Below, one piece after another: positions 1 to 64,000 of a DNA stretch of 64,000 nucleotides; position 1 is the first letter of the stretch; every line of letters starts with the position of its first letter. The notes under the pieces are model-generated. The model did no database searches. It had not been told where the DNA came from and saw only the letters and a list, made by a program, of their open reading frames with translations. The translations under genes were made by a program, and so were the position numbers. This DNA is from Candidatus Parcubacteria bacterium. Its GTDB lineage: Bacteria > Patescibacteriota > Patescibacteriia > Patescibacteriales > UBA12075. Location: the NCBI GenBank assembly GCA_002869165.1, contig PKTK01000001.1, forward strand, positions 157,006 to 221,005. Direction: 5' to 3'.

Positions 1-7
1 TTTTACA

Positions 8-241
8 ATGCCCATGAAATTTGTTAGTGTTGATGCTAGTGGAGCATCAAAAATAGAACTAGATGTTAGAGAGAAGTTGTACACAAGTAGCTCAGAGGCA
101 GCAAGTATAAAATATCGAGGCAGTGCTGATTTAGAAATTGTGAATGATGGGGAGACAGTCAATATCGAGCCGATGTATTTTAACGTAATTAATGGTGATG
201 AGCTTGATGAAAACGCAAAGATAAATATTGAAACATATTAA
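8..241 (+). CDS. hypothetical protein, possibly the 3' part of a gene starting upstream of the window
   Basis: ORF track; the frame stays open back to nt 2; acidic product with no recognisable motif. Confidence 0.3.
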   Translation: MPMKFVSVDASGASKIELDVREKLYTSSSEAASIKYRGSADLEIVNDGETVNIEPMYFNVINGDELDENAKINIETY

Positions 242-299
242 ATGTTTTTAATATATGGAATCCAAAAAAAGCAGTTCTTTTTCGAACTGTTTTTTGTTC

Positions 300-328
300 T
301 TGAAAAAAAGGCTTTAAAGTTGTATGAT
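300..328 (+). promoter_or_regulatory. candidate sigma-70-type promoter for the lipoprotein/phosphoesterase/ECF-sigma gene string
   Basis: TTGAAA 300-305, 17-nt spacer, TATGAT 323-328 preceded by TG; 27 nt upstream of ATG 355. Confidence 0.4.
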
Positions 329-354
329 GAAAGGTATTAGTATTAAAAACAAAT

Positions 355-1386
355 ATGAAAATTGGGAATTATTTATTATTATTTTTTAGTCTTTTTTTGC
401 TTAGCTCTTGTTCTGAAACAGTTTCTTTTGAAGCAGGAGATATCAAGGATGATTTTTGTGGAGTACATTTAAATTATCAGTATTGTAAGTGTGCATTTCA
501 TAATGATTTTTGTGATCAGATTGCTATGAGCAAAAAAGAGGCAAAAAAGTATGTAAATGAGCAGTATGATAAATGGCTAGAAACTGAATTGGCAGATTTT
601 GAAAAAACTTGCACTGAGGACAATGGAATATTTGAGAATAAAAAATGTAAATATTGCGGAGAAGATGAACTTGCTAGTGAAGGAAAATGCATAAGCCAGG
701 CAGATGTCTTAATCGAAGAAGATGGGATAATAAGTGAGGAAGGAGATGAGGGTGAGTGTAAGTATGATAGTGATTGTAAGCCAATCTGTGAAGGTAATAC
801 AATGTGGAAGATGGGATGTAACCCCAGGCTTAATATGTGCGAAAAGACTTTTGATACGAACTGCCGTTCCAATTCCGAAAGTTTTGGTGATATGATATTT
901 TCAATGGTTTGTTCTGGAGGCGAGTGCGTTAGAGACTTGGCAGCAGTTGATAATAAAAGACAAGAACTAGAGGAGAAGAAGAAAAAAGCATCAGACTCTT
1001 TGAAAGATCTAAATAAAAAAAGAGATGATTTAAATGTGGTAATGCTCGAAAGTAATAAAAATTGTTTGAATGGCATTGCAGATATGACTAATGTAGCTAT
1101 TGTGGAATTTGCTACCAGGGTTGCAAGTATATCAACTGGCGGGGTTCCAGATCTAGCGTCAGTTAGCGTTGATTATGTTAATGATGCTTTGAATCGCTTG
1201 GGAGCATATGCAAACGGAGAACCTGAAGAAGAGGAAAAAAAGCTAAAACCTGATGAATATATAAAAATAAATTGTGATTTATATAAATATTTTTCCGAAG
1301 AACTAGCTAGTACTGACCAGGAGCTTGATGAACTTTTAGAAGAAGCAAAGTCGGCTGAAGCTAGTTTGGAGCTTTTACCTAGTTAA
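355..1386 (+). CDS. Cys-rich lipoprotein with K/E-rich coiled-coil-like C-terminal half
   Basis: Lipobox LFLLSS|C at the N-terminus; Cys-rich core (CKYDSDCKPICEG...); 1-nt gap to the next gene. Confidence 0.7.
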   Translation: MKIGNYLLLFFSLFLLSSCSETVSFEAGDIKDDFCGVHLNYQYCKCAFHNDFCDQIAMSKKEAKKYVNEQYDKWLETELADFEKTCTEDNGIFENKKCKYCGEDELASEGKCISQADVLIEEDGIISEEGDEGECKYDSDCKPICEGNTMWKMGCNPRLNMCEKTFDTNCRSNSESFGDMIFSMVCSGGECVRDLAAVDNKRQELEEKKKKASDSLKDLNKKRDDLNVVMLESNKNCLNGIADMTNVAIVEFATRVASISTGGVPDLASVSVDYVNDALNRLGAYANGEPEEEEKKLKPDEYIKINCDLYKYFSEELASTDQELDELLEEAKSAEASLELLPS

Positions 1387-1387
1387 T

Positions 1388-2506
1388 ATGAAAACTAGAC
1401 TAATGATGATAGTGTTTTTATTTATAGCTTATTTGGTTATTTTGACGGGGCATATGATATTGTATTTTTTCTTGTCCCGTTCTTTTTTTGTGTCTAATCC
1501 TGAGGCTAGAATAAATTTGGCAATCATACTATTGGCTCTTTCAATGACTTTTCTTATATCATCAGTATTAGTTCATTTGTATAGTAGTTTTTTGACTAGG
1601 ATTTTTTATACAATTTCAGGTCTTTGGCTTGGTCTCATGCTAAATCTAATAATAGCATTTAGTTTTTCTTTTTTTGTATATTATTTTTTGTCATTTCTCC
1701 CTTTTAATCTTTCCTTGAAAATGTTTTCTATTGTCTCAGTTTTATTGGCTTTGCTGTTTTCTATTTATGGTGTTTATAATGTTTATAATATCAAGATAGA
1801 GGAGGTGAATATAAGTCGAGGTACGTGGCCGGAAGTTTGGAAAGATAAAAATGTTGTTTTTTTGAGTGATGTTCATCTTGGCGAGACTTTGGGTGAGAGT
1901 TTTTTGGAAAGGTTAATTTTAAAAATAAATAGCCTTGATCCGAATATTGTTTTGATTGGAGGAGATCTTTTTGATGGTATCGATGGCCACTTGGAAGAGT
2001 TTTCTAAATTGATTGATAAAATCGAAGCAAGAGAGGGGATATATTTCGTTAGTGGAAATCATGAAACTTATATGAGAGGAGTTGATTATTCGACAGAGCT
2101 TAAAAAAACAAAAGTACATATCCTTGAAGATGAGCTAATTGAAATAGATGGAGTGCAGATTGTTGGTATATCATATCCTGAAATGCATGGACTGAAGAAT
2201 ATGACAGAAACACTAAATTTAATAAATTCATACAAAAAAGAAATACCAAGTATTTTGCTTTTTCATGAACCAAAAAATATTGGAGCAATGAAGGAGGCAG
2301 GAATAAATTTGATGTTATCAGGTCATACTCACAAGGGACAAATGTGGCCATTTGGATTTGTTACGAAGTATTTATTTAAAGGAGCTGATTATGGCTTGCT
2401 AGAAAAAGATGATTTTTCAATATATACATCAAGCGGTGCTGGTGTTTGGGGCCCTAATATGAGAACAAGCGGAAAAAGTGAGATAGTAAAAATTATTTTT
2501 AATTAA
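1388..2506 (+). CDS. membrane-anchored metallophosphoesterase (calcineurin-like)
   Basis: Hydrophobic N-terminal third, then motifs DVHLG, GGDLFDG, GNHE, GHTH. Confidence 0.85.
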   Translation: MKTRLMMIVFLFIAYLVILTGHMILYFFLSRSFFVSNPEARINLAIILLALSMTFLISSVLVHLYSSFLTRIFYTISGLWLGLMLNLIIAFSFSFFVYYFLSFLPFNLSLKMFSIVSVLLALLFSIYGVYNVYNIKIEEVNISRGTWPEVWKDKNVVFLSDVHLGETLGESFLERLILKINSLDPNIVLIGGDLFDGIDGHLEEFSKLIDKIEAREGIYFVSGNHETYMRGVDYSTELKKTKVHILEDELIEIDGVQIVGISYPEMHGLKNMTETLNLINSYKKEIPSILLFHEPKNIGAMKEAGINLMLSGHTHKGQMWPFGFVTKYLFKGADYGLLEKDDFSIYTSSGAGVWGPNMRTSGKSEIVKIIFN

Positions 2507-3094
2507 ATGATTTTAGATGAAGGAAAAATTGAAAAAATAAGCGATGAAGAGCTGGTTTCTAAAGTTTTGGAAAACGAGGATTATTTTTTGTATCTAATGA
2601 GAAGGTATGAAACGAAATTATTGGCCTATATTTTACGTATATCAAGTAATAACAGTGAAGAAGCCGAGGATATTTTGCAAGATGTTTTTATTAAGGTGTA
2701 CAAAAATTTAAATAATTTTGATACAAATCTTAAATTTTCATCTTGGATTTATCGTATAACTCATAATGAAGTAATAAGTAAATACAGAAAAAATAAAAAA
2801 ATATTGCAATTTTCTGATCAAGAATTAAAAGACGAGATTTTCAATAGAATTGTTGATGATTTTGATGTAAAAGAAAAAGTAGACAATGATATACTTCGTA
2901 ATAAGTTACTTAAAAATATTGATTTGCTAGATGAAAAATATAGGAACGTTTTGGTATTAAAGTATTTTGAAGATAAAGAGTATGCAGAGATATCTTATAT
3001 TTTAGAAAAACCAGTTGGTTCTGTTGCTACTCTTTTGTATAGAGCAAAAAAGGAGTTAGCAAATTTGCTGCATCAAGATGATTTTAAAAAATAA
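2507..3094 (+). CDS. RNA polymerase sigma-70 factor, ECF subfamily
   Basis: Region 2 (DILQDVFIKVY, WIYRITHNEVISKYRK) and region 4 HTH (EYAEISYILEKPVGSVATLLYRAKKEL); start abuts the upstream stop (TAAATG). Confidence 0.85.
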   Translation: MILDEGKIEKISDEELVSKVLENEDYFLYLMRRYETKLLAYILRISSNNSEEAEDILQDVFIKVYKNLNNFDTNLKFSSWIYRITHNEVISKYRKNKKILQFSDQELKDEIFNRIVDDFDVKEKVDNDILRNKLLKNIDLLDEKYRNVLVLKYFEDKEYAEISYILEKPVGSVATLLYRAKKELANLLHQDDFKK

Positions 3095-4094
3095 TATGAC
3101 AAAAATTGATATAAGCAAAAAAGCTTTAGAAAAAATAAAATCAAGTCGTATCAAGCCTCGCGCTAAGTGGAAGTTTTTACTTACTGAAAATTTGTTTATA
3201 CTTCTTGAAATAGTGCTTGTTTTATTTACTGCTTTGTTTTTTGCTGTTACTATTAATCAACTCATTTATAGTGATTGGGATTTTTATGGCTATATAAATG
3301 GAAATTTATTTTATTATATTCTACAAGTTTTTCCATATTTTTGGTTTTTCTTTTTATTGTTGTTTTTTGTTTTAACATATTTGAATTTTAAAAATTTGAG
3401 AAGATCGTATAGATACAGCACTTACATAGTGCTTGGAACTTTTGTTTTTGTAGTGTTTAGTGCAGGCTATATTCTGTACACTATAGGCTATGCAAAAAAA
3501 ATTGATTTAACATTGATAGATAAATCAGAAATGTATTGTAATCATGTGAACAAGAGGCTAAACACCTGGAACCAGGCTGATAAGGGAATGATTGCTGGTA
3601 GGGTGATTGAGAATAAAGACAATTTTTTCATCATGCATGATCTTGAGGGGAATGTTTGGAATATTGTGTATGGCGATAGTTTATTGTTTGACAGGGAAGT
3701 TATAAACGAGGGAATGCCAATTCGGTTAGTGGGGGGCTTTGAAGAAAAGTTCAAAAATCTTGAACATAATATTTTAATAGCCAAAGAATTGATGCAGGAG
3801 GATTATCTGAATATAAAGTATTTTGATTTTGACAATCTAATTAATTCATTTTGTTTTTCTGATGATGACTGTAGTTTATCATTTGATTTTGCTATCCAGT
3901 CCAGGTGCCCATTCGATTCAGTTTGCATTAACCATACCTGTGAAACAGTTTGCCCGATTATGAATTTAAATAGCAGTGAAGGGTGTAGTGATGTTACAGA
4001 ATGTGATTGTGCTTCTTATTTGGCAACAGACAAAAAGGATTGTATTTGTGAGAATGAGAGGTGTTTGGTGGTGGTTGATGAAGTTAAGAATTAA
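3078..4094 (+). CDS. membrane protein with Cys-rich extracytoplasmic tail, candidate anti-sigma factor
   Basis: Overlaps the sigma gene by 17 nt; several hydrophobic segments; C-terminal CSLSFD..CPFDSVCINHTCETVCP..CDC..CICENERC. The anti-sigma call rests on position only. Confidence 0.55.
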   Translation: MILKNNMTKIDISKKALEKIKSSRIKPRAKWKFLLTENLFILLEIVLVLFTALFFAVTINQLIYSDWDFYGYINGNLFYYILQVFPYFWFFFLLLFFVLTYLNFKNLRRSYRYSTYIVLGTFVFVVFSAGYILYTIGYAKKIDLTLIDKSEMYCNHVNKRLNTWNQADKGMIAGRVIENKDNFFIMHDLEGNVWNIVYGDSLLFDREVINEGMPIRLVGGFEEKFKNLEHNILIAKELMQEDYLNIKYFDFDNLINSFCFSDDDCSLSFDFAIQSRCPFDSVCINHTCETVCPIMNLNSSEGCSDVTECDCASYLATDKKDCICENERCLVVVDEVKN

Positions 4095-4139
4095 GAATTA
4101 AGAATTAAGAATTAAGAATTAAGAATTAAGAATTAAGAA
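4084..4139. repeat. tandem heptamer array (TTAAGAA x 8)
   Basis: Eight perfect head-to-tail copies, starting inside the last codons and stop of CDS 3078..4094. Confidence 0.95.
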
Positions 4140-4153
4140 TAACCTCTTTTAAT

Positions 4154-4215
4154 TGTCATTCCCGGCTGGAGTTGTGAGCGAATGCGAGCAACGGAAGGGA
4201 AGGGAATCTCGTGAA
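4154..4215 (+). repeat. copy of dispersed TGTCATTC...GGAATCTC element
   Basis: TGTCATTCCCGGCTGGAG...GGGAAGGGAATCTCGTGAA; its ends match copies at 14713, 18117 and 18256(rc). Confidence 0.8.
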
Positions 4216-4243
4216 TTGTTTTGGAACTTTATGCGTTTTATTC

Positions 4244-4276
4244 AGACCTCCGACGTCTCTGAGACGTCGGAGGTCT
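4244..4276. repeat. perfect 16+1+16 palindrome AGACCTCCGACGTCTC-T-GAGACGTCGGAGGTCT (REP-like)
   Basis: Read directly; related to the CAGACCTCCGAGGTCTG palindrome inside the RayT-like gene at 53771-53820. Confidence 0.9.
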
Positions 4277-4343
4277 TTCGTTCGTGTTATCCTTTTGTTG
4301 CTCTTGTCTGCTATATATTTATGTGAGGTGAAGACAAACAAAA

Positions 4344-4372
4344 AAAGACCTTTTTTAAGATGGTCTTTTTTT
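4344..4372. terminator. bidirectional rho-independent terminator between convergent genes
   Basis: Stem AAAGACC / GGTCTTT with an A-run upstream and a T-run downstream; lies between the + gene ending 4094 and porB ending 4383. Confidence 0.55.
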
Positions 4373-4382
4373 GTGGTAGGGC

Positions 4383-5306
4383 TTATTTTAATCCGTATTT
4401 TTTGATATTATCATTAGCGATTTGTTGAATGTATTTGATCTGCTCTTTAGCAAGTTTGTTGTTTTCCAGTAAATGCTTGAATCTGCCTTGGGCCTTTAGA
4501 TAGTTGTCAACTTTTGGTGTTTTGGTTGGTACTTTCATTACATTTGTTAATTCACCATTTTCGTATTCTAATAAGGGATAAAGGCCGGTTTGAGCAGCTA
4601 ATTTTCCGATTTGCAGAGTCTGGTCAGGCGGAAATTTCCAACCAGGTACACAAGGGACCATGATTTGAATATAACTTGGGCCTGGGGTTTCAATGGCTTT
4701 TTTAACCTTAGCTTTGATATCTTCTAGATAGCCTACAGTGGTTTGAGCAACATAATTTAGTCTATGTGCTAAAGCGATAGCTACAATATCTTTTTTTCTA
4801 AGGTGTGAACCAATTGCATCAATGGATTTACCACTTCCAGATGGAGTAGTAGTGGTTGATGATCCCCAGGGAGTGGCAGTGGATGCTTGCATACCAGTAT
4901 TGGCATAGGCTTCATTATCATAGCAAACGTAAGTAATATCTTCACCTCTTTCCCACATACCAGAAATTAACCCGAAGCCAATGTCAAATGTTCCACCATC
5001 ACCGCCTTGGGCTAGTACTCTGGTCTTTTTTCCTTTGACTCCCTTAGAGTCAAGAGCAGCACGTACTCCAGAAGCAACCGCTGCAGCGTTTTCAAATAGT
5101 GAGTGTATCCAAGGTACGCCCCATGAACTTTCAGGATATGGAGAAGTGGTTACCTCAAGACAGCCTGTACCATTGGCTATAACTGTATTTGGCCCCATAG
5201 CTTCGATCACGGTACGAGCAGCAATCAGCTGACCACAACCCGCACAAGCTCTATGACCTGAGGCAAGTAAATGTTTTTTTGATTTAGGTTTTGTAGTTGT
5301 TGGCAT
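4383..5306 (-). CDS. porB: 2-oxoacid (pyruvate):ferredoxin oxidoreductase beta subunit (TPP-binding)
   Basis: CAGCGQ N-terminal Cys motif; TPP motif GDGGTFDIGF...YDNEAYANTG. Confidence 0.9.
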   Translation of the reverse strand: MPTTTKPKSKKHLLASGHRACAGCGQLIAARTVIEAMGPNTVIANGTGCLEVTTSPYPESSWGVPWIHSLFENAAAVASGVRAALDSKGVKGKKTRVLAQGGDGGTFDIGFGLISGMWERGEDITYVCYDNEAYANTGMQASTATPWGSSTTTTPSGSGKSIDAIGSHLRKKDIVAIALAHRLNYVAQTTVGYLEDIKAKVKKAIETPGPSYIQIMVPCVPGWKFPPDQTLQIGKLAAQTGLYPLLEYENGELTNVMKVPTKTPKVDNYLKAQGRFKHLLENNKLAKEQIKYIQQIANDNIKKYGLK

Positions 5307-5322
5307 AATATCTTTAATTTAA

Positions 5323-5425
5323 AAATTTATAATTTATAATTTGTAAACAATAATTAAATTTTTAAAATTTAAGAAATTATTAATTAAAAATTGTTTAAAA
5401 ATTATAAATTAAAAATTATAAATTT
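5323..5425. repeat. long imperfect AT-rich inverted repeat (hairpin) between porB and the DUF2283-like gene
   Basis: AAATTTATAATTTATAATTTGTAAACAATAATTAA pairs with TTAATTAAAAATTGTTTAAAAATTATAAATTAAAAATTATAAATTT. Confidence 0.7.
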
Positions 5426-5633
5426 AACTGGCTGGTATTATTTTTTTAATATCTTTTATATCTTTAATTTTATCAAATTGTCCTTTGAAGCTAGAAGCAT
5501 CAAGTATTTCTATTAGAATCGGTACACCTGTTTTTGACATGTGAATTATAATATTACCTATTTCGCGCGCATAGGATATTTCCCCCTTAGCAAGTTCTAG
5601 ACATATAATATTGGCCTCTGGATCGTAAATCAT
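5424..5633 (-). CDS. DUF2283-like small protein (candidate antitoxin)
   Basis: MIYDPEANIICLELAKGE...GVPILIEILDASSF fits the DUF2283 pattern as I recall it. Confidence 0.55.
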   Translation of the reverse strand: MIYDPEANIICLELAKGEISYAREIGNIIIHMSKTGVPILIEILDASSFKGQFDKIKDIKDIKKIIPAS

Positions 5634-5642
5634 ATTATTTAA

Positions 5643-5757
5643 TAAGCACTAAATTCTAATATCTAAATTCTAAATAATATCAAAATTCAAAATACAAATG
5701 TTTGAAACTTTAGATATTTGTGTTTTGAATTTGTTTAGAGTTTAGAATTTAGTGCTT
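5643..5757. repeat. long imperfect inverted repeat (hairpin) between the two small genes
   Basis: AAGCACTAAATTCTAA...CAAAATTCAAAATACAAAT pairs with ATTTGTGTTTTGAATTTG...TTAGAATTTAGTGCTT. Confidence 0.75.
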
Positions 5758-5764
5758 AGAGTTT

Positions 5765-5980
5765 TTACTTTACTGGATAAAAAGTAACTACTTTTTTTAA
5801 ATTACCGTGTTTCTGGTACACCACTTTGATGTTATCTTTTTTAGCTGATAAGTATTTACCTTTTTTACTGATCTTGTCAGGCATATTCAAACAATCCTCA
5901 ATTTCCTCACGCCGAAAAAACACCTTGTATTTATTCAATAGTTCAAACTTTTCTTCTGCGTATTTTGTGTAGTGGATCAT
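5765..5980 (-). CDS. DUF4258-like small protein (candidate toxin)
   Basis: 71 aa ending ...KVVYQKHGNLKKVVTFYPVK; adjacent to the DUF2283-like gene, a pairing I recall as recurrent. Confidence 0.45.
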   Translation of the reverse strand: MIHYTKYAEEKFELLNKYKVFFRREEIEDCLNMPDKISKKGKYLSAKKDNIKVVYQKHGNLKKVVTFYPVK

Positions 5981-5981
5981 A

Positions 5982-6851
5982 TTAGTGTGTAGTGTCCATG
6001 CAAACTTTTTTTACTGGATCGCAATACATTTGACTTGGACAACTATCAGAATTTTTACATTTCCTGTCCGTTTCTGTTGGAGGATGAATATCGTAGTAAC
6101 CTAGTTCCTTGTCATCTCCTATTGCATTAACTTTTTCCAAATTTAAATCTTTAAATTTTACCAAATCGGGGTTAACGATCCAAAGTAAAGTATAGGAAAA
6201 CATAGCTAAGGCTAGACCAGTTAGTGCAGCAATTATCCAGTCTTTAGCACCAGAAATCCTGGAAGCATTCCCCATGGAAGTTATCCAAATCAGACCATTT
6301 ATCATGATTATTACTGTGGCTATGATACCAACTACTCCAATAGCATACTGATAAATTGATTTTATATACTTTGCTATTGAGCTCGTGTCAGCCTTGGGTA
6401 TAAAACTTGAACTTGTATTACCACCGCTTGAGTTATTTGCTTGATTAGCAAGTTCAGCTTTTTTTTTATCACAATCTTCTTTATTAAGGGCGAATACTGT
6501 ACCATTTATATTACAATAAGTATTAATCTGGTTGTTGTTATTTTGGTTGGATGAGTCGTTACTTTCATTACTAGTATCACTGGTAACATCTGCGCTATCA
6601 GGTAGAGATGAGCCGTTATCTTCATTAGATGTGTTGTCACTAGAATCATCACTAGAATCAGGGTCCCCAGTATCCCAAGTATAGCCAGCAGCTTCGCAAG
6701 TAAGTTGAGTCCAGTTTGTTTCTGGCCCCCTGGGTGTGCCGCAATAAGCTGCTAGGACAGGTAAAAAGGGGGTAAAAGTAATATAGATTAGCAAAGATAA
6801 AAATAATGCCAATTTGAAATGTGGTATCCTGTTTTTGTTTATAATTTTCAT
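5982..6851 (-). CDS. T4SS pilin-like (VirB2/TrbC class, CPR 'T4SS_pilin' type) membrane protein with S/D/N-rich N-terminal region and Cys-containing tail
   Basis: Signal anchor; core IYQYAIGVVGIIATVIIMINGLIWITSMGNASRISGAKDWIIAALTGLALAMFSYTLLWIVNP has two TM helices around a G-N-x-x-x-I-x-x-AK loop. Confidence 0.55.
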   Translation of the reverse strand: MKIINKNRIPHFKLALFLSLLIYITFTPFLPVLAAYCGTPRGPETNWTQLTCEAAGYTWDTGDPDSSDDSSDNTSNEDNGSSLPDSADVTSDTSNESNDSSNQNNNNQINTYCNINGTVFALNKEDCDKKKAELANQANNSSGGNTSSSFIPKADTSSIAKYIKSIYQYAIGVVGIIATVIIMINGLIWITSMGNASRISGAKDWIIAALTGLALAMFSYTLLWIVNPDLVKFKDLNLEKVNAIGDDKELGYYDIHPPTETDRKCKNSDSCPSQMYCDPVKKVCMDTTH

Positions 6852-6874
6852 AGTGATTGTATTGTGAATCTATT

Positions 6875-8077
6875 TTATTTGTTAATAAATTTCATCTTAT
6901 CACCTGGTTTTTTAATTTCTACTAATATTTTATCAATCATTTTCTTGGTTATATCTTTTCCGCCTAGACCCACTATGAATGACTGAACTTTGGCCAGGGT
7001 TTCATTCTTGGCAGTGGCTTTCATGTCTAGAGCTAGAGGTCCGTCAGTGGCGCCTAGGGAAACGGCCTTTTCAAGAACTGCTACGAATTTGGCCTTTTGG
7101 ATGATTTTCAAGACTTCTTTTTCAGGGAAAGGACGGAAAGTTTTGATTTTGAGTACTCCAACTGAGTTGATGTTGAGCTTGGCTTTGAGTCCAGCGTTGT
7201 TTTCTATTTCATCAACAGCATCTTTGACTGTACCGACTAGTGAGCCCATAGCTACCAAAACTGTTGTTGGGTTCTTTGGTCCATAATATTCTATCAGGGC
7301 ATTGTTAACCTGAGCTTTCTTTTCTGACTGTTTAATAACTTCAGGAATTGCTTGTTTTAGGTTTTCGTATTCTCGTTTTAGAACTTTTTGGGAATCAACT
7401 AAGGCATCATGCAATTCTTCACGAATTTCCATGTAGTATGCTGGGGCTGCAAAAGCACCAAAACTTGCAGGATTGTCAGTATCTAGGAAGGCGCCTTTGG
7501 CTGGTTTGTAGTCAGGTAGATAGTTTTTGACCTGATTTGTACTTGGTACAGAAACTCCTTCATAAGTATGAGTTAATACAAAGCCATCAACATTTACCAT
7601 TACTGGCAATCCAACTTGCTCAGAAACTTTGTAGGCTAGTAGATGTTGCTCAACAGCTTCTTGATGATTTTCAGCAAAAAGTATTATCCAGCCAGCGTCA
7701 CGGATAGACATTGCATCTTGATGATCATTCCAGATAGTAATAGGAGCTGATACACCACGATTAGCACAGGTAAGAACTACCGGTAGTCTCATACCAGCAA
7801 TATTGTATAAAACCTCAGTCATTAGTAGTATCCCTTGGGAGCTGGTAGCAGTGTAGACTCGAACACCAGTAGCTGATGAACCAGCCACGATTGAAGCAGC
7901 AGCAAATTCGCTTTCAGCTCTAACGTATGTATATTTAGCTTTGTCATCAGCTTTAAATTTGGCTAGATCCTCCACAATATGTGTTTGTGGAGTTATTGGA
8001 TATGCTGAAATCACAGCCGGATTGATATTTTTTATTGTCTGGGCAATAGCTTGTGAGCCCTCAAGTATTTGTCTCAT
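6875..8077 (-). CDS. porA: 2-oxoacid (pyruvate):ferredoxin oxidoreductase alpha subunit
   Basis: 400 aa; N-terminal G.QAIAQ...AYPITPQT motif; adjacent to the other por subunits. Confidence 0.9.
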   Translation of the reverse strand: MRQILEGSQAIAQTIKNINPAVISAYPITPQTHIVEDLAKFKADDKAKYTYVRAESEFAAASIVAGSSATGVRVYTATSSQGILLMTEVLYNIAGMRLPVVLTCANRGVSAPITIWNDHQDAMSIRDAGWIILFAENHQEAVEQHLLAYKVSEQVGLPVMVNVDGFVLTHTYEGVSVPSTNQVKNYLPDYKPAKGAFLDTDNPASFGAFAAPAYYMEIREELHDALVDSQKVLKREYENLKQAIPEVIKQSEKKAQVNNALIEYYGPKNPTTVLVAMGSLVGTVKDAVDEIENNAGLKAKLNINSVGVLKIKTFRPFPEKEVLKIIQKAKFVAVLEKAVSLGATDGPLALDMKATAKNETLAKVQSFIVGLGGKDITKKMIDKILVEIKKPGDKMKFINK

Positions 8078-8093
8078 ATTTTATTCATTTAAA

Positions 8094-8519
8094 CATATAA
8101 ACATGTAAGCATGTAAACATTTTTATTTGGTTATTATTTTAATGATTTAATTAATTTCCAGAGCATTGCTCCTATTTCATCAGACAATTTTGCAATTTCT
8201 TGATATTCTTTGTTTGAGAAATAATTTTCAATAAAAGTAAAATGTAATAAATACTTTGATTCTTTCAGTGATCCGTATGAAATTTTCCAAAAGTATTTTT
8301 TTGTTTTGCTTTGCTTTGCTCTCTTGCAAATCCTTCAATATAATTTAGTATCACAGATAGAGAGCTTCTTCTAAGTTGTGATGTACTTCCAAACTGTTCT
8401 TCTTTTGGAAATTTTTTTGTTATTTTATAAACATCATGGGCATATTTATCCATTTTTTCTTTTAGACTAATTTGAAAATCATTCATGTTTAAATGTTTAT
8501 ATGCTTACATGTTTATATG
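8094..8519. mobile_element. inverted-repeat-bounded four-helix-bundle gene cassette (IVS-like), copy 1
   Basis: CATATAAACATGTAAGCATGTAAACAT (8094-8120) matches the reverse complement of 8493-8519 at 26/27; fills the porD-porA spacer. Confidence 0.6.
8134..8486 (-). pseudogene. four-helix-bundle protein (23S rRNA IVS-protein family), frameshifted
   Basis: N-half MNDFQISLKEKMDKYAHDVYKITKKFPKEEQFGSTSQLRRSSLSVILNYIEGFAR is in one frame and C-half ..YFWKISYGSLKESKYLLHFTFIENYF...MLWKLIKSLK is in another. Adding one base to the T7 run at 8296-8302 restores the frame. Confidence 0.75.
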
Positions 8520-8520
8520 A

Positions 8521-8811
8521 TTACTTTTTCTCTAGCTTCATTTTAATAGCTTTTACTGGGCATTCGGTGGCGCAGACTCCACAACCTTTGCAGTAGTCGT
8601 AGTCGGTGACTGGTTTTTGGCTGGCTTTATTTTTTTGCATCACTATGCATGATTCAGGGCAGGCTTTGGCGCAGGTGCCACAACCAATGCATTTTTTATA
8701 ATCAGTTTCCGGGATATAAGTGCGCCATGAACCGGTTTTGTTATTTAATGTTGAAGCAGCTTTGCTTGTTATGTCCATATTTGTATATTGATAAATAATT
8801 ATTTTTGTCAT
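8521..8811 (-). CDS. porD: 2-oxoacid:ferredoxin oxidoreductase delta subunit (2x[4Fe-4S] ferredoxin)
   Basis: CIGCGTCAKACP and CKGCGVCATECP motifs. Confidence 0.9.
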   Translation of the reverse strand: MTKIIIYQYTNMDITSKAASTLNNKTGSWRTYIPETDYKKCIGCGTCAKACPESCIVMQKNKASQKPVTDYDYCKGCGVCATECPVKAIKMKLEKK

Positions 8812-8933
8812 CTCCCTGCCTGCCGGCAGGCAGGGTAGCAGAGCAGAGCAGAGAGATTCCTTAAACGTGGTATTAGTTTAAACTGAGATATTCCCAAGAC
8901 CAAGGGATTCCTCACCTCCGGTTCGGAATGGCA
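8806..8933. repeat. composite GC-rich repeat block (TGTCATCTC...CCTTAAACG unit, 20-bp palindrome, inverted TGCCATTCCGAAC...GGAATCCC unit)
   Basis: Shares ends with the copy at 39725-39759 and the palindrome CCTGCCTGCCGGCAGGCAGG (8815-8834) with 18211-18230; overlaps the porD start codon. Confidence 0.7.
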
Positions 8934-8938
8934 AGACT

Positions 8939-9481
8939 TTATGAATTAAATGCCTTAGTAACAGCTTTGATATTTTTTTCAACCAAAGACTTATCTTTTC
9001 CAGCGAACTTTTGTTTGATGGCTTTGGTGAGCCCCTCTAGACTTATAAGATTGTTTATTTTGGCTAAGGTGCCAAGGATGACTGTGTTAACAATATTCTT
9101 TCCTAAAATATCAAGAGCGATATTTGTGGCATCAATTACATAAATATTTTCCAGATCAAAGTTTATTCCCAGTTGGTCCTTAGGAAGACTTGAATTAACT
9201 ATAAGAATCGTGTCTTTGTGACAACCTTGAGCAAGGTCAACAGTTCCGATCAGGGTAGGGTCTTGTACGATTAGCGCATCAGGCTTGTAGACGTGTTCTC
9301 TGGTTCTGATAGGTTTGTCATCAATTCGAGCGTAAGCTTGTATGGGCGCACCAGTTCGCTCAACTCCAAAATGAGGAAAGGCTTGGGATTCGTGACCATC
9401 ATTAAAAGCGGCAATTGCGATGAGTTCAGCTGCAGTCACTACACCCTGACCACCACGACCGTGAATTCTAATTTGATACAT
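8939..9481 (-). CDS. porG: 2-oxoacid:ferredoxin oxidoreductase gamma subunit
   Basis: MYQIRIHGRGGQGVVTAAELIA N-terminus typical of gamma subunits. Confidence 0.9.
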   Translation of the reverse strand: MYQIRIHGRGGQGVVTAAELIAIAAFNDGHESQAFPHFGVERTGAPIQAYARIDDKPIRTREHVYKPDALIVQDPTLIGTVDLAQGCHKDTILIVNSSLPKDQLGINFDLENIYVIDATNIALDILGKNIVNTVILGTLAKINNLISLEGLTKAIKQKFAGKDKSLVEKNIKAVTKAFNS

Positions 9482-9490
9482 ATTATTTAC

Positions 9491-9603
9491 AGGCTACGAA
9501 AATACGAATCTCCACTATTTGGCGGAACGAATTTACAAATCAGCTTATAACGAACACATTAAAATTATTCGTAAATTCGTACTGATTCGTATTTTCGTAG
9601 CCT
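9491..9603. repeat. hairpin repeat, GGCTACGAAAATACGAATC family, copy 1
   Basis: AGGCTACGAAAATACGAATC (9491-9510) is a perfect reverse complement of 9584-9603; inner arms ACGAATTTAC / GTAAATTCGT. Confidence 0.85.
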
Positions 9604-9646
9604 AAGTATTATTCGATGATTAGTTTTTCGTAACCAATTAAATTAT

Positions 9647-10336
9647 TTATTTTAAATGATTAATTATAGTGTCAAAATCTTCATCAGAGATAGTTCCTTT
9701 GATGACTTGGCCATTAATAAACCAAATAGGCGTGCCTAAGTTGTGAACACCAAGTTTTTGAGCATCATCAAAATCTTGTTGGATTTTGGGGATATATTTT
9801 TTTGAATCAAAACATGATCCAAATTTTTCCATATCAACTCCGACTTGTTTAGCAAGAGTATATATTTCTTGTTTCTCCTTGACTCCTTGTTTTATAAAGA
9901 GTTTGTCATGCATTTGCCAAAATAACTCCTGCTCACCAGCACATCTTGCTGCCAGGGCCAGATCAAGTGAATAATCATGTACAATCGGTAGATCTCTCCA
10001 GATGTATTTTACCTTGTCATTATATAATGTACTTATCTCTCTGATCTTTTGAAATGAAGCTTTGCAGTAAGGACAGGAAAAATCAGCAAATTCAACTATT
10101 ACAATCTGAGCATCATCGGCACCTATAGAGTGATTACTACCATCTCCTAAAATTAACTTTTCCGCATCCAAAATGTTTTCTTCAAGTCCTGGACTTAACA
10201 GGGTTTTTTCCAGTTTACTTGATTCTAAAAATGTATTCAGTACCAACGAAGCTAGAAATATCAGAAATATTATAAAAAAAGCTTTGGAAAAAAATTTAAA
10301 AAAGGCCAATAATGATTGTTTGGAATTATTTGTCAT
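9647..10336 (-). CDS. membrane-anchored DsbA-family thiol:disulfide oxidoreductase
   Basis: N-terminal TM segment; thioredoxin-fold active site FSCPYCKAS. Confidence 0.8.
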   Translation of the reverse strand: MTNNSKQSLLAFFKFFSKAFFIIFLIFLASLVLNTFLESSKLEKTLLSPGLEENILDAEKLILGDGSNHSIGADDAQIVIVEFADFSCPYCKASFQKIREISTLYNDKVKYIWRDLPIVHDYSLDLALAARCAGEQELFWQMHDKLFIKQGVKEKQEIYTLAKQVGVDMEKFGSCFDSKKYIPKIQQDFDDAQKLGVHNLGTPIWFINGQVIKGTISDEDFDTIINHLK

Positions 10337-10407
10337 TGGCTGTTTATTATTCTATAATAAATATAAGAATAATTTTTATATTATAATATAAATTATAACA
10401 TTTTTTT

Positions 10408-10545
10408 ATGAATAGGCCAAATTTTGACAATCTAGAAAAAGATGTTTTGAAAAAAAGCCAAAAAAGGGATAAAAAAGGAAAAAAAACAATGAAGGTAAGT
10501 GGTGTTAAAGTAAAGAATTTGCAAAGAATTATTAAGGAAAAATAA
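10408..10545 (+). CDS. possible small basic protein (45 aa)
   Basis: ATG..TAA ORF MNRPNFDNLEKDVLKKSQKRDKKGKKTMKVSGVKVKNLQRIIKEK, read by hand; below the ORF-track cut-off; no homology recognised. Confidence 0.2.
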   Translation: MNRPNFDNLEKDVLKKSQKRDKKGKKTMKVSGVKVKNLQRIIKEK

Positions 10546-10547
10546 AC

Positions 10548-10595
10548 TGTTAAATGGTTAAATTGTTAAGTTATTAGCAATTTAGCCATTTAACA
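10548..10595. repeat. gene-less hairpin of the GTTAAA.GTTAAATTGTT arm family
   Basis: TGTTAAATGGTTAAATTG (10548-10565) matches the reverse complement of 10578-10595 at 17/18; same arm family as cassette 3 (41626/42033). Confidence 0.8.
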
Positions 10596-10609
10596 ATTTA
10601 TTATTTTAT

Positions 10610-12367
10610 ATGAAAAAATATTTTTTTATTTGTCTATTTTTATTCTTATTTGCTTTCTCAGTTAGCGCTGAAGAAGTTAGTGATTTTCGTCAGGAAATTT
10701 CTTTAGAGCGTGATGCTAGTTTTGTAGTAACCGAAACTATCACTTATGATTTTGGTGATTTAGAAAAACACGGTATTTATCGAGATATTATTTATAAATA
10801 CAATTCACAATTAGGTAGATATAAATTGGATTTGAAAGTGTTAAGTGTAAAAGATGACAAAGGTAATGATTGGAATTACCAGATTATCAATGATGGGGAC
10901 TATAGGAGAGTGAAAATTGGAGATGCTAATAAATTAGTTAGTGGCAAGCAAGTATATGTTATTGAGTATCAAGTCAAGAAAGGAATTACTTTCTTTGAAG
11001 ATCATGATGAATTGTATTGGAATGTGACTGGACAAAAATGGGAGGCGCTTATCAGACAATCGGTAGCTACGGTTGTTTTACCTGAGTTACTTGAAGAAAG
11101 CCAGCTTGATTTTAGTTGTTATTCTGGTGCTGTAGTATCGAATTCAGAGTGTGTGTCCAAACGTTTTTCTTATGAAGGGGCTGGCATGGTCAAAGAGGCG
11201 GTTTTTATAGATGACGTTATTCAAACTGGGAATGGCTTCACTATAGTTATGAGTTTTCCCAAAGGGTATATAGAAGAGCCAAGTTTTATTGATAAGGTAT
11301 TTTCATTTGCATGGAGTAATTGGATAATAATTCTGCCTTTATTTGTTCTTTTCTTTATGTACAAGATATGGCAAAGCAAGGGGAAAGATCCAATCGGTAG
11401 AACTACAATTGTAGCAGAGTTTGATGCTCCGGACAAGCTAAGTCCTATGGAAGTTGGGACTTTAGTTGATGAACATGCAGGTAAGGCAGAATTTAGTGCG
11501 CAAATTATTTATCTTGCCATCAAGGGTTATATCAAAATTATTCAAGATGAAAAAGGTAAATTCTTTAAGACTAAGGATTATGTGCTGTTAAAAATAAAAG
11601 ATAGTAGTGATCTTCCGAAATTAGAAAAATTATTTATTGATAAAATATTTTCTAGAGATTATCTGGAAACAAACCAAGAAGTATTAGATAAAACTAGTTC
11701 ACAAATTGATACAGACTATGATATCAAAATGGTTCGTATGTCAAAATTGAAGAATAAGTTTTACAATGAATTTCAGAGTCTTAAAAAAACTAGCTATGAG
11801 GTATTGGTTGAGAAAGGTTATTTTTCCAGAAATCCAAATTCCACCAGAGCTTTTTATACAGTATTTGGAGTACTTTTGATTCCTACTTTATACTTTCTAG
11901 CTCCTATGCTTGGACCAATTGCTATTGTCAGTATAATAATTTCATCTTTGATCATTATTGTTTTTGCCCAACTTATGCCTCAGAAAACTAGAAAAGGGAG
12001 CGTAGCTAGAGATCATATTCTTGGTTTAAAAAGATATTTGGAAGTCGCAGAAAAGGACAGATTGGAATTTCATAATGCCCCAGAAAAAAATCCCAAGGTT
12101 TTTGAGAAGTTACTTCCATTTGCCATGGCACTGGGAGTAGAGAAAAAATGGGCCAAACAATTTGAAGACATTTACAGTGGGCAAAATCCAAATTGGTATA
12201 CTGGAAATACTCATGCATTTTCTGCTTTAGCTTTGACGGATTCTATTTCAAGTTTTTCAAGCTTTACTAGTTCAAGTATGACTAGCACAGCTAGCTCGGG
12301 TGGTTCAGGCTTTTCAGGTGGCGGAGTTGGAGGAGGCTTTGGTGGTGGAGGAGGAGGATCGTGGTAG
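10610..12367 (+). CDS. DUF2207-family membrane protein
   Basis: Signal peptide, large extracytoplasmic N-domain, TM segments, C-terminal GGGVGGGFGGGGGGSW tail typical of this family. Confidence 0.75.
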   Translation: MKKYFFICLFLFLFAFSVSAEEVSDFRQEISLERDASFVVTETITYDFGDLEKHGIYRDIIYKYNSQLGRYKLDLKVLSVKDDKGNDWNYQIINDGDYRRVKIGDANKLVSGKQVYVIEYQVKKGITFFEDHDELYWNVTGQKWEALIRQSVATVVLPELLEESQLDFSCYSGAVVSNSECVSKRFSYEGAGMVKEAVFIDDVIQTGNGFTIVMSFPKGYIEEPSFIDKVFSFAWSNWIIILPLFVLFFMYKIWQSKGKDPIGRTTIVAEFDAPDKLSPMEVGTLVDEHAGKAEFSAQIIYLAIKGYIKIIQDEKGKFFKTKDYVLLKIKDSSDLPKLEKLFIDKIFSRDYLETNQEVLDKTSSQIDTDYDIKMVRMSKLKNKFYNEFQSLKKTSYEVLVEKGYFSRNPNSTRAFYTVFGVLLIPTLYFLAPMLGPIAIVSIIISSLIIIVFAQLMPQKTRKGSVARDHILGLKRYLEVAEKDRLEFHNAPEKNPKVFEKLLPFAMALGVEKKWAKQFEDIYSGQNPNWYTGNTHAFSALALTDSISSFSSFTSSSMTSTASSGGSGFSGGGVGGGFGGGGGGSW

Positions 12368-12370
12368 TTC

Positions 12371-12815
12371 AATTAAAAATTAAGAATTAAAAATTAAAAG
12401 TATTGCATGGAAGATAATGTTATCAAGAAAAAGTCTTTTGATTTTTCTGTTAGAATAGTAAAGGGGTATAAATATTTAACTACTAAAAAACGAGAGTTTG
12501 TTTTGTCAAAACAGTTATTACGAAGTGGTACCTCAATAGGAGCAAATATCGAAGAAGCAATAGGCGGTCAATCAAGAAAAGATTTTATTTCGAAATTTTC
12601 AATAGCATATAAAGAAGCCAGAGAGAGTAAATATTGGATAAGACTTTTAAGGGAAGTAAATTATTTAACTGAAGAGCAGGCAGAATCATTGCTTGATGAT
12701 TGTGATGAAATATGTAAAATAATTTCAAGCATATTAATAAGCAGTAAAAACAAAGATAATTGAAATTTTAAGAACTGAGAATTAATTCTTAATTTTTAAT
12801 TCTTAATTTTTAATT
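12371..12815. mobile_element. inverted-repeat-bounded four-helix-bundle gene cassette (IVS-like), copy 2
   Basis: AATTAAAAATTAAGAATTAAAAATTAA (12371-12397) matches the reverse complement of 12789-12815 at 27/27. Confidence 0.65.
12407..12763 (+). CDS. four-helix-bundle protein (23S rRNA intervening-sequence protein family)
   Basis: KSFDFSVRIVKGYKYL...LSKQLLRSGTSIGANIEEA.G.QSRKDFISKFSIAYKEARESKYWIRLL is the typical family pattern. Confidence 0.85.
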   Translation: MEDNVIKKKSFDFSVRIVKGYKYLTTKKREFVLSKQLLRSGTSIGANIEEAIGGQSRKDFISKFSIAYKEARESKYWIRLLREVNYLTEEQAESLLDDCDEICKIISSILISSKNKDN

Positions 12816-12822
12816 CTTTTTT

Positions 12823-13572
12823 ATGAAATTAATATCTTGGAACATAAATGGTATACGAGCTGTTATCAAAAAAGGTTTACTTGATTATTTGAAAAAAGAA
12901 AAGGCAGAGGTTTTTTGTTTTCAGGAGATCAAAATTGCCGAAGTAGCACGTATTAAGGAAGGACTAGAATTTTCAGATTGGCAGGAGTTTTGGAACTCAG
13001 CTGAACGGCCTGGTTACTCTGGGACTTTGACTTTGGTTAAGAAGGGGATTAAGGTAGGTTATTTGCACAAATTAAAATGGGATGATGAAGGGCGCATTCA
13101 GGCACTTGAGTTTGAAAAATTTATTTTGGTCAATGTTTATTTTCCCAATGCTAATCACGAGCTAAGCAGATTGGAGTTTAAAATGAAATTCAATGACAAA
13201 TTACTTGCTTATTTAAAAAAGCTTGAAAAGAAAAAGCCAGTAATAATTTGTGGTGATTATAATGTAGCTCATGAGGAAATAGATCTAGCTAGGCCAAAGG
13301 AGAATGTAGGCAATCCAGGTTTTACAGATGAGGAGAGAGCATGGATGAATAAGTTTTTGGACAAAGGTTTTACGGATACATTCAGATACAAACATCCAGA
13401 TAGTATTAAATATTCATGGTGGAGCTATCGAGCAGGAGCTAGAGCCAGGAATGTTGGCTGGAGGATTGACTATTTTTGTGTATCTAGTAGTATAAAAAAC
13501 AAAATAAAAAAAGCATATATTCAAAATGATGTTTTGGGCTCTGATCATTGTCCTGTAGGAATTGAAATGTGA
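12823..13572 (+). CDS. xth: exodeoxyribonuclease III
   Basis: MKLISWNINGIRA, CFQE, GDYNVAH, SDHCP motifs. Confidence 0.9.
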   Translation: MKLISWNINGIRAVIKKGLLDYLKKEKAEVFCFQEIKIAEVARIKEGLEFSDWQEFWNSAERPGYSGTLTLVKKGIKVGYLHKLKWDDEGRIQALEFEKFILVNVYFPNANHELSRLEFKMKFNDKLLAYLKKLEKKKPVIICGDYNVAHEEIDLARPKENVGNPGFTDEERAWMNKFLDKGFTDTFRYKHPDSIKYSWWSYRAGARARNVGWRIDYFCVSSSIKNKIKKAYIQNDVLGSDHCPVGIEM

Positions 13573-13593
13573 TTTCAAAAAGGAGGAGAAAAA

Positions 13594-13851
13594 ATGCTGG
13601 GAATATTTGTTGAGGTTCATAAAGGCTGTGAAGGGATATTCCTTCTGAACGAAAGAGACGAAATAGTATGCTCGTTTTGCAGTGTTCATCTGCATTACTG
13701 TCCAGAATGTGGCAAAAAAATGTACCTTGAAAAGCATTTGATGGCTGGTAGATGTGCGTGTGGAACGTATTATAATCCTGTGGATTTCAAAGTGATTGAA
13801 TTCAGCTCTAATGATGAAGACAAATATTTTAATCACCCAGTCCCAACTTAA
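13594..13851 (+). CDS. small zinc-ribbon protein
   Basis: Strong SD AAAGGAGGAG 8 nt upstream; CSFC..x..CPEC and C.C pairs. Confidence 0.6.
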   Translation: MLGIFVEVHKGCEGIFLLNERDEIVCSFCSVHLHYCPECGKKMYLEKHLMAGRCACGTYYNPVDFKVIEFSSNDEDKYFNHPVPT

Positions 13852-13860
13852 AAAAACAAA

Positions 13861-13892
13861 AAGGCTTGAAAAAAAAGTTCAAGCCTTTTTTA
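13861..13892 (+). terminator. rho-independent terminator
   Basis: GGCTTGAA / TTCAAGCC stem followed by a T-run. Confidence 0.75.
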
Positions 13893-14014
13893 TTTAGTAC
13901 GTATTATAGGGTATTCTAATTTTTAAGGTGAAAAATTTTATTACCGAAAGTTTGCATTTTTGGTGGTTTTAGGCTAAAATAATAAGCGTTTTTTAATTAG
14001 ATTAGTAAAAATTT

Positions 14015-16780
14015 ATGGATAAATATAACCCAAATAAAATTGAGTCGAAATGGCAGGAAAAATGGGCTCGCGATAAGGAATATGTAAGAAAAGAGAATGA
14101 AAGAGAAAAGTATTATATGCTTGATATGTTTCCCTATCCATCAGGGGATGGTCTTCATATGGGGCATACCGAATCATATACTGCATCAGACATTATTTAT
14201 AGATATAAGAGGTTAAATGGTTTTAATGTTTTACACCCACAGGGCTTTGACTCTTTTGGTTTACCGGCTGAGAATTATGCTATTAAAACTGGTGTGCATC
14301 CAAAAGTTACTACAGAGAAAAATGCTGCTAATTATATTGTACAGATGAAGATGCTTGGACTTGGGCATGACTTGGAAAATATGGTTTATACTTCAAGACC
14401 AGATTATTACAGATGGACACAATTTTTGTTCGCCAAGTTTTTTGAGGGAGGTTTGGTAGAGCGCAAGACCGATACAATTAATTGGTGTCCGAGTTGTAAT
14501 ACTGGCATTGCTAACGAGCAAGTAGAGGACTCTAAATGTGAGCGTTGTGGTACAGAGATTGAACAGAAAGAAATTCCTGGCTGGTTTTTTAAGATTACTG
14601 ATTTCGCAGATGAATTGATTGAAGGCTTAGATAAAATTGACTGGCCAGAGCATACAAAGAAGAATCAGCGGAATTGGATTGGGAAAAGTGAAGGAGCGAA
14701 GATAAAATTCTCTGTCATTCCTGGCAAGCGAAGCGAGGGAAAGGAATCTCGTGAAGAAGAGTCTCTTGAAGTTTTTACTACTCGACCGGATACGCTTTTT
14801 GGCGCAACTTATATGGTGATAGCACCTGAGCATCAACTGATTGCAAATACTAAACAACAAATAACAAATTACAAAGAAGTTGAGGAATATATTCAGAAAG
14901 CAAAAAATAAGACTGAGATGGAGAGGCAGGAGAATAAAGAAAAGACTGGGATAAAGATTGAGGGCCTTAAGGCAATTAATCCTGCAACAAATGAGGAGAT
15001 ACCTATTTTTGTGGCTGACTATGTTCTCGGGGGCTATGGTACAGGTGCGATTATGGCTGTACCAGCTCATGATGCTAGAGATTATGAGTTTGCAATTAAG
15101 TTTAATCTGCCTATTAAACAAGTGGTGGCACCTTTTTGGCAAGCAGAGAATGACTGGTATGACGCTGTACGAGAGGATTTGGAAACTGTTGAGCGAAGAC
15201 TGGTTTATGCTTTGGTTAAAAATCCAAAAGACAATAAAGTTTTACTTTTAAAATGGCCTGGATATAATACCCATACATTTATAGTTGGGGGAGTAGAAGA
15301 AGGGGAAGATCTTGTAGAGGCTGCTCGAAGAGAAGTCCTGGAAGAGACGGGTTATAAAAATTTAAAATTGATCAAGGAATATAATGATGAGGTGCATGTT
15401 AAATATTGCGCAGTTCATAAGAATCAAAATAGATATGCCATGGCCAAATGTATTCAATTTGAACTAGAAGATGAAGAAAGAACAAAAGTGAGTGATGATG
15501 AAAAAGCTAAACATGAAGCTCTTTGGGTGACTGAAGAAGAGGCTGAAAAACTGCTTGAATACAAAAATTTTACATATTTTTGGCAGATGTACAAAAAAGG
15601 AGAAGAAGTCTTTGTGGGTAATGGAAATATTATTAATTCAGGAGATTTTAATGGTTTAGATGTAACTGAAGCTAAAGAAAAAATAACCAAATTTGTAGGT
15701 GGTGAAATGACAGCGACTTATCGTTTGCGTGATTGGTCTATGTCTCGGCAGAGGTATTGGGGTGCTCCCATTCCTATAGTTTATTCACCAGAAGGCGAAG
15801 CTAAGTATGTTGGGGATGAGAATTTGCCCTGGCTGTTGCCTGAAGATGTTGATTTTGTGCCAACTGGTGAGTCGCCACTTAAACTTTCAAAAGAGTTACT
15901 CGAGCGAACTGAAAAAATCTTTGGTAAAGGATGGACTCCAGAAGTTGATACTATGGATACCTTTGTTTGTTCTTCTTGGTATTTTTTGCGCTATCCCGAT
16001 ACAAAGAATGAACAAGAGTATTGTTCAGAAGAGAAATTGAAGGATTGGTTGCCGGTTGATTTTTATATTGGTGGTCCTGAGCATACCTATATGCACCTTC
16101 TATATGCAAGGTTTTGGGTCAAGGCTATGCACAGGCTTGGCATGATAGATTTTGACGAGCCTTTTATGAAGCTTCGCCATCAGGGTATGGTCCTTGATAA
16201 GCAAGGTGTTAAAATGAGTAAGTCAAAGGGGAATGTAGTAAACCCAAATGATATGGTGAGCCAGTTCGGCGCTGATGCCACTCGTTTATATATGATGTTT
16301 GCAGGTCCCCTGGAAGATGATGTGATGTGGAATGAGGAAGGAGTGAAAGGTGTTTATCGTTTTTTAGAGAAAACTTGGAAAGTTTTTAATGAAATTGAAA
16401 TGATTGATTGTGGACCTGATTGTAGGGGGGTTGATGAAGCTATTCTAGGCCTTTACCATAAGACAATTAAAAAGGTTACAGATGATATTGAAAATATTAG
16501 TTTCAATACAGCAATTTCAGCGATGATGATATTTGTTAATGAATGTTTGAAACAGGAAAAATTACCAGCTCCTGCCATGAAAAACTTTTTAATTTTATTA
16601 TCTCCATACGCTCCTCATATTACCGAAGAATTGTGGGTAAAAATGGGAGGAAAGGGTAGCATATTTAATGCTAAGTGGCCAAAGTATGATGAGGCAATGT
16701 TGAAAGACGAGCTGATCAAAATTGTTGTACAGGTGAATGGGAAGCTTCGTGATACTTTGGAGGTGGATGCAGATATTTAA
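14015..16780 (+). CDS. leuS: leucine--tRNA ligase with embedded Nudix domain; the frame continues past the TAA at 16778 to 16897
   Basis: HMGH and KMSKS motifs, TTRPDTLFGATYMVIAPEH, YRLRDWSMSRQRYWG; the conserved C-terminal tail lies after the in-frame stop. Confidence 0.9.
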   Translation: MDKYNPNKIESKWQEKWARDKEYVRKENEREKYYMLDMFPYPSGDGLHMGHTESYTASDIIYRYKRLNGFNVLHPQGFDSFGLPAENYAIKTGVHPKVTTEKNAANYIVQMKMLGLGHDLENMVYTSRPDYYRWTQFLFAKFFEGGLVERKTDTINWCPSCNTGIANEQVEDSKCERCGTEIEQKEIPGWFFKITDFADELIEGLDKIDWPEHTKKNQRNWIGKSEGAKIKFSVIPGKRSEGKESREEESLEVFTTRPDTLFGATYMVIAPEHQLIANTKQQITNYKEVEEYIQKAKNKTEMERQENKEKTGIKIEGLKAINPATNEEIPIFVADYVLGGYGTGAIMAVPAHDARDYEFAIKFNLPIKQVVAPFWQAENDWYDAVREDLETVERRLVYALVKNPKDNKVLLLKWPGYNTHTFIVGGVEEGEDLVEAARREVLEETGYKNLKLIKEYNDEVHVKYCAVHKNQNRYAMAKCIQFELEDEERTKVSDDEKAKHEALWVTEEEAEKLLEYKNFTYFWQMYKKGEEVFVGNGNIINSGDFNGLDVTEAKEKITKFVGGEMTATYRLRDWSMSRQRYWGAPIPIVYSPEGEAKYVGDENLPWLLPEDVDFVPTGESPLKLSKELLERTEKIFGKGWTPEVDTMDTFVCSSWYFLRYPDTKNEQEYCSEEKLKDWLPVDFYIGGPEHTYMHLLYARFWVKAMHRLGMIDFDEPFMKLRHQGMVLDKQGVKMSKSKGNVVNPNDMVSQFGADATRLYMMFAGPLEDDVMWNEEGVKGVYRFLEKTWKVFNEIEMIDCGPDCRGVDEAILGLYHKTIKKVTDDIENISFNTAISAMMIFVNECLKQEKLPAPAMKNFLILLSPYAPHITEELWVKMGGKGSIFNAKWPKYDEAMLKDELIKIVVQVNGKLRDTLEVDADI
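14713..14755 (+). repeat. in-frame copy of the TGTCATTC...GGAATCTCGTGAA element inside leuS
   Basis: TGTCATTCCTGGCAAGCGAAGCGAGGGAAAGGAATCTCGTGAA; both ends match the intergenic copy at 4154-4215; encodes VIPGKRSEGKESRE. Confidence 0.75.
15128..15612 (+). other. Nudix hydrolase domain inserted in LeuRS
   Basis: Perfect Nudix box G-GVEEG-E-DLVEAAR-REVLEETGY at 15287-15355. Confidence 0.75.
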
Positions 16781-16930
16781 GAAGAAGAGATTAAAAAGCT
16801 TGCTTTAGAGTCTGAGAAGGTTGAGAAATGGACTGCTGGCAAGGAGATTAAGAAAGTTATATATGTGAAGGGGAAGTTGGTAAGCGTGGTTGTGTAGTTT
16901 TATAAAATGTATAGACTACAAAAATACTTG

Positions 16931-17028
16931 GGCTACGAAAATACGAATCTATACGAATTTACGAATAATTTTGATATGTTCGTGATGAACAGATTCGTAA
17001 ATTCGTACTTATTCGTATTTTTGTAGCC
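16931..17028. repeat. hairpin repeat, GGCTACGAAAATACGAATC family, copy 2
   Basis: 36-nt arms GGCTACGAAAATACGAATCTATACGAATTTACGAAT and the reverse complement of 16993-17028, about 32/36 matches. Confidence 0.85.
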
Positions 17029-17037
17029 TAAAGATGT

Positions 17038-18060
17038 ATGAAAAATATAGTTACAATTGGTGGAGGGACAGGTAGTTTTACTTTGCTTAATGGGCTCAAG
17101 AACTACAATGTTGATATTTCAGCGATTGTAACCATGGCCGATGATGGTGGTTCTACTGGTATTTTGCGAGATGAATTGGGCGTTTTACCTCCCGGAGATG
17201 TCAGACAATGCCTGGTAGCTTTGTCTGAGTCTAGCGATACTTTGAGGAGGCTTATGAATTATCGTTTTGAGAAAGGTGGTTTAAAAGGGCATAATTTTGG
17301 TAATTTACTGCTTTCTACGCTTGAGATGACTGAAGGTAGTTTTTTTGATGGTTTGCAGGTTGCTTCGAAAATATTAAACATCAAAGGCAAAGTAGTTCCT
17401 GTGAGTGAATCAAAGATGCATTTAGCAATCGAACTCAAAAATAACCAAGTAATGAATGGTGAATCTAACCTAGATGATTCAGAGGAAATTCGCAAAATTG
17501 GAGTGAAAAAGGTTTATTTAAGCCCAAGAGTTAAAACTAGTAAGTTGGCAATTGAAACAATTCATTCAGCTGACTTGATAGTAATAGGACCAGGAGATCA
17601 CTACGGTTCGATTGTGCCTAACTTAATAACTGATGGAATAAGTTCAGCTATAGAAAAATCAAAAGCTAAGCTTGTCTATGTTTGTAATCTGACAAACAAA
17701 AAAGGACAAACTGACGATTTTGATAAGGATGATTATGTTCGGTCTATTAATTCATACTTTGGAAGAGATGTTGTAGATTATTGTTTGGTTCCTACAGGTA
17801 CAGCTCCAAAGGAATTGGTGGAGAGGTATGAAAGGAAAGAAGGCGAGGGTTCGGTAATTGATTTTAAAGATATAAAAAAGAAGAACAGGTCATACAAAAT
17901 AATAAAAGCCAAAATATTAAAATCAAATAAGGAAAAAAATCGCAGACTTTTTTCAGTCGGGCATTCATCGTTTATTAGACATGATAGTGTTTTGCTAGCT
18001 AAGGCAGTTATTGAGATATTGGAAAGCTTGGAAGGGCAGGTAATAAAGGAGGTAATTTAA
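17038..18060 (+). CDS. YvcK/CofD-family (UPF0052) gluconeogenesis-factor-like protein
   Basis: IVTIGGGTGSFTLLNGLK...TMADDGGSTGILRDELGVLPPGDVRQCLVALS. Confidence 0.8.
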   Translation: MKNIVTIGGGTGSFTLLNGLKNYNVDISAIVTMADDGGSTGILRDELGVLPPGDVRQCLVALSESSDTLRRLMNYRFEKGGLKGHNFGNLLLSTLEMTEGSFFDGLQVASKILNIKGKVVPVSESKMHLAIELKNNQVMNGESNLDDSEEIRKIGVKKVYLSPRVKTSKLAIETIHSADLIVIGPGDHYGSIVPNLITDGISSAIEKSKAKLVYVCNLTNKKGQTDDFDKDDYVRSINSYFGRDVVDYCLVPTGTAPKELVERYERKEGEGSVIDFKDIKKKNRSYKIIKAKILKSNKEKNRRLFSVGHSSFIRHDSVLLAKAVIEILESLEGQVIKEVI

Positions 18061-18080
18061 ATTTATATATAACACAACAA

Positions 18081-18108
18081 AAAAGAGCCCCTGGTTCTTT
18101 TTTTGTTT
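18081..18108 (+). terminator. rho-independent terminator
   Basis: AAGAGCC-CCT-GGTTCTT stem-loop followed by a T-run. Confidence 0.5.
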
Positions 18109-18116
18109 TTTTCTTA

Positions 18117-18256
18117 TGTTATTCCCGGCTGGAGCTACTTAATCCTTAGGCATAAACTCCGAGTAGGGGAAGGGGATCTTGTCAGTTCTAATCTTTGCGA
18201 GATTCCCTTCCCTGTCTGCCGGCAGGCAGGCCTCCCTTCGGTCGCCGGGAATGACA
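18117..18256. repeat. composite hairpin built from two inverted TGTCATTCCCGGC... elements plus a 20-bp palindrome
   Basis: TGTTATTCCCGGCTGGAG (18117-) and GCCGGGAATGACA (-18256) are inverted; GGGGAAGGGGATCT / AGATTCCCTTCCC inner arms; CCTGTCTGCCGGCAGGCAGG at 18211-18230. Confidence 0.8.
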
Positions 18257-18260
18257 GAAG

Positions 18261-18307
18261 GTGTTATGTGATACATGTTGTATGATATGTGAAAAACGTG
18301 TTATAAT
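18261..18307 (+). promoter_or_regulatory. promoter module GTGTTATGTG-N11-ATGATATGTG-N6-GTGTTATAAT
   Basis: -10 TATAAT at 18302-18307, 33 nt upstream of ATG 18340, with AGAGGA SD between; same architecture at 21404-21451 on the minus strand. Confidence 0.5.
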
Positions 18308-18339
18308 AAATTTATTATTAACAATAAGACAAAGAGGAA

Positions 18340-19566
18340 ATGAAAATAAAATATTTCAAAGGTAGAGTCTCGAGAGGCTTTTTTTCTATATTTGCAACCA
18401 GAATTGTTTTGCGTATTTCAATGGGTTTACTTTGCATGTTTTTGCCAATTTTTTTATACAATTTTTTTAATGAAAATATATTTTTAGTTTTTGCTTATTA
18501 TTTTGTTGGTTATTTTTTGTACGCGTCTTCAATTGCAATCGCTTGTCAGTTTTTAAATAAAATTGGACTCAGATTATCACTTAGAATTTCAGTGGTTATT
18601 GGGGCGGTTTATTATTTGTTTTTGTATTTTTTTGATATTTTTTCTCGTATCGAAGTTTTTTCTCTACAAAACAAGACGCTGTTATGGTTGATCGTTTTGA
18701 TAATTGTTACTCAGGTCATACAGAGATCCTTGTATTGGGTACCACTCAATACTGATATGGCCAAGTTCACAAACAAAACAAATAGAGCCAGGCAGGTTAG
18801 TTTATTGGAAGCTGCTACTCTGGTTTTGGGAGCAGTTACACCTCTTATTTCTGGTATAATTTTGACTTATTATCAGTATGATGCTTTATTCTCTATTGCT
18901 TTGGTAATTTATTTAATAGCCCTGATCCCACTTATGTTTTTGCCAAGAACCAGAGAGAAATATACTTGGACTTACAAGAAAACATGGAAGGAATTCTTTT
19001 CAAAAGAGCGACGCGGAGCCATGCTTGCGTATGCTGGTGATGGAGCTGAGGCTGTAGTTGGTGCAGTGATTTGGCCGATCTTTATTTTTGAACTACTTGA
19101 TGGTAATTATTTTGAAGTAGGTGCTTTGTCATCTTTGATTGTTATTTTTACTATAATTCTTCAGTTAATGATTGGTGGATATGCTGATAAGGGCAGTAAG
19201 AAGAAAATGCTTCACTGGGGGAGCGCTTTGTATGCCTTAGGATGGATTATCAAGATATTCATAGTCACGGCTTTTCATATTTTTATAGTTTCTGCTTATC
19301 ATAATTTAATGAAGATAATTGCTCGTACTCCATTCAATGCTCTTAGTTATGAAAAAGCAGCTGATGAAGGTCATTATGTAGATGAGTACACAGCTTTGCA
19401 TGAAATGGCAGTTAACTATGGAAAAACAGCTATGATTGTCCTATCTTCTATTTTGGTTTGCTTTTTTTCACTTGAATGGACCTTTATTTTGGCAGCCCTT
19501 GCTTCGTTGGTAATGAATTTCATTACTCAAACTCAGGTAAAAAAAACAGGCAGAAAAAGTATATAG
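18340..19566 (+). CDS. polytopic membrane protein, MFS-transporter-like
   Basis: About 12 hydrophobic segments over 408 aa; no diagnostic motif read. Confidence 0.5.
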   Translation: MKIKYFKGRVSRGFFSIFATRIVLRISMGLLCMFLPIFLYNFFNENIFLVFAYYFVGYFLYASSIAIACQFLNKIGLRLSLRISVVIGAVYYLFLYFFDIFSRIEVFSLQNKTLLWLIVLIIVTQVIQRSLYWVPLNTDMAKFTNKTNRARQVSLLEAATLVLGAVTPLISGIILTYYQYDALFSIALVIYLIALIPLMFLPRTREKYTWTYKKTWKEFFSKERRGAMLAYAGDGAEAVVGAVIWPIFIFELLDGNYFEVGALSSLIVIFTIILQLMIGGYADKGSKKKMLHWGSALYALGWIIKIFIVTAFHIFIVSAYHNLMKIIARTPFNALSYEKAADEGHYVDEYTALHEMAVNYGKTAMIVLSSILVCFFSLEWTFILAALASLVMNFITQTQVKKTGRKSI

Positions 19567-19617
19567 AACTAAAAAACAAGACACAAGAACACAAGATACA
19601 AACAAATTAGAAATTAA

Positions 19618-19658
19618 AATAACCAAACATTAAAAATATGTTTGGTTATTTGTTTTTT
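19618..19658. terminator. bidirectional rho-independent terminator between convergent genes
   Basis: 13-bp stem AATAACCAAACAT / ATGTTTGGTTATT, loop TAAAAAT, T-run; nested in a looser inverted repeat 19566-19706. Confidence 0.8.
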
Positions 19659-19717
19659 GGATATTTTAATATGCTTGTATTTTGTGTGTTCTTGTAATTC
19701 GAGTTCTTTTTTACAGA

Positions 19718-20821
19718 TTAGAATATTTCCAAACTGTTAATTATTTCATCAAATATATCTTTGTGTGTAGTGTGACTACCAGCACTTGATAGATTAAAGA
19801 TTATCATTTGCTTATCACTTAGTTTTAGATAAACATTATAGTCTTTCATGTCTATTTCTTTGTAGTAGAATACCTCTTCTAAAGCATCAAAATTATTGAT
19901 TTGTTTGATTGTGCTTTTTTCTTTGGTAGCACCATCTTTATTCGTGCCAATAAACTTCTTTAGTTCAATAATTTCTTTACTGTTAATAAACGACACAACC
20001 ATCATTGCCTTTCTTTCTTTAAAAATATCATCTTCGTAATTTCTGATAGTTATTGCTTTATTTTCGCCATAAACTTCTTCGATTTTCCAGGTGTTAGGAT
20101 AGGTAATGCTAAAATCATTTTCAGAATCAGTGTATTTATTTTTTGAAGAGCTAACAGCTTGAGTGTTTAAGCTAGCTGTATTGGCTTGTTCTCCGTATTT
20201 TTCAATCTTTTCAAGATCAGTATTGGTTATTCCAAGACCTGTTTGTCTCATAATGTTAAAAGCATCACTTGGTCTACCTAGGAAATACCTTTCATTGTTA
20301 TAAGGATTAACATACCAGGCTTCTCCGTTCTGTTCAGCTTGAATGAGGATGCGACCAGCTTGTTTTTTGGTGAAGTCATTATCATAATTCAAAGCACTGT
20401 TATTACCCGGATTGTAGCCAGCTTGAAGTTCGGCTAGATCATTGTAGCCGTCTCCATCAGTGTCTTGTTTGGTTTTGTCAGTATTGATAGCGTCTTCAAG
20501 CAAATCAGGTAGACCATCGCTATCTGTGTCTATGCCGTTTAGACTCTGGGTGTTGATCTTGATCTTTTTAATATCTTCATTGGTTATGCCTATTCCTAGA
20601 TATTTCATAAGACTGAAGGCATCAGCAGGACGACCCATGTAGTGTCTTTTTTTAGTGGTTGGACTTACATACCAAGCCTCACCATTTTCTTCAACTTGCA
20701 GGAGGATTTTACCTTCAAGTCTACTAGTTATAGTGTCATCGGCCTTGATAAAAGAAGTGTAATATAAAAAAGAAAAAACTAATAAAAGCAGTATTATAAA
20801 TAGATTTTTTGTGTGTTTCAT
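19718..20821 (-). CDS. secreted protein with duplicated G(K/R)ILLQ.E.NGEAWYV domain and TSP3-like Ca-binding repeats
   Basis: Signal peptide; two about 50-aa repeats (GKILLQVEENGEAWYVSP..., GRILIQAEQNGEAWYVNP...); DTDSDGLPDLLED, DTDGDGYNDLAE. Confidence 0.7.
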   Translation of the reverse strand: MKHTKNLFIILLLLVFSFLYYTSFIKADDTITSRLEGKILLQVEENGEAWYVSPTTKKRHYMGRPADAFSLMKYLGIGITNEDIKKIKINTQSLNGIDTDSDGLPDLLEDAINTDKTKQDTDGDGYNDLAELQAGYNPGNNSALNYDNDFTKKQAGRILIQAEQNGEAWYVNPYNNERYFLGRPSDAFNIMRQTGLGITNTDLEKIEKYGEQANTASLNTQAVSSSKNKYTDSENDFSITYPNTWKIEEVYGENKAITIRNYEDDIFKERKAMMVVSFINSKEIIELKKFIGTNKDGATKEKSTIKQINNFDALEEVFYYKEIDMKDYNVYLKLSDKQMIIFNLSSAGSHTTHKDIFDEIINSLEIF

Positions 20822-20857
20822 ATAATTATTTTAAATTTGTATTTACCATCCACCTGA

Positions 20858-21397
20858 TTATCCACCCCCACCATATTGTCCACCTTCGCCTTCAATGGAG
20901 CTGCCTGTAGTACCACTTCCACTATCATCATCTTGTATTAATGACCCAATACCTGATCCAATCATGGAACCGATAGAAGAGCCACTCCCACCTCCACCTC
21001 CACTATTTTGTATTGACCAAATATTATAAACTGGACTATAGACAAACAAATGGTTACTAGGCGCATAGCCAAAGACAACTGAGCCGACCATGAATCCACC
21101 TCCTCCAGGAGGTTGAAATGCAGGTGTTTTACATGCATAAAAGGTAGAGTTAGCGTTTGTGCCAAATATTGGCGCTATTATGTCTTGGTCCCAAGCGCCA
21201 CAACCACAAAGAGAACAAGCTGAACAGGTATAATAATTAGTGCAAGTTGCTATTGGTATTTGTGCAGCCACTATGCCGACAAAGATTTGCATACCAGAAG
21301 CTTTTACATTTACTTGATAGGCTGAAAACAAAGATACTGATACTAGGGTAAAAATCCAAATTGACCAGTGAATTTTTTTTTCTAAAAGTTTTTTCAT
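20858..21397 (-). CDS. secreted Cys- and Gly-rich protein
   Basis: Start chosen at MKKLLEKK (21397) because a GTGTTATAAT -10 box ends 7 nt upstream; the ORF track gives a longer 21424 start. CTNYYTCSACSLCGCG cluster, poly-Gly tail. Confidence 0.6.
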   Translation of the reverse strand: MKKLLEKKIHWSIWIFTLVSVSLFSAYQVNVKASGMQIFVGIVAAQIPIATCTNYYTCSACSLCGCGAWDQDIIAPIFGTNANSTFYACKTPAFQPPGGGGFMVGSVVFGYAPSNHLFVYSPVYNIWSIQNSGGGGGSGSSIGSMIGSGIGSLIQDDDSGSGTTGSSIEGEGGQYGGGG

Positions 21398-21403
21398 GGT
21401 TTT

Positions 21404-21451
21404 ATTATAACACAAAAACCACATAACACATAGCCCATATCACATAACACA
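21404..21451 (-). promoter_or_regulatory. promoter module GTGTTATGTG-N11-GTGTTATGTG-N6-GTGTTATAAT, predicted leaderless transcript
   Basis: Reverse complement reads TGTGTTATGTGATATGGGCTATGTGTTATGTGGTTTTTGTGTTATAAT; the -10 ends at 21404, so the expected TSS is about 21397, the A of the ATG. Confidence 0.5.
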
Positions 21452-21501
21452 AAAATAGACTTGTAGCCTGTTATAAGAAAATAGTTATTAAGTGATATGT
21501 A

Positions 21502-22689
21502 TTGAACCAACACTACCAAATGTGTTATAATATACTTACAAATAATAAAATTGTGAATAATTTAAATAAAGAAAAACTGATAATATTTTTATTAGCTGTA
21601 CCTTTGTGTATAATGCCGATTTTTTTGTATTTTTTGAATAATACTTTTAGTGCCTCAGCAGAGGACGAATACAACACAGAAACTATTTATGAGTGTAGAG
21701 AATGTAGTGATTGTAATTGTCGGGATTCTGGAAAAAAATTAATTTCTTTTAAGGGTCCTGATGCTGACTGTGAATCTTATCAAAGTGAAGACGATAGGAT
21801 GAGTTGTTATTTTAAAAACTCTCATGCCTCTTATGTTTGTCCCGATCTAGAGGATAGTGGAGCCTTGGAAGATTGCTATGAAAAATACAAAGGATCCACT
21901 TTTAATTATTATCAGGGTGGGCCAGGCACTTTGGTGGCTAATCAATCGGTTACATCTAATGGTAGTAGAGCTTATTTTACTGGTTATGATTGTAATGGTG
22001 AACATGTTATCAGGACGGGAGCTGAAGAACCTAATAATAGTGTTGTTACCCTGCGTGAAGGAAGTAGGGATGTGGAGTATGGAGGTGATGTAAATATAAA
22101 TGGAAGCCTGATTCTTGAGTCTGAACAGGGTGGAGTTTACTTTGGTTCAGATGTGGATTATAGTTACGATGATTTGGGGCATGGTTTACGTGGGCAAACT
22201 ATCACTAATTATGAAAATCTTAATGGACTTAATTTAAATAGATGCCTGGATTTAAAAGTAATAGCAAACCATAATCATCTCATGACTATTCCAGGAAAAG
22301 AAAGAACAGGTGGAGATGCGCCTAACGTTGGTTTGGAGATAGAGACTGGTCTGGAAGTAAATGGAGACTTGAAGGCACAGTTCATGTGGATGCAGGGACG
22401 TTTTCTTCGTTGGTCAGAACCTATTCGGGGTAATTGGATATTGTATTATAATAGCCCAGCAGTAGAACCTCCAGGCTGTACATTGCCAGATTATGAACGA
22501 GATACGCCAGTAACTGAAACCCCAGCCCTAGTTGGCACTGGAGAACCAGGGCCAGGTGGCTATGGAGCTACTAGCGGTGAGAGCGACGGAGGTGGTCAGA
22601 CAGACGGTGAAGGAGATAGTGAAGGAGACAGTGGAGAAAACAGCGAAACTGAAGTAGACGATGAGTCAGGAGGACCAGGTGGAGTATAA
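21502..22689 (+). CDS. secreted/membrane-anchored Cys-rich protein, paralog family member 1
   Basis: ORF track; the likely true start is GTG 21553 (MNNLNKEKLIIFLL...) downstream of GTGTTATAAT at 21522-21531; acidic G/D/E-rich tail. Confidence 0.65.
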   Translation: MNQHYQMCYNILTNNKIVNNLNKEKLIIFLLAVPLCIMPIFLYFLNNTFSASAEDEYNTETIYECRECSDCNCRDSGKKLISFKGPDADCESYQSEDDRMSCYFKNSHASYVCPDLEDSGALEDCYEKYKGSTFNYYQGGPGTLVANQSVTSNGSRAYFTGYDCNGEHVIRTGAEEPNNSVVTLREGSRDVEYGGDVNINGSLILESEQGGVYFGSDVDYSYDDLGHGLRGQTITNYENLNGLNLNRCLDLKVIANHNHLMTIPGKERTGGDAPNVGLEIETGLEVNGDLKAQFMWMQGRFLRWSEPIRGNWILYYNSPAVEPPGCTLPDYERDTPVTETPALVGTGEPGPGGYGATSGESDGGGQTDGEGDSEGDSGENSETEVDDESGGPGGV

Positions 22690-22720
22690 TTTTTAAAAAG
22701 AAATAAATATTTATTAAAAC

Positions 22721-23782
22721 ATGGATAGTATTTCCAAAAAAAGAATATTCTTAGCTTTACTGCCATTGATAATTTTTAATTTTATCTTTGCTTTGGATAT
22801 TTTTGTTTTCAAAAAGTCTGCTTGGTCACAAGTGCATGATCCGTATGAATGGGATGAAAATGAAAGGCTTTATACTTCTACCAAGTCACAAACAGTAAGT
22901 TCAAATGGCCAGCCTCTTTTTTCTTATGAAGGACAAGACGCTAATTGTTGGGAATATGAGAAAGCTTGGCAAAGAGATCAGTGTTTAAATGAGCATCCAT
23001 ACGGCGGACAAGGTACAATGATTATGGAAGGTAATTTGGAAATAACCAATGCTCAAGCTTTATATTTGAATGGTTATGATAGTGCTGGCTATAATTGGCT
23101 TATGTCAAGTTCCACTGAAGTAATGGGAAATGCTCTCGCAACCCAAAGAGACAATACTGAAATTACCCATGGCAATCACATGTTAGCTGATGGTTCTATG
23201 ACAGGAGGTTCAATTGGTTTTACATCTGCTGATGCTACGGTCTCTTTTGTGCCAGGCGAAGCTGATGCTGCTTTAGTTGAGATAGGCGAGGTTATTGATA
23301 AGGTTGTTTATTCTACTATTATAGATGATCAGCAGGTAAATGCTTTACAGATTCTTGAAAAGGGTATTTGTGGTATGTGTGATGGCAGGTGTGGTGCAGG
23401 ATTTACAGGAAGGGGCTATACTTTTGTCTCTGAAGAGGGCATACAAGTTAAAGGAACGGTAAAAGTTAATCAGCAAATGAGACACTGTGGTTCACAGGCA
23501 GAATGTCAGGAAAAGTGCTGTCGAGAACTTCAGTATTTAACTGATGATACATATGATAATTTTATTGGCGATCCCTGTAATTCTGCACAGGGTTTTGACC
23601 CTTGGTGTATTAACGAAACCCCACCTGAAAATTGTTATGCTCATGACTATAGTGCTAGACCTGAGTGCACATATTGCTATCCCCAGCCATATATGCATTA
23701 CACCGAAGTAGGAGCAAATCTAGATTCTGTATACGAGACAGATGGTAATGGAAATAGAGTTAGAAGAGGTAGCGAGGAATAA
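22721..23782 (+). CDS. secreted/membrane-anchored Cys-rich protein, paralog family member 2
   Basis: N-terminal TM; PLFSYEGQDANCWEY resembles KLISFKGPDADCESY of the upstream gene. Confidence 0.65.
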   Translation: MDSISKKRIFLALLPLIIFNFIFALDIFVFKKSAWSQVHDPYEWDENERLYTSTKSQTVSSNGQPLFSYEGQDANCWEYEKAWQRDQCLNEHPYGGQGTMIMEGNLEITNAQALYLNGYDSAGYNWLMSSSTEVMGNALATQRDNTEITHGNHMLADGSMTGGSIGFTSADATVSFVPGEADAALVEIGEVIDKVVYSTIIDDQQVNALQILEKGICGMCDGRCGAGFTGRGYTFVSEEGIQVKGTVKVNQQMRHCGSQAECQEKCCRELQYLTDDTYDNFIGDPCNSAQGFDPWCINETPPENCYAHDYSARPECTYCYPQPYMHYTEVGANLDSVYETDGNGNRVRRGSEE

Positions 23783-23842
23783 ATTGGTTTGCAAATTATT
23801 GTATAAAGAGATTATTTAGCTTAAAAACAGTTTAACAAAATA

Positions 23843-26800
23843 ATGAAAAAAATAATTTCACAATATATTTTTTATTATTCGGCGATGTTTGTGGCCGGTG
23901 TTTTTGTATTTAGTAGTTTGTCGTTAATTCATAGTCAATCAAATTGCGGTTCAAATATATCATTTTTTAAAAGCTTGATAAATTATGCCTACGCGAATCC
24001 CTACGCTTCTGACCAACGAGGATCTTGTCAAATAGAGTATGAAACATATGAGCTGTCCGGTTCTTATGTTCAAGTTCCGCTTCATGGAAATTCTGAACAA
24101 AGTCAAGATTTTGAAGGATATGATGTGTATGAATATTTTTATCCTGCCAATCCGGAAAAAAATGATGACAAACGGAAGAAACTCTATTCGTTTAATGGAA
24201 ATGGAAGTGTTGAGATGGGAGGAAATATTGTGGTTCGAGGAGAAAGAACAAGTCTTTATAATGAATTTGATAATGGTAATATCGGTATTGCCAGCTATGA
24301 TGAAGATGGGTCTGGCGAAAGATCAAATGTTACACATTCTATTCAAACAAGTCCGCGCAGTAACGATGTTACATTGAGTGGAAATGCCAGGATAAATGGT
24401 ACTTGGCAAAGTGAGGAGACAACTGGAGGATTAGGTCCGAGTGTATTTTTTGATTTGAATTCATCACGACTTGAAATGCAGGACAATCATTATCTTGCTG
24501 GCGCTAGAAAAGATGCTATCATAGAAACTTCACTTAAGAGTAGTCAATCAGAGTATGTTTGGATAGAACACCTGTCTGACCCAACTGTAAAAGTCAAACA
24601 ACTCAGTAATGCTAGAGCCATGGCTTTTAAAGACCCTGCTGTGTATATATCAGATATGGGGAATAGAGCAATTGTGGGTTATGATTTGAATACAGAGACT
24701 TATATATCACTTGGCAAAAGAGATTGGAATTGGTCTATTGAAGGGGTGGCAATTGATGATGACCGGTATCTATATTTATCTGATACTGCTATGAATACTA
24801 TTGTTAAGACAAAAATAACTGGTGAAGGCTGGGAAGAATCTTACAAGGATCTAGATGATTATCAGTCTAGGCTTTTTCTTGATGGATCAGAAGAGTTTAT
24901 AGCTAGAGGTATGATTGAGAGCTACGCTAGAGAAGCTGAAATAAGTGATTGCGGTTATAATAAACATGATGTAAGCATTTCAAGTTCTCGAAATTATATT
25001 GACATAGATCCTGAAACCAAAAGACCTCTTATGAGCACTTCAACTGATTGTGTATTTGGTGAAGCTTGTTTTTCTTTTAATGGCAGAGAACATATTCAGA
25101 TGTCTGATCATGCTGCTTGGAATTTTGAAGAAGACTTTTTTACTTTTGATTTGTGGGTAAGATTTGATTCTCTTGAGAGAACTATGGCTTTGGTATCCCA
25201 TCCTGGATCATATCTTTTCGAATGGAAGCCAGAGTCAGGCAATATGTCACAATCAGTCCTTAGCTTCACATTTATTAATAGCGATAGAAATGAAAGTGAT
25301 GATAGCTTCACTTCTCAGAGTTTTCAGGAGAACTGGCTACCAGAAGTAGGAGAGTGGTATAATCTGGCAATAGTTAGACGGGAAGATAATACCTTGACCA
25401 TGATGGTGGACGGTGAACAGCTGGGTCCTAGTGTTCCAATTACCGGTTCTCTTAGGAATGGGGTAGGAGAATTTGAAATTGGAGGTTATATTAATGGCAA
25501 AGAGCTTGATGGAGCCATGGATAATATCAGGGTAGCTCGGGGTGATACTCAATGGGAGGTTGATTATTCTTTTAGATATCAGTTTGATGATCCTATGGGT
25601 CTTATAGTTGTTAAAGAAGGAGGAAAAGATTATTTATATGTAGCTGACTCGGGTAATTCAAGAATAGTAAAAATCTCTACTGATTTTACAGAGTGGTGGA
25701 CTTTTGGTGAAAAAGGTAGTGATATATATCAATTTGATCACCCAACTGATATTTATTATTACGCTGGTTATTTTTATATTACTGATGCAGGGAATTCAAG
25801 AGTTATTAAAACTAATCTAGCTCAAATGCAAAAGTATTTTAAAGGTGAGGTAAGCGGAAGTTGGGAAGTGATTTATTCCAGTGATAGCCCTGATCTTCAC
25901 AGTATTTATGTTGATGCCGATGGTTATGCAATTACTGATGCTTACAATGGCATGATTATAACTAGTAATGGGGTGGTAGGAAGTAAAAATGCTTGGGATA
26001 AACTTTTTGAATTTACCGCTCCTGTTGATATAGCTAGAAGAGATAATGGAAATTATCTGATACTAGACGGAACTAGCAATACAGACTTTACTACTCATGT
26101 GGAGCAGAGGACTATGGATAGTTATGGAACTGCACAAAGAGAAGGCTTGAATACCAGGTTTTATTCAGGCGGAGTAATGGTCTATCGAGCGTATTTCGAA
26201 ACTGCTGTTGCCATGCTTAAGGGAGATGAGTGGAGGAGATGGATAGCGGATGATATTCATTTAGGAATCTCTCATTGTCCAGAAATTCCTAATAGTACAG
26301 CAAATTTTGGTGGTTGTAACGGCGGACTGTTTACAGGAGAAGGTGCTAATGTTAGTTGCAGTATTCCTTCTGAATGTGTGGGGCAGTGGGATTGGGAGGT
26401 TTATTGGCCAACTTGTGTACATTATGTCCCTACTATGAAAAGGGTGAGTGTTTGTACAGGGACTAATGGCGATGGTTCATGTGCAAGCTATGAAAATGAT
26501 TGCTATACATACTGTGAGCCAGTCGAGGAGGAATGCCATGTAGGTTTTGCCGTTTGGCATGAGTTTGTGGAAAGTGGCCCTCCGGAATATGCTCCAACCC
26601 GACCCGATGTTCCGCTTGAGAGTGCGCCAAATCCAGTTGGTAGTCATTTGTTTTTACCAGATCCTTCTTTTTCATTTTCTGGTAGTTTTTCTAATGATTT
26701 CTGGACAGCAGTTGAAGGTTTGAACCCAAGTAGAGAAAATATCCCAACTGTAGTAAATAGATTGAATGGCATGGGCTATGATGCGAGTATTTATGAAGAA

Positions 26801-26923
26801 CCAAGCACATATTGTCCAAACGGAGGTTGTGTTTATGACAAGATATTCGTAAATGGCCAAAGATACGATATTTTGGTAGTTGAGTCAGTAGTTCCTAAAT
26901 GGAACAGCCCTTTTCCTAGATAA
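23843..26923 (+). CDS. large secreted protein with LamG/ConA-like lectin domain and NHL-type beta-propeller repeats, paralog family member 3
   Basis: FTFDLWVRFDSL...NLAIVRREDNTLTMMVDGEQLG...LDGAMDNIRVARG (LamG-like); YLYVADSGNSRIVKIS and FYITDAGNSRVIKTN (NHL-like). Confidence 0.7.
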   Translation: MKKIISQYIFYYSAMFVAGVFVFSSLSLIHSQSNCGSNISFFKSLINYAYANPYASDQRGSCQIEYETYELSGSYVQVPLHGNSEQSQDFEGYDVYEYFYPANPEKNDDKRKKLYSFNGNGSVEMGGNIVVRGERTSLYNEFDNGNIGIASYDEDGSGERSNVTHSIQTSPRSNDVTLSGNARINGTWQSEETTGGLGPSVFFDLNSSRLEMQDNHYLAGARKDAIIETSLKSSQSEYVWIEHLSDPTVKVKQLSNARAMAFKDPAVYISDMGNRAIVGYDLNTETYISLGKRDWNWSIEGVAIDDDRYLYLSDTAMNTIVKTKITGEGWEESYKDLDDYQSRLFLDGSEEFIARGMIESYAREAEISDCGYNKHDVSISSSRNYIDIDPETKRPLMSTSTDCVFGEACFSFNGREHIQMSDHAAWNFEEDFFTFDLWVRFDSLERTMALVSHPGSYLFEWKPESGNMSQSVLSFTFINSDRNESDDSFTSQSFQENWLPEVGEWYNLAIVRREDNTLTMMVDGEQLGPSVPITGSLRNGVGEFEIGGYINGKELDGAMDNIRVARGDTQWEVDYSFRYQFDDPMGLIVVKEGGKDYLYVADSGNSRIVKISTDFTEWWTFGEKGSDIYQFDHPTDIYYYAGYFYITDAGNSRVIKTNLAQMQKYFKGEVSGSWEVIYSSDSPDLHSIYVDADGYAITDAYNGMIITSNGVVGSKNAWDKLFEFTAPVDIARRDNGNYLILDGTSNTDFTTHVEQRTMDSYGTAQREGLNTRFYSGGVMVYRAYFETAVAMLKGDEWRRWIADDIHLGISHCPEIPNSTANFGGCNGGLFTGEGANVSCSIPSECVGQWDWEVYWPTCVHYVPTMKRVSVCTGTNGDGSCASYENDCYTYCEPVEEECHVGFAVWHEFVESGPPEYAPTRPDVPLESAPNPVGSHLFLPDPSFSFSGSFSNDFWTAVEGLNPSRENIPTVVNRLNGMGYDASIYEEPSTYCPNGGCVYDKIFVNGQRYDILVVESVVPKWNSPFPR

Positions 26924-26924
26924 A

Positions 26925-27749
26925 ATGATGAATTTATTAGATAGAACTAAAAAAATATGTCAGGAGGAGCAAATCAAACCAAGCAGGAATAAGGGCCAGA
27001 ATTTTTTAATAGATGATAGTTATTATGATGAAATAATAAGAGCAAGTAACTTACAAAATACCGATGTGGTTTTGGAAGTTGGCCCAGGGCTGGGGTTCCT
27101 GACAGAAAAAATAGCTAAAAAGTCGGCTAAGCTGATTACAGTTGAATTAGATGAAACAATTCAAGACTATATTAAAAGGAAGAAAAATAAAGAAAAAATT
27201 GAAAATCTTGAACTTGTTAGGAAAAATATCTTAGATTTGGAACCTGAGGTAAAGTACAATAAGATAATTGCAAACTTACCTTATAATATCACTTCTAGAT
27301 TTTTACAAATCTTTCTTTCCACTAGAGCAAGGCCGGATTTTTTTGTTTTAATGCTTCAAAAAGAGGTTGTGGATAGAATCTGTGCCAAACCTGGTAAAAT
27401 GAGTTTATTGGGGATATCTGTTCAGTATTTTTCCTCTCCTGAGCTTATCTGTAATGTTCCTAAAAATGTTTTTTGGCCTGAGCCAAAAGTGGATAGTGCT
27501 GTTGTGAAGCTAGTTTGTAATAAAGAAGCTTTTGTAGAAAAAATGAAGCCAATTGAAAAAGAGTTTTTTCGCCTTGTAAAAATAGGCTTTTCTAGCAAAA
27601 GAAAGATGCTTAAGAACAATTTGACCAGTGGTTATCAAATAAGCCAAAAACAAGCAGAAGAGTATATTATAAAATCAGGTCTAGATGCAAAAGTCAGAGC
27701 ACAGGAACTGAGTCTAGAAAATTGGCTTAAATTACTTGGAAGTTTTTAA
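26925..27749 (+). CDS. rsmA: 16S rRNA (adenine1518/1519-N6)-dimethyltransferase
   Basis: GQNFLID, SAM motif VLEVGPGLGFLT, ANLPYNITS. Confidence 0.9.
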   Translation: MMNLLDRTKKICQEEQIKPSRNKGQNFLIDDSYYDEIIRASNLQNTDVVLEVGPGLGFLTEKIAKKSAKLITVELDETIQDYIKRKKNKEKIENLELVRKNILDLEPEVKYNKIIANLPYNITSRFLQIFLSTRARPDFFVLMLQKEVVDRICAKPGKMSLLGISVQYFSSPELICNVPKNVFWPEPKVDSAVVKLVCNKEAFVEKMKPIEKEFFRLVKIGFSSKRKMLKNNLTSGYQISQKQAEEYIIKSGLDAKVRAQELSLENWLKLLGSF

Positions 27750-27755
27750 AAAAAA

Positions 27756-27764
27756 TGTTATAAT
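27756..27764 (+). promoter_or_regulatory. candidate extended -10 box (TGTTATAAT) for the 27885-46614 locus
   Basis: Same 9-mer as at 18299 and 21404(rc)/21523; 120 nt upstream of ATG 27885. Confidence 0.4.
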
Positions 27765-27790
27765 ATTAATATAATTATAAACACATTAAG

Positions 27791-27819
27791 TGTCATTCTG
27801 AGTGTTAGCGAAGAATCTC
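27791..27819 (+). repeat. copy of the TGTCATTCTGAG...GAAGAATCTC element in the putative 5' leader
   Basis: TGTCATTCTGAGTGTTAGCGAAGAATCTC. Confidence 0.7.
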
Positions 27820-27884
27820 TTTTTATATTAGGAAATATGATATTTTTTGCTTGCGTTTAGAATAAAAAAACTTAAGTTTTCCCC

Positions 27885-28562
27885 ATGCAACAAGAGAATA
27901 ACACAAGGAATGAATACGAGGGTCAGGTACCAGAGGATTTTTCTATTGGTCGCGCTGAATACAACCCGAATAAACTTCATGAATTAGACAAAAGCCAAAA
28001 AATTGCGGTGGTAATTTTGGCTTTTTTTGCTTTTTTTGTAGTTGGTCTTTGGTTTACCCAAGCCAAAAAAGGCCTAATGGGTAATAAAGCCAGTACTACA
28101 GCAACAAGCGAATGTACAAGTGGAACTTGCTCTAATAATTCAAGCGTACAAGATACCTTAAAAGATACTGATAAGGATGGCTTAACAGATTATAATGAAT
28201 TGAATTTTTATAATACTTCTCCGTATTTAGAAGATACTGATAGTGATGGCTATAATGATAAATATGAAATTGATAATAACACCGATCCAAATTGCCCGCA
28301 AGGTAATAATTGTACAGCCATCGAAGCTGAAACAGTGTCTGAAAATAATGTTTTGGAACCCGTGGACATGGGAGAACTTCCTAGTAATACACCCAGCGAT
28401 GTTACTAGTCAGATCAATTCAGCTCAAACTATTCTCGAGGGCAGTAGTGATGCCTCTAGTTTGCGACAGTTTTTGCTTGATGCTGGCATGGATCCGGCTG
28501 TATTGAATCAAATAAGCGATGAGGAACTAATGACAAGCTATCAAGATGTTTTACAAGGTTGA
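27885..28562 (+). CDS. membrane-anchored protein with TSP3-like Ca-binding repeats
   Basis: One TM (VVILAFFAFFVVGLWF); DTDKDGLTDYNE, DTDSDGYNDKYE. Confidence 0.7.
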   Translation: MQQENNTRNEYEGQVPEDFSIGRAEYNPNKLHELDKSQKIAVVILAFFAFFVVGLWFTQAKKGLMGNKASTTATSECTSGTCSNNSSVQDTLKDTDKDGLTDYNELNFYNTSPYLEDTDSDGYNDKYEIDNNTDPNCPQGNNCTAIEAETVSENNVLEPVDMGELPSNTPSDVTSQINSAQTILEGSSDASSLRQFLLDAGMDPAVLNQISDEELMTSYQDVLQG

Positions 28563-28595
28563 TAATTATTTTGGCTATATTGGCCATTTTAAAAT

Positions 28596-31500
28596 ATGAT
28601 TTTTAAAAAGTTTACAATTAAATTTTTAATAGTAAGTGTTTTATTATTTAGTTTTGTTTTTGCTGGTAGTTCACGGGCTGTAGGAATGGAAGTTATGGTT
28701 GGCGATAAGACTCATATAGGTACCACCATCGCACAGATGGGGAAAGATGTGGCAAATTGGGCTAAAGACTATTCCTATCAGCTGTATGAATGGACAAGAG
28801 ATGAAGGTATAGCCCTGGCTTACAAGAAGGCAGTGGGTTATTTTTTAAAGCAGTTAGCTTATGATGCGGCTACATACTTAGCAACCGGTGACAAGGGACA
28901 GGATTCTATGTTTTACACTGAGAATTGGGGGGATTATTTAAGCAATGTAGGAGATAATGCAGTTGGTCATTTTTTGGAAGAACTCGGTCAAAGTGGAACC
29001 GCCAAGTTTAATCTTTGTAATCCAGGAATTGATATTACAGCTAAGATCGGTTTAGGTATCGCTGAAACAAAGAATCCTGACGAACCTGACTGTACATTTA
29101 CTGAAATGAAAAATAATTGGGAATCAGAACTAGAAAGAGATGATTTTTTGCAACGTTTTGGTAGTATGTTTGAACCTGAATCAAATGACTTTGGTATAGC
29201 TCTTTCCCTTCATATGGAAGCAATGGAAGTAGAAATAGCTGAAAAGGAGGCAGCTACTTTAACCAGAGATGTAAATGATGGATTTAAAGATGTGACAGAA
29301 GGTATTAGTGGAGCTATCAAGACTCCTGGGGCGGTTATTAGAGATTATACAAATGATGTGATTGAAAAATCGGGTGAGAATTATTTTACATACACTGGTC
29401 ATATTTTGGCTGACGCGATTGATGTTTTTACCACCACACTTACAGGCAAGCTACTTGAGGAGTGGTTGCGAAAGGGATTGGCTAGATCAAGCGAAGACAC
29501 CAGCTATACTGGTGATTGGGGGGATTTTAGTTCAAGTGGAGGTTCATATTCAGGCGGTAGTTTAAGCTCTCGTGGCAGCTCAGGTTCTAGTGGTGGTTCT
29601 GGTTCTAGCTCGGGTGGTTCTGGTAGTTCTAAATCAAGCGGTTCTTCGAGTTACTCCAGCGGAGGTGGTTCATCAAACTATGAAAGTTCTGGGTCAAGTG
29701 GCTCTGGTATCACTCAGGCCAAAAAACAATTCGAATCATTAATTGAGCCAGATTTTGCTATAAGAGGAGACTATAATGCTATGAATGAACTAGTTGCATG
29801 TTCTGACCCGGTAAATGCTGGGCCAAATGAATGTGTGGTTACAAATAATTTCAGACAAGCCATAGAAAACAGAATGACAGTTGGTGAAGCCATGGAGGAT
29901 GAATATATTAGTAAATACGGAGTGTTTGGCTTCAAGGCTGATGGGCTTGAGCCAGCTTATAATGAAGGTGTTCCATATAGGTCTATGATGATTTTGAGAA
30001 AATACAGGATCGTACCAGTTGGGTGGGAGTTGGCAGCGCAATATATCATGGAAAATAGAGAAAATCTTCACAGGACTTTTAGTCTTTATGATATGATAGC
30101 TTGTTTTGATCCAGATGATAGATATGTTGGCTATGAAGGTGAGAATAACAATGCTTGGTGTGAAGGATTGGTGGATCCAAGCTGGGTACTTAAGTCACCG
30201 CAGAATTTTTGTAAACGAGAAGGGGCTGGTCCACATATTATAACAGCTCAAGTTTTTGGAGAAGGGAATGATTCTAAATATATGATTACTAGAAACGAAG
30301 ATTATTGCGCTGATGAACAGACATGTATCATGGAAAATGATGATGGTAGTTGTGATATGTATGGTTACTGTACTGAGGATAGACGAAAATATAATTTTGA
30401 AGGTGAATCATGTGATCCAAGGTATAATAGTTGTGAGACTTTTAGATCTAGTAATGGCAGTACTCTCGGGTTGTTACAAAATACTTTGGATTATGAAACT
30501 TGCGATTCTTCAAATGTAGGTTGCGAGATGTATGCTTATGCTACTTCATATGAAGATGGTTTAGGAGTGTATGATCTAGATACTGGTAAAGTAAATTGGG
30601 CTTCGACAACAGGTCGGATAAGACTTGATGAAGATGCCTCGGAGTGCGATGAGGAAAATGAAGGTTGTCATTCTTTTATTCGAACAAACCCAGGTCTAGG
30701 TGTAAATTTACTACCTAATTCAGATTTTGAAGACTATGATTATGAAAAAGGTGAATTTGCTTATTGGGGTAGCGATATTGGCACTCAGTATTATGATGAA
30801 AATCTAGGTGTTAATACAGTTTTACTGAACAATAATTTTGTTCATAGTGTTGTAATTGACGCGCTTGATTACATGACAGGAGCCAGTGACTATGACCTAG
30901 GGGGTAATATTTTTACCTTGTCTTTTTATATTAGAAATTGTAACGGTGAGGTCAGGTTAGGTGAGACAACCAAGACTATAAATGCCAGTTCAGGCCAAGA
31001 CTGGTCTTATGTGGCTTTGAGTAATACCTTTCCAGAAGGTAGTGGAAATGTGATTGAAATAGAATTTTTAAATACGGAAGGATGCTATATGGACGGCATT
31101 AAACTTGAAAGAAATAGTCCAGAAGCAGATGGCGTACCTACAGAATATGTTCGTTATGGTGAAGTAGGGACTATATTTGAAAGATTAATTCCAGACTATC
31201 TTTTTGCTAGTTGCTACATGGATAGTGATGAAAATGGCTTCTTGGAGATGAGATTGGATGCTCCTGATGTTTGTAGTGATTATGCCAGGTATTGCACAGC
31301 CAAAGAAGTGAATTGTGATATGTACACATCAGAAAGCGATAATTTCAGTGTTCCAGCTGTTGTGTCAGCTAGTGATTATTGTCCTTCAGAATGTGTTGGT
31401 TTTGATTTGTTCATGCAAACCGAAACTGATTTTGAAGAATCAGAAACAGAGCTTTTAATACCTGATACAGCGGATACTTGTAGCGCAGTAGAAGTAGGAT

Positions 31501-34500
31501 GTGATGAATTTACCAATCTAGACGAAACTTTTAGTGGTGAGCAAAGAGAATATTTCAAGAATTTGAGACAATGTGTTTCTCCTGAAACCACTACTTGCAA
31601 TCCTTTCTTTGTATGGGAGGGATCTGATGAAACCGGTTATCAGCTTCGTGTACACAATCTTGATACAGACGGTAGTGGTATTAGAAATGTTGACGCAACG
31701 GTCTCGGCTTGTAGTACAGATATTTTGGACGCTAATTATGACCCAGCTTGTCGAGAATTCTATGATGCCGATGGTCAAGTTTATTTCGAGATTTATTACA
31801 ATACTTTTTCTTGTACTGATGAGTGTTATCCTTATCGCAGGACTATCATGGACGACGATTCAGACCTTGAAGCTGCTAATTGTGCTTATGGCGGTGGAGC
31901 TATGCAGACAGTTGGTGGGATAGAGCATTGTGTTTATATGGCAGTACCATCAGAAGGAGAAACATGTAGTGCTGAAGCAGCTGGTTGTAGGGAATACAAT
32001 GGTAATAGTGGTGCTAATTCTAGAATTTTGTTTGAAACAAGCTTTGAAGATGGCACTGACATGAATTGGGAAGGCGGCGAAAACAGCACAGCTTCAGTTA
32101 TTGCAGGCGAGCATTCACTGGCAATTGATACGAGCGTCTATTTTGAACTAGGAGATACTTTGATTGAGAGTAGATCCTACGTATTACAATTTTTAGTTTT
32201 TACAAACGATGCAAATGCAATTACAGAAATAGCTATTGAAAACCCAAATACAAATGAAAAAACAAGCTTTTTACCTGAAGATGGTTTAGCTATTAGCGCA
32301 GGTGGATGGCAAAGTTTAGAGTTAAATATCGAGAAATTGGACCATGAAATTGATGTTGGGGTAGAAAGAATTGTTATAGAAACAAGTTCAAATGTATTTT
32401 TTGATAATATTAGATTGACTGAAATTGAGGATAGGTATTATTTAATTGAAAATACTTTGGCAGATAATTGCGAATACGTAAATGCTGATCCAAGTGGAGA
32501 GTTACTAGATGATCATGGCTTCTATGCTGGTTGTGATGCGTATAATGATAGAGATGGTGATGTTCATCATTTGCACGAATTCAGTAATCTGTGTTCAGAG
32601 GATGCTGTGGGTTGTGAATTAATGATTGACACTCACAACTATAGTAGCTGGAAAGCAGGAAATTGGTTTGCAAGTTCGACAGATTCTTTTACCGTAGCTA
32701 CAGATACTTATGCCTATGTTGTGTATGATGAATCAAAAGTATGTAATGAAGCAGACAAAGGATGTGAGAAAGTGGGTATGCGTTACGAATACGAGTATGA
32801 TGGTGAACCGTATTATCAGTATTTTGATAGTTATATTTTCAATAATCCAGATGATTATAACGAATCTTTGTGTGAAATAGAAGCAGTCCGTTGTGATGCT
32901 TGGGAATACAGAGATGGCATAAGTTATTTTAAAGATCCTAATGATATGCTCTGTGAATGGCGCATTGAGGATGATATGGGGGTTGGGGCCTGGAATTGGC
33001 TCAAAATAGAAGCTAAACGTTGTGATTTTAATGCTGACGGGATTATCGCTACTACGACCAATGAATTTGGTGAAGTGGTAACAGGTGAAAGCGAAAGGAT
33101 CCTTTGTTCTGAATCAAGCGATTGTGGGCTTATGAATGATAATTATTGCGATGATTCAAGTCCATGTGATGGGGGTGAATGTATAGATAATCAATGCTAT
33201 GTAGCCTGTGTTTTAGATGAAAATGATTATCCATGTAAACTTGATAATAACGAAAATTATCCACCAAAAACAATCGGTTATGGTGGACCTGGCTCAATGG
33301 TGGCTCAACCACTTGGTTATCTCGAAGGTAGTAGCTGGTCAGCACTTTGCCCAGCTGGACAAGGTGATTGTACAGAGTATATCGATCCTCAGTCAGTTTT
33401 CTCTTTTGATGTTGATGTGTTGAAGCCTTATACTTTATATATCAGTGAAGATAGTACTTGGCCTGAATCTGAAGTTAACACCTCTTGTGACGTTTATTAT
33501 GTTTTTGATAATGAAACCAATAGACTAGTTGATGAGTCGTTAGTTGATGAACCAACTTTGTTTTATTATTATGGCGAAGAAGAATGCACCTTTAATCCTG
33601 ATTCTTACGAGATAAGAAAAGCTGTGGTTGATTATCAATTGGAAAATACACTTGATAAAGAAACTTGTAATGGCATAGTTGATTTTGAAGAGGGTTGTGT
33701 GCTTTTAAATGAAAGAGTGGTAGAATCAGCAGATACATATAATAAATTAATTTTTGACTCAACAGCTGATTACACTTTGCCTGCCTCACCAGTTTTAGCT
33801 GAGCCAGGAGATACCAATCAACTTCTCAAAGTAACACCAGATAGGGTATGCAATACCTGGCTGTCTTGTCGAAGTTTTATTAAAGATGCTGAAGGTAATG
33901 ATGTTTGTTATGATGTTGGGCTTTGTGAAAGATTTGATGATAATGGAAATTGTTCGTATTTTTCTCCTAAAGAAGAAGGGGTGAACCAAGTCTATACTTC
34001 TTCAGGTGATTTGGATATCAGTAATTTAACTGGCTATTCACTGGTTGGTTACAGTCCTGATACTTCTGAATTCGCTCAGTATAAGGTTGGTGATATGGAG
34101 CAGGTAGGTCAGTTAGCAGAGGTGCCTAATGGTAGCTTTGAGTTATTTGATGATAGTTTGTATCCCCTAGGCTGGACTCCAGGTACAGCTAATAATAGCG
34201 GTAATGCTGACTGGGAAAGAGATATGTTTAAGGTTATAGGAAATCCAGTTACAGCCCAAAAGGAGGGAATTGACTATCCAATGGATGGAAAAGCATTTTT
34301 AAAGTTTGGAGCCAAAGATAGTGTAAGATCTGAACCAATTGATTTGGTGCCAGGCTCAGAATACATTATTACTTATTATATAAATACCAAAAACTTGGCA
34401 GCAGGACAGGCAGTTTTGGATATTAGTTCACTTGGTGGAGGAGTTTTTAATACTGAAAGATCAAGAAATTGGGAGATGAAATTTCATAGATTTACAGCCG

Positions 34501-36278
34501 GTGGCAATACTGATGCCCGGATTGAATTTTTTACTTCAAATGGTGATGGGAACGTTTATATAGATAATGTGTCTATTAGGCCTGCTTTGGACACAAAAGA
34601 TAACTGGAGTGTTTCTCAAACTTGTCGCTTGTATCCAGAGGCTGATTCTTTGGCTTGTGATTATTATGATGAATCCGGAAAGCGTATGAAAGGTTGGTAT
34701 GGTTATTGTTTGCAATATGATAGATATCCAGGGGACCCTGATGCTTGTTTGCTTTGGTATCCGGTTGATCGAGTAAATGGAGACGGTGTTGAAGAAGGTG
34801 GTGGGTACATAGACAGAAAACCGCTCTACTATTGTACAGCTGCAGAGACTTTTATATACGGTACTAAGTGGTATAATGAAACTCCGCCTGATGGACATGA
34901 GGCAGACACTGAAACATTTGCCAAGGAAAATAATCTAGGTGTCCAAAGTAGCGGAGACATAGATGTTACTCACAGAAATCCTAATGGTTACTCTGAGGAT
35001 GAATGGACTCTTGAACAACTTGGCCTTGGTTCAGTAGAAGAGAGATGGTTGCTTTGGGAAAATATTGATCATATTACTATCAGACATTCCTCAGCATCTG
35101 TTTATTGTGATGGTAAATTCTCTGGCCCATGGGATTACTATTACCGATTTGATAAAGAAAATTCTGGTAATCCTTGTCCAAAAAATCCTGGAGGTCAAAC
35201 AGACTGCGTCCCTTGGGGTACAGAGGGTCTACATCAAGGAGGAGTGAGAAATGATGATGAGTGGTATGAAGAACTTGATCCTATCGCGCATGAATTATTT
35301 GATGATGACCCTAAGTATGACAAAAACACTACTACAGGAGGTATTGAAATATTGTCAACTCAAGAGTTTGGCGGAGATTTGGTGGCAGCAAGTGCGGGCG
35401 AATATTTTGGTGGTATCAAAACTTCAAATTTTGACTCATATTGTAATCATCCTGACTATAAGATACTTGAAGTAGCAATATACCCTAAGTCAGCTTTTTG
35501 TAAGACAGTTATTCAAACTGTGACTCCTATGGGTCAGAGTATGCACTATAGTGCGAACGTGTATGAAGGAAGTGATAAAGAATACCCATGCAATTCCGGC
35601 ATTAGTTACGCAGATTTCTTTACTTGCGACTATATGGCTGATTTGGCTCCTTTTGGCGCTGTGTCTCAGCCAGGCCTTGAAATAAATGATTGGGCTATTA
35701 TGTCGAATCCATACATGTGGGATTCACGAGAAGGCACGCCAAACAACCAGCCACTTTTTTATGAAGAGCCAAGTTCATCCATGTATGGCACTTCTCAAGC
35801 TCGTATGGGGCAGCATCTCACAGAAGGTACGATAACAGGTAATTTATTTAGAAAATATTACGGTAAGTGGACTTTCCAGTCAGATGCAGAGGGCGGAGAT
35901 GGTATTCAGCAAGTAATGGGGCATTATGAATTTAGTGGAGCTCCAAATGCGGGTGGAGGCGGAAGTGCTCCAAATGTATCAAACGCAAAAACCATCCCTT
36001 CGAATGGTGTGCAGATAAATCAGTTAGTAAATCTAGTCTTTACTATAGATGTAAATGAAAATCAATTACCTCTTACAAGTCTTAAGATAGATTGGGGAGA
36101 TGAAACCGAAACAACGATTTCTGGAATAGAAATGAGAGACAGACCAGAACCAGAAGAACCTTTTAGTATGTATCATATATATAGTGAACCAGGTGGATAC
36201 GGTATTAGAATCGAGGCTAGGGATAATTGGGGAGCAGAAGGTAGTGGCGGAACCAGTGTAAGAGTTTCAGGGTATTAA
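28596..36278 (+). CDS. giant (2560 aa) secreted Cys-rich surface protein with three CenC-like carbohydrate-binding modules and a PKD-like C-terminal domain
   Basis: Signal peptide; S/G linker (about 29521-29712); NSDFEDY..W, TSFEDG..W and NGSFELF..W module starts, each closed by (F/Y)(M/F/I)D(G/N)(I/V) motifs; terminal IDWGDE...YHIYSEPGGYGIRIEARD. Confidence 0.8.
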   Translation: MIFKKFTIKFLIVSVLLFSFVFAGSSRAVGMEVMVGDKTHIGTTIAQMGKDVANWAKDYSYQLYEWTRDEGIALAYKKAVGYFLKQLAYDAATYLATGDKGQDSMFYTENWGDYLSNVGDNAVGHFLEELGQSGTAKFNLCNPGIDITAKIGLGIAETKNPDEPDCTFTEMKNNWESELERDDFLQRFGSMFEPESNDFGIALSLHMEAMEVEIAEKEAATLTRDVNDGFKDVTEGISGAIKTPGAVIRDYTNDVIEKSGENYFTYTGHILADAIDVFTTTLTGKLLEEWLRKGLARSSEDTSYTGDWGDFSSSGGSYSGGSLSSRGSSGSSGGSGSSSGGSGSSKSSGSSSYSSGGGSSNYESSGSSGSGITQAKKQFESLIEPDFAIRGDYNAMNELVACSDPVNAGPNECVVTNNFRQAIENRMTVGEAMEDEYISKYGVFGFKADGLEPAYNEGVPYRSMMILRKYRIVPVGWELAAQYIMENRENLHRTFSLYDMIACFDPDDRYVGYEGENNNAWCEGLVDPSWVLKSPQNFCKREGAGPHIITAQVFGEGNDSKYMITRNEDYCADEQTCIMENDDGSCDMYGYCTEDRRKYNFEGESCDPRYNSCETFRSSNGSTLGLLQNTLDYETCDSSNVGCEMYAYATSYEDGLGVYDLDTGKVNWASTTGRIRLDEDASECDEENEGCHSFIRTNPGLGVNLLPNSDFEDYDYEKGEFAYWGSDIGTQYYDENLGVNTVLLNNNFVHSVVIDALDYMTGASDYDLGGNIFTLSFYIRNCNGEVRLGETTKTINASSGQDWSYVALSNTFPEGSGNVIEIEFLNTEGCYMDGIKLERNSPEADGVPTEYVRYGEVGTIFERLIPDYLFASCYMDSDENGFLEMRLDAPDVCSDYARYCTAKEVNCDMYTSESDNFSVPAVVSASDYCPSECVGFDLFMQTETDFEESETELLIPDTADTCSAVEVGCDEFTNLDETFSGEQREYFKNLRQCVSPETTTCNPFFVWEGSDETGYQLRVHNLDTDGSGIRNVDATVSACSTDILDANYDPACREFYDADGQVYFEIYYNTFSCTDECYPYRRTIMDDDSDLEAANCAYGGGAMQTVGGIEHCVYMAVPSEGETCSAEAAGCREYNGNSGANSRILFETSFEDGTDMNWEGGENSTASVIAGEHSLAIDTSVYFELGDTLIESRSYVLQFLVFTNDANAITEIAIENPNTNEKTSFLPEDGLAISAGGWQSLELNIEKLDHEIDVGVERIVIETSSNVFFDNIRLTEIEDRYYLIENTLADNCEYVNADPSGELLDDHGFYAGCDAYNDRDGDVHHLHEFSNLCSEDAVGCELMIDTHNYSSWKAGNWFASSTDSFTVATDTYAYVVYDESKVCNEADKGCEKVGMRYEYEYDGEPYYQYFDSYIFNNPDDYNESLCEIEAVRCDAWEYRDGISYFKDPNDMLCEWRIEDDMGVGAWNWLKIEAKRCDFNADGIIATTTNEFGEVVTGESERILCSESSDCGLMNDNYCDDSSPCDGGECIDNQCYVACVLDENDYPCKLDNNENYPPKTIGYGGPGSMVAQPLGYLEGSSWSALCPAGQGDCTEYIDPQSVFSFDVDVLKPYTLYISEDSTWPESEVNTSCDVYYVFDNETNRLVDESLVDEPTLFYYYGEEECTFNPDSYEIRKAVVDYQLENTLDKETCNGIVDFEEGCVLLNERVVESADTYNKLIFDSTADYTLPASPVLAEPGDTNQLLKVTPDRVCNTWLSCRSFIKDAEGNDVCYDVGLCERFDDNGNCSYFSPKEEGVNQVYTSSGDLDISNLTGYSLVGYSPDTSEFAQYKVGDMEQVGQLAEVPNGSFELFDDSLYPLGWTPGTANNSGNADWERDMFKVIGNPVTAQKEGIDYPMDGKAFLKFGAKDSVRSEPIDLVPGSEYIITYYINTKNLAAGQAVLDISSLGGGVFNTERSRNWEMKFHRFTAGGNTDARIEFFTSNGDGNVYIDNVSIRPALDTKDNWSVSQTCRLYPEADSLACDYYDESGKRMKGWYGYCLQYDRYPGDPDACLLWYPVDRVNGDGVEEGGGYIDRKPLYYCTAAETFIYGTKWYNETPPDGHEADTETFAKENNLGVQSSGDIDVTHRNPNGYSEDEWTLEQLGLGSVEERWLLWENIDHITIRHSSASVYCDGKFSGPWDYYYRFDKENSGNPCPKNPGGQTDCVPWGTEGLHQGGVRNDDEWYEELDPIAHELFDDDPKYDKNTTTGGIEILSTQEFGGDLVAASAGEYFGGIKTSNFDSYCNHPDYKILEVAIYPKSAFCKTVIQTVTPMGQSMHYSANVYEGSDKEYPCNSGISYADFFTCDYMADLAPFGAVSQPGLEINDWAIMSNPYMWDSREGTPNNQPLFYEEPSSSMYGTSQARMGQHLTEGTITGNLFRKYYGKWTFQSDAEGGDGIQQVMGHYEFSGAPNAGGGGSAPNVSNAKTIPSNGVQINQLVNLVFTIDVNENQLPLTSLKIDWGDETETTISGIEMRDRPEPEEPFSMYHIYSEPGGYGIRIEARDNWGAEGSGGTSVRVSGY

Positions 36279-36282
36279 ACAT

Positions 36283-36885
36283 ATGGCAATAACTAGCGAG
36301 TTTACAAGCGTAGATTCAAGAATAATGAATCGTAATATGGAGGAGGAGGCTGCTCGGGAAATAAGAGCGGATCAGGTTCAGGCCAGAAGAGAGGAAGAGA
36401 ATGAATTAAGTGATGATGAATTAAAAGAGGAGCTTAGAGAAAGTCTTGAGGACATTGCTAGAAAGAGATCAGTAGCAAGTGCTCTAGAGCATGGCGTAAA
36501 GCTTGGTTTTATTCTGAGACAGGAGATCAATGATTTGCGATTTGATGGTTTAGTTTTTTGGTTTGTTTTGGGGATATCTTTCGTGAAAGATTTTTCGGAC
36601 TTGTTTACTGGAACATTAGGTGGAATTTTTACAAATTGGTTTATACCCCCTATTTTATTTATAGTTTTTTTCTTGAGAAAGTCTTATTTAAAAAAATATA
36701 TTATTAAAAAAATAGGTTATAAATTTTTTATTTTGGTGATTGCTGAATTTTTGCCTGTTACAAGTGGGTTCCCAAATTATCTTATATCTACTATTTTGTT
36801 AAGAATGAATGTTGATAAAAAACGGAGAAAAAAGGATAAAGAGTTAGAGCTACTGGAAGAGGAAATAAAAAAATTAAAAGCTTAA
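36283..36885 (+). CDS. small membrane protein with acidic N-terminus and basic coiled-coil tail
   Basis: 3 hydrophobic segments; 4-nt gap upstream; the stop abuts the next start (TAAATG). Confidence 0.65.
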   Translation: MAITSEFTSVDSRIMNRNMEEEAAREIRADQVQARREEENELSDDELKEELRESLEDIARKRSVASALEHGVKLGFILRQEINDLRFDGLVFWFVLGISFVKDFSDLFTGTLGGIFTNWFIPPILFIVFFLRKSYLKKYIIKKIGYKFFILVIAEFLPVTSGFPNYLISTILLRMNVDKKRRKKDKELELLEEEIKKLKA

Positions 36886-38655
36886 ATGATAAAAAATTTA
36901 ATAAAAAATCGAAAACAGTTATTATCCATATTTATTTTGGCTTTTTTTTGTATATCATTTTTTAAAGTAGATTATGCTTTGGCTGATGCGGGAGATATGA
37001 TAGTTGGCTTTGCTAAAGGGGCTGTTCTATCAGCTATTGGAGTAGCCGTTTCTTTAATTGTTAGTTTGTTAGGCTTTTTCCTTAATTTAGTAACTTCAGC
37101 AGTTTTTGTAGTTGCTAAATATAATAATTTTGTTAATGAATTTGCTGTTACAGAAGGCTGGGAGCAAGTAAGAGATCTTTGTAATATGTTTTTCATATTA
37201 ATTCTTTTGGTGATTGCTTTCGCAACAATTTTGCGGGTAGAGAATTACAATATAAAAAAACTGCTTCCAAAGCTTCTTATTATGGCAGTGTTAATAAATT
37301 TTTCAAAGGCAATTGCAGGTTTTATAATAGAGTTTGCTCAAGTTGTAATGATGACTTTTATGAACGTGATTAATGCTAATGGATCAGGGTTTATTGATGC
37401 TTTTGGAGTTAGCAAGTATTTAGAAACAGTTAAAAGCGATATTTTTAATTCAGATAATATTGCAAATAATAAATTAAATTTTAATTCTACAGTTGTTGGT
37501 TATTTGTCAGCTTTGATTTTTTTGGCAGTGTCTTTATTTACAATGTTAGCCTTATTGATGGTTTTACTAATGAGAATGATAATGATTTGGGTGTATATAG
37601 TACTTTCCCCTTTAGCTTATTTATTAGCTGCTTTTCCACAAGGACAAAAGTATGCCAGTAGATGGTGGGATGAATTTATTAAATATGTTGTCACTGGGCC
37701 AGTACTTGCTTTTTTTATTTGGTTAGCACTAGTAGCTGCAAATAAAACTCCTGTATCAATGGCAGGAAATACCGCTTGTTTTGGACCAGCAGAAATGTTT
37801 TGTACTAATAGTTTTTTGCAGTTTTTAATTGCAATAGGAATGCTTATAGGTGGCTTAAAAGTAACATCAGAAATAGGTGGAGCGGTAGGAGGTGCGGCAG
37901 GTGATGCTTTGAAAAGAATAAATTCTGGAAAAGCTATGACAGTTAAGTTTGCCAAAAATAGAACTAAAGTTACAGCTAAGTGGGGAGGAAGAAGTTTGAT
38001 TGGTGGAGCTGGATTTGCTTTACAAAAAACTCCTCTCAGTAAGATTCCAGGAGCTAAGAGTGCCGGACAAGTGGCTAGTACTTGGGCTAGTGATTTAAGA
38101 AATAGTCGTTTTGAAGAAAAGGGCAAGGCTAGACTTAAGACCCTTGAAAAACTAGGAATGGGAACTAAGACTCAAGGTAAGCTAAAAGAAATAAAAGAGA
38201 ATGCAAGCGAAACTAAGGTAGGTAAGTTAGCTACAACTATTAATCGTTTTATGAGTTTTCCAGATAGAAAAGAGATGAGGGATTATAGAGAAAAGAATAG
38301 AGAATCGCTTGAGACTAGAGGAAGAATATCAGATAATACAATTAAATTAGAGGGATTAAAAGAGCAATTGAAACGAGAAGTAGATATTAACAAGAAATCA
38401 TTGTTAAAGATTGAGATTTCTTCAACTGAAAAGGCTATTCATGAAGATCAACAAAAATATGATAGCTTGCAGAAAGATATTAAAGATAATTTTTCTAGTA
38501 TTGCAAAAAGTCAAGGAAGTGTTACAAGCGGTGCTTTGGCAACGGGAGAAGCCAAGAGAGCAAAAAAGAAAAAGACTGATAATTTTCAAGAAATTATTAG
38601 CGCTCAAGTTGATGAGAAGGCAAAAGATAGTGCTAGCGATACTAAAACAGCCTAA
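36886..38655 (+). CDS. polytopic membrane protein, VirB6/TrbL-like candidate
   Basis: Signal-like N-terminus, 6 or more TM segments, hydrophilic coiled-coil C-terminal third; sits upstream of PrgI/VirB4 as in Gram-positive T4SS. Confidence 0.5.
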   Translation: MIKNLIKNRKQLLSIFILAFFCISFFKVDYALADAGDMIVGFAKGAVLSAIGVAVSLIVSLLGFFLNLVTSAVFVVAKYNNFVNEFAVTEGWEQVRDLCNMFFILILLVIAFATILRVENYNIKKLLPKLLIMAVLINFSKAIAGFIIEFAQVVMMTFMNVINANGSGFIDAFGVSKYLETVKSDIFNSDNIANNKLNFNSTVVGYLSALIFLAVSLFTMLALLMVLLMRMIMIWVYIVLSPLAYLLAAFPQGQKYASRWWDEFIKYVVTGPVLAFFIWLALVAANKTPVSMAGNTACFGPAEMFCTNSFLQFLIAIGMLIGGLKVTSEIGGAVGGAAGDALKRINSGKAMTVKFAKNRTKVTAKWGGRSLIGGAGFALQKTPLSKIPGAKSAGQVASTWASDLRNSRFEEKGKARLKTLEKLGMGTKTQGKLKEIKENASETKVGKLATTINRFMSFPDRKEMRDYREKNRESLETRGRISDNTIKLEGLKEQLKREVDINKKSLLKIEISSTEKAIHEDQQKYDSLQKDIKDNFSSIAKSQGSVTSGALATGEAKRAKKKKTDNFQEIISAQVDEKAKDSASDTKTA

Positions 38656-38675
38656 AAAAGTAAATTTTTTAATAT

Positions 38676-39686
38676 ATGAACGTAAACATTGAAGAAAGCG
38701 TAAGAAAATTTAATGAGTTTCACTCAGTGGTAGTCTTTACTATTGATAATGGCAAGGTCGCCAAGAAACTTGGTGATATAGGAACTAAACATGAGGTTAG
38801 TTTGTACCCCTTGCTTATTTTTGTTTGTACTGGTGATGTTTCCGAAGATGCTATTCCTACCTATTTGAGTGAAGTTCAGGGAAAAAGTAAGATGGCAATT
38901 GATAGGATAGTGCCCGAGTTCAAGAAAGAAGTTTTAGATGTATTGGTGAGGAGACTTAATTTCTTAAATCAAGAACCTGATAAAGAAATGACTCAAAAGC
39001 AAGAAAAACAATATTTAAGAGAAATGTTTGAGAATCATTTGACAGAAGAATTCACCAATCATGAAGTGATAATAGAGGCAGTTAATGATCGGATATTTTC
39101 AATATTTGCTTCAGAACTTAATTTTAAGAATGAACTAGAGAAAATACTTTATGAAAACAATGAAAAACTAACTACCAAGAAGTTTATTTTGGATGGCAAG
39201 GTAGTTGAACCTACTATTAAAAATTGGTTGAAATATTTTATAGAGAAACGAGGTACAGAAATGATTGATAGTATAAATATGTCAGTGTTTGTTTCTCAGT
39301 CAGAAAATTCTAAAATTTTAGACGAGGATGAAAAAAGATTTTTGTTTAAGCTATTAACTCTTTATAGAAATTTGAAATTCTTTCCCCAAAGTATGCCTAG
39401 TGACGATGGAGAGGGTTGGGAGATTATACCTACTGAAAAAAAAGAAGAGGTAAGTAAAGCAGCCCAGCTTAGTAGAGAAAAGAAAACAGGCACCCAAGAG
39501 GTGGTTGAGCAACTCGGAGGAGATGTTAGTGATTATCCTGAAGGCAGTTTAGAAAGGGAAATACTAGAAGAAGAGGATGAAAAGGAAAAAGAGTATCAAA
39601 AGTTATTGCTACTGTCCAATAAATATGAAGAAGGTAGTCTTGAGAGAAGGGCAATCGAAGAGGAAATTAAAAAAATTAAAAATTAA
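38676..39686 (+). CDS. hypothetical acidic protein
   Basis: ORF track; no motif recognised; its 3' end runs into a repeat arm. Confidence 0.6.
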   Translation: MNVNIEESVRKFNEFHSVVVFTIDNGKVAKKLGDIGTKHEVSLYPLLIFVCTGDVSEDAIPTYLSEVQGKSKMAIDRIVPEFKKEVLDVLVRRLNFLNQEPDKEMTQKQEKQYLREMFENHLTEEFTNHEVIIEAVNDRIFSIFASELNFKNELEKILYENNEKLTTKKFILDGKVVEPTIKNWLKYFIEKRGTEMIDSINMSVFVSQSENSKILDEDEKRFLFKLLTLYRNLKFFPQSMPSDDGEGWEIIPTEKKEEVSKAAQLSREKKTGTQEVVEQLGGDVSDYPEGSLEREILEEEDEKEKEYQKLLLLSNKYEEGSLERRAIEEEIKKIKN

Positions 39687-39700
39687 GAATTAAAAATTAA
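39674..39700. repeat. solo copy (27/27) of the cassette-2 arm
   Basis: AATTAAAAATTAAGAATTAAAAATTAA is identical to 12371-12397; overlaps the last codons and stop of CDS 38676..39686; no inverted partner nearby. Confidence 0.85.
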
Positions 39701-39724
39701 GAATTAAGAACATCTCTCATCAAT

Positions 39725-39759
39725 TGTCATCTCGAACGAAGTGAGAGACCCCTTAAACG
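39725..39759 (+). repeat. copy of the TGTCATCTC...CCTTAAACG element
   Basis: TGTCATCTCGAACGAAGTGAGAGACCCCTTAAACG; both ends match 8806-8867. Confidence 0.7.
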
Positions 39760-39820
39760 TTCTATTATCTTTTATTTAAAGGTTTTTCAAACTCACAGGG
39801 TTTGAAGACAAATAAGAGAT

Positions 39821-39840
39821 GTGTATCTTTAAAGATACAC
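39821..39840. promoter_or_regulatory. perfect 20-bp palindrome, candidate operator
   Basis: GTGTATCTTTAAAGATACAC, 48 nt upstream of ATG 39888. Confidence 0.35.
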
Positions 39841-39887
39841 AAAGCTAAATACTTGATACTAAATACTATATACTAACAAACAAGGAG

Positions 39888-41606
39888 ATGATAAATTATC
39901 TTGAAAAATATAAAAATTTACCCAAAGAGTTAAGAGACAGGGTGTCTACCCCAGCTGTAATGGAAGCAATTCATGAATTGGAGCAGAAGTACAATGTAAA
40001 ACTAGCAACCATAATAATGCGAGTAATGGTGAGGGATATTGAGATAGAGCGTTTACATAGTCTTTTTGTATATGAAAACGGCTTGGATGATAATAATGCC
40101 AAGGAGCTTATAAAAGAGTTAAATGAAAGGGTTTTTTCTAGTATCTCTGCGTATTTAGATTATATTCATAACAGTAATGTGCGTATTCCCACTGAAGAAG
40201 GAGCTAAACAAGAACCAGTAAACACGTCTAATACGAAAAATTCAGCTGACTTTTATTTCTCAGCTGAGGATGAGGAGGAGGTTCGAAGTCAGGCAAAGGA
40301 TCTAGGTGACTTGGATAAGAGGGAGTTAATTGCCAAGCAAGTAGAAAACAAGATAGATCAGATATTGGCTGAAGTTAATGTTATTTTTAGCTCTGAGGAT
40401 ATGATGCTCCGTTTGCGTCAAATTCTTAAGACATATTTAAAAGGCGTTAGGAATAAAATAGACACTATTTCAGTTTTAAAAAGAGAAATAGAGAATGGAG
40501 GCTTAGCCTTGGATGATGAGATCGCAGATGATATTCTGAAGGTGGTTGACTTGATAAAGAAAGATGAAGCAGAACATCCAGGTCGACCCCTAGAAGAAGT
40601 TAAAAAAATTGATTTTGAAAAAGAAGAAAAAATAAAGATCGAAAAAGAAAATATAAATAACGATGTGCCATATGATTTTAGTGGTTTACAAAATCAAAAA
40701 AATATTAAAACCGATGAGCAAGACCCTGTTGTAATAGATACACAAAATAATATTGAAGAAAAGGAATCTTTGATGGTTGATAGTCTTGAAGTTGAAAATG
40801 AGCCCAATGTAGAGAAAGAAGAACAAGAAGATAAAACAAAAAACACATTACCAGATCATAATTTTGGGGAAATCAGTCCAGAGGAGAAGAGTAGCAATAT
40901 TGATCTTCGTATCCCTGAAGAAAAAGAAGAAGTAAAAGATGAAAATAAAGAAGAGCTTGTTTTTGTAAGCGATAAGATTGCTTCAGATTCTTCTCCAGCA
41001 GATAATAATTCTGTTATAGAACAAGAGCAAAAAGAAGGAGAAAAAAAAGAAGAGGAAAAAGAGATGGTTATTGACCTAAAAGCAGGTCAAGAAGATAATA
41101 ACCAGACAGAAGTTTTGGCTGAAAAAACAGAAGAGGGTAGCGGTGATGTTGGATTTAAGCCTGGCATGATGGCCAAAGCTAGAAATAGTACACCAAGCAA
41201 TAATGAATTTAAAGAAAGGTTTGCTAGTCAGTTTAATTCACAAAATAATGGCAAAGTAAGAATGGAAGACATAAAGCATGTTTCTAAATTATCAGGACCT
41301 GAAGAAGAATTGGCCTCCATGACTTTAGTTGACTTTCGCCGTTTAGGTGATTCACCTAATGAAAGAATTGATAAAATAATAAATATGTTAAATCTTTTGG
41401 AAGAAGAAAGTTTTAGTAAAAGAATGATCGGCATCAAAGCTTGGCGGAAAAGTCCTTTAAATACTATGTACAGACAACTTGGGCAAGAGAGTATGACTAA
41501 ACAAAAAGACATTAGAGAGCTTTTGTACGAAAAAGATGAAAGTGAATGTATGAGCAAAGAAGAGTTTGATGCAGTTATGCAGTTGAATAAGAAATTGAGA
41601 TATTAA
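39888..41606 (+). CDS. hypothetical protein with long E/K-rich low-complexity centre
   Basis: ORF track; AAGGAG directly abuts the ATG, so the exact start is uncertain. Confidence 0.6.
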   Translation: MINYLEKYKNLPKELRDRVSTPAVMEAIHELEQKYNVKLATIIMRVMVRDIEIERLHSLFVYENGLDDNNAKELIKELNERVFSSISAYLDYIHNSNVRIPTEEGAKQEPVNTSNTKNSADFYFSAEDEEEVRSQAKDLGDLDKRELIAKQVENKIDQILAEVNVIFSSEDMMLRLRQILKTYLKGVRNKIDTISVLKREIENGGLALDDEIADDILKVVDLIKKDEAEHPGRPLEEVKKIDFEKEEKIKIEKENINNDVPYDFSGLQNQKNIKTDEQDPVVIDTQNNIEEKESLMVDSLEVENEPNVEKEEQEDKTKNTLPDHNFGEISPEEKSSNIDLRIPEEKEEVKDENKEELVFVSDKIASDSSPADNNSVIEQEQKEGEKKEEEKEMVIDLKAGQEDNNQTEVLAEKTEEGSGDVGFKPGMMAKARNSTPSNNEFKERFASQFNSQNNGKVRMEDIKHVSKLSGPEEELASMTLVDFRRLGDSPNERIDKIINMLNLLEEESFSKRMIGIKAWRKSPLNTMYRQLGQESMTKQKDIRELLYEKDESECMSKEEFDAVMQLNKKLRY

Positions 41607-41625
41607 ATTAGTAAATGACTACATT

Positions 41626-42033
41626 GTTAAAGTGTTAAATTGTTTATGGAAAGCAAGTTTTTGATGTTAGGAGATTTAAACTCTTATTGTATTTCTTTTG
41701 GATTGTCAAATTATGTTTGGGGTGTTGTGGTTAATTGGGATAATTTTAGCAAGATAACAGTAGGGAAGCAATTTGTTAGGTCTGTAGATTCGATTTCAGC
41801 AAATACTGCAGAAGGTTTTGGCCGTTACAATAAGAAAGATAAAATAAAATTTTATAGATATAGCTTTGGCTCAGTAAAAGAATCTTTAGATTGGAATCAA
41901 AAAGCATTTTCAAGAAATTTGATAAACAAACAAGCGCATAGCCATATATATCATGAGCTTGATAAAATGCCAAAAAGAGATAAATTCATTAATTAAATAT
42001 ACTAACCAAAAATTAACAATTTAACAGTTTAAC
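41626..42033. mobile_element. inverted-repeat-bounded four-helix-bundle gene cassette (IVS-like), copy 3
   Basis: GTTAAAGTGTTAAATTGTT (41626-41644) matches the reverse complement of 42015-42033 at 18/19. Confidence 0.6.
41646..41996 (+). CDS. four-helix-bundle protein (23S rRNA IVS-protein family)
   Basis: ATG at 41646 preferred over the track's TTG at 41640; GKQFVRSVDSISANTAEGFGRYNKKDKIKFYRYSFGSVKESLDW is the family pattern. Confidence 0.8.
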   Translation: MESKFLMLGDLNSYCISFGLSNYVWGVVVNWDNFSKITVGKQFVRSVDSISANTAEGFGRYNKKDKIKFYRYSFGSVKESLDWNQKAFSRNLINKQAHSHIYHELDKMPKRDKFIN

Positions 42034-42045
42034 TATTTATATAAA

Positions 42046-42522
42046 ATGCAACAATTTACCGTACCACAATTTATTGATGTCGAAGATAAGGTGATTGGCT
42101 TTATTACTGTTAGGCAGTTTATTATACTTTTGGTAGCAGCCTTGATAATTGCTATTTTGTACAAATTGCTTTACTTTGAAACATTTATTATCAGCGCTGT
42201 TATAGTTGCTTTTATTGCTATTATTGTCGCATTTGCCAAAATAAATGGTGTTAATTTTCATATCTTTTTTACTAATTTCCTAATAACATTATTCAAACCC
42301 AATGTTAGAGTTTGGAATAATGCTTTTGGAAAAGATTATGTGAAAATTGTTGCTGAAAAGGTGGTGGAAGACTCAAAAGAACCAGAAGTGATAAAGACTT
42401 ATAGTTCTTCAAGACTTACTGAATTGTCTATGATTGTAGATACCCAGGGTGTTTTTAAGGGAACTGAGACACCTGAAGATCAGAATGTTGATTATAAAAA
42501 AACATTACATAGTAGAAATTAA
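42046..42522 (+). CDS. PrgI-family (VirB3-like) T4SS membrane protein
   Basis: MQQFTVPQFIDVEDKVIGFITVRQFIILLVAALI plus a second TM; immediately upstream of VirB4-type genes. Confidence 0.7.
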   Translation: MQQFTVPQFIDVEDKVIGFITVRQFIILLVAALIIAILYKLLYFETFIISAVIVAFIAIIVAFAKINGVNFHIFFTNFLITLFKPNVRVWNNAFGKDYVKIVAEKVVEDSKEPEVIKTYSSSRLTELSMIVDTQGVFKGTETPEDQNVDYKKTLHSRN

Positions 42523-42533
42523 TAATTATATTT

Positions 42534-43223
42534 ATGCCTGAGAGAGGAAATTTATCTAGAAAAAAAATTAGACAATCAACACAACAATTTCTTGATATTG
42601 CTGAGATCAAAGAAGATGTTGTTATCATGAGAGACGGGACTCTTAGAGGAGTGTTGCTTGTTTCTAGTATTAATTTTGCCTTAAAAAGTGAAGAAGAGCA
42701 AGATTCAATAATATCAGCTTATATTAGTTTTTTGAATAATATTAATTTTCCCATTCAAATAGTGATTCAATCAAGAGAGTTGAATATTGAAGGCTATTTG
42801 AATATGCTCGAAGAGAAAAGAAAAGTACAGACCAATGAACTTTTGAAGATTCAAACCAGTGAATACATTCATTATATCTCAGAACTTGTTTCTATGAGTA
42901 AGATTATGAACAAGCGTTTTTATATTGTTATCCCATATAACCCATTAGCCGACAAGGAAAAATCCCTGGGATCCAAGTTAATGGATGTCCTTAGGCCAGC
43001 GACTGTTATTAAAATGAAAGAGGAAAAGTTTTTGAAAAATAAGGCAGAGTTAAATCGTCTGATAGAGAACGTGATGGGAGGTCTTACTTCGGCTGGTCTG
43101 CATTCAGTACAGCTAGACACCCAGAGCTTAATAGAACTTTATTATAATTCTTATAATCCTGGCACCTCAAGTTTGCAGAGAATGGCAGATGTTAAGGATT
43201 TGAGAATTTCTAGAGATTTATAA
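42534..43223 (+). CDS. T4SS-associated protein resembling the N-terminal domain of Gram-positive VirB4 proteins
   Basis: QQFLDIAEIKEDVVIMRDGTLRGVLLVSSINFALKSEEEQDSIISAYISFLNNINFPIQIVIQS; pattern recalled from Orf16/TcpF-type VirB4 N-termini; no ATPase motifs. Confidence 0.4.
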   Translation: MPERGNLSRKKIRQSTQQFLDIAEIKEDVVIMRDGTLRGVLLVSSINFALKSEEEQDSIISAYISFLNNINFPIQIVIQSRELNIEGYLNMLEEKRKVQTNELLKIQTSEYIHYISELVSMSKIMNKRFYIVIPYNPLADKEKSLGSKLMDVLRPATVIKMKEEKFLKNKAELNRLIENVMGGLTSAGLHSVQLDTQSLIELYYNSYNPGTSSLQRMADVKDLRISRDL

Positions 43224-43239
43224 ATTTTATAATTTAAAT

Positions 43240-45177
43240 ATGTTTGATTTTTTAAGTTCACAAAAGACAAAGCTAAATAAACAAAATCAAGACGCTAAAG
43301 CAGAACAGCCAGTAGAAGCTAATATTGAAGAGACCAAGGAATACATTGAAGAGGAAAAAGCCTATCGGCGTGGTGTGATAGGTATAAAAGACTTGATCGC
43401 TCCAGCTAGTATGAAAGTAACCCCTAGCTATCTTGAGCTTGGTAATAAAAAGGTTCGTACCATTTTTGTGATGACTTATCCTCGCTATATTACAGTTGGA
43501 TGGTTTGCGCCAATTATCAACCTTAATTCCATGTTTGATGTTTCAATGTTCTTCTATCCAGTGGATTCAGCAGTGATATTGAAACAGTTAAAAAACAAAG
43601 CTGGTAATATTGAAGCTCAGCTTTATGAAGATCAGGAAAAAGGTGCAGCTAGAGATCCAATGAGAGAGAACGCTTTGAGAGATATTGAGGCTTTGCGTGA
43701 TGCCTTGACTCAGGGTGTAGAGAAGTTTTTTCAGTTTGCCTTATATGTAACAATGTACGAGGATGATTTAGTGACTTTGGATAGACAAAGCAGGACAGTT
43801 GAAAATCTTTTAGGAGCTAGGTTGGTATATTCTAAAAAAGTTTTTTATCAGGCAGAACAGGGCTTCAATTCAACTCTACCAGTTTGTAATGATGAGCTGA
43901 TTGTTAGTTTTAATATGAACTCTTCTCCAATTGCTTCGTCATTTCCATTTATTTCCAGTGACCTTTCAACAGATAATGGAATTCTTTATGGAATCAATAG
44001 ACACAACAACAGTTTGATATTATTTGACAGATTCAGTTTGCAAAACGCCAATGCTGTTGTTTTTGCTACTTCTGGTGCTGGTAAGTCATATGCAATCAAG
44101 CTTGAAGTTTTGCGTTCATTGATGCTTGGAACAGATGTGATTATCATTGATCCTGAGTATGAATATAAGCATTTATCTGAAGCAGTGGGAGGCACTTACT
44201 TTAATTTCTCTTTGTCTGGAGAGAACAAGATTAATCCTTTTGACTTGCCTCGAGCTGTAGGTGGAAATGCAAAATCTGGAGACATTATTCGTAATGCGGT
44301 TATTACAGTTAAGGGTCTTCTCAGATTAATGCTTGGTGATTTGACCCATGAGGAGGATTCTATTGTTGACCAGGCTTTGTTACAAACATATGCCAAAAAG
44401 GATATAACCCCTGATAGTGATTTGGCTAATGTTGAAGCTCCTCTTATGCAAGATTTTAAAGAAATACTTGAAGGTATGAATGGTGGAGCTAGTATTGCTC
44501 TTAGACTTAATAAATATACCGAAGGAACCTTTTCGGGTTTATTTAATAGCCCAACTAATGTCAGAATGAAGAATAAATTAATTTGTTTTTCTGTTAGAGA
44601 CTTGGAAGATGAATTAAGGCCAATTGCTATATATATGATTATTAATTATATATGGAATGTTGTTCGAAGTGAGATGAAGAAGAGAATATTGGTAATTGAT
44701 GAGGCTTGGTGGCTGATGCAATACGAGGATTCAGCCAAGTTTGTATATGCTATGGCAAAACGTTGTCGTAAATATTATTTAGGAATTACTACCATCACAC
44801 AAGATGTAAATGACTTTTTGGTCTCACCATATGGCCAAGCTATTGTAACCAACTCTTCTTTGCAGTTATTGCTCAAGCAGTCAACCGCGTCAATTGATCT
44901 AGTACAAAAAACATTTGCTCTAACAGAAGGAGAGAAATATTTATTACTAGAATGCGGGATTGGTGAAGGTATATTCTTTGCTGGGGCAAAGCATGCAGCC
45001 ATTAAGGTAGTAGCATCTTATACTGAAGATCAGCTTATCACATCTGATCCTCGTCAGATCATGGAGATTGAGCAAGCCAAAAAAGAATTTTCAGATAGCA
45101 TGAATACTGACTCAGGAGCCAGACAGAGTTCCACAGATATTGCCGATCCTGAGGGTGTTGAAGACATGGATATTTAA
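43240..45177 (+). CDS. VirB4/TraE-type T4SS ATPase
   Basis: Walker A FATSGAGKSYAIK, Walker B RILVIDEAWWLM, TQDVNDF; N-domain YPRYITVGWFAPIINL. Confidence 0.8.
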   Translation: MFDFLSSQKTKLNKQNQDAKAEQPVEANIEETKEYIEEEKAYRRGVIGIKDLIAPASMKVTPSYLELGNKKVRTIFVMTYPRYITVGWFAPIINLNSMFDVSMFFYPVDSAVILKQLKNKAGNIEAQLYEDQEKGAARDPMRENALRDIEALRDALTQGVEKFFQFALYVTMYEDDLVTLDRQSRTVENLLGARLVYSKKVFYQAEQGFNSTLPVCNDELIVSFNMNSSPIASSFPFISSDLSTDNGILYGINRHNNSLILFDRFSLQNANAVVFATSGAGKSYAIKLEVLRSLMLGTDVIIIDPEYEYKHLSEAVGGTYFNFSLSGENKINPFDLPRAVGGNAKSGDIIRNAVITVKGLLRLMLGDLTHEEDSIVDQALLQTYAKKDITPDSDLANVEAPLMQDFKEILEGMNGGASIALRLNKYTEGTFSGLFNSPTNVRMKNKLICFSVRDLEDELRPIAIYMIINYIWNVVRSEMKKRILVIDEAWWLMQYEDSAKFVYAMAKRCRKYYLGITTITQDVNDFLVSPYGQAIVTNSSLQLLLKQSTASIDLVQKTFALTEGEKYLLLECGIGEGIFFAGAKHAAIKVVASYTEDQLITSDPRQIMEIEQAKKEFSDSMNTDSGARQSSTDIADPEGVEDMDI

Positions 45178-45204
45178 TAGGAATTTAAAATAATTTAATA
45201 TAAT

Positions 45205-45870
45205 ATGAACAAAAATTTAGGAATATTATTAATATTATTTTTAGGACTCGCCCTTATCGGTGCTATTGTTTATTTTGTATTTTTTGCAAATTTGCAATCA
45301 GACTCTGTTCAAACTTTTGATATTGATGCAGGAGTTAATCAAAATACAGCAAATGATACGAGTTCTCAGGTCAATAATCAAGACAATGAACCAGTAGTCC
45401 ATAAAATAGAAAAAAAAGAAGAGGAGGGAAATAACACATCAAAAGTTGTTAGTAGTGGGAAAACAACAGTAGAAGCTGTAGTAACAGCTAGTGTTCTTGA
45501 AAGAATGGCCAGCTCATTTGCGGAAAGATTTGGCAGTTTTTCCAATCAATCAAACTACAGCAATGTTTTGGATTTACGTATGTTCATGACAGAGAAAATG
45601 AAGGCATGGGCTGAGAATTATGTTGAAAAAAACAAAAAAAATAGCGTGGCAAGCGATATATACTTTGGCGTGACAACCAAAGCAGTTTCCTCAAATACCG
45701 AGACTTTTGATGAAGACAAAGGCGAAGCGATTATCTTAGTAAAAACCAGAAGACGTGAAGCCACTGGAACTACTAATAATTCAAGCAAAATCTACAACCA
45801 GGATATTTTAATTTCTTTTGTAAAGGAGGATGAAGCTTGGAAAGTTGATAGTGCATATTGGCAGAATTAG
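45205..45870 (+). CDS. bitopic membrane protein, VirB8-like candidate
   Basis: Single N-terminal TM plus an extracytoplasmic domain of about 130 aa ending ...ILISFVKEDEAWKVDSAYWQN (my guess: NTF2-like); call by architecture only. Confidence 0.35.
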   Translation: MNKNLGILLILFLGLALIGAIVYFVFFANLQSDSVQTFDIDAGVNQNTANDTSSQVNNQDNEPVVHKIEKKEEEGNNTSKVVSSGKTTVEAVVTASVLERMASSFAERFGSFSNQSNYSNVLDLRMFMTEKMKAWAENYVEKNKKNSVASDIYFGVTTKAVSSNTETFDEDKGEAIILVKTRRREATGTTNNSSKIYNQDILISFVKEDEAWKVDSAYWQN

Positions 45871-45873
45871 TTT

Positions 45874-46614
45874 ATGTTTAGAGAAATATTTAAAAATGAG
45901 TTAACAGTTAAGCTATTTGTGATAGTTTCTTTGTTGGCTTTTTTTGTTTTTAGTGCCTTTTTGATTTTGAATATTGAAAAAGGCGATAATACTAACGATG
46001 AAGCAGAAGAAGATATGAACGTTAAATATTATTTGAATGAGGACTATAATCATAAAGATCCCTATACCACCAAAGTTCCTAATTTGGAGGATATGTTACG
46101 TGGGCCAATTATCTCAGAACTGGACCCGGTACTAGGGGATATAAATTCTTCTGTAATGTTAGTTATTTTTACAGATTTTGAGTGTGAATATTGCAAAAAA
46201 CAGGAAAAAATAGTAAAAGAATTAGTAGAAGATGATAATGTAAGTTTGATGTGGAAGGATTATCCAGCCAATGATATTGATTCTAGGTCTTTTAAAGCAG
46301 CAATAGCTGCTAGGTGTGCGCAAAAAGAAGGAGCGTTTTGGGAGTATCATGATGAGTTATATAAGTCTAATTTGAGCGATGAATCATTTTTACAAATTGC
46401 TCGAGACTTGAATTTTGACATGGATGATTTCGAGGATTGCTTGGTGAGTTCAGAAGCAAAACAGTCAGTAGTAGATAATATAATAGAGGCTGATGCCTTA
46501 GGAATAGTAGGTATTCCTTATATGTATATAAATGATCAGGAAGTATTCGGAGAGACTTCAAAAGAAGAGTTACTTCAACTAATAAATATTGAAAAGGAGA
46601 AAGTAAAACAATAA
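45874..46614 (+). CDS. membrane-anchored DsbA-like thioredoxin-fold protein
   Basis: N-terminal TM; active site FECEYCKKQ; similar in layout to 9647..10336. Confidence 0.75.
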   Translation: MFREIFKNELTVKLFVIVSLLAFFVFSAFLILNIEKGDNTNDEAEEDMNVKYYLNEDYNHKDPYTTKVPNLEDMLRGPIISELDPVLGDINSSVMLVIFTDFECEYCKKQEKIVKELVEDDNVSLMWKDYPANDIDSRSFKAAIAARCAQKEGAFWEYHDELYKSNLSDESFLQIARDLNFDMDDFEDCLVSSEAKQSVVDNIIEADALGIVGIPYMYINDQEVFGETSKEELLQLINIEKEKVKQ

Positions 46615-47960
46615 TGTCCAAAGAACTTAAAAAAATATTTTCTTGCAATAATTGCGGCGCCCAATTTCCTAAATGGAGTGGGCGTTGTTTGGAATGCGGA
46701 ACTTGGGGATCTTTAGAAGAAGAGATTGCTTCAAAGAAAAATACAAGCAGCGAAAAAGTTGAAGCAATAGATCTTAAGAACCTAGACAATATTCCAGATG
46801 AAAATTTATCTAGAATGAAGATAGGAGTAACAGAGGTTGATAGAGTTTTCGGTGGGGGAATAGTACCTGGTTCGCTTATTCTTCTTTCTGGTGAGCCAGG
46901 AGTAGGCAAATCAACTATACTTGCACAAATAACTGGCAGAGTAGCTAAAAGTTACAAGGATGAGGAATATCCAGTGATATATATAAGTGGTGAAGAATCA
47001 GCTCCTCAGGTAAAATCTCGCTTCAAAAGATTGAAAGGAGATTTGTCTAAAGTTTTTTTTGAATCAGTTACTAGTATTGAAAAAGTTGTAGCTACCGCCA
47101 AAAAGCATAAACCAAAACTTTTGATTATAGACTCTGTGCAAACTGTGCATAGTGATATGGTGCCTAGTGAGACTGGTAGTATAAATCAAATTAGAGCTGT
47201 AACTGTGAGTTTGTTGGAATTGGCAAAGCAAAATAACATATCTGTTATTATTGTCGGACATATAACCAAGGATGGACAAGTAGCAGGACCAAAGTCACTT
47301 GAGCACATTGTTGATGCTGTAATAAATCTTGAGCATGATTCTTCCAATCAATATCGAATTTTGCGTGCTTCTAAAAATAGATTTGGCTCTGTGAATGAAA
47401 TTGGAATATTTGAAATGACTGCTCAAGGTTTTGTGGAAATAAAAAATCCTAGCCTCGCATTTGCTTCTGATGAAAATGGACAAGTTTCAGGGTCTGTTGT
47501 GGCCTGTATTATGGAAGGAAGTAGACCTTTTATGGTGGAGGTACAAGCTTTGGTTGCTAAAACAGTTTTTGGCTATCCACAAAGAAAAGCATCTGGTTAT
47601 GATCTGAACCGCCTGCAAGTTTTAAGCGCGGTATTGCAAAAAAAGGCCGGGCTAAACTTAACAAATCAAGATATTATAATAAATATAGTCGGCGGTTTAA
47701 AAGTTAATGATACTTCATTGGATTTAGCAGTATGCGCTGCAGTTATTTTGTCTTTGGCTGGGAGTAGTTTGAAACAAAAAACTTTGTTTATTGGCGAGGT
47801 TGGTTTAGGAGGAGAAATTAGACCAGTTTCTAGAATGAATGAGAGGGTAGAAGAGGCCAAAAGACTTGGATTTAAAGAAATTTATATTCCTAAAAATACT
47901 AAAACCAAACAAGGAATAATGATCGATTCACTGGAAAATCTGAAAAGCGAATTGATATAA
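46614..47960 (+). CDS. radA: DNA repair protein RadA/Sms
   Basis: Zn-ribbon CNNCGAQFPKWSGRCLECGTWGS, Walker A GEPGVGKST, KNRFG, Lon-like C-domain; start overlaps the upstream stop (TAATG). Confidence 0.9.
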   Translation: MSKELKKIFSCNNCGAQFPKWSGRCLECGTWGSLEEEIASKKNTSSEKVEAIDLKNLDNIPDENLSRMKIGVTEVDRVFGGGIVPGSLILLSGEPGVGKSTILAQITGRVAKSYKDEEYPVIYISGEESAPQVKSRFKRLKGDLSKVFFESVTSIEKVVATAKKHKPKLLIIDSVQTVHSDMVPSETGSINQIRAVTVSLLELAKQNNISVIIVGHITKDGQVAGPKSLEHIVDAVINLEHDSSNQYRILRASKNRFGSVNEIGIFEMTAQGFVEIKNPSLAFASDENGQVSGSVVACIMEGSRPFMVEVQALVAKTVFGYPQRKASGYDLNRLQVLSAVLQKKAGLNLTNQDIIINIVGGLKVNDTSLDLAVCAAVILSLAGSSLKQKTLFIGEVGLGGEIRPVSRMNERVEEAKRLGFKEIYIPKNTKTKQGIMIDSLENLKSELI

Positions 47961-47963
47961 ATA

Positions 47964-47999
47964 AGCTACAAAAATACAAATCTATACGAATTTACAAAT
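47964..47999. repeat. solo degenerate arm of the GGCTACGAAAATACGAATC family
   Basis: AGCTACAAAAATACAAATCTATACGAATTTACAAAT versus the 16931-16966 arm; no inverted partner found. Confidence 0.7.
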
Positions 48000-48204
48000 T
48001 AGTTTTTGTCATCTTTGGTCTCTATAATGATGCAAAAGAAAACCAGGAATCAATCGTTTTATTTAAGAAGAATCTTAGATTTTTTTTAAGTAATGCTTCA
48101 GAATCCAGAAAGACAAAAATGCATGATTCAAAATTTTTAATGATTTGTGGTATTGTAGCTTTTTGTAATACTATTGAAAAATTATTTAAAATTAGCTACA
48201 ATAT

Positions 48205-48942
48205 ATGTATAAAAACATGAAAAATTTGTCCCATATTTGGTATAATTATGTTAGCTATACTAGTGTAATGCTAGTAATTTTGTTGTTGCTTGGAGGATGC
48301 AGTATTTTTGCAAATGAAAAAGATCAGGATTTGTCCTGGAAAAATGATGTTTTGTTAGCCCAGGAATGTGGTGAAGAAGGTTTAATGTGTTGTTTAGAAA
48401 AAGATCCTCTTTGTAAATATGGTGATTGTTGTTTTGATCCAAATAATCCTGAGAATAATATTTGTTCACAAAGTTGTGATTATGGGACTTTGGATAATTT
48501 TTGCCGAGAGGGAAACGACTGTGATGCTAGTTTGTCTTGCTATGAAAGTTTTTGTGTGGTATGTGGAGGACTAGAACAGCCTTGTTGTGCGGATGAAACA
48601 TGCTCAGACGGAGGGACATGTTTTCGTGGAGAGTGTGTTGAGTGTGGTGTAACTGGTAATCCCTGTTGTGAAGGTGAAAAAAAATGTTTTAATCAAGCAC
48701 TAGAAAATTCTGATCGAGCAGAGTGTATAGACGAGATGTGCACTTTGTGTGGCCATGATGGAAATATTAAGTGTCAAAAAGAACCCTTCTGTAATGAGAA
48801 CCATTTACAGAATAATTATATGTGTTTACAATGCGGTGGTTTTAATCAACCATGTTGTAGAGAGATTGTTGCTCCAGGCGAAACCAGAAAATACTGCTTA
48901 GAAGAAGATTTGGAATGTAAATTAGATTTTTGTAGTAAATAA
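48205..48942 (+). CDS. Cys-rich repeat lipoprotein
   Basis: Lipobox LLLLGG|C; repeated C..CG....PCC modules (CGGLEQPCC, CGVTGNPCC, CGGFNQPCC). Confidence 0.7.
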   Translation: MYKNMKNLSHIWYNYVSYTSVMLVILLLLGGCSIFANEKDQDLSWKNDVLLAQECGEEGLMCCLEKDPLCKYGDCCFDPNNPENNICSQSCDYGTLDNFCREGNDCDASLSCYESFCVVCGGLEQPCCADETCSDGGTCFRGECVECGVTGNPCCEGEKKCFNQALENSDRAECIDEMCTLCGHDGNIKCQKEPFCNENHLQNNYMCLQCGGFNQPCCREIVAPGETRKYCLEEDLECKLDFCSK

Positions 48943-48962
48943 TTTAATATTTTATAAAAAAA

Positions 48963-49190
48963 ATGGAAAATTTATTTAAAAAAATCAACAACAAAATAAA
49001 CGGTGTCATTTTATCATTTTTTACAACTGGAATAGTGTTGATAATTGTGGCTATTTTAGTTGCTTGGACTGAGTTTGTTCTTAGGTTGTTAGTCGCCTTA
49101 TTTATATTGTTGATAGCTTATACTTTTATTTATGCTTCCTATAAACTTAGGAGCATAAAAAAGGAGATTGAAAAACATTTTAAATTTTAA
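48963..49190 (+). CDS. small two-TM membrane protein
   Basis: ORF track; two hydrophobic helices. Confidence 0.5.
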   Translation: MENLFKKINNKINGVILSFFTTGIVLIIVAILVAWTEFVLRLLVALFILLIAYTFIYASYKLRSIKKEIEKHFKF

Positions 49191-49194
49191 AAAT

Positions 49195-49656
49195 ATGAAA
49201 AAAGTAGTAATAACCCTTTTGCTTTTGGTTTTGCCAATTTTAAGTTCCTGTAGTTCAAAAAGAGATTTACCAACTGATAAAGCTTTGGAGGATGGTAGTT
49301 TTTTTTATCGAAATACTTCACTAGCTTTTTCAGTTATATTACCAAAAGAATTTGAGAATTATCATACTCAAAAAACAAGCGGAGTAAATTATATAGACGT
49401 TGAGTTTTTTGTACCAACCTCTGATGAACGTTTTGGTACTCAGGTGCCTGGTTATGCTAAACCTATTGTTATTAGAGTTTTTGATGAAGATGAATGGGCA
49501 ACTATCAATGAAGCAAGCTCCATTTATAAAAAACTTGGTGAAGGAAACAACAAAGTATATACAATTTTGTTTTGGGAAAAGGAGCCAAAAGATTGGCAAG
49601 AAGTATGGCATGGTGAAGTTGAACAAGCAATTATTGACAATTTTGAAATCGAATAA
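49195..49656 (+). CDS. lipoprotein
   Basis: Start moved to MKKVVITLLLLVLPILSS|C (lipobox), which removes the overlap with the upstream gene. Confidence 0.65.
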   Translation: MKKVVITLLLLVLPILSSCSSKRDLPTDKALEDGSFFYRNTSLAFSVILPKEFENYHTQKTSGVNYIDVEFFVPTSDERFGTQVPGYAKPIVIRVFDEDEWATINEASSIYKKLGEGNNKVYTILFWEKEPKDWQEVWHGEVEQAIIDNFEIE

Positions 49657-49661
49657 TAAAT

Positions 49662-51326
49662 ATGGTTAATCCAACTTTGTCTCAAAAGAAGGAGCAGACC
49701 TTATCTGTTGGAGATAGAGCCAAGAAGCTCTTCCAGGCTGTTTATTTTGAGCAAAACACAAAAGATAATTTAAGTGATAATATTCCTAGAATATCAGTAT
49801 CTGATTTGATTTCTAAGATGTCTTTTTATTATGAGAAAATCAGAAATTCAGTTGATTATAAAGAAGAGCATTTACTTCGGAAAAATGCTATTGAAAGAAT
49901 TCTTAAAAGACAAATCGTGATTGAAGGAACAATTTCAATGCGTGCTTTGAATTCTCAAGAGATTGCCAAGCACTTAATCACCGAACTTATTAGAGCTGGG
50001 TATTTGCCAAATAACACTTTACCCGAGTATAAGATAGATGAAATAAGTGAAGTTATAAAAAAATATCTTCATTTAAGAGATTACAGTGCTCAATCCTTAA
50101 AGGGAAGATCGATTGAGCAAAAAAATACTATACTTAGGTGGATTATTGCGATTGCTGCTTCTGATATTGAAGATCGTTTAGGAAGAAACAAAGTTGATTT
50201 GGCAGTTATTGATCATATTTATGAAATTCTAGCTAATAATATTGAACTCCCTGATAATTCACCGCATATAGAAGACAGAGAGATTCAGATATATATTGGC
50301 ATTCATCGAAATATGCTCAAGTTCGACAACGAAATGTTGAGTTATATTTTGTTTAGGTACTATATAGAAAATTGGGCTGATGCTGATGATAATACTATTA
50401 AACAAACAGCTGCTGATATTGTAGATTTAAAAGAAATTATTGATGCCCAGATAAATCATCCTTTTACAGGGCAACTTAACAGGTTGATTAAAAGATACGC
50501 GGTTTTTTTCTCTATTTTAGTTGATGTTATTTCAGAGAATCCTGAAAAATCTTATGAGGCATTGCGTTTGGATCATGGAGAATTTGCCAGAATGGTAAAA
50601 GAAGTTTGTGATAAGCGCTATAAACAGGCTAGGGCAAAATTGTGGCGCGCTGGCTTGCGAAGTATTTTATATATTTTTATCACTAAATCATTTTTTGTTT
50701 TATTATTAGAAATTCCAGCAATTAAATTTTTTGGTGAGGATGTTAATGTCTTGTCATTGGCTATCAACATATCTTTTCCAGCTGTGCTACTTTTTTTGAT
50801 AATCTTTTTTACACGTATTCCAGGAGCTGATAATACACAAAAAATATTAGAAGGAATTGAGGAGATAGCTTATATTGAAAAAGAAAGAAATGAGCCTTTT
50901 AAGTTTCGTAAAGCAGGTAAGCGTGGCGGAATTATGAATACGACTTTTGGTTTATTTTATATTGTTACCTTTTTTATTTCTTTTGGTGCAGTGGTGTGGG
51001 CGCTTGATAAGATACATTTTACTTGGGTATCCACTATTATATTTTTGTTTTTCTTGGCATTTGTTAGTTTTTTTAGTATTCGCATTAGAAAAAGTGCCAA
51101 GGAGCTTTACGTCATAAAGCAAAAGGAGAATATTTTAGGATTTTTTGCTGACTTTTTCTATCTGCCGATAATTGTTGTTGGCAAATGGTTAAGTGAAAAA
51201 TTTTCTCGAATAAATGTTTTTGTATTTGTTTTAGATTTTATTATTGAAGCACCGTTTAAGATATTTGTTGAAATCACTGAAGAGTGGACAAAATATGTAA
51301 AAGAAAGAAAGGAGAACATTGAATAA
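49662..51326 (+). CDS. hypothetical membrane protein (soluble N-half, 4-5 TM C-half)
   Basis: ORF track; no motif recognised. Confidence 0.6.
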   Translation: MVNPTLSQKKEQTLSVGDRAKKLFQAVYFEQNTKDNLSDNIPRISVSDLISKMSFYYEKIRNSVDYKEEHLLRKNAIERILKRQIVIEGTISMRALNSQEIAKHLITELIRAGYLPNNTLPEYKIDEISEVIKKYLHLRDYSAQSLKGRSIEQKNTILRWIIAIAASDIEDRLGRNKVDLAVIDHIYEILANNIELPDNSPHIEDREIQIYIGIHRNMLKFDNEMLSYILFRYYIENWADADDNTIKQTAADIVDLKEIIDAQINHPFTGQLNRLIKRYAVFFSILVDVISENPEKSYEALRLDHGEFARMVKEVCDKRYKQARAKLWRAGLRSILYIFITKSFFVLLLEIPAIKFFGEDVNVLSLAINISFPAVLLFLIIFFTRIPGADNTQKILEGIEEIAYIEKERNEPFKFRKAGKRGGIMNTTFGLFYIVTFFISFGAVVWALDKIHFTWVSTIIFLFFLAFVSFFSIRIRKSAKELYVIKQKENILGFFADFFYLPIIVVGKWLSEKFSRINVFVFVLDFIIEAPFKIFVEITEEWTKYVKERKENIE

Positions 51327-51331
51327 AGATT

Positions 51332-52090
51332 ATGAATAAATTATATATTGTTGCAACACCAATTGGAAATTTAGAAGATATTTCTATGAGGGCCTTACGA
51401 ATTCTTGGTGAGGTTGATTTTATTTTATGTGAAGACACTAGAGTAACAGCAAAACTTTTGGATCATTATAATATTAACACCAAGAAGATATCTTATCATC
51501 AACACTCTGATGAAAAGAAAACAAAAGAAATTATTGAATTATTAATGGAAGGCAAAAATTTGGCCTTAGTAACTGATGCGGGTACTCCGGGAATATCTGA
51601 TCCAGGAGGCAGATTGGTAGCAGAAGCTATTAAAAAACTTGATAGTAGAATAGAAGTAGAGTCAATTCCTGGCCCCTCAGCTGTTACAGCTGCCTTATCA
51701 ATCTCTGGTATCCCAACAGACAAATTTATTTTTTTAGGCTTTCCACCACACAAAAAAGGAAGACAGACTTTTCTGGAGCAGATTTCTAATTTTGTTTATC
51801 CAGTGGTGGTGTATGAATCAAAACATAGAATCATCAAATTCTTAGAAGAAATTCAAACAATGAATAAAGGTATTGAAAAATACAATAAGGAAATTGAGGT
51901 TTATAATTTGAACGTAAACAAAAAAGATAGAAAGGAAAAGAAAATTCCTGTTACTTCTGTAGTAGTTTGTCGAGAATTATCCAAAATGCACGAAACTGTT
52001 TATAGAGGCGAATTAGAAAGTATTATAAATAAAATCAAGAATAATCAAGACGACCAAAAAGGGGAATTTGTTGTCGTAATTGGAAAATAA
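51332..52090 (+). CDS. rsmI: 16S rRNA (cytidine1402-2'-O)-methyltransferase
   Basis: LYIVATPIGNLEDIS, CEDTR, DAGTPGISDPG. Confidence 0.85.
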   Translation: MNKLYIVATPIGNLEDISMRALRILGEVDFILCEDTRVTAKLLDHYNINTKKISYHQHSDEKKTKEIIELLMEGKNLALVTDAGTPGISDPGGRLVAEAIKKLDSRIEVESIPGPSAVTAALSISGIPTDKFIFLGFPPHKKGRQTFLEQISNFVYPVVVYESKHRIIKFLEEIQTMNKGIEKYNKEIEVYNLNVNKKDRKEKKIPVTSVVVCRELSKMHETVYRGELESIINKIKNNQDDQKGEFVVVIGK

Positions 52091-52159
52091 CTATAAATTT
52101 TGGTACCTACCCCTTCCAAGGTGGGCAGGCATGGTACGTACCAAGGTACCTTACTAAAT

Positions 52160-53593
52160 ATGAAAAATAAATTTTATATAACTACAACCCTTCCTTATGT
52201 TAATGCTGACCCACATATCGGCTTTGCGGCAGAAATATTGCGAGCAGATGTATTGGCTCGTTTTGCTAGATTAGAAGGAAAAGAAGTTTTTTTTAATACA
52301 GGCACAGATGAGCATGGTTTAAAAATACATCGCAAGGCAATTGAGCAAAAAAAAGATCCTCAAGTATATGTTGATGAATATGCAAAGAAATTTGATGAGC
52401 TAAAAAAAGCCTTGAATTTAAGTTACAATAATTTCATTCGAACAACCGATAAAAATCACAAAAAGTCAGCTCAAGAGTTCTGGAAAAAATGTAATGCTAG
52501 TGGAGATATATATAAAAAGAATTATAAAGTTAATTATTGTGTTGGCTGTGAATTAGAATTAACAGAATCAGAACTAGTTGATGGTAAGTGTCCACATCAC
52601 CCTAATCAGGAAATTGAATACATTGAAGAAGAGAATTATTTTTTTCGTTGGAGTAAGTATGCTGACAAATTACTAGATTTTTATGAAAGAAATCCAGATT
52701 TTATTGTGCCAAAACACAGAATGAATGAAATTAAACGTTTTATTGAAGCTGGGCTTCAGGATTTTTCTATTTCTCGATTAAAATCAAAAATGCCCTGGGG
52801 GGTTCCTGTGCCAGGAGATGGTGAGCATGTAATGTATGTTTGGTTTGATGCTTTGACTAATTACATAAATTGTTTAAATTGGGTAGAGGATGATAAAATG
52901 TTTCATGACTTTTGGCCAGGGATGCAAGTAGCTGGCAAGGATAATCTTCGTCAGCAAACAGCCATGTGGCAAGCCATGTTAATGAGCGCTGGTCTTCCTA
53001 ATTCAAAGCAGATTTTGATATTTGGTTTTATTAATTCAAATGGTCAAAAAATGAGTAAAAGCTTGGGAAATGTGGTTAACCCATATGATTTAATAAAGAA
53101 ATATGGAATAGATGCTACCAGATATTATTTATTGTCGGGATTAAAGCCTTTTGAGGATTCTGATTTTACTTATGATAAATTTGAAGAAAAATATAACGCT
53201 GATTTAGCTAATGGTCTTGGAAATCTAGTAGCCAGAGTTTCCAATATGCTTGAGAAAAATAAAATCGAAATAGATATTAAAATTGGCTCAGATGATGATT
53301 TAAAAAAACGAGTGAAAGAGAAATTGGACAAATATCTTTTTGATGAAGCCTTGAAAGTGTTGTGGGATGAATTACGCAAAGATGATGAATTTTTAAGCCA
53401 AAAAACTCCATGGAAGTTAAAAGACGTAAAAGAAATTAAGGAAGTTTTGGAGCCGGTGGCACAAAGCATATTGAATGCGGCTGACTTACTTTCAGTATTT
53501 CTTCCAGATGTGGCTGAAAAAATAATTACTCAATTTAATCAAAATCAAGTAAAAAAAGGCGAGCCTTTGTTTACAAGATTAACAAAAGAGTAA
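52160..53593 (+). CDS. metG: methionine--tRNA ligase (short form)
   Basis: ATG 52160 (MKNKFYITTTLPYVNADPHIGFA) preferred over the track's TTG 52100; KMSKS; Zn knuckle CVGCE...CPHH. Confidence 0.9.
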   Translation: MKNKFYITTTLPYVNADPHIGFAAEILRADVLARFARLEGKEVFFNTGTDEHGLKIHRKAIEQKKDPQVYVDEYAKKFDELKKALNLSYNNFIRTTDKNHKKSAQEFWKKCNASGDIYKKNYKVNYCVGCELELTESELVDGKCPHHPNQEIEYIEEENYFFRWSKYADKLLDFYERNPDFIVPKHRMNEIKRFIEAGLQDFSISRLKSKMPWGVPVPGDGEHVMYVWFDALTNYINCLNWVEDDKMFHDFWPGMQVAGKDNLRQQTAMWQAMLMSAGLPNSKQILIFGFINSNGQKMSKSLGNVVNPYDLIKKYGIDATRYYLLSGLKPFEDSDFTYDKFEEKYNADLANGLGNLVARVSNMLEKNKIEIDIKIGSDDDLKKRVKEKLDKYLFDEALKVLWDELRKDDEFLSQKTPWKLKDVKEIKEVLEPVAQSILNAADLLSVFLPDVAEKIITQFNQNQVKKGEPLFTRLTKE

Positions 53594-53594
53594 T

Positions 53595-54092
53595 ATGAAA
53601 TACGAAGGAGGGTATTATCATGTTTATAATCGAGGAGTTGACAAGAGAAAGGTTTTTAATACAGAAAAAGATTATAAGAGGTTTTTGCAATCGTTGATAG
53701 AGTTTAATACGGTAAATCCAATAGGTAGCATTAGAGAAGTTAATAGATATAAAGTCTTAGAAAATAGCACCGTTTCCAGACCTCCGAGGTCTGCAGATGC
53801 AGACCTCGGAGGTCTGGAAACTACGGTTTCTTTAGTTAAGATATATGCATATTGTTTATTGCCAAATCATTTTCATTTATTGGTCAAAGAAGAGCAAGAG
53901 AAAGGTGTTGGTAGGTTTATGAGTAAGGTTGGGAATGGTTATACAAAATATTTTAACATTATCAACAACCGCTCGGGTTTTTTATTTCAAGGCAAGTACA
54001 AAAAGAAATTGATTGACAATGAAAATTATCTTGCGTATTTAACTGCTTATATAAATTGTAATTCTGAGATTCACGAAATAAAAAAGGCATAA
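53595..54092 (+). CDS. IS200/RayT-like HUH (Y1) transposase family protein; the frame continues past the TAA at 54090 to 54272
   Basis: YHVYNRG, LLPNHFHLLV (HUH), YLAYLTAYINCN (catalytic Tyr region); the family-typical W.WSS..DYL follows the stop in frame. Confidence 0.7.
   Translation: MKYEGGYYHVYNRGVDKRKVFNTEKDYKRFLQSLIEFNTVNPIGSIREVNRYKVLENSTVSRPPRSADADLGGLETTVSLVKIYAYCLLPNHFHLLVKEEQEKGVGRFMSKVGNGYTKYFNIINNRSGFLFQGKYKKKLIDNENYLAYLTAYINCNSEIHEIKKA
53771..53820. repeat. 50-nt nested palindrome inside the RayT-like CDS
   Basis: GTTTCCAGACCTCCGAGGTCTGCA-GA-TGCAGACCTCGGAGGTCTGGAAAC, perfect 24-nt arms. Confidence 0.9.
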
Positions 54093-54292
54093 AAATGGAA
54101 ATGGTCTAGTTTGAATGATTATTTGAATAAAATTGTTACTAAAGTCTCAGATTATCGTATCAATAAAGGACTAGATAAAGAGATAAGTTATAGCGAGCAC
54201 ATGAAGGACGTTGTAAAAAATGCTAAATCAATCAAAGATGACAAAAGACTATATTTATTTGAAAATATTTAAAAATTAAATTAATAAAACCT

Positions 54293-55963
54293 ATGCAAAA
54301 AGCATTTATCTCAATGTTGACAATGACATTGTTATTAGGGTCTTTGTCTATGCCGGTATTAGCGACATACGATGACTCAACAAGCGACACAAGTTCTAGT
54401 GTTAATTCTATTACGCTTTCGGGAACTGGAAGTTCCATTGAGTGGAGCGTTAATGGTTATAGCTCAAAAGGATTTAAAGTTGTGTGGTCAAAAAATGAAA
54501 ATCCAACCTATCCATTACGTGATGGTGACAAGTATAATTATTATACTGATCCAGAAAAAAGTAGTGATATTTTGACAGCTTTTTCTGGAGAAGGGACTTA
54601 TTATGTTCGAGTTTGTGAGTATCTTGGTGGATCCTGTGGAGTGTATTCAAATCAAATTACTTTGAGCCTGGGGAGCGGCTCTCAAGTAGCTTGTACCATG
54701 GAATATAATCCAGTTTGTGGAGCAAATGGTAATACCTATTCAAATAAGTGCATGGCTGAAGCCGCTGGTACTAGTAAGGCATATTATGGTGAATGCACGA
54801 ATGAGGAAAGTGGAAATGTAAATTCAATAACCTTACAAGTAGAGGGAGATTATGCAATTTGGGAAATAGATGGCACTAGCACAAAAGGATTTAAAGTTGT
54901 GTGGTCAAAAAATGAAAATCCAACATATCCAAACAGAGAAGGTGACAAGTATTATTATTTTTCTGATCCAAGTAAGCGCAAAGCAGAGCTTAAAGCTTTT
55001 TCAGGTGATGGTATATATTATGTAAGAGTATGTGAGTATTTAGGAGGAGCCTGTGGTGTCTACTCAAATCAGATGGAGATTGAATTGAATGAGGGTGGTA
55101 GTGTGACAGCATGTACTAAGGAATACGATCCAGTTTGTGGGGCTGATGGTAAGACCTATTCAAATAAATGTATGGCTGAAGCCTCTGGAACATACAAAGA
55201 GTATTATGGTATGTGCACTGATAAAGAACTTGAACAAATTGAAGAAAATGCAGAAAAACTAAGTCAAAATGATCTAGATTCAATATTAACTGAATTAGAA
55301 GAGTTAAGAAATACAGTAAAAGAGCAAGAAAATCAAATAAAGTATTTACAAAAATTATTATCAAATGTTCAGGCAATAAGTGATGAAATGCAAACCTCTA
55401 TAAATAATTTTATTACTTATGGGGTTGATAAAAATACCAAGGAACTTGGCGAGGGAGAAAGAGCAGCTGTTATTTATTCATTTAAAGCTGCCTATGGTAA
55501 GTTGCCAGAAGATGAATTAGAGTTAAGTGATGCAGTAAAAATTGCCAATGGTCGTTTTCCAAGTATGAAGAGCAAAGATGCTGAGAGTGAAGCTCAAGAA
55601 AAATTTCAAGAAATTTACAAAAGAATAGCTGATATGCGAGATTCTCGTGATGAAGCGGCTATTACGGTTATGGCATACGGTTTAAGACAAAAAGCAGAAA
55701 ATAGAAACTTGAAATCAGAAGAAAATGGAATAAAGATTTTCAGGAGTGTATTTGGTAAAAATCCTGAGACAACTGAAGAGTGGAATGCTATGCAAGCTAT
55801 AACATATTCTGGAGCTACCAGAGGAGTAGATAGCGACGGAGATTTGTTAGTTGATGAGCGAGAAGGAGAACTTGGTACAGATCCTGAAAATCCTGATACT
55901 GACAGTGATGGATATTTAGATGGAATTGAAGTAGCTAACGGCCATGACCCATTGAATGGTTAA
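54293..55963 (+). CDS. secreted protein with two tandem [beta-rich domain + Kazal-type inhibitor-like domain] modules, coiled coil and TSP3-like repeats
   Basis: Signal peptide; ACTMEYNPVCGANGNTYSNKCMAEAAG...GEC and ACTKEYDPVCGADGKTYSNKCMAEASG...GMC; C-terminal DSDGDLLVDERE, DTDSDGYLDGIE. Confidence 0.75.
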   Translation: MQKAFISMLTMTLLLGSLSMPVLATYDDSTSDTSSSVNSITLSGTGSSIEWSVNGYSSKGFKVVWSKNENPTYPLRDGDKYNYYTDPEKSSDILTAFSGEGTYYVRVCEYLGGSCGVYSNQITLSLGSGSQVACTMEYNPVCGANGNTYSNKCMAEAAGTSKAYYGECTNEESGNVNSITLQVEGDYAIWEIDGTSTKGFKVVWSKNENPTYPNREGDKYYYFSDPSKRKAELKAFSGDGIYYVRVCEYLGGACGVYSNQMEIELNEGGSVTACTKEYDPVCGADGKTYSNKCMAEASGTYKEYYGMCTDKELEQIEENAEKLSQNDLDSILTELEELRNTVKEQENQIKYLQKLLSNVQAISDEMQTSINNFITYGVDKNTKELGEGERAAVIYSFKAAYGKLPEDELELSDAVKIANGRFPSMKSKDAESEAQEKFQEIYKRIADMRDSRDEAAITVMAYGLRQKAENRNLKSEENGIKIFRSVFGKNPETTEEWNAMQAITYSGATRGVDSDGDLLVDEREGELGTDPENPDTDSDGYLDGIEVANGHDPLNG

Positions 55964-55983
55964 TATTAAGTAATTTTAAATAA

Positions 55984-56017
55984 AAAACCACCTTGAAATA
56001 AGGTGGTTTTTGTTTTT
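55984..56017 (+). terminator. rho-independent terminator
   Basis: AAAACCACCTT / AAGGTGGTTTT stem followed by a T-run. Confidence 0.85.
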
Positions 56018-56037
56018 ATAAAATAGTTAAATAAGCC

Positions 56038-56066
56038 TTGTTTACGACTCAAAACTAAGGTATAAT
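56038..56066 (+). promoter_or_regulatory. candidate sigma-70 promoter
   Basis: TTGTTT 56038-56043, 17-nt spacer, TATAAT 56061-56066; 21 nt before ATG 56087. Confidence 0.45.
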
Positions 56067-56086
56067 ACTTATATAAAAGAAAATTT

Positions 56087-57154
56087 ATGAATGACCCAAA
56101 AATTCCACAATATATAAATATTTCAGTTGCCTCTGTGATTAAAATTATACTAGTATTTATACTTTTTTATGTATTGTTTTTAATTAAAGATATATTAGCA
56201 CTTTTATTTATTTCTTTGGTTTTAGCTTCAGCAATTGATCCGTGGGTTGATTATTTTCAGACCAAAAAAATTCCCAGAGGTTTGAGTGTTTTTGGCATTT
56301 ATTTCATTGCTTTTTTTGCAATTGTTTCCGCAATCATCATGATAACACCTCCAATTGTTGAACAAATTGATGAACTTGTTAGCAATTTTCCCAATATAAT
56401 CCAGAATATTATTTCTGGAGTGAATGTACTTAAAGATTTTTCCAGCCAATATGGGCTATTAAATAATTTGGAAGAGGGCTTGCAAAGTGTTAATACCGGA
56501 ATTACTGGTGCTGCTAGTGGTGTTTTTTCTGGCTTAACAAATGTTCTTGGTAATATATTTTCATTTTTTGTTGTTCTAGTTATTACTTTTTATATGGTAG
56601 TAGAAGAAAAGGCAATGAAAAAAGTTGTTTGGTCAATAGCTCCTCCAAAATATCAGATGTATATTATGGGGCTTATTAATAGAATGCAACAAAAAATAGG
56701 TTTGTGGTTACGCGGCCAGTTAATACTTTCATTGATTATTTTCTTCTTAACTTTTATTGGTTTGTCTATCCTGGGAGTAAAATATGCTCTAGTGTTAGCA
56801 TTGATTGCTGGTATGACAGAATTTGTTCCTTATTTAGGGCCTATTTTTGCTTCTATCCCAGCAATATTTTTAGCTTTTACTCAATCACCTATGCTTGGTT
56901 TATTTGTTGCAATCCTATACTATATCATTCAATTAACTGAGAATAATATAATAGTACCTAAGCTGATGCAAAAAGTAGTTGGCTTAAATCCAATTGTAAG
57001 TATTGCGGTTTTATTAATTGGTTTTGAGGTTGCTGGTATTGCTGGAGCAGTTCTTTCTATACCAGTAGCTACAGCTGTTAATGTATTCTTGTCAGATATT
57101 TTTGAGAATAAAATAGTTATCGAGGAGGACAGAGAAGAGGAAGCTCAAGCTTAA
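56087..57154 (+). CDS. AI-2E (PerM/UPF0118) family transporter
   Basis: 355 aa, about 8 TM; conserved ...TEFVPYLGP... block. Confidence 0.75.
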   Translation: MNDPKIPQYINISVASVIKIILVFILFYVLFLIKDILALLFISLVLASAIDPWVDYFQTKKIPRGLSVFGIYFIAFFAIVSAIIMITPPIVEQIDELVSNFPNIIQNIISGVNVLKDFSSQYGLLNNLEEGLQSVNTGITGAASGVFSGLTNVLGNIFSFFVVLVITFYMVVEEKAMKKVVWSIAPPKYQMYIMGLINRMQQKIGLWLRGQLILSLIIFFLTFIGLSILGVKYALVLALIAGMTEFVPYLGPIFASIPAIFLAFTQSPMLGLFVAILYYIIQLTENNIIVPKLMQKVVGLNPIVSIAVLLIGFEVAGIAGAVLSIPVATAVNVFLSDIFENKIVIEEDREEEAQA

Positions 57155-57162
57155 TAATTACA

Positions 57163-58803
57163 ATGAATAGAATAGTTTCGTTTTTCCAAACCAATAATAC
57201 TTTAAAAATAATGGTGTTTTTTCTTCCATTGTTTTTTTTACCTTTTTCAGGTGCAATTTATAGCTCTGATGTGTTGTCAAAAGTTTTTTTATTATCTTTA
57301 ATACTTCCGGTTTTTTTATTGGTTGAGATTATAAAAAATACCAAAAAAGAATATTTCATATTTTATTTGACTAAAATAGATTTTTTGTTATTGATGTTCT
57401 TTTTGTTTTCATTAGCATCAATTTTGTTTAGCGTTAATAAATATAACTCTATTTATGGAGCTTATCAATTTGCCAACATTCCCTTTGTGGCTATTTATGT
57501 TTTGGCTTTATTTTACGCAATGCTTCGCTATAAAATAAAAGACAAGCAAGAAGTATACAGTTATCTACGTTATTTGATCGTATTGTATTTTGTCTCTTCA
57601 TTGGCATCTTTTGTGGGGATATTATTTTTAGAGAACACATTTTTTATTAGATATTTACGTTTAGCACTTGCTAATTCCCACGATATTTCAATTTTTTTAT
57701 CAGTTTTAACTATTTTATTTTTCTCTATTACAAGCTCAAAAGAATTTAGTAGAGAAATATTTAAGAATAAAACATTTTTGTATTTTACAAGATTGGCTGT
57801 ATTTTTTTCTTTGATAGTATTAGTAAGTATAAATTTTGTGTACAGCTGGTTTGTTCTTTTATTCGGAGCAATAATTATTTTTTGTTTTAGAGTTAAAATA
57901 TATCAAAAAGAAAAAGAACAAGGAAATCACAGTAAGAGACCTTTAATTTTCCAAGTTTTGTTATTCTTGTTTGCTTTAAATTATCTATTAAACTTTTTTA
58001 TTGTATACAAAGATGCTAGTCTTGATAACTATTTGGCAAATTATCGGCAACTAGACACTGGTCATACATGGCAAATTGTTTTTTCAAATTTAAAAGAAAA
58101 TACTTTTTTTGGTATAGGTTTAGAAAATTTTGATTATGCATTTTCAAAGTATCGCCCAGCTTCGATGAATAATGCTGTAAATTGGGATTTACGCTACGAA
58201 AGAACAGGTAGTTTTTTTCAGGATATACTTATTTGTGGTGGTATTTTGTTGGGATTTGTTTTGCTTTTTATTGTTTTTTTGTTTTTGCAACGGCTTAAGA
58301 AGCACGCAAAATCTCTACAAAAAAACCCTGATTTATTTACGATTTTATTATCTATTAGCCTTTTGTTGTTTTTGATGTTTTTCGTAAATTTTAATTTTAA
58401 TTTATTATTTATTTTTATTGTATTGATCGCATTATTTGTTTCAGCAGAAAGAGGAGATGATAAGAAATTTATTTACTATAAAATAAACACTAGTAATGCT
58501 CAAAGAGTTATTCCATTTTTAATTATAGGTTTTTTGATAGTATTGTATATTGTATTTAATTTAAAAATGATAAAAATTGTGTACAGCAATTTTATTTTAT
58601 CAAAAACAGACTTTAGCCAGGAATCATTGATCCAAGCTGATTTGTTGGAAGAAGATAGATATGAATATAAACTCCGTTTGGCAAAGATTTTCGCAAAAAA
58701 ATCTATTGAATCTTCTGAAGCTGGTCAAAAAGACCTAAGCTTGAAATACGAAGAAAAGTCTTTAGCTTATATAAGTGAAGCTACTAAATATCATCCCGAA
58801 TAA
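57163..58803 (+). CDS. O-antigen-ligase-like polytopic membrane protein; the frame continues past the TAA at 58801 into the TPR ORF
   Basis: 10 or more TM; FFGIGLENFDYAFSKYR loop; C-terminal soluble TPR-like start. Confidence 0.65.
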   Translation: MNRIVSFFQTNNTLKIMVFFLPLFFLPFSGAIYSSDVLSKVFLLSLILPVFLLVEIIKNTKKEYFIFYLTKIDFLLLMFFLFSLASILFSVNKYNSIYGAYQFANIPFVAIYVLALFYAMLRYKIKDKQEVYSYLRYLIVLYFVSSLASFVGILFLENTFFIRYLRLALANSHDISIFLSVLTILFFSITSSKEFSREIFKNKTFLYFTRLAVFFSLIVLVSINFVYSWFVLLFGAIIIFCFRVKIYQKEKEQGNHSKRPLIFQVLLFLFALNYLLNFFIVYKDASLDNYLANYRQLDTGHTWQIVFSNLKENTFFGIGLENFDYAFSKYRPASMNNAVNWDLRYERTGSFFQDILICGGILLGFVLLFIVFLFLQRLKKHAKSLQKNPDLFTILLSISLLLFLMFFVNFNFNLLFIFIVLIALFVSAERGDDKKFIYYKINTSNAQRVIPFLIIGFLIVLYIVFNLKMIKIVYSNFILSKTDFSQESLIQADLLEEDRYEYKLRLAKIFAKKSIESSEAGQKDLSLKYEEKSLAYISEATKYHPE

Positions 58804-58872
58804 ATCTTAGTTAGAGAAACAGCTGCATCGTTATATCGAGATTTTAGTAGTGGTCTGGATGGTTATAATCAA

Positions 58873-59364
58873 TTGGCTATTCAGGAATTTTCCAAAGCTC
58901 ACGAGCTTGAGCCATCAAATCCTGTTTTATTAGCTGAGTTAGGACAAGTATTTTTAGATGCTGGGAACTTGGAGAAAGCTCAAGAATCATTTTTCGCGGC
59001 AGTTGATCTCAAGCCGGATCATAGCATATCACTATTTGGAAAAGCCAAAGTACTTGTAAGAAAAAACGAATTTGCTGAAGCAGAAGCTATATTAAATGAA
59101 TTAATAACTACCAATAATAATCCAGAAGTTTATTATGAATTAGGTTTGTTATATTTTAATAATGAAATGATTGATGAGGCATATAAATATTTTCAAATTG
59201 CTACTACCTATAATCCGTTACATTCAAACTCGTTGTTTGGTTTAGCTTTGATTTTAGAAAAAAGAGGAGACACAGATCAGGCTTTGGCTTATTTGAGAAA
59301 AGTGCAGAAAATTAATCCTAACAATATTGAAATTATTAGGAAAATAGAAGAGCTAGAGCAATAG
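58873..59364 (+). CDS. tetratricopeptide-repeat protein (probably the C-terminal part of the upstream gene)
   Basis: TPR units (AELGQVFLDAGNLEKAQESFFAAVDLKPDH etc.); the track start is a TTG in the same frame as 57163..58803, with a single TAA between them. Confidence 0.6.
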   Translation: MAIQEFSKAHELEPSNPVLLAELGQVFLDAGNLEKAQESFFAAVDLKPDHSISLFGKAKVLVRKNEFAEAEAILNELITTNNNPEVYYELGLLYFNNEMIDEAYKYFQIATTYNPLHSNSLFGLALILEKRGDTDQALAYLRKVQKINPNNIEIIRKIEELEQ

Positions 59365-59439
59365 ACTATATATTTTTGACAAATACAAAATATTACTTTA
59401 TAATATTTTTGATACCTATTTTTTAGGTATTTTTTCATT

Positions 59440-59523
59440 GCCCAGGTGGCGGAACTGGTAGACGCGCGGGACTCAAAATCCCGTTCTGGCAACAGAGTGC
59501 GAGTTCGATTCTCGCCCTGGGCA
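59440..59523 (+). tRNA. tRNA-Leu (anticodon CAA), long variable arm, no encoded CCA
   Basis: Acceptor GCCCAGG/CCTGGGC, anticodon stem CGGGA/TCCCG with loop CTCAAAA, T-arm GCGAG-TTCGATT-CTCGC. Confidence 0.9.
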
Positions 59524-59532
59524 CAAAAACAG

Positions 59533-59559
59533 AGAAAGCTAAAAAGCTTTCTTTTTTTG
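59533..59559 (+). terminator. rho-independent terminator after the tRNA
   Basis: AGAAAGCT-AAAA-AGCTTTCT followed by T7. Confidence 0.8.
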
Positions 59560-59725
59560 TAGGTCCAGGGTGGAAGCAAACTCGCATATGAGAAGTACAG
59601 AATTCAGCACCAACTAAGCTTTAGAGTAATCAGAATATAAATTGAGAACAAGGAAATTCTTGAGGGGGTGCCCTTTACAAAACAAGCCTTAATGAGCTTG
59701 TTTTTTATTGGCAGTTTTATGTTTA

Positions 59726-59765
59726 AAAGGTATTAATAGGGTATTAATACCATATTAATACCTTT
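59726..59765. promoter_or_regulatory. 40-bp near-palindrome with three TATTAATA cores spaced 11 bp apart, candidate operator or centromere-like site upstream of parAB
   Basis: AAAGGTATTAATAGGGTATTAATACCATATTAATACCTTT; cores at 59731, 59742 and 59753. Confidence 0.35.
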
Positions 59766-59895
59766 TTGTTTGAAATAAGCAAAATTGCGTTTAATGTTGT
59801 TGTGAATAAAATTTTTTATTATTTGCCGTATGGTAAATTTTAGTGTATAATATGGATAACTATTTCTATAAATAGTAGTTTATTATTGTAATAAA

Positions 59896-60699
59896 ATGGC
59901 TAAAATAATATCGGTTGTAAACCAAAAAGGAGGAGTTGGTAAGACTACCACAGCTGTAAATTTGGGGGCGTATTTGGCTTTTTTGGGAAAGAAAGTGTTG
60001 TTAGTTGACATTGATCCTCAGGCAAATGCCACTAGTGGTATTGGTATCGATCACAAGGAATTACCTCACGGAATATACGAGGCTTTGATTGGCAAGGAGC
60101 CTGTTTTTAAAGTTGTTAAAAGAACTATTCAAGATGGTTTTAAAATTGTTCCTTCTACATTATCTTTGGCCGGGGCTGGAATTGAATTAGTTGATATGGA
60201 TCAACGTGAATATAGATTGAAGAATATTTTGGAAGAAGTGAGAAATGAATATTATTATATTATAATTGATGGGCCACCATCTCTTGGTCTTTTAACAGTA
60301 AACTCTTTAGTGGCAGCTGATGAGGTTTTAATCCCAATTCAAAGTGAGTACTATGCTTTGGAGGGACTTAGCCAGTTGCTTGAAACTGTTAATTTAGTAC
60401 AGACACATTTAAAGCCAGAGTTGTCTGTAATGGGAGCTGTTATTACTATGTTTGATAAACGCAACAAGCTTTCAACTCAAGTTATGAACGAGCTATATGA
60501 ACATTTTCCTAATAAAGTTTTTCGTACCGTTATTCCTCGAAGTGTTAGATTAGCCGAAGCTCCAAGTTTTGGTAGATCAATTTTGCATTACGAACCCAAA
60601 TCAAAAGGCGGTAAAGCTTATGAAAGACTTGCTAAAGAGCTAATAGATTTGGAAGTTAACAATGAAGTCGCATCTAATCCCTATAAAATAAATTTTTAA
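59896..60699 (+). CDS. parA: chromosome partitioning ATPase ParA/Soj
   Basis: Deviant Walker A NQKGGVGKTTTAVNLG; IIIDGPPSLG. Confidence 0.9.
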   Translation: MAKIISVVNQKGGVGKTTTAVNLGAYLAFLGKKVLLVDIDPQANATSGIGIDHKELPHGIYEALIGKEPVFKVVKRTIQDGFKIVPSTLSLAGAGIELVDMDQREYRLKNILEEVRNEYYYIIIDGPPSLGLLTVNSLVAADEVLIPIQSEYYALEGLSQLLETVNLVQTHLKPELSVMGAVITMFDKRNKLSTQVMNELYEHFPNKVFRTVIPRSVRLAEAPSFGRSILHYEPKSKGGKAYERLAKELIDLEVNNEVASNPYKINF

Positions 60700-60703
60700 A
60701 ATT

Positions 60704-61567
60704 ATGGCAAATAAAGGTTTGGGCCGAGGTTTAGGTTCATTAATACCAAACAAACAAGCAACAGTGCAGGTTGATTCTAGTCAAACCCAGGTTTCTGATA
60801 GTGATGTGATAAGACATGTAGATATAAATGAGATTAAAGCTAATCATTTGCAACCAAGAAAGCAATTTCGTGACTATAAACTGGAGGAGCTTAGTGAGTC
60901 TATTAAAGAGCATGGAATTTTACAACCTTTGATAGCTACCAAAAAAGGCGATAAATATGAACTTATTGCTGGTGAGCGTCGTCTGCGAGCTAGTAAATTA
61001 GCAGGACTTACTGAAGTGCCGGTAATTATTCGTGAAGTTGATGAGCAAAAAAGACTAGAACTTGCCTTGATAGAAAATATTCAAAGAGAACAGCTCAATC
61101 CAATTGATTTAGCTAAATCATATTCTCAGCTTATGGGAGAGTTCAATTTAACCCAGGAAGATGTAGCTAAAAAAGTTGGTAAGGCTAGATCGTCAATCGC
61201 TAATGTACTTCGCATGCTTAAGTTGCCAGAGGAGATACAGCTTGCTTTAATTGATGGAAAGATTACTGAAGGTCACGCAAAATATTTAATTGGAATCGAA
61301 GAAGAAGGCAAACAACTTAGACTTTTTAGAACAATTTTACATAACAATCTATCAGTAAGTGACACTAGTCAAGAAGCAAGAAAAATGGGTGGTACTAAAA
61401 AGGCCAGGGTGAAAATAAATTACACTGACAAAGATAAGGAGTTCAAGTTAAGAGAGTTTTTTGGTGCTAAGGTTGAAATAAAAAGAAAGGGTAAGGGGGG
61501 TAGGATAATGATTGACTTTTTTTCTGATGATGAACTTCAAGAAATAATGGGTAAAATTAAAAGTTAA
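60704..61567 (+). CDS. parB: chromosome partitioning protein ParB/Spo0J
   Basis: GLGRGLGSLI, ParB box LIAGERRLRASKLAG, HTH QEDVAKKVGKARSSIANVLR. Confidence 0.9.
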   Translation: MANKGLGRGLGSLIPNKQATVQVDSSQTQVSDSDVIRHVDINEIKANHLQPRKQFRDYKLEELSESIKEHGILQPLIATKKGDKYELIAGERRLRASKLAGLTEVPVIIREVDEQKRLELALIENIQREQLNPIDLAKSYSQLMGEFNLTQEDVAKKVGKARSSIANVLRMLKLPEEIQLALIDGKITEGHAKYLIGIEEEGKQLRLFRTILHNNLSVSDTSQEARKMGGTKKARVKINYTDKDKEFKLREFFGAKVEIKRKGKGGRIMIDFFSDDELQEIMGKIKS

Positions 61568-61583
61568 GACTACTTTTTTATAT

Positions 61584-61656
61584 GTGTCATTCTGAGCAGA
61601 GTGGAGGATCTTGTAAATAACGGGATTTTTCACTCCGCTCAGAATGACACTTTTTT
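61584..61656 (+). terminator. hairpin made of two inverted GTGTCATTCTGAGC elements plus a T-run, probable parB terminator
   Basis: GTGTCATTCTGAGCAGAG (61584-61601) matches the reverse complement of 61633-61650 at 17/18; TTTTTT follows. Confidence 0.65.
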
Positions 61657-61751
61657 ATTTGAAGTAGAATCCCAAGCAGTGAACGTGATTGTTTAATAAT
61701 TTGAATATATTTGCAAAAAAATATGCAATCTGGCCTAATATTATTGCAATT

Positions 61752-61779
61752 TTGCTTTTAAAAAATAAAGTGATATAAT
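61752..61779 (+). promoter_or_regulatory. candidate promoter of dnaE with extended -10
   Basis: TTGCTT 61752-61757, 16-nt spacer, TGATATAAT 61771-61779. Confidence 0.45.
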
Positions 61780-61869
61780 GAAGTATCATGTAAGCATGTA
61801 GGCAAGTAAATGTATAAGTAATTTAGAAAATTATTTAAGAAATGTGTTAAATGTTTTAGTATTTTAAAT

Positions 61870-64000
61870 GAAAAATAATAATTTTGTTCATCTTCATGTG
61901 CATACTCATTATTCACTGCTTGATGGACTAACAAAATTAGATGAACTTATTACCACTGCTAAAGAGCAGGGGTCACCGGCTGTAGCCATAACTGATCATG
62001 GGGTCATGTATGGTGTTGTTGAGTTTTATCAGAAGTGCGTAAAGGCTGGTATTAAACCTATTATTGGTTTAGAGGGCTACATGGCACCTGGTTCCCGTTT
62101 TGACAAGATTACTAGAACGGATGGTAAACTTAATTATCATCTGCTTTTATTAGCTAAAAATGAAACTGGTTACAGAAATCTAATTAAACTCACATCCATA
62201 GCTCATTTGGAAGGATTTTATTATAAACCAAGGTTTGATTGGGAGAGTTTAGAAAAATATTCAGAAGGCTTAATCGCATGTTCTGCTTGTTTAGGCGGCG
62301 AATTACCTACTTTGGTTAGAAGTGAGAATTGGGCAAAAGCCAAAGAAAGGGCTGGAGATTTTTTACGTCTTTTTGGTGAAGGGAATTATTATTTTGAACT
62401 TATGCATCATCCTAATTTACCAGAACAAAAGATAAGTAATGAAGGACTTATAAAGTTGGGTAAGGAGATGGGTATACCTATTGTGGCCACCAATGATGTT
62501 CATTATTTAAAAAAAGAAGATAATGAAGCTCAGGATATTTTGCTTTGTTTAAAAAATAAGAAAAAACGAGAAGATATGGACAGAATGATAATGACTGATA
62601 GTGACTATTCCTTTCGTCCAAATCAAGAAATGATAGATAATTTTCATGATTATCCTGAAGCAATTGAAAATACGATAAAGATCGCAGATAAATGTAATGT
62701 TGAAATTGAACTTGGTAATATTCAGTTGCCATTTTTTCAGGTTGAAGAAGGTTATGATGAGTTTACATATTTGCGAAAATTGTGTGAAGACGGTTTAATG
62801 AAGCGATATGGGAAAAACTATCAGGAAGTTGAAGAAGTTACTAGAGAGAGAATGGATTATGAGCTTTCAGTAATTCAAAATATGGGCTGGCCATCATATT
62901 TTTTGATTGTGGCTGATTTTGTGAATTGGGCTAAGAGACAAGGTATTGTAGTTGGGCCTGGTAGAGGATCGGCTGCTGGATCACTGGTTTGTTACTTGAC
63001 TGGTATCACTAACCTTGATCCACTTGAATATAATCTGCTCTTTGAAAGATTTCTAAATCCTGACCGTATTTCTATGCCTGATATTGATCTCGATTTTGCT
63101 GATGCTAGACGAGAAGAGGTGATAAATTATGTAGAAGATAAATACGGTAAGGATCATGTTGCTCAGATAATTACTTTTGGAACCATGGCTGCTCGAGCAG
63201 CGGTTAGGGATGTGGGGAGAGTCTTGGGAGCGCCATATGATTATTGTGATACTCTAGCCAAGATGATACCAATGTTTACTAAAATTAAAGATGCTTTGGA
63301 TAATGTAGCTGAATTTAGTGATATTTATAAAAGAGAAGATACAGCTAGACAGATAATTGACTATGCATTGCGCTTAGAAGGCGTATCTAGACATGCCTCA
63401 ACTCATGCTTGTGGCGTGCTAATTACCAAGAAGCCATTAATAGAATATACTCCAGTCCAGTATGCTTCATCAGCTGACAAGTCTGTTGTATCTCAGTATT
63501 CACTTCACCCAGTAGAGGATTTAGGTCTTTTGAAAATGGATTTTTTAGGGCTTAAGAACTTAACTATTATTGAGTCGGCAATCAGGATTATTAAAAATGT
63601 AAAAGGTGATGATGTTGATATAGACAAGATACCTCTTGATGATGAAAAAACATTTAAGCTTTTTCAAAAAGGTGAAACTACTGGTGTATTCCAATTTGAA
63701 TCTTCTGGTATGAAAAGGTATTTAAAAGAACTAAAACCTTCTGAGTTTGAGGATGTGGTAGCTATGGTAGCCTTGTATCGACCTGGGCCAATGGAATGGA
63801 TCCCAGATTATATTTCAGGTAAGCACGGACGTAAACAACCGAGTTATTTACACCCAAAGCTAGAGCCAATTCTTAGAAAAACTTATGGGGTGGCAATTTA
63901 CAAAGAGCAAGTTATGCAGATGGCCAGGGATTTGGCAGGCTTTACTATGGCGGAGGCTGATGTTTTGAGAAAAGCAGTAGGAAAAAAAATTCTCAAACTA
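61870..64000 (+). CDS. dnaE: DNA polymerase III alpha subunit, 5' part (runs off the window)
   Basis: PHP domain FVHLHVHTHYSLLDG; ...GVFQFESSGM..., ALYRPGP; I saw no stop in the parts I translated, and the ORF track lists no closed + strand ORF here. Confidence 0.9.

Follow-up and report, generated by a model that had tools for sequence, protein, structure and literature searches.

How does a small gene enclosed by inverted repeats come to lie between two genes of a T4SS-like locus, and does it belong to that locus or to an element that has the locus as its host? The locus lies in the window, by which we mean the whole 64,000-nucleotide stretch of Candidatus Parcubacteria DNA analysed here (contig PKTK01000001.1, positions 157,006 to 221,005 of the forward strand). 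The initial annotation, made from the letters alone, had described the third of three similar cassettes (here cassette C), with a 116-aa four-helix-bundle gene between a 572-aa unknown and a prgI-like gene. This arrangement is borne out by profile matches of the enclosed gene to PF05635 and TIGR02436 and of its downstream neighbour to PF12666, and the features of the junction are as follows.

39888-41606, plus strand: upstream host gene, 572 aa, without a Pfam match, ortholog of genes of 534-565 aa in relatives
41607-42045, plus strand: whole extra block from the 572-aa gene's stop to the prgI ATG, 439 nt, missing at the orthologous junction of the four closest relatives
41620-41647, plus strand: left (5') arm of about three octamer units in tandem, cATTGTTAA AGTGTTAA ATTGTTTA, running up to the start codon
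41646-41996, plus strand: IVP gene in its present reading (116 aa), a PF05635 / TIGR02436 four-helix-bundle protein with the RxxxSxxxNxxE motif kept
41973-41977, plus strand: run of five A with the frameshift; with one A fewer the ORF has 125 aa
41997-42024, plus strand: 3' part of the ORF in its ancestral form, stop codon at 42022-42024
42012-42039, plus strand: right (3') arm with the units AACAATTT AACAGTTT AACTATTT in tandem, reverse-complementary to the left arm
42046-42522, plus strand: downstream host gene of the PrgI family (PF12666, Pfam match) in the T4SS-like locus

The core of the left arm, GTTAAAGTGTTAAATTGTT (41626-41644), agrees with the reverse complement of 42015-42033 (GTTAAACTGTTAAATTGTT) at 18 of 19 positions, exactly as had been claimed, and in a repeat search the pairing extended to 28 nt in each arm (86% complementary) with 364 nt between them, for an element of 420 nt. 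Both arms are period-8 tandem repeats, at 41625-41644 on the left, where the array runs up to the ATG, and at 42013-42039 on the right. The terminal stem of the inserted block was present in both the minimum-free-energy and the centroid RNA folds. Compared with shuffled sequences, the fold of the whole cassette was not more stable (z -0.89), a result that is uninformative because the loop is coding. Further downstream of the PrgI-family gene the locus carries a TraC-like gene and a gene for a VirB4-type ATPase.

The enclosed ORF matches the Pfam family 23S_rRNA_IVP (PF05635; E 7e-18, 65 bits with a cut-off of 33.8) and TIGR02436, 'four helix bundle protein' (E 1e-17, 64 bits with a cut-off of 24). 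A profile built from the cassette C subfamily matches PDB entries 2RLD (E 6e-20) and 2GSC, both pentameric four-helix-bundle structures. The RxxxSxxxNxxE motif has been described for IVP proteins (PMC3936711). Pfam and TIGRFAM-type profile matches gave no transposase, HUH or integrase domain in the cassette C ORF, the four-helix-bundle protein being the sole ORF, and no catalytic or nucleic-acid-binding domain was recognised in the IVP protein.

The IVP proteins of relatives have 125 aa, and the cassette C ORF ends early through one extra A at 41973-41977. Once repaired it encodes 125 aa ending in ...LPKEINSLIKYTNQKLTI* and fits the family consensus to the final residue. This ancestral ORF starts about where the left arm ends and stops inside the right arm; its closing codons, TTA ACA ATT TAA, are the first unit of the right arm, and in many relatives the right arm begins 1-13 nt short of where the stop codon ends. 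The frameshifts in cassettes C and A may be real decay, as described for the Coxiella IVS ORF, or homopolymer assembly errors. In the vertically inherited groups of relatives, dN/dS of the IVP ORF was 0.03-0.16, so the protein is functional and under strong purifying selection in relatives, even though the cassette C copy is frameshifted. The kinship with the protein family of 23S rRNA intervening sequences, the octamer-array nature of the arms and the frameshifted ORF with its ancestral end in the right arm all go beyond what the initial annotation had noticed.

The initial annotation had also proposed to look for T4SS-like loci of relatives that lack the unit at the same junction, and such loci exist. 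The four closest relatives (L081, L083, L084 and L085), located via their VirB4-like protein (83-88% identical), keep synteny through the entire T4SS-like locus. The 572-aa gene and its orthologs share the conserved C-terminus ...EFDAIMELNKKLRY, and in the four relatives the orthologous junction reads ...LRY TAA, 2-4 nt and then ATG CAA CAA TTT (MQQF...), compared with 439 nt in the window. Because the junction is empty in all four, cassette C was most likely gained by insertion between the 572-aa gene and prgI, through a mechanism that is unknown; cassette loss in the closest relatives would need precise deletions and cannot be strictly excluded. No target-site duplication was evident when the filled site was compared with the four empty sites, nor at the boundaries of two near-identical cassettes in a Bacteroidales genome (L040 and L076, described below), the ends of the arms being fuzzy owing to their tandem units.

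In more distant Patescibacteria the homologous T4SS-like operon holds one to four cassettes, at other junctions too. A cassette follows prgI in L001, L169, L170 and L171, and lies immediately upstream of prgI, at the same position as in the window, in L172; in L167 cassettes from no fewer than three IVP subfamilies, each with arms of its own, occupy four consecutive junctions. The nearest relatives of the cassette C protein (70-72% identical; L001, L167, L169 and L172) are all in T4SS-like loci of Patescibacteria. Judged from this distribution, the T4SS-like operon is a recurrent host and the IVP gene is not a fixed member of it.

The design of the arms was followed in 80 loci of the cassette C subfamily from species-representative genomes (protein 57-69% identical) and in 80 metagenomic loci of the cassette B subfamily. 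The 158 related loci have arms in which units of 7-8 nt repeat in tandem, one arm being inverted relative to the other. The C subfamily is found in Patescibacteria, Bacteroidota, Ignavibacteriota/Chlorobiota, Gammaproteobacteria, Planctomycetota, Bdellovibrionales and others, and nearly all its loci have an array of ATTGTTNN upstream and of AACAATNN downstream, with a modal number of four units per arm and a median paired arm length of 31 nt at 81% complementarity. At least two units were present in both arms at 69 of 78 C-subfamily loci, compared with 12 of 479 control windows, and lag-8 autocorrelation in the flanks of the 78 relatives was 0.48-0.53 against 0.27 in controls, which marks an 8-nt periodicity. 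The position-specific consensus of the unit is A(.89) T(.87) T(.80) G(.86) T(.71) T(.88) N N. A cross-locus arm score was dropped as a null, being inflated by the common unit core, and a test on the spacer positions was used instead. At the six core positions complementarity is 0.86, equal within and between elements; at the two variable positions it is 0.69 within an element and 0.52 across elements (P = 7e-11), and on this comparison the two arms of one element are therefore shown to co-evolve. The initial annotation had named two outcomes that would refute it, arms not conserved or not paired in relatives and a gene always present as an ordinary operon member. The first is contradicted by these counts and complementarities, the second by the empty junction in four relatives and by the other junctions occupied in distant Patescibacteria.

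Unit counts of the left and right arms are not correlated (rho 0.16). The arms of the B subfamily follow this design with heptamers: close relatives have AATTA[ACT]G, the unit changes with greater distance, and it is specific to each IVP subfamily, even among the four cassettes in the one L167 operon. Two tests for selection on an RNA duplex were negative: G:U-type mismatches in the arms (101) were not commoner than A:C-type mismatches (114), and predicted arm duplex energy showed no strand difference when sense was compared with antisense (44 v 36 loci, P = 0.42). In some elements, for example L006, complementarity is limited to the 6-nt cores, and such a stem is a poor substrate for RNase III. 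The ATTGTT/AACAAT core could owe some of its conservation to the conserved C-terminal codons (K-L-T-I-stop) that the right arm overlaps, and not to factor binding.

Evidence for movement comes from near-identical copies. Two contigs of one Bacteroidales MAG (L040 and L076) carry cassettes that are 97.4% identical from left arm to right arm in unrelated flanks, and the cassettes of L022, L032, L050 and L067 are 93-96% identical, again in unrelated flanks. In other groups of relatives cassette and flanks are both ~80-86% identical, as is expected of vertical inheritance with the host operon. These alignments show that arms and gene move together as one unit and that, in some genomes, the movement was recent. 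The host junctions lie among ordinary operon genes (CitE and CitF, SdhA and SdhB, efflux pump and ATP synthase genes), and the hosts of the C subfamily include citrate lyase, succinate dehydrogenase and efflux pump operons in Bacteroidota, Ignavibacteriota and Proteobacteria. Median spacing to the neighbouring genes is 54 and 55 nt, so that the arms fill the spacers. The reading given in the initial annotation, of a discrete cassette set in a short spacer between co-directional genes, is supported. A tblastn search with a subfamily member for transfer vehicles gave nothing in 50,697 phage records and one distant match (33%) in 72,556 plasmids.

The cassettes are strongly oriented. Of 74 C-subfamily loci, 65 are in sense with both neighbours, the baseline for gene triples being 59%, and where the two host genes are themselves co-directional the cassette is in sense at 65 of 66 loci; the bias is weaker in the B-type set (35 of 55 co-oriented with both neighbours, 41% baseline). 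Because an inverted repeat folds into a hairpin whichever way it faces, it is the ORF that the bias points to. Either expression of the cassette needs host transcription, or polar, untranslated antisense insertions have been purged. A promoter/terminator scan found no excess of promoter-like sites around cassette C and no plus-strand terminator-like site. Given the sense orientation and these two results, it is plausible, although not demonstrated, that the stem is part of the polycistronic RNA.

A local profile search identified two further IVP genes in the window, each with its own flanking inverted repeat. The three cassettes proposed by the initial annotation, with sizes of 408-445 bp, are thus all real, at 420 nt (C), 445 nt (B) and 442 nt (A). 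The window also contains a hairpin without an ORF.

12371-12815, plus strand: cassette B, 445 nt, with heptamer arms (AATTAAA/AATTAAG) at 12371-12397 and 12789-12815 (27 nt, 100%)
8082-8523, minus strand: cassette A, 442 nt, with octamer arms (TAAACATG/TAAGCATA) at 8090-8122 and 8491-8523 (33 nt, 94%)
10546-10600, plus strand: ORF-less hairpin of cassette C-type units, ACTGTTAA ATGGTTAA ATTGTTAA, a loop, and AGCAATTT AGCCATTT AACAATTT

The IVP gene of cassette B is intact (12407-12763, 118 aa, 24-26% identical to C). Cassette A separates the genes for the delta and alpha subunits of a 2-oxoacid:ferredoxin oxidoreductase, and its IVP gene (8486-8134) is frameshifted within a run of seven A. When 48 window genes were scored for inverted repeats under one scheme, the three IVP genes reached 27, 23 and 16 and all others stayed at or below 10, which was also the 99th percentile of a null of 3000 random placements; the cassette arms are therefore not due to chance. 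The hairpin at 10546-10600 (dG -30.2 kcal/mol, z -9.4) is, from its units, a miniature derivative of a cassette C-type element, and ORF-less hairpins of the same units also occur at nine places in the loci of relatives. The genome has ~33% G+C, and tandem 7-8 nt arrays are common in its spacers. The C-type unit pattern by itself (20 nt) is not enriched in the window (8 matches, 4.4 expected). An octamer-like array at 61787-61809 lacks a partner and has no relation to the cassettes, and (AATTAAG)n arrays at 4084 and 39674 were rejected as IVP cassettes, having only ~60 nt in common.

Knowledge of intervening sequences (IVSs) in 23S rRNA goes back to about 1990. The IVS of Coxiella measures 428-444 nt and has a 28-bp terminal stem that is cut mid-stem by RNase III, with 2-3 tandem heptamers (GACAGAT) directly 5' of the ATG of a decaying ORF, S23p; the role of the conserved ORF and the origin of the IVSs themselves are still open (PMC4990558). 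The window cassettes are of like size (420-445 nt), with a terminal inverted-repeat stem of about the same ~28 bp around the whole ORF (the arms of cassette C are 28 nt long) and tandem 7-8 nt repeats, octamers in cassette C, up to the start codon. With the ORF-containing IVSs of helix 45 (Leptospira, Coxiella burnetii, Brucella, Haemophilus) they share the protein family (PF05635 / 'S23p'), the sense placement within a host transcript, an ORF that is often decaying, and a sporadic spread consistent with horizontal transfer. The host is different: cassette C sits at an mRNA operon junction, where RNase III excision, which is inferred only, would cleave a polycistronic mRNA and not fragment an rRNA. 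In an Rfam scan of the window the sole match was a tRNA at 59440-59523, and cassette C is not in a 23S rRNA gene (helix 25 or 45). On its sequence features cassette C is by most criteria an ORF-bearing IVS, and the feature that fails is residence in rRNA.

Members of the cassette B family do reside there. Two relatives (L119 and L157) lie in sense orientation inside 23S rRNA genes (Rfam LSU, 2334 and 2671 bits), where they stand in place of the helix 45 tip, following E. coli position ~1157-1159, the classical IVS site; the arms of L119 are 57 nt long and made of tandem units. PF05635 genes outside rRNA were already known, for example between cmr3 and cmr2 (PMC3936711), as were PF05635 genes in CPR rRNA insertions (PMC11270868). 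In a full-text literature search, which left most subscription papers outside its scope and does not exclude an earlier description, we found no description of non-rRNA IVP copies with IVS-type arms; within the same limited scope, subfamily-specific inverted tandem-unit arms, sense-only operon placement and ORF-less derivatives were not found described.

We consider it likely that cassette C is an IVS-type selfish or mobile gene cassette that lives in an mRNA operon junction of the T4SS-like locus. The element would consist of a 5' array of about three to four octamers, the gene for a 125-aa PF05635 protein filling the interior, and an inverted 3' array. It would have no promoter of its own and be transcribed along with the host operon, and translation of the ORF in phase with operon expression would avoid polarity on prgI. 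In the transcript the arms may pair into a stem of ~28 bp, and RNase III may cut this stem, so that the 572-aa and prgI messages are parted and the cassette RNA is released. This last step is borrowed from the IVSs of Coxiella, Leptospira and Salmonella, with no transcript data, and because the duplex-energy and G:U tests were both negative it remains an inference by homology. The 19 window proteins scanned did not include an RNase III. The conserved, periodic core of the units is probably the recognition site of a sequence-specific factor, for which the pentameric protein of the cassette itself would, by inference, be the obvious candidate. That the units bind such a factor, on DNA or on RNA, is attractive since the RNA-level tests were negative, the periodic core is conserved and the units are subfamily-specific, and it is compatible with processing by RNase III.

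The alternative that survives best, and that we regard as possible without favouring it, is that the arms act mainly at the DNA level as transposon-like ends. Each arm would then offer several sites, its units, to be bound by the protein of the cassette or by a recombination factor of the host, as in the sub-terminal repeats of Tn7, Mu and CACTA elements. The RNA stem would be incidental and the ORF-less hairpins MITE-like, non-autonomous derivatives. Much about the arms fits: a unit core conserved across phyla with two variable spacer positions, strict periodicity with a modal four units, neither G:U enrichment nor strand asymmetry, unit numbers uncorrelated between the arms, and a unit of its own for each IVP subfamily. 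So do the near-identical copies in unrelated flanks, whose similarity stops in the arms, the ORF-less hairpins, and the strong purifying selection on the protein. However, a 125-aa four-helix bundle is without known recombinase or nuclease chemistry, and neither the window junction nor the Bacteroidales pair showed a target-site duplication. A sense orientation at 65 of 66 loci would be unexpected of a purely DNA-level element unless antisense insertions are purged, and homologous rRNA stems are demonstrated RNase III substrates (PMC4990558). The DNA-level and IVS-type explanations are not mutually exclusive.

A wider proposal, which we put forward as speculation and think rather unlikely, would make the PF05635 cassettes a distinct autonomous class of mobile element, in which the pentamer reads its own arm units and promotes spread into transcribed non-coding junctions. 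The rRNA IVSs would then be merely its most visible members and the ORF-less hairpins its non-autonomous ones. The route might be the RNase III-excised RNA together with a reverse transcriptase acting in trans, much as with Avd in diversity-generating retroelements (DGRs), and if this were true it would also explain the sense-only orientation.

It is very improbable that the IVP gene is an ordinary accessory gene of the Patescibacteria T4SS-like operon, with the repeats as local regulatory hairpins. The closest IVP relatives (70-72%) do all lie in T4SS-like loci, one of them (L172) at the same position, but the cassette is missing from this junction in the four closest genomes and occupies different junctions elsewhere, with four cassettes of at least three subfamilies in one operon of L167. 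Moreover, the same subfamily with the same arms is found in citrate lyase, succinate dehydrogenase and efflux pump operons of other phyla, and the copy in cassette C is frameshifted.

Still harder to sustain is the idea that cassette C is the remnant of a DGR and its four-helix-bundle protein an Avd accessory. PF05635 proteins are homologous to Avd (PMC10053308), with which they share the pentameric four-helix-bundle fold and the character of a small basic protein that acts on nucleic acid with another enzyme, and cassette B gives a weak bAvd match (PF22296, E 3e-4) that falls under the curated cut-off. Yet no reverse-transcriptase domain was found in the nine proteins encoded at 36283-45177 or among the neighbours of 54 related loci, and a direct-repeat scan of 41000-42700 revealed no template/variable repeat pair, only short two-copy matches of 13-19 nt. 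The cassette gene stands alone, with inverted arms of its own on either side and without reverse transcriptase or template/variable repeats, and DGRs are not marked by arms of inverted tandem units. The notion that AT-rich, low-complexity spacers yielded the inverted repeat by chance, for which one could cite the ~33% G+C, the common 7-8 nt arrays in spacers and the 8 unit matches against 4.4 expected, can be dismissed, since three of three IVP genes but none of the 45 other genes exceed the 99th percentile of the null and the same layout recurs in at least 150 loci of unrelated organisms.

Other known elements resemble the cassettes in part. MITEs and REP/BIME hairpins are likewise short, bounded by inverted repeats, intergenic, co-transcribed with operons and present as hairpin-only copies, whereas the full-length cassette carries a small non-transposase gene and its arms are tandem 7-8 nt arrays instead of a unique terminal repeat; a target-site duplication was not evident at the fuzzy arm ends. 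Of the features of a DNA transposon, terminal inverted repeats are met and a transposase in an autonomous copy is not. Homing-endonuclease introns and inteins are similar in being selfish, in residing in transcribed, often essential genes, in having a single small ORF that fills the element, and in keeping harm to a minimum by removal or neutralisation after transcription. The cassettes, however, have no ribozyme, protein-splicing chemistry or recognisable endonuclease, and their removal, if any, would be by a host RNase without religation. Integron gene cassettes are also promoterless single-gene units, co-oriented and packed between genes, but the elements described here have inverted repeats on both sides instead of a single 3' attC, form no cassette array and always carry the same protein family as cargo; a Pfam scan found no integrase among the neighbours of cassette C. 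Without reverse transcriptase, template/variable repeats, integrase, attC or transposase, cassette C was rejected as a DGR, an integron cassette or a conventional transposon or MITE.

The value of cassette C lies in what it shows about the family, the window copy being, as it reads at present, one decaying copy of a widespread element. The same cassettes colonise ordinary protein-coding operon junctions in many phyla, up to four per operon, and rRNA thereby becomes one among many host transcripts. This would explain the abundance and odd placement of 'four helix bundle protein' genes, such as those between cmr3 and cmr2 or between enzyme subunit genes, and in annotation IVP genes should not be taken as functional members of their host operons. 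Looking ahead, the IVS-type explanation predicts RNase III-dependent cuts at defined sites in polycistronic mRNAs, and the subfamily-specific tandem units offer a concrete, testable candidate ligand for the IVP protein. We note finally that the start of the prgI-family gene, ATGCAACAATTT, includes one arm-like unit, AACAATTT.

A hairpin without an open reading frame lies at 10546-10600 of the window, immediately 5' of the DUF2207 gene (10610). It is near-perfect, with about 22 bp of stem and a loop of 4-5 nt, and it is built from the octamer units that form the arms of cassette C, the IVP (four-helix-bundle protein) gene cassette located between the 572-aa gene and prgI. Nine hairpins resembling it were found in the loci of relatives, and the element looks like a gene-less miniature derivative.

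Further gene-less structures were observed within the window. The T4SS-like operon that carries cassette C also contains a spacer of 201 nt (39687-39887) separating the 336-aa and 572-aa genes, whereas the same two genes are only 19-25 nt apart in the four closest relatives. This spacer opens with (AATTAAG)5, a unit of the type found in cassette B (the IVP cassette at 12371-12815) and here lacking an inverted partner; TCTCTCA...TGAGAGA and TGTGTATCTTTAAAGATACACA are two hairpins within it. The spacer probably represents a second insertion, of non-coding sequence. At 4084-4380 a perfect heptamer array, (TTAAGAA)8, is followed by a stretch containing AATTGTCATTCC and by a GC-rich hairpin of 15 bp (arms GACCTCCGACGTCTC/GAGACGTCGGAGGTC); about 60 nt are common to this region and the start of the 39674 spacer. 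Another structure with tandem-unit arms and no gene is the long composite hairpin at 5650-5770 (minus strand), which has a small minus-strand ORF on each side and outer arms of CTAAA-type heptamers (CTCTAAGCACTAAATTCTAAACTCTAAAC / ..TTTAGAATTTAGATATTAGAATTTAGTGCTTA).

The first ORF of the T4SS-like locus (28596-36278) encodes 2560 aa and gave no match in Pfam; its length is kept in the closest relatives (2514-2571 aa). At the other side of cassette C, the prgI start ATG CAA CAA TTT (MQQF; 42046-42060) is conserved in the orthologous starts of L081 and L083-L085, and it includes the octamer AACAATTT, which is identical to an arm unit and lies within a few bases of the insertion point. This may be coincidence or may reflect a target preference; the octamer was not seen at the insertion after prgI in the more distant Patescibacteria locus L001.

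Cassette A (8082-8523, minus strand) interrupts a 2-oxoacid:ferredoxin oxidoreductase operon, and its neighbours are:
6875-8077, alpha subunit
8521-8811, ferredoxin-like delta subunit
The start codon lies within the final arm unit of this cassette, TAAACATG, and its ORF carries a frameshift in an A7 run. In both defective IVP ORFs of the window the break falls in a poly-A run (41973-41977 and approximately 8295-8305); without reads, real decay cannot be told apart from homopolymer assembly error.

Single loci of relatives can hold several cassettes. A Patescibacteria T4SS-like operon (L167, 3076-8003) has an IVP cassette at each of four successive junctions: on either side of prgI, behind the TraC-like gene and behind virB4. 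The four belong to at least three subfamilies, each with different arm units. In L027 (1076-3378) and L069 (1136-2544) one host gene is flanked by two cassettes of the same subfamily, one copy being fragmented in L069. The near-identical cassettes of a Bacteroidales subgroup, in L022, L032, L050 and L067 (approximately 2900-3500), have a second inverted repeat beyond the octamer arms, GTAACCGTTCAC ... GTGAATGGTTAC.

Follow-up and report, generated by a model that had tools for sequence, protein, structure and literature searches.

The window analysed here is a 64-kb stretch of DNA from Candidatus Parcubacteria bacterium, and it contains a gene of the RayT-like transposase family in which a long, nested palindrome is carried within the coding sequence. 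The host gene is tightly packed among its neighbors, with 2 nt separating it from the end of metG upstream and approximately 20 nt from the start of the gene that follows. A second palindrome lies close to the start of the window, in a 290-nt gap between two convergent genes (3078..4094 on the plus strand and 4383..5306 on the minus strand). The features concerned are the following.

4244..4276, no strand assigned: dispersed sister REP doublet, composed of units AGACCTCCGACGTCT and its complement with a 3-nt spacer.
53595..54272, plus strand: RayT-like Y1/HUH transposase-family gene of 225 codons, interrupted by an in-frame TAA, as read from the list of open reading frames, the translation, and Pfam.
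53616..53636, plus strand: N-terminal YHVYNRG block, corresponding to beta1 in the HUH fold, with H9, N12, R13, and G14 invariant in the alignment.
53769..53827, no strand assigned: extended hairpin, adding ACC/GGT pairs past a 3-nt bulge, in the predicted single-stranded DNA fold.
53772..53821, no strand assigned: 50-nt nested palindrome, a REP doublet of REPIN-like layout, in frame and encoding ..VSRPPRSADADLGGLET..
53865..53879, plus strand: HUH motif NHFHL (residues 91-95), in the strand after the loop, with N91, H92, and H94 invariant.
54036..54062, plus strand: Tyr-motif helix YLTAYINCN with the presumed catalytic tyrosine, Y152 and N156 being invariant among 33 sequences.
54090..54092, plus strand: in-frame TAA that truncates the protein past the catalytic core.

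In the annotation of the source genome the host gene is designated a 165-aa hypothetical protein (C0583_00980, Candidatus Parcubacteria bacterium). The initial annotation had proposed a RayT/IS200-type HUH gene, an assignment supported both by a match to Pfam Y1_Tnp (PF01797) above the cutoff (28.5 bits versus 23, E = 1.9e-6, residues 81-154) and by the structural model of an intact homolog, detailed below, whose best match is 4ER8. When scored with the NCBIfam RayT model (NF047646, an equivalog model with a cutoff of 80), the window protein reaches 32.5 bits, below the cutoff, and two relatives reach 26.8 (P0026) and 63.2 (an L104-type relative). Protein homologs number 2091, of which one (P0001) matches the host protein at 100%, and the best 120 of the 2091 are approximately 187-243 aa long and read through the position of the stop. 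At the column of the TAA, on which the initial annotation was silent, homologs mostly carry Glu, and downstream of it the family-conserved W.WSS..DY block is still in frame. A search for flanking REPs near the window gene recovered no core within three mismatches. This copy of the gene looks decayed, having kept the loop doublet, gained a TAA, and lost its flanking REPs.

The palindrome consists of two 24-nt arms (53772-53795 and 53798-53821) that are 100% complementary and separated by a 2-nt spacer; arms and spacer had been described correctly from the outset, though the element itself had been placed one base too low, at 53771-53820. Each arm had further been called nearly palindromic, and a near-palindrome of 15 nt is indeed present in each (AGACCTCCGAGGTCT at 53778-53792, AGACCTCGGAGGTCT at 53801-53815), such that two inverted 15-nt REP units lie 8 nt apart and a single 24-bp stem is predicted. 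The predicted folding energy of the extended hairpin is -31.3 kcal/mol; shuffled sequences average -7.3 (z = -11.9), and none of the 200 shuffles reaches the observed stability. The REP unit reads (C)AGACCTCCGAGGTCT(G), a GT[AG]G head being absent 5' of the stem, and a search pattern for units of the class is AGACCTCC[GA]A[GC]GTCT. Coordinates confirm the in-frame position originally given for the palindrome, between the YHVYNRG block and the HUH motif, and the loop peptide was correctly stated as STVSRPPRSADADLGGLETTVS (residues 58-79, nt 53766-53831), which falls between YHVYNRG (53616-53636) and NHFHL (53865-53879). No terminator-like or promoter-like signal was detected at the hairpin within 53300-54500, and a known RNA family was rejected as a candidate on the basis of an Rfam search in which only generic long-hairpin miRNA models were matched, far under threshold (33.5 bits versus 94).

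The sister palindrome has perfect 16-nt arms (4244-4259 and 4261-4276), folds at -18.2 kcal/mol (z = -7.4), and is a one-mismatch sister of the intragenic doublet. When the 64-kb window was searched with the 15-mer core, allowing up to three mismatches, these two doublets alone were recovered, yielding 8 strand-matches versus 0.41 expected by chance, a number reached by 0 of 100 shuffles. The common core that the initial annotation had ascribed to the two palindromes is borne out: 4244-4276 belongs to the same REP class, is the only other core site in the 64 kb, and is a dispersed copy of that class, of which the window (to which this count applies) holds one further copy besides the intragenic one. 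Within the window no gene other than that of the transposase family carries the repeat, and a tblastn search for paralogs with 33 family proteins matched only the gene itself.

Insight into the protein segment encoded by the palindrome comes from an AF2 model of P0026, and the assignment of an HUH/RRM-like fold rests on this intact homolog rather than on the window protein. The model has a mean pLDDT of 90, and only the 10-residue blocks spanning 41-70, located between helix 28-41 and strand 78-85, drop to values of 54-79; the motif corresponding to HUH occupies strand 89-96. The top PDB match identified by Foldseek is 4ER8 (E = 5e-7), the structure of E. coli RayT with a bound REP hairpin (Messing, 2012, PMC3479197), followed by the ISDra2 and IS608 TnpA proteins; 4ER8 was found by fold search only, with a profile search of PDB sequences giving no match at E values up to 0.01. 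As modeled, the segment appears to be a flexible, permissive surface loop that connects the first helix to the beta-strand lying ahead of the HUH strand. A family alignment had been suggested as a means of establishing whether the segment is an insertion, and such an alignment supports this, in that the segment is an insertion-type hypervariable loop missing from some family members and from the L104-type protein. The latter aligns end to end with the family profile (hhalign E = 4e-39, 41% identity), leaving a 31-residue gap at the loop.

The same doublet is found in the same loop and frame (RPPRSA.ADLGG) in four contigs independent of the window (L001, L101, L193, and L202), in genes encoding P0026 or relatives that are 67-79% identical. 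A matching G>A / C>T change affects both arms when the window (CCGAGG/CCTCGG) is compared with L001 (CCAAGG/CCTTGG), and in L193, a full REPtron, doublets also flank the gene on either side. Of 120 metagenome contigs with a 17-mer of the class, 35 contain doublets and 5 a rayT-like gene; most doublet spacers measure 3 or 8 nt, as do the spacers of the two window doublets, with 3 nt the commonest. By a rough estimate, chance matches to a 17-mer are possible in so large a metagenome collection. For this reason 17-mer matches alone were set aside as proof of a cosmopolitan REP, and evidence was limited to contigs in which a second unit is adjacent (35) or a rayT-like gene is present (5). Proteins of the L104/L199 type carry the window's REP class directly after the HUH strand, and GTAG...CTAC double-foot REPs occur in three further relatives (L015, L032, and L049). 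The suggestion that the palindrome is REP-like holds.

The window derives from a metagenome-assembled genome, and in the relative L019 the tip of the loop palindrome reads NN, assemblers being prone to struggle at such hairpins. An artefact of assembly or sequencing, or a chance palindrome, might for these reasons be considered, yet it is so improbable as to be nearly negligible: dozens of independent assemblies, produced by different projects, have an in-frame palindrome at the same gene position, the doublet itself recurs in the four independent contigs, and a chance origin is countered by the z value of -11.9 and by the occurrence of the core twice in the window versus 0.41 expected.

Recurrence of the feature was assessed among 80 homolog loci kept from a genome collection in which the source genome was not included. 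In a first pass, a loop palindrome with arms of at least 8 nt was found in 56 of 70 distinct homologous genes, many with perfect arms of 10-26 nt. Among 61 related genes scored with their flanks, from Patescibacteria-type assemblies, the loop before the HUH strand is palindrome-encoded and GC-rich in 46, even though the proteins are only approximately 40% identical. A REP hairpin within its own transposase gene, considered odd in the initial annotation, is not so in this family, the same loop being palindrome-encoded in these 46 homologs. Perfect palindromes with arms of at least 10 nt occur at 6.45 per kb in the loops versus 0.27 per kb in 1.17 Mb outside of them. When hairpins were mapped in 60 genes, 42 were found in the 5' flank, 38 in loop 1, 11 at a site past the Tyr helix, and 35 in the 3' flank, with none in the 13.7 kb between HUH and Tyr; in the set of 61 genes, the 5' flank is occupied in 41 and the 3' flank in 39, a REPtron feature that the family displays. 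The loop hairpins vary widely in sequence, in length (singlet versus doublet), and in exact distance from the conserved blocks, and the loop hairpin is absent from 15 of the 61 genes, which still look intact. The proposal that the palindrome is a sign of inactivation is ruled out by the many intact homologs that carry one in frame; the host gene does look inactivated, by the separate nonsense codon and the loss of its flanking REPs, and not by the palindrome.

Hairpins inside and outside of a given gene resemble one another. The loop hairpin shares at least a 10-mer with a hairpin flanking its own gene in 33 of 38 genes, versus 43 of 1404 comparisons (3.1%) with other genes, and in two loci a single 23-mer occupies all four positions, being identical throughout in L058 and bearing one mismatch in the loop copy in L054. 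Dispersed copies of the loop hairpin are likewise present in two relatives (L018, at 7558 and 11238, and L062, at 11222). The 5' copy of relatives lies at a constant -37 relative to the ATG, with a -10-like box after it, and their 3' copy lies just past the stop. The four copies are oriented alike in L054 and L058 and alternate or vary in L030 and L083, by which a fixed orientation rule is ruled out. Across 77 distinct 23-mers of the form ACTT[AG]G..C[CT]AAGT, the five unselected inner pairs are 87% Watson-Crick, and cells in which both sides have changed number 144 versus 47 in shuffles (0 of 500 shuffles reach 144). In a test for module shuffling over 2415 pairs, N-terminal, core, and C-terminal identities gave correlations of 0.30, 0.62, and 0.25 and no clear mosaics, the N module (33 residues) being too short and too conserved for a firm reading. 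With respect to frame, loop 1 of the ACTTGG clade uses one frame in 18 of 19 copies and site 2 uses one in 15 of 17 calls, the other two calls overlapping the stop codon and really representing 3'-flank copies; the 3'-flank copies themselves are distributed 8/6/6. Random insertion with a simple no-stop filter does not predict so strong a bias of the internal copies, which suggests either that they descend from a common ancestor and were later homogenised, or that the peptide or structure is under selection.

Alternatively, the hairpins could be generated locally, a fragile spot in the gene giving rise to them through fold-back (template-switch) synthesis, with the nesting reflecting two rounds of inverted duplication. 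Perfect arms extend up to 26 nt, and the long palindromes are nested, each being two inverted copies of a short palindrome. In many loop hairpins the right arm extends into the conserved K-L-V codons, with the left arm as its reverse complement (for example CCACCAACTTGG...CCAAGTTGGTGG in L021), and therefore the hairpin is not a cleanly delimited insert. Such local synthesis does not, however, account for a locus in which four separate sites bear identical copies, nor for the identical hairpins that lie outside the gene, on both flanks and kilobases away (L018, L062, and 4244 of the window), nor for the presence of the window's REP class in many unrelated contigs. As a main mechanism, fold-back is largely refuted by these matches elsewhere, and we regard it as very unlikely.

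The 50-nt palindrome is a REP doublet of the widespread AGACCTCCGAGGTCT class, and it was probably acquired through in-frame self-insertion into the loop by a RayT-like enzyme. Insertion into a permissive loop, one of the options raised by the initial annotation, is the most likely reading of its origin and the one best supported by the data, namely the recurrence, the flank-matched hairpins, and the permissive loop. The doublet is of the hairpin type to which RayT/TnpA_REP-type Y1 HUH enzymes bind, and which they cleave, when the DNA is single-stranded. The putative enzyme would act preferentially in cis on its own locus while that locus is single-stranded, and would insert or replace REP copies at the loop, post-Tyr, and flank sites. 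In this family, loop 1, the linker just past the Tyr helix, and both gene flanks are hot spots for the enzyme's own REP, and selection would retain a copy only where it is in frame and the loop peptide it encodes is hydrophilic and harmless. The data show what the palindrome is, where it lies, that it recurs across the family, that its paired positions covary, and that internal and flanking hairpins match within a locus; that the enzyme itself placed the copies and keeps them matched, and that the loop peptide is functionally neutral, is inferred.

Persistence of the hairpin might instead reflect its maintenance as a cis-regulatory element, in which the enzyme binds its own hairpin, as DNA or as mRNA, and thereby limits its own production; as a variant, the 24-bp RNA stem might serve as a target for a double-strand-specific RNase or as a brake on translation. 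This possibility overlaps with self-insertion as to origin and differs as to why the hairpin persists. Several observations speak in its favor: 46 of 61 genes have the site filled across proteins of low identity, the use of frame is nearly fixed, internal and flank copies co-vary, the stem has a very high stability, and in relatives the 5' copy with its -10-like box indicates that REPs are already part of the expression signals of these genes. Additionally, eight relatives, and by REP-core search the window gene, keep the loop hairpin while having no flank hairpins, and the internal copy could in these cases have been retained for function. Against this, the 15 genes that have no loop hairpin still look intact, the hairpins vary widely in sequence, length, and distance from conserved blocks, and covariation with the flanks is equally expected from insertion of a cognate REP; the window hairpin, moreover, is accompanied by no terminator-like or promoter-like signal in the region searched and matches no Rfam family. 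A maintained regulatory role is, on balance, unlikely.

Still more doubtful is a scenario in which the internal hairpins are working parts, the enzyme sensing and acting on its own locus by way of four fixed copies, one embedded in the promoter at -37, one ahead of the HUH strand, one past the Tyr helix, and one beyond the stop. If true, it would imply that the gene regulates itself, or that the enzyme drives the replacement or excision of gene segments, such as in-frame removal of the catalytic core between internal copies that share a frame. It would also describe a self-targeting HUH enzyme with its substrate in its own coding sequence, and would account for the identity of internal and flanking copies.

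Among the small repeats of bacteria, REP/RAYT systems rank with the most abundant, and both the spread of REPs and the persistence of the transposase gene are still under question; such systems were reportedly the subject of a study by Ton-Hoang in 2012. As in the REPtrons, or RAYT-REP systems, described to date (Nunvar, 2010, PMC2817692; Messing, 2012), a Y1 HUH gene is in many relatives flanked by short GC-rich hairpins, of which some relatives also show dispersed copies. Unlike canonical RayT systems, the window protein matches the NCBIfam model weakly (32.5 versus 80) and its REP has no GTAG head, and the relatives combine flank hairpins at fixed distances with hairpins inside the coding sequence. 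The window doublet shares with REPINs an inverted REP pair, a short spacer, one long hairpin, and matched arm changes; REPINs, however, form extragenic, high-copy populations (Bertels and Rainey, 2011, PMC3116915), whereas the window copy is intragenic and in frame; 2 copies are present in the 64 kb. Intragenic REPs and the Rickettsia palindromic elements (Di Nocera, 2013, PMC3733652; Ogata, 2000, as cited therein) are likewise in-frame palindromes, of 20-30 residues, located in tolerated regions, yet those elements strike many unrelated genes (uvrA, dnaE2, and others) and not, as here, the same two loops of the transposase-family gene itself. With IS200/IS605 elements (IS608 and ISDra2 TnpA) the family has in common its fold and, in many relatives, hairpins on both sides of the gene, and differs in its longer proteins, RayT-like C-terminal extension, and internal hairpins. 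The window copy is not recognisable as an IS200/IS605 insertion sequence: it has no end hairpins, abuts metG, and has no paralog in the window.

The closest precedent is provided by TnpA_Y1 subclass 2.4, for which in-frame REPs within tnpA_REP genes have been reported (Quentin, Siguier, Chandler, and Fichant, 2018, BMC Genomics 19:475, PMC6006769; Fig. S10). In that subclass, as in the present family, a gene's own REPs both flank it and sit inside it, with the frame intact and in a variable peripheral region. The insert of subclass 2.4 lies between the HUH strand and helix alphaC, whereas in the present family the hairpins are placed before the HUH strand and past the Tyr helix; in L104/L199-type proteins the REP follows the HUH strand directly, which is the subclass 2.4 position, and L104 may accordingly be a member of that subclass. 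The hosts differ as well, those of the present family being mainly Patescibacteria/CPR-type assemblies, and no account of RAYT genes with internal REPs in Patescibacteria/CPR emerged from the literature searches.

The feature is real and, with internal REPs already known in a sister group, only moderately new. Because the window element is probably a relic, its individual importance is probably small. The family to which it belongs broadens what was observed in 2018 for subclass 2.4, adding a different insertion site and Patescibacteria-type genomes. These genomes are tiny and otherwise repeat-poor. Loop palindromes of this kind explain hypervariable, low-complexity-looking segments in proteins annotated as 'transposase' or hypothetical, as well as occasional assembly gaps at hairpin tips. 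This large RAYT-like family, in which two fixed loops carry the enzyme's hairpin in frame and both flanks carry it as well, offers a compact natural test bed: enzyme and substrate reside on one 0.8-kb piece of DNA and co-vary, with copies identical within a locus and different between loci.

The palindrome proposed in the initial annotation for the RayT-like gene of the window (53595-54272, + strand) is present, although the coordinates assigned to it, 53771-53820, were one base too low. Its arms, the near-palindromic 15-mer within each, and its sister in a convergent intergenic gap are located as follows.

53772-53795 and 53798-53821: palindrome in the RayT-like gene, arms of 24 nt each, 100% complementary, 2-nt spacer
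53778-53792: near-palindromic 15-mer of the left arm, AGACCTCCGAGGTCT
53801-53815: near-palindromic 15-mer of the right arm, in complement form, AGACCTCGGAGGTCT
4244-4276: sister palindrome, perfect arms of 16 nt

Folded as single-stranded DNA, the palindrome forms a stem that, with a 3-nt bulge, spans 53769-53827, at -31.3 kcal/mol versus -7.3 in shuffles (z = -11.9). Translation confirms that it is in frame, encoding STVSRPPRSADADLGGLETTVS, and that it lies in protein order between YHVYNRG (53616-53636) and the HUH motif (NHFHL, 53865-53879). The sister shares the core, as originally described, its units differing by one base from the gene-internal unit; a search for the 15-mer core at up to three mismatches found no third site in the 64 kb, where 0.41 matches are expected. 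The gap that holds the sister also holds a perfect tandem repeat of TTAAGAA (8.1 copies, 4084-4140), which occupies the 3' end of ORF 3078..4094 and extends beyond its stop. The window also contains a repeat family unrelated to these palindromes, TGTCATTCCCGGC...GGGAAGGGAATCTCG, at 4157-4215 (+), 18195-18256 (-), and 8806-8840 (+), one copy being ~30 nt from the sister; its palindromic core, CCTGCCTGCCGGCAGGCAGG, is found at 8815-8834, with one mismatch at 18211-18230, and in other genomes at the loci L055 (14801) and L071 (3528). An intergenic hairpin at 61584-61650 (27-nt arms, 85% complementary) starts with GTGTCATTCTGAGC, is followed by a T run, and would be terminator-like or REP-like, of yet another type.

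The ORF 53595-54092 matches the Pfam Y1_Tnp model (28.5 bits, cutoff 23) and, weakly, the NCBIfam RayT model (32.5 bits, cutoff 80), and is identical to the 165-aa hypothetical protein C0583_00980 (Candidatus Parcubacteria bacterium; contig of 584,723 bp). The initial annotation was right in recognizing a REP-like hairpin inside a RayT-like gene. The homologs listed are about 187-243 aa long and have no stop where this gene has TAA (54090-54092), a column occupied by Glu in most of them; the codon sits after the catalytic core, in a short linker where relatives have a second in-frame REP, and the family-conserved KWKWSSLNDY... (the W.WSS..DY block) resumes in frame past it, up to 54272. Because homologs read through and the conserved frame persists beyond the TAA, the gene carries a recent nonsense change. 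The palindrome did not itself inactivate the gene, and the earlier suggestion that it might be a sign of inactivation was rejected, as intact homologs carry it. The stop of a methionyl-tRNA-synthetase-like ORF lies 2 nt upstream of the gene and the next ORF starts ~20 nt past its end; the gene is therefore without flanking non-coding DNA and without flanking hairpins, none having been found in the REP-core search. No paralog was found in the 64-kb window. Given the lack of flanking REPs, the premature stop, and the single dispersed sister in 64 kb, the most fitting reading of the window copy is a REPtron in decay that retains its in-frame doublet.

The structural setting of the palindrome is suggested by the AF2 model of the homolog P0026 (mean pLDDT 90), in which confidence drops to 54-79 only over residues 41-70 (averaged in 10-residue blocks), a segment flanked by helix 28-41 and strand 78-85 and lying ahead of the HUH strand (89-96). 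In the PDB, the model is closest to 4ER8 (E = 5e-7), the complex of E. coli RayT with a REP hairpin, with ISDra2 TnpA and IS608 TnpA ranking next. From the low-confidence segment and the 4ER8 match, the palindrome encodes a surface loop (loop 1), probably flexible, of a RayT-like fold. The window palindrome is thus located in a permissive loop. The protein alignment is hypervariable in length and sequence between '..EFN..PIGS..' and 'LV.I.AYCLNPNH.H', and several of these loops appeared palindrome-encoded.

DNA of relatives was obtained for 79 loci of the genome collection and, in addition, from contigs of two specific homologs. In 56 of 70 distinct genes, loop 1 contains a palindrome whose arms reach 8 nt or more, and many of these have perfect arms of 10-26 nt; the hairpin, first regarded as an oddity, is thus commonplace among homologous genes. 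Loops contain 6.45 perfect palindromes per kb (arms of at least 10 nt, spacer of at most 5 nt), versus 0.27 per kb across the other 1.17 Mb, and most of those outside loops cluster beside the same genes with the sequence of the loop palindrome. Such recurrence in independent assemblies excludes artefact or chance as the source of the palindrome.

GC-rich perfect palindromes by position in 60 genes with complete flanks
200 nt upstream: 42
N-terminal part: 1
Loop before the HUH strand: 38
HUH to Tyr: 0 (13.7 kb in total)
Short linker directly after the Tyr helix: 11
Far C-terminal part: 1
200 nt downstream: 35

Internal and flanking copies match within a locus, and relatives carry their own REP at the same loop. 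A hairpin flanking the same gene shares at least a 10-mer with the loop hairpin in 33 of 38 cases, versus 3.1% for other genes. The palindromes thus fall at four places, namely the 5' flank, loop 1, the linker after the Tyr helix, and the 3' flank. In L054 and L058, one 23-mer recurs at each of the four, without change in L058 and with a single mismatch in the loop copy of L054, and the internal copies share a frame, giving LGSRTPK (or LGSPTSK) twice per protein. That formation in place by fold-back was the main route is unlikely in view of such identical sequences at distant sites. About 15 relatives have an in-frame REP directly after the Tyr-motif helix (site 2), in the loop 1 frame, such that a repeated heptapeptide brackets the catalytic core; examples of these and of 5'-flank REPs are as follows.

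L054 10471-10493; L058 10424-10462; also L030, L040, L041, L047, L077, L083, and others: REP at site 2
L083 about 9961-9983; also L050, L044, L064: REP in the 5' flank

The protein P0018 has an extra in-frame palindrome, AGCAGTCCAACC...GGTTGGACTGCT, in its C-terminal variable region (L003 10566-10603), an insertion that P0031 alone shares in the alignment. At L019 768-819, the loop palindrome has 25-nt arms, and its very tip reads NN; loop hairpins are evidently places where assemblers or scaffolders fail, and such breaks could hide or distort these elements in MAGs.

All of the long palindromes, the window's included, are an inverted pair of one short palindrome (REPIN/BIME layout). The largest class, ACTT[AG]G-N11-C[CT]AAGT, comprises 119 occurrences at 35 loci (77 distinct 23-mers). 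In its five inner pairs, which played no part in selecting the sequences, 87% of cells show Watson-Crick pairing, and the number of different stems is at least 30. The named structure pairs in 95.9% of cells, versus only 19-53% when the partner is slid by 1-3 columns, and both sides have changed in 144 cells versus 47 in shuffles (0 of 500 attain 144). Judged by these alignments, hairpin structure is what is conserved. In ACTTGG-type relatives (L027-L083), the upstream REP starts ~37 nt before the ATG (exactly -37 in 16 of 24, -37 to -40 in 20 of 24); a TAnnnT box, counted by eye in ~17 of 24, follows 2 nt past it, 17 nt 3' of the REP's left foot, TTGGnA. The arrangement looks like a promoter embedded in the REP, which would leave the mRNA nearly leaderless.

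The window palindrome itself belongs, as a REP doublet, to a class that is also found dispersed and on the flanks of rayT-like genes. At L001, which encodes P0026 (42-44% identical to the window protein), loop 1 contains CAGACCTCCAAGGTCTGCA-GT-TGCAGACCTTGGAGGTCTG, the window doublet with matching G>A and C>T changes in the two arms. A metagenome scan for CAGACCTCCRAGGTCTG matched at least 120 contigs; by rough estimate, a collection of this size may yield 17-mer matches by chance, so only two subsets were counted. Among the matches listed, 35 contigs (GC content 0.38-0.69) have an adjacent second unit, with 3 nt (23 cases) and 8 nt (11 cases) the prevailing spacers, both spacings seen in the window; the other subset is 5 contigs with a rayT-like gene at the site. 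The proteins of L101, L193, and L202 (67-79% identity to P0026) have the loop 1 doublet in the same frame (RPPRSA.ADLGG), L193 being a complete REPtron that has doublets in its 5' and 3' flanks as well and L202, as in the window, having the internal doublet only. The rayT-like genes of L104 (about 5527-6084, - strand; 15 REP units within 8 kb) and L199 (2996-3650), from GC-rich and probably non-CPR organisms, have REPs of the window's class immediately past the HUH strand, ..HLMVGIKQ[TSEVWETSEVS].. The CPR-type family profile and the L104 protein can be aligned over their whole length (hhalign E = 4e-39), with a 31-residue gap exactly at loop 1.

Internal copies are strongly frame-biased (one frame in 18 of 19 loop 1 copies and in 15 of 17 site 2 calls, versus 8/6/6 for 3'-flank copies), and eight relatives, as well as the window's gene by the REP-core search, keep the loop hairpin without flank copies. 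A purely neutral view does not accommodate these two observations, and because of them a regulatory or self-recognition role for the internal hairpin is kept as a live, if rather improbable, explanation. The mechanism we favor is one in which the Y1 enzyme would recognize such hairpins in single-stranded DNA, would prefer its own locus, and would insert or replace REP copies at these sites, with selection retaining in-frame copies whose peptide is harmless.

RAYT genes normally have their own REPs on their flanks (Nunvar 2010, PMC2817692), the mobile REPIN unit is a REP doublet (Bertels and Rainey 2011, PMC3116915), and various genes contain in-frame REPs (Di Nocera 2013, PMC3733652). Insertion of REPs inside the tnpA_REP genes themselves has been reported for TnpA_REP subclass 2.4 (Quentin, Siguier, Chandler and Fichant 2018, PMC6006769), and this kind of feature is therefore already known. 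The position described for that subclass is the one seen in L104 and L199, whereas the sites in the present family are before the HUH strand and after the Tyr helix, never between HUH and Tyr, and the hosts are mostly Patescibacteria-type assemblies, a group for which literature searches found no description of RAYT genes with internal REPs. The internal hairpin is thus the rule within this family and is not unique to it, having its precedent in a sister subclass.
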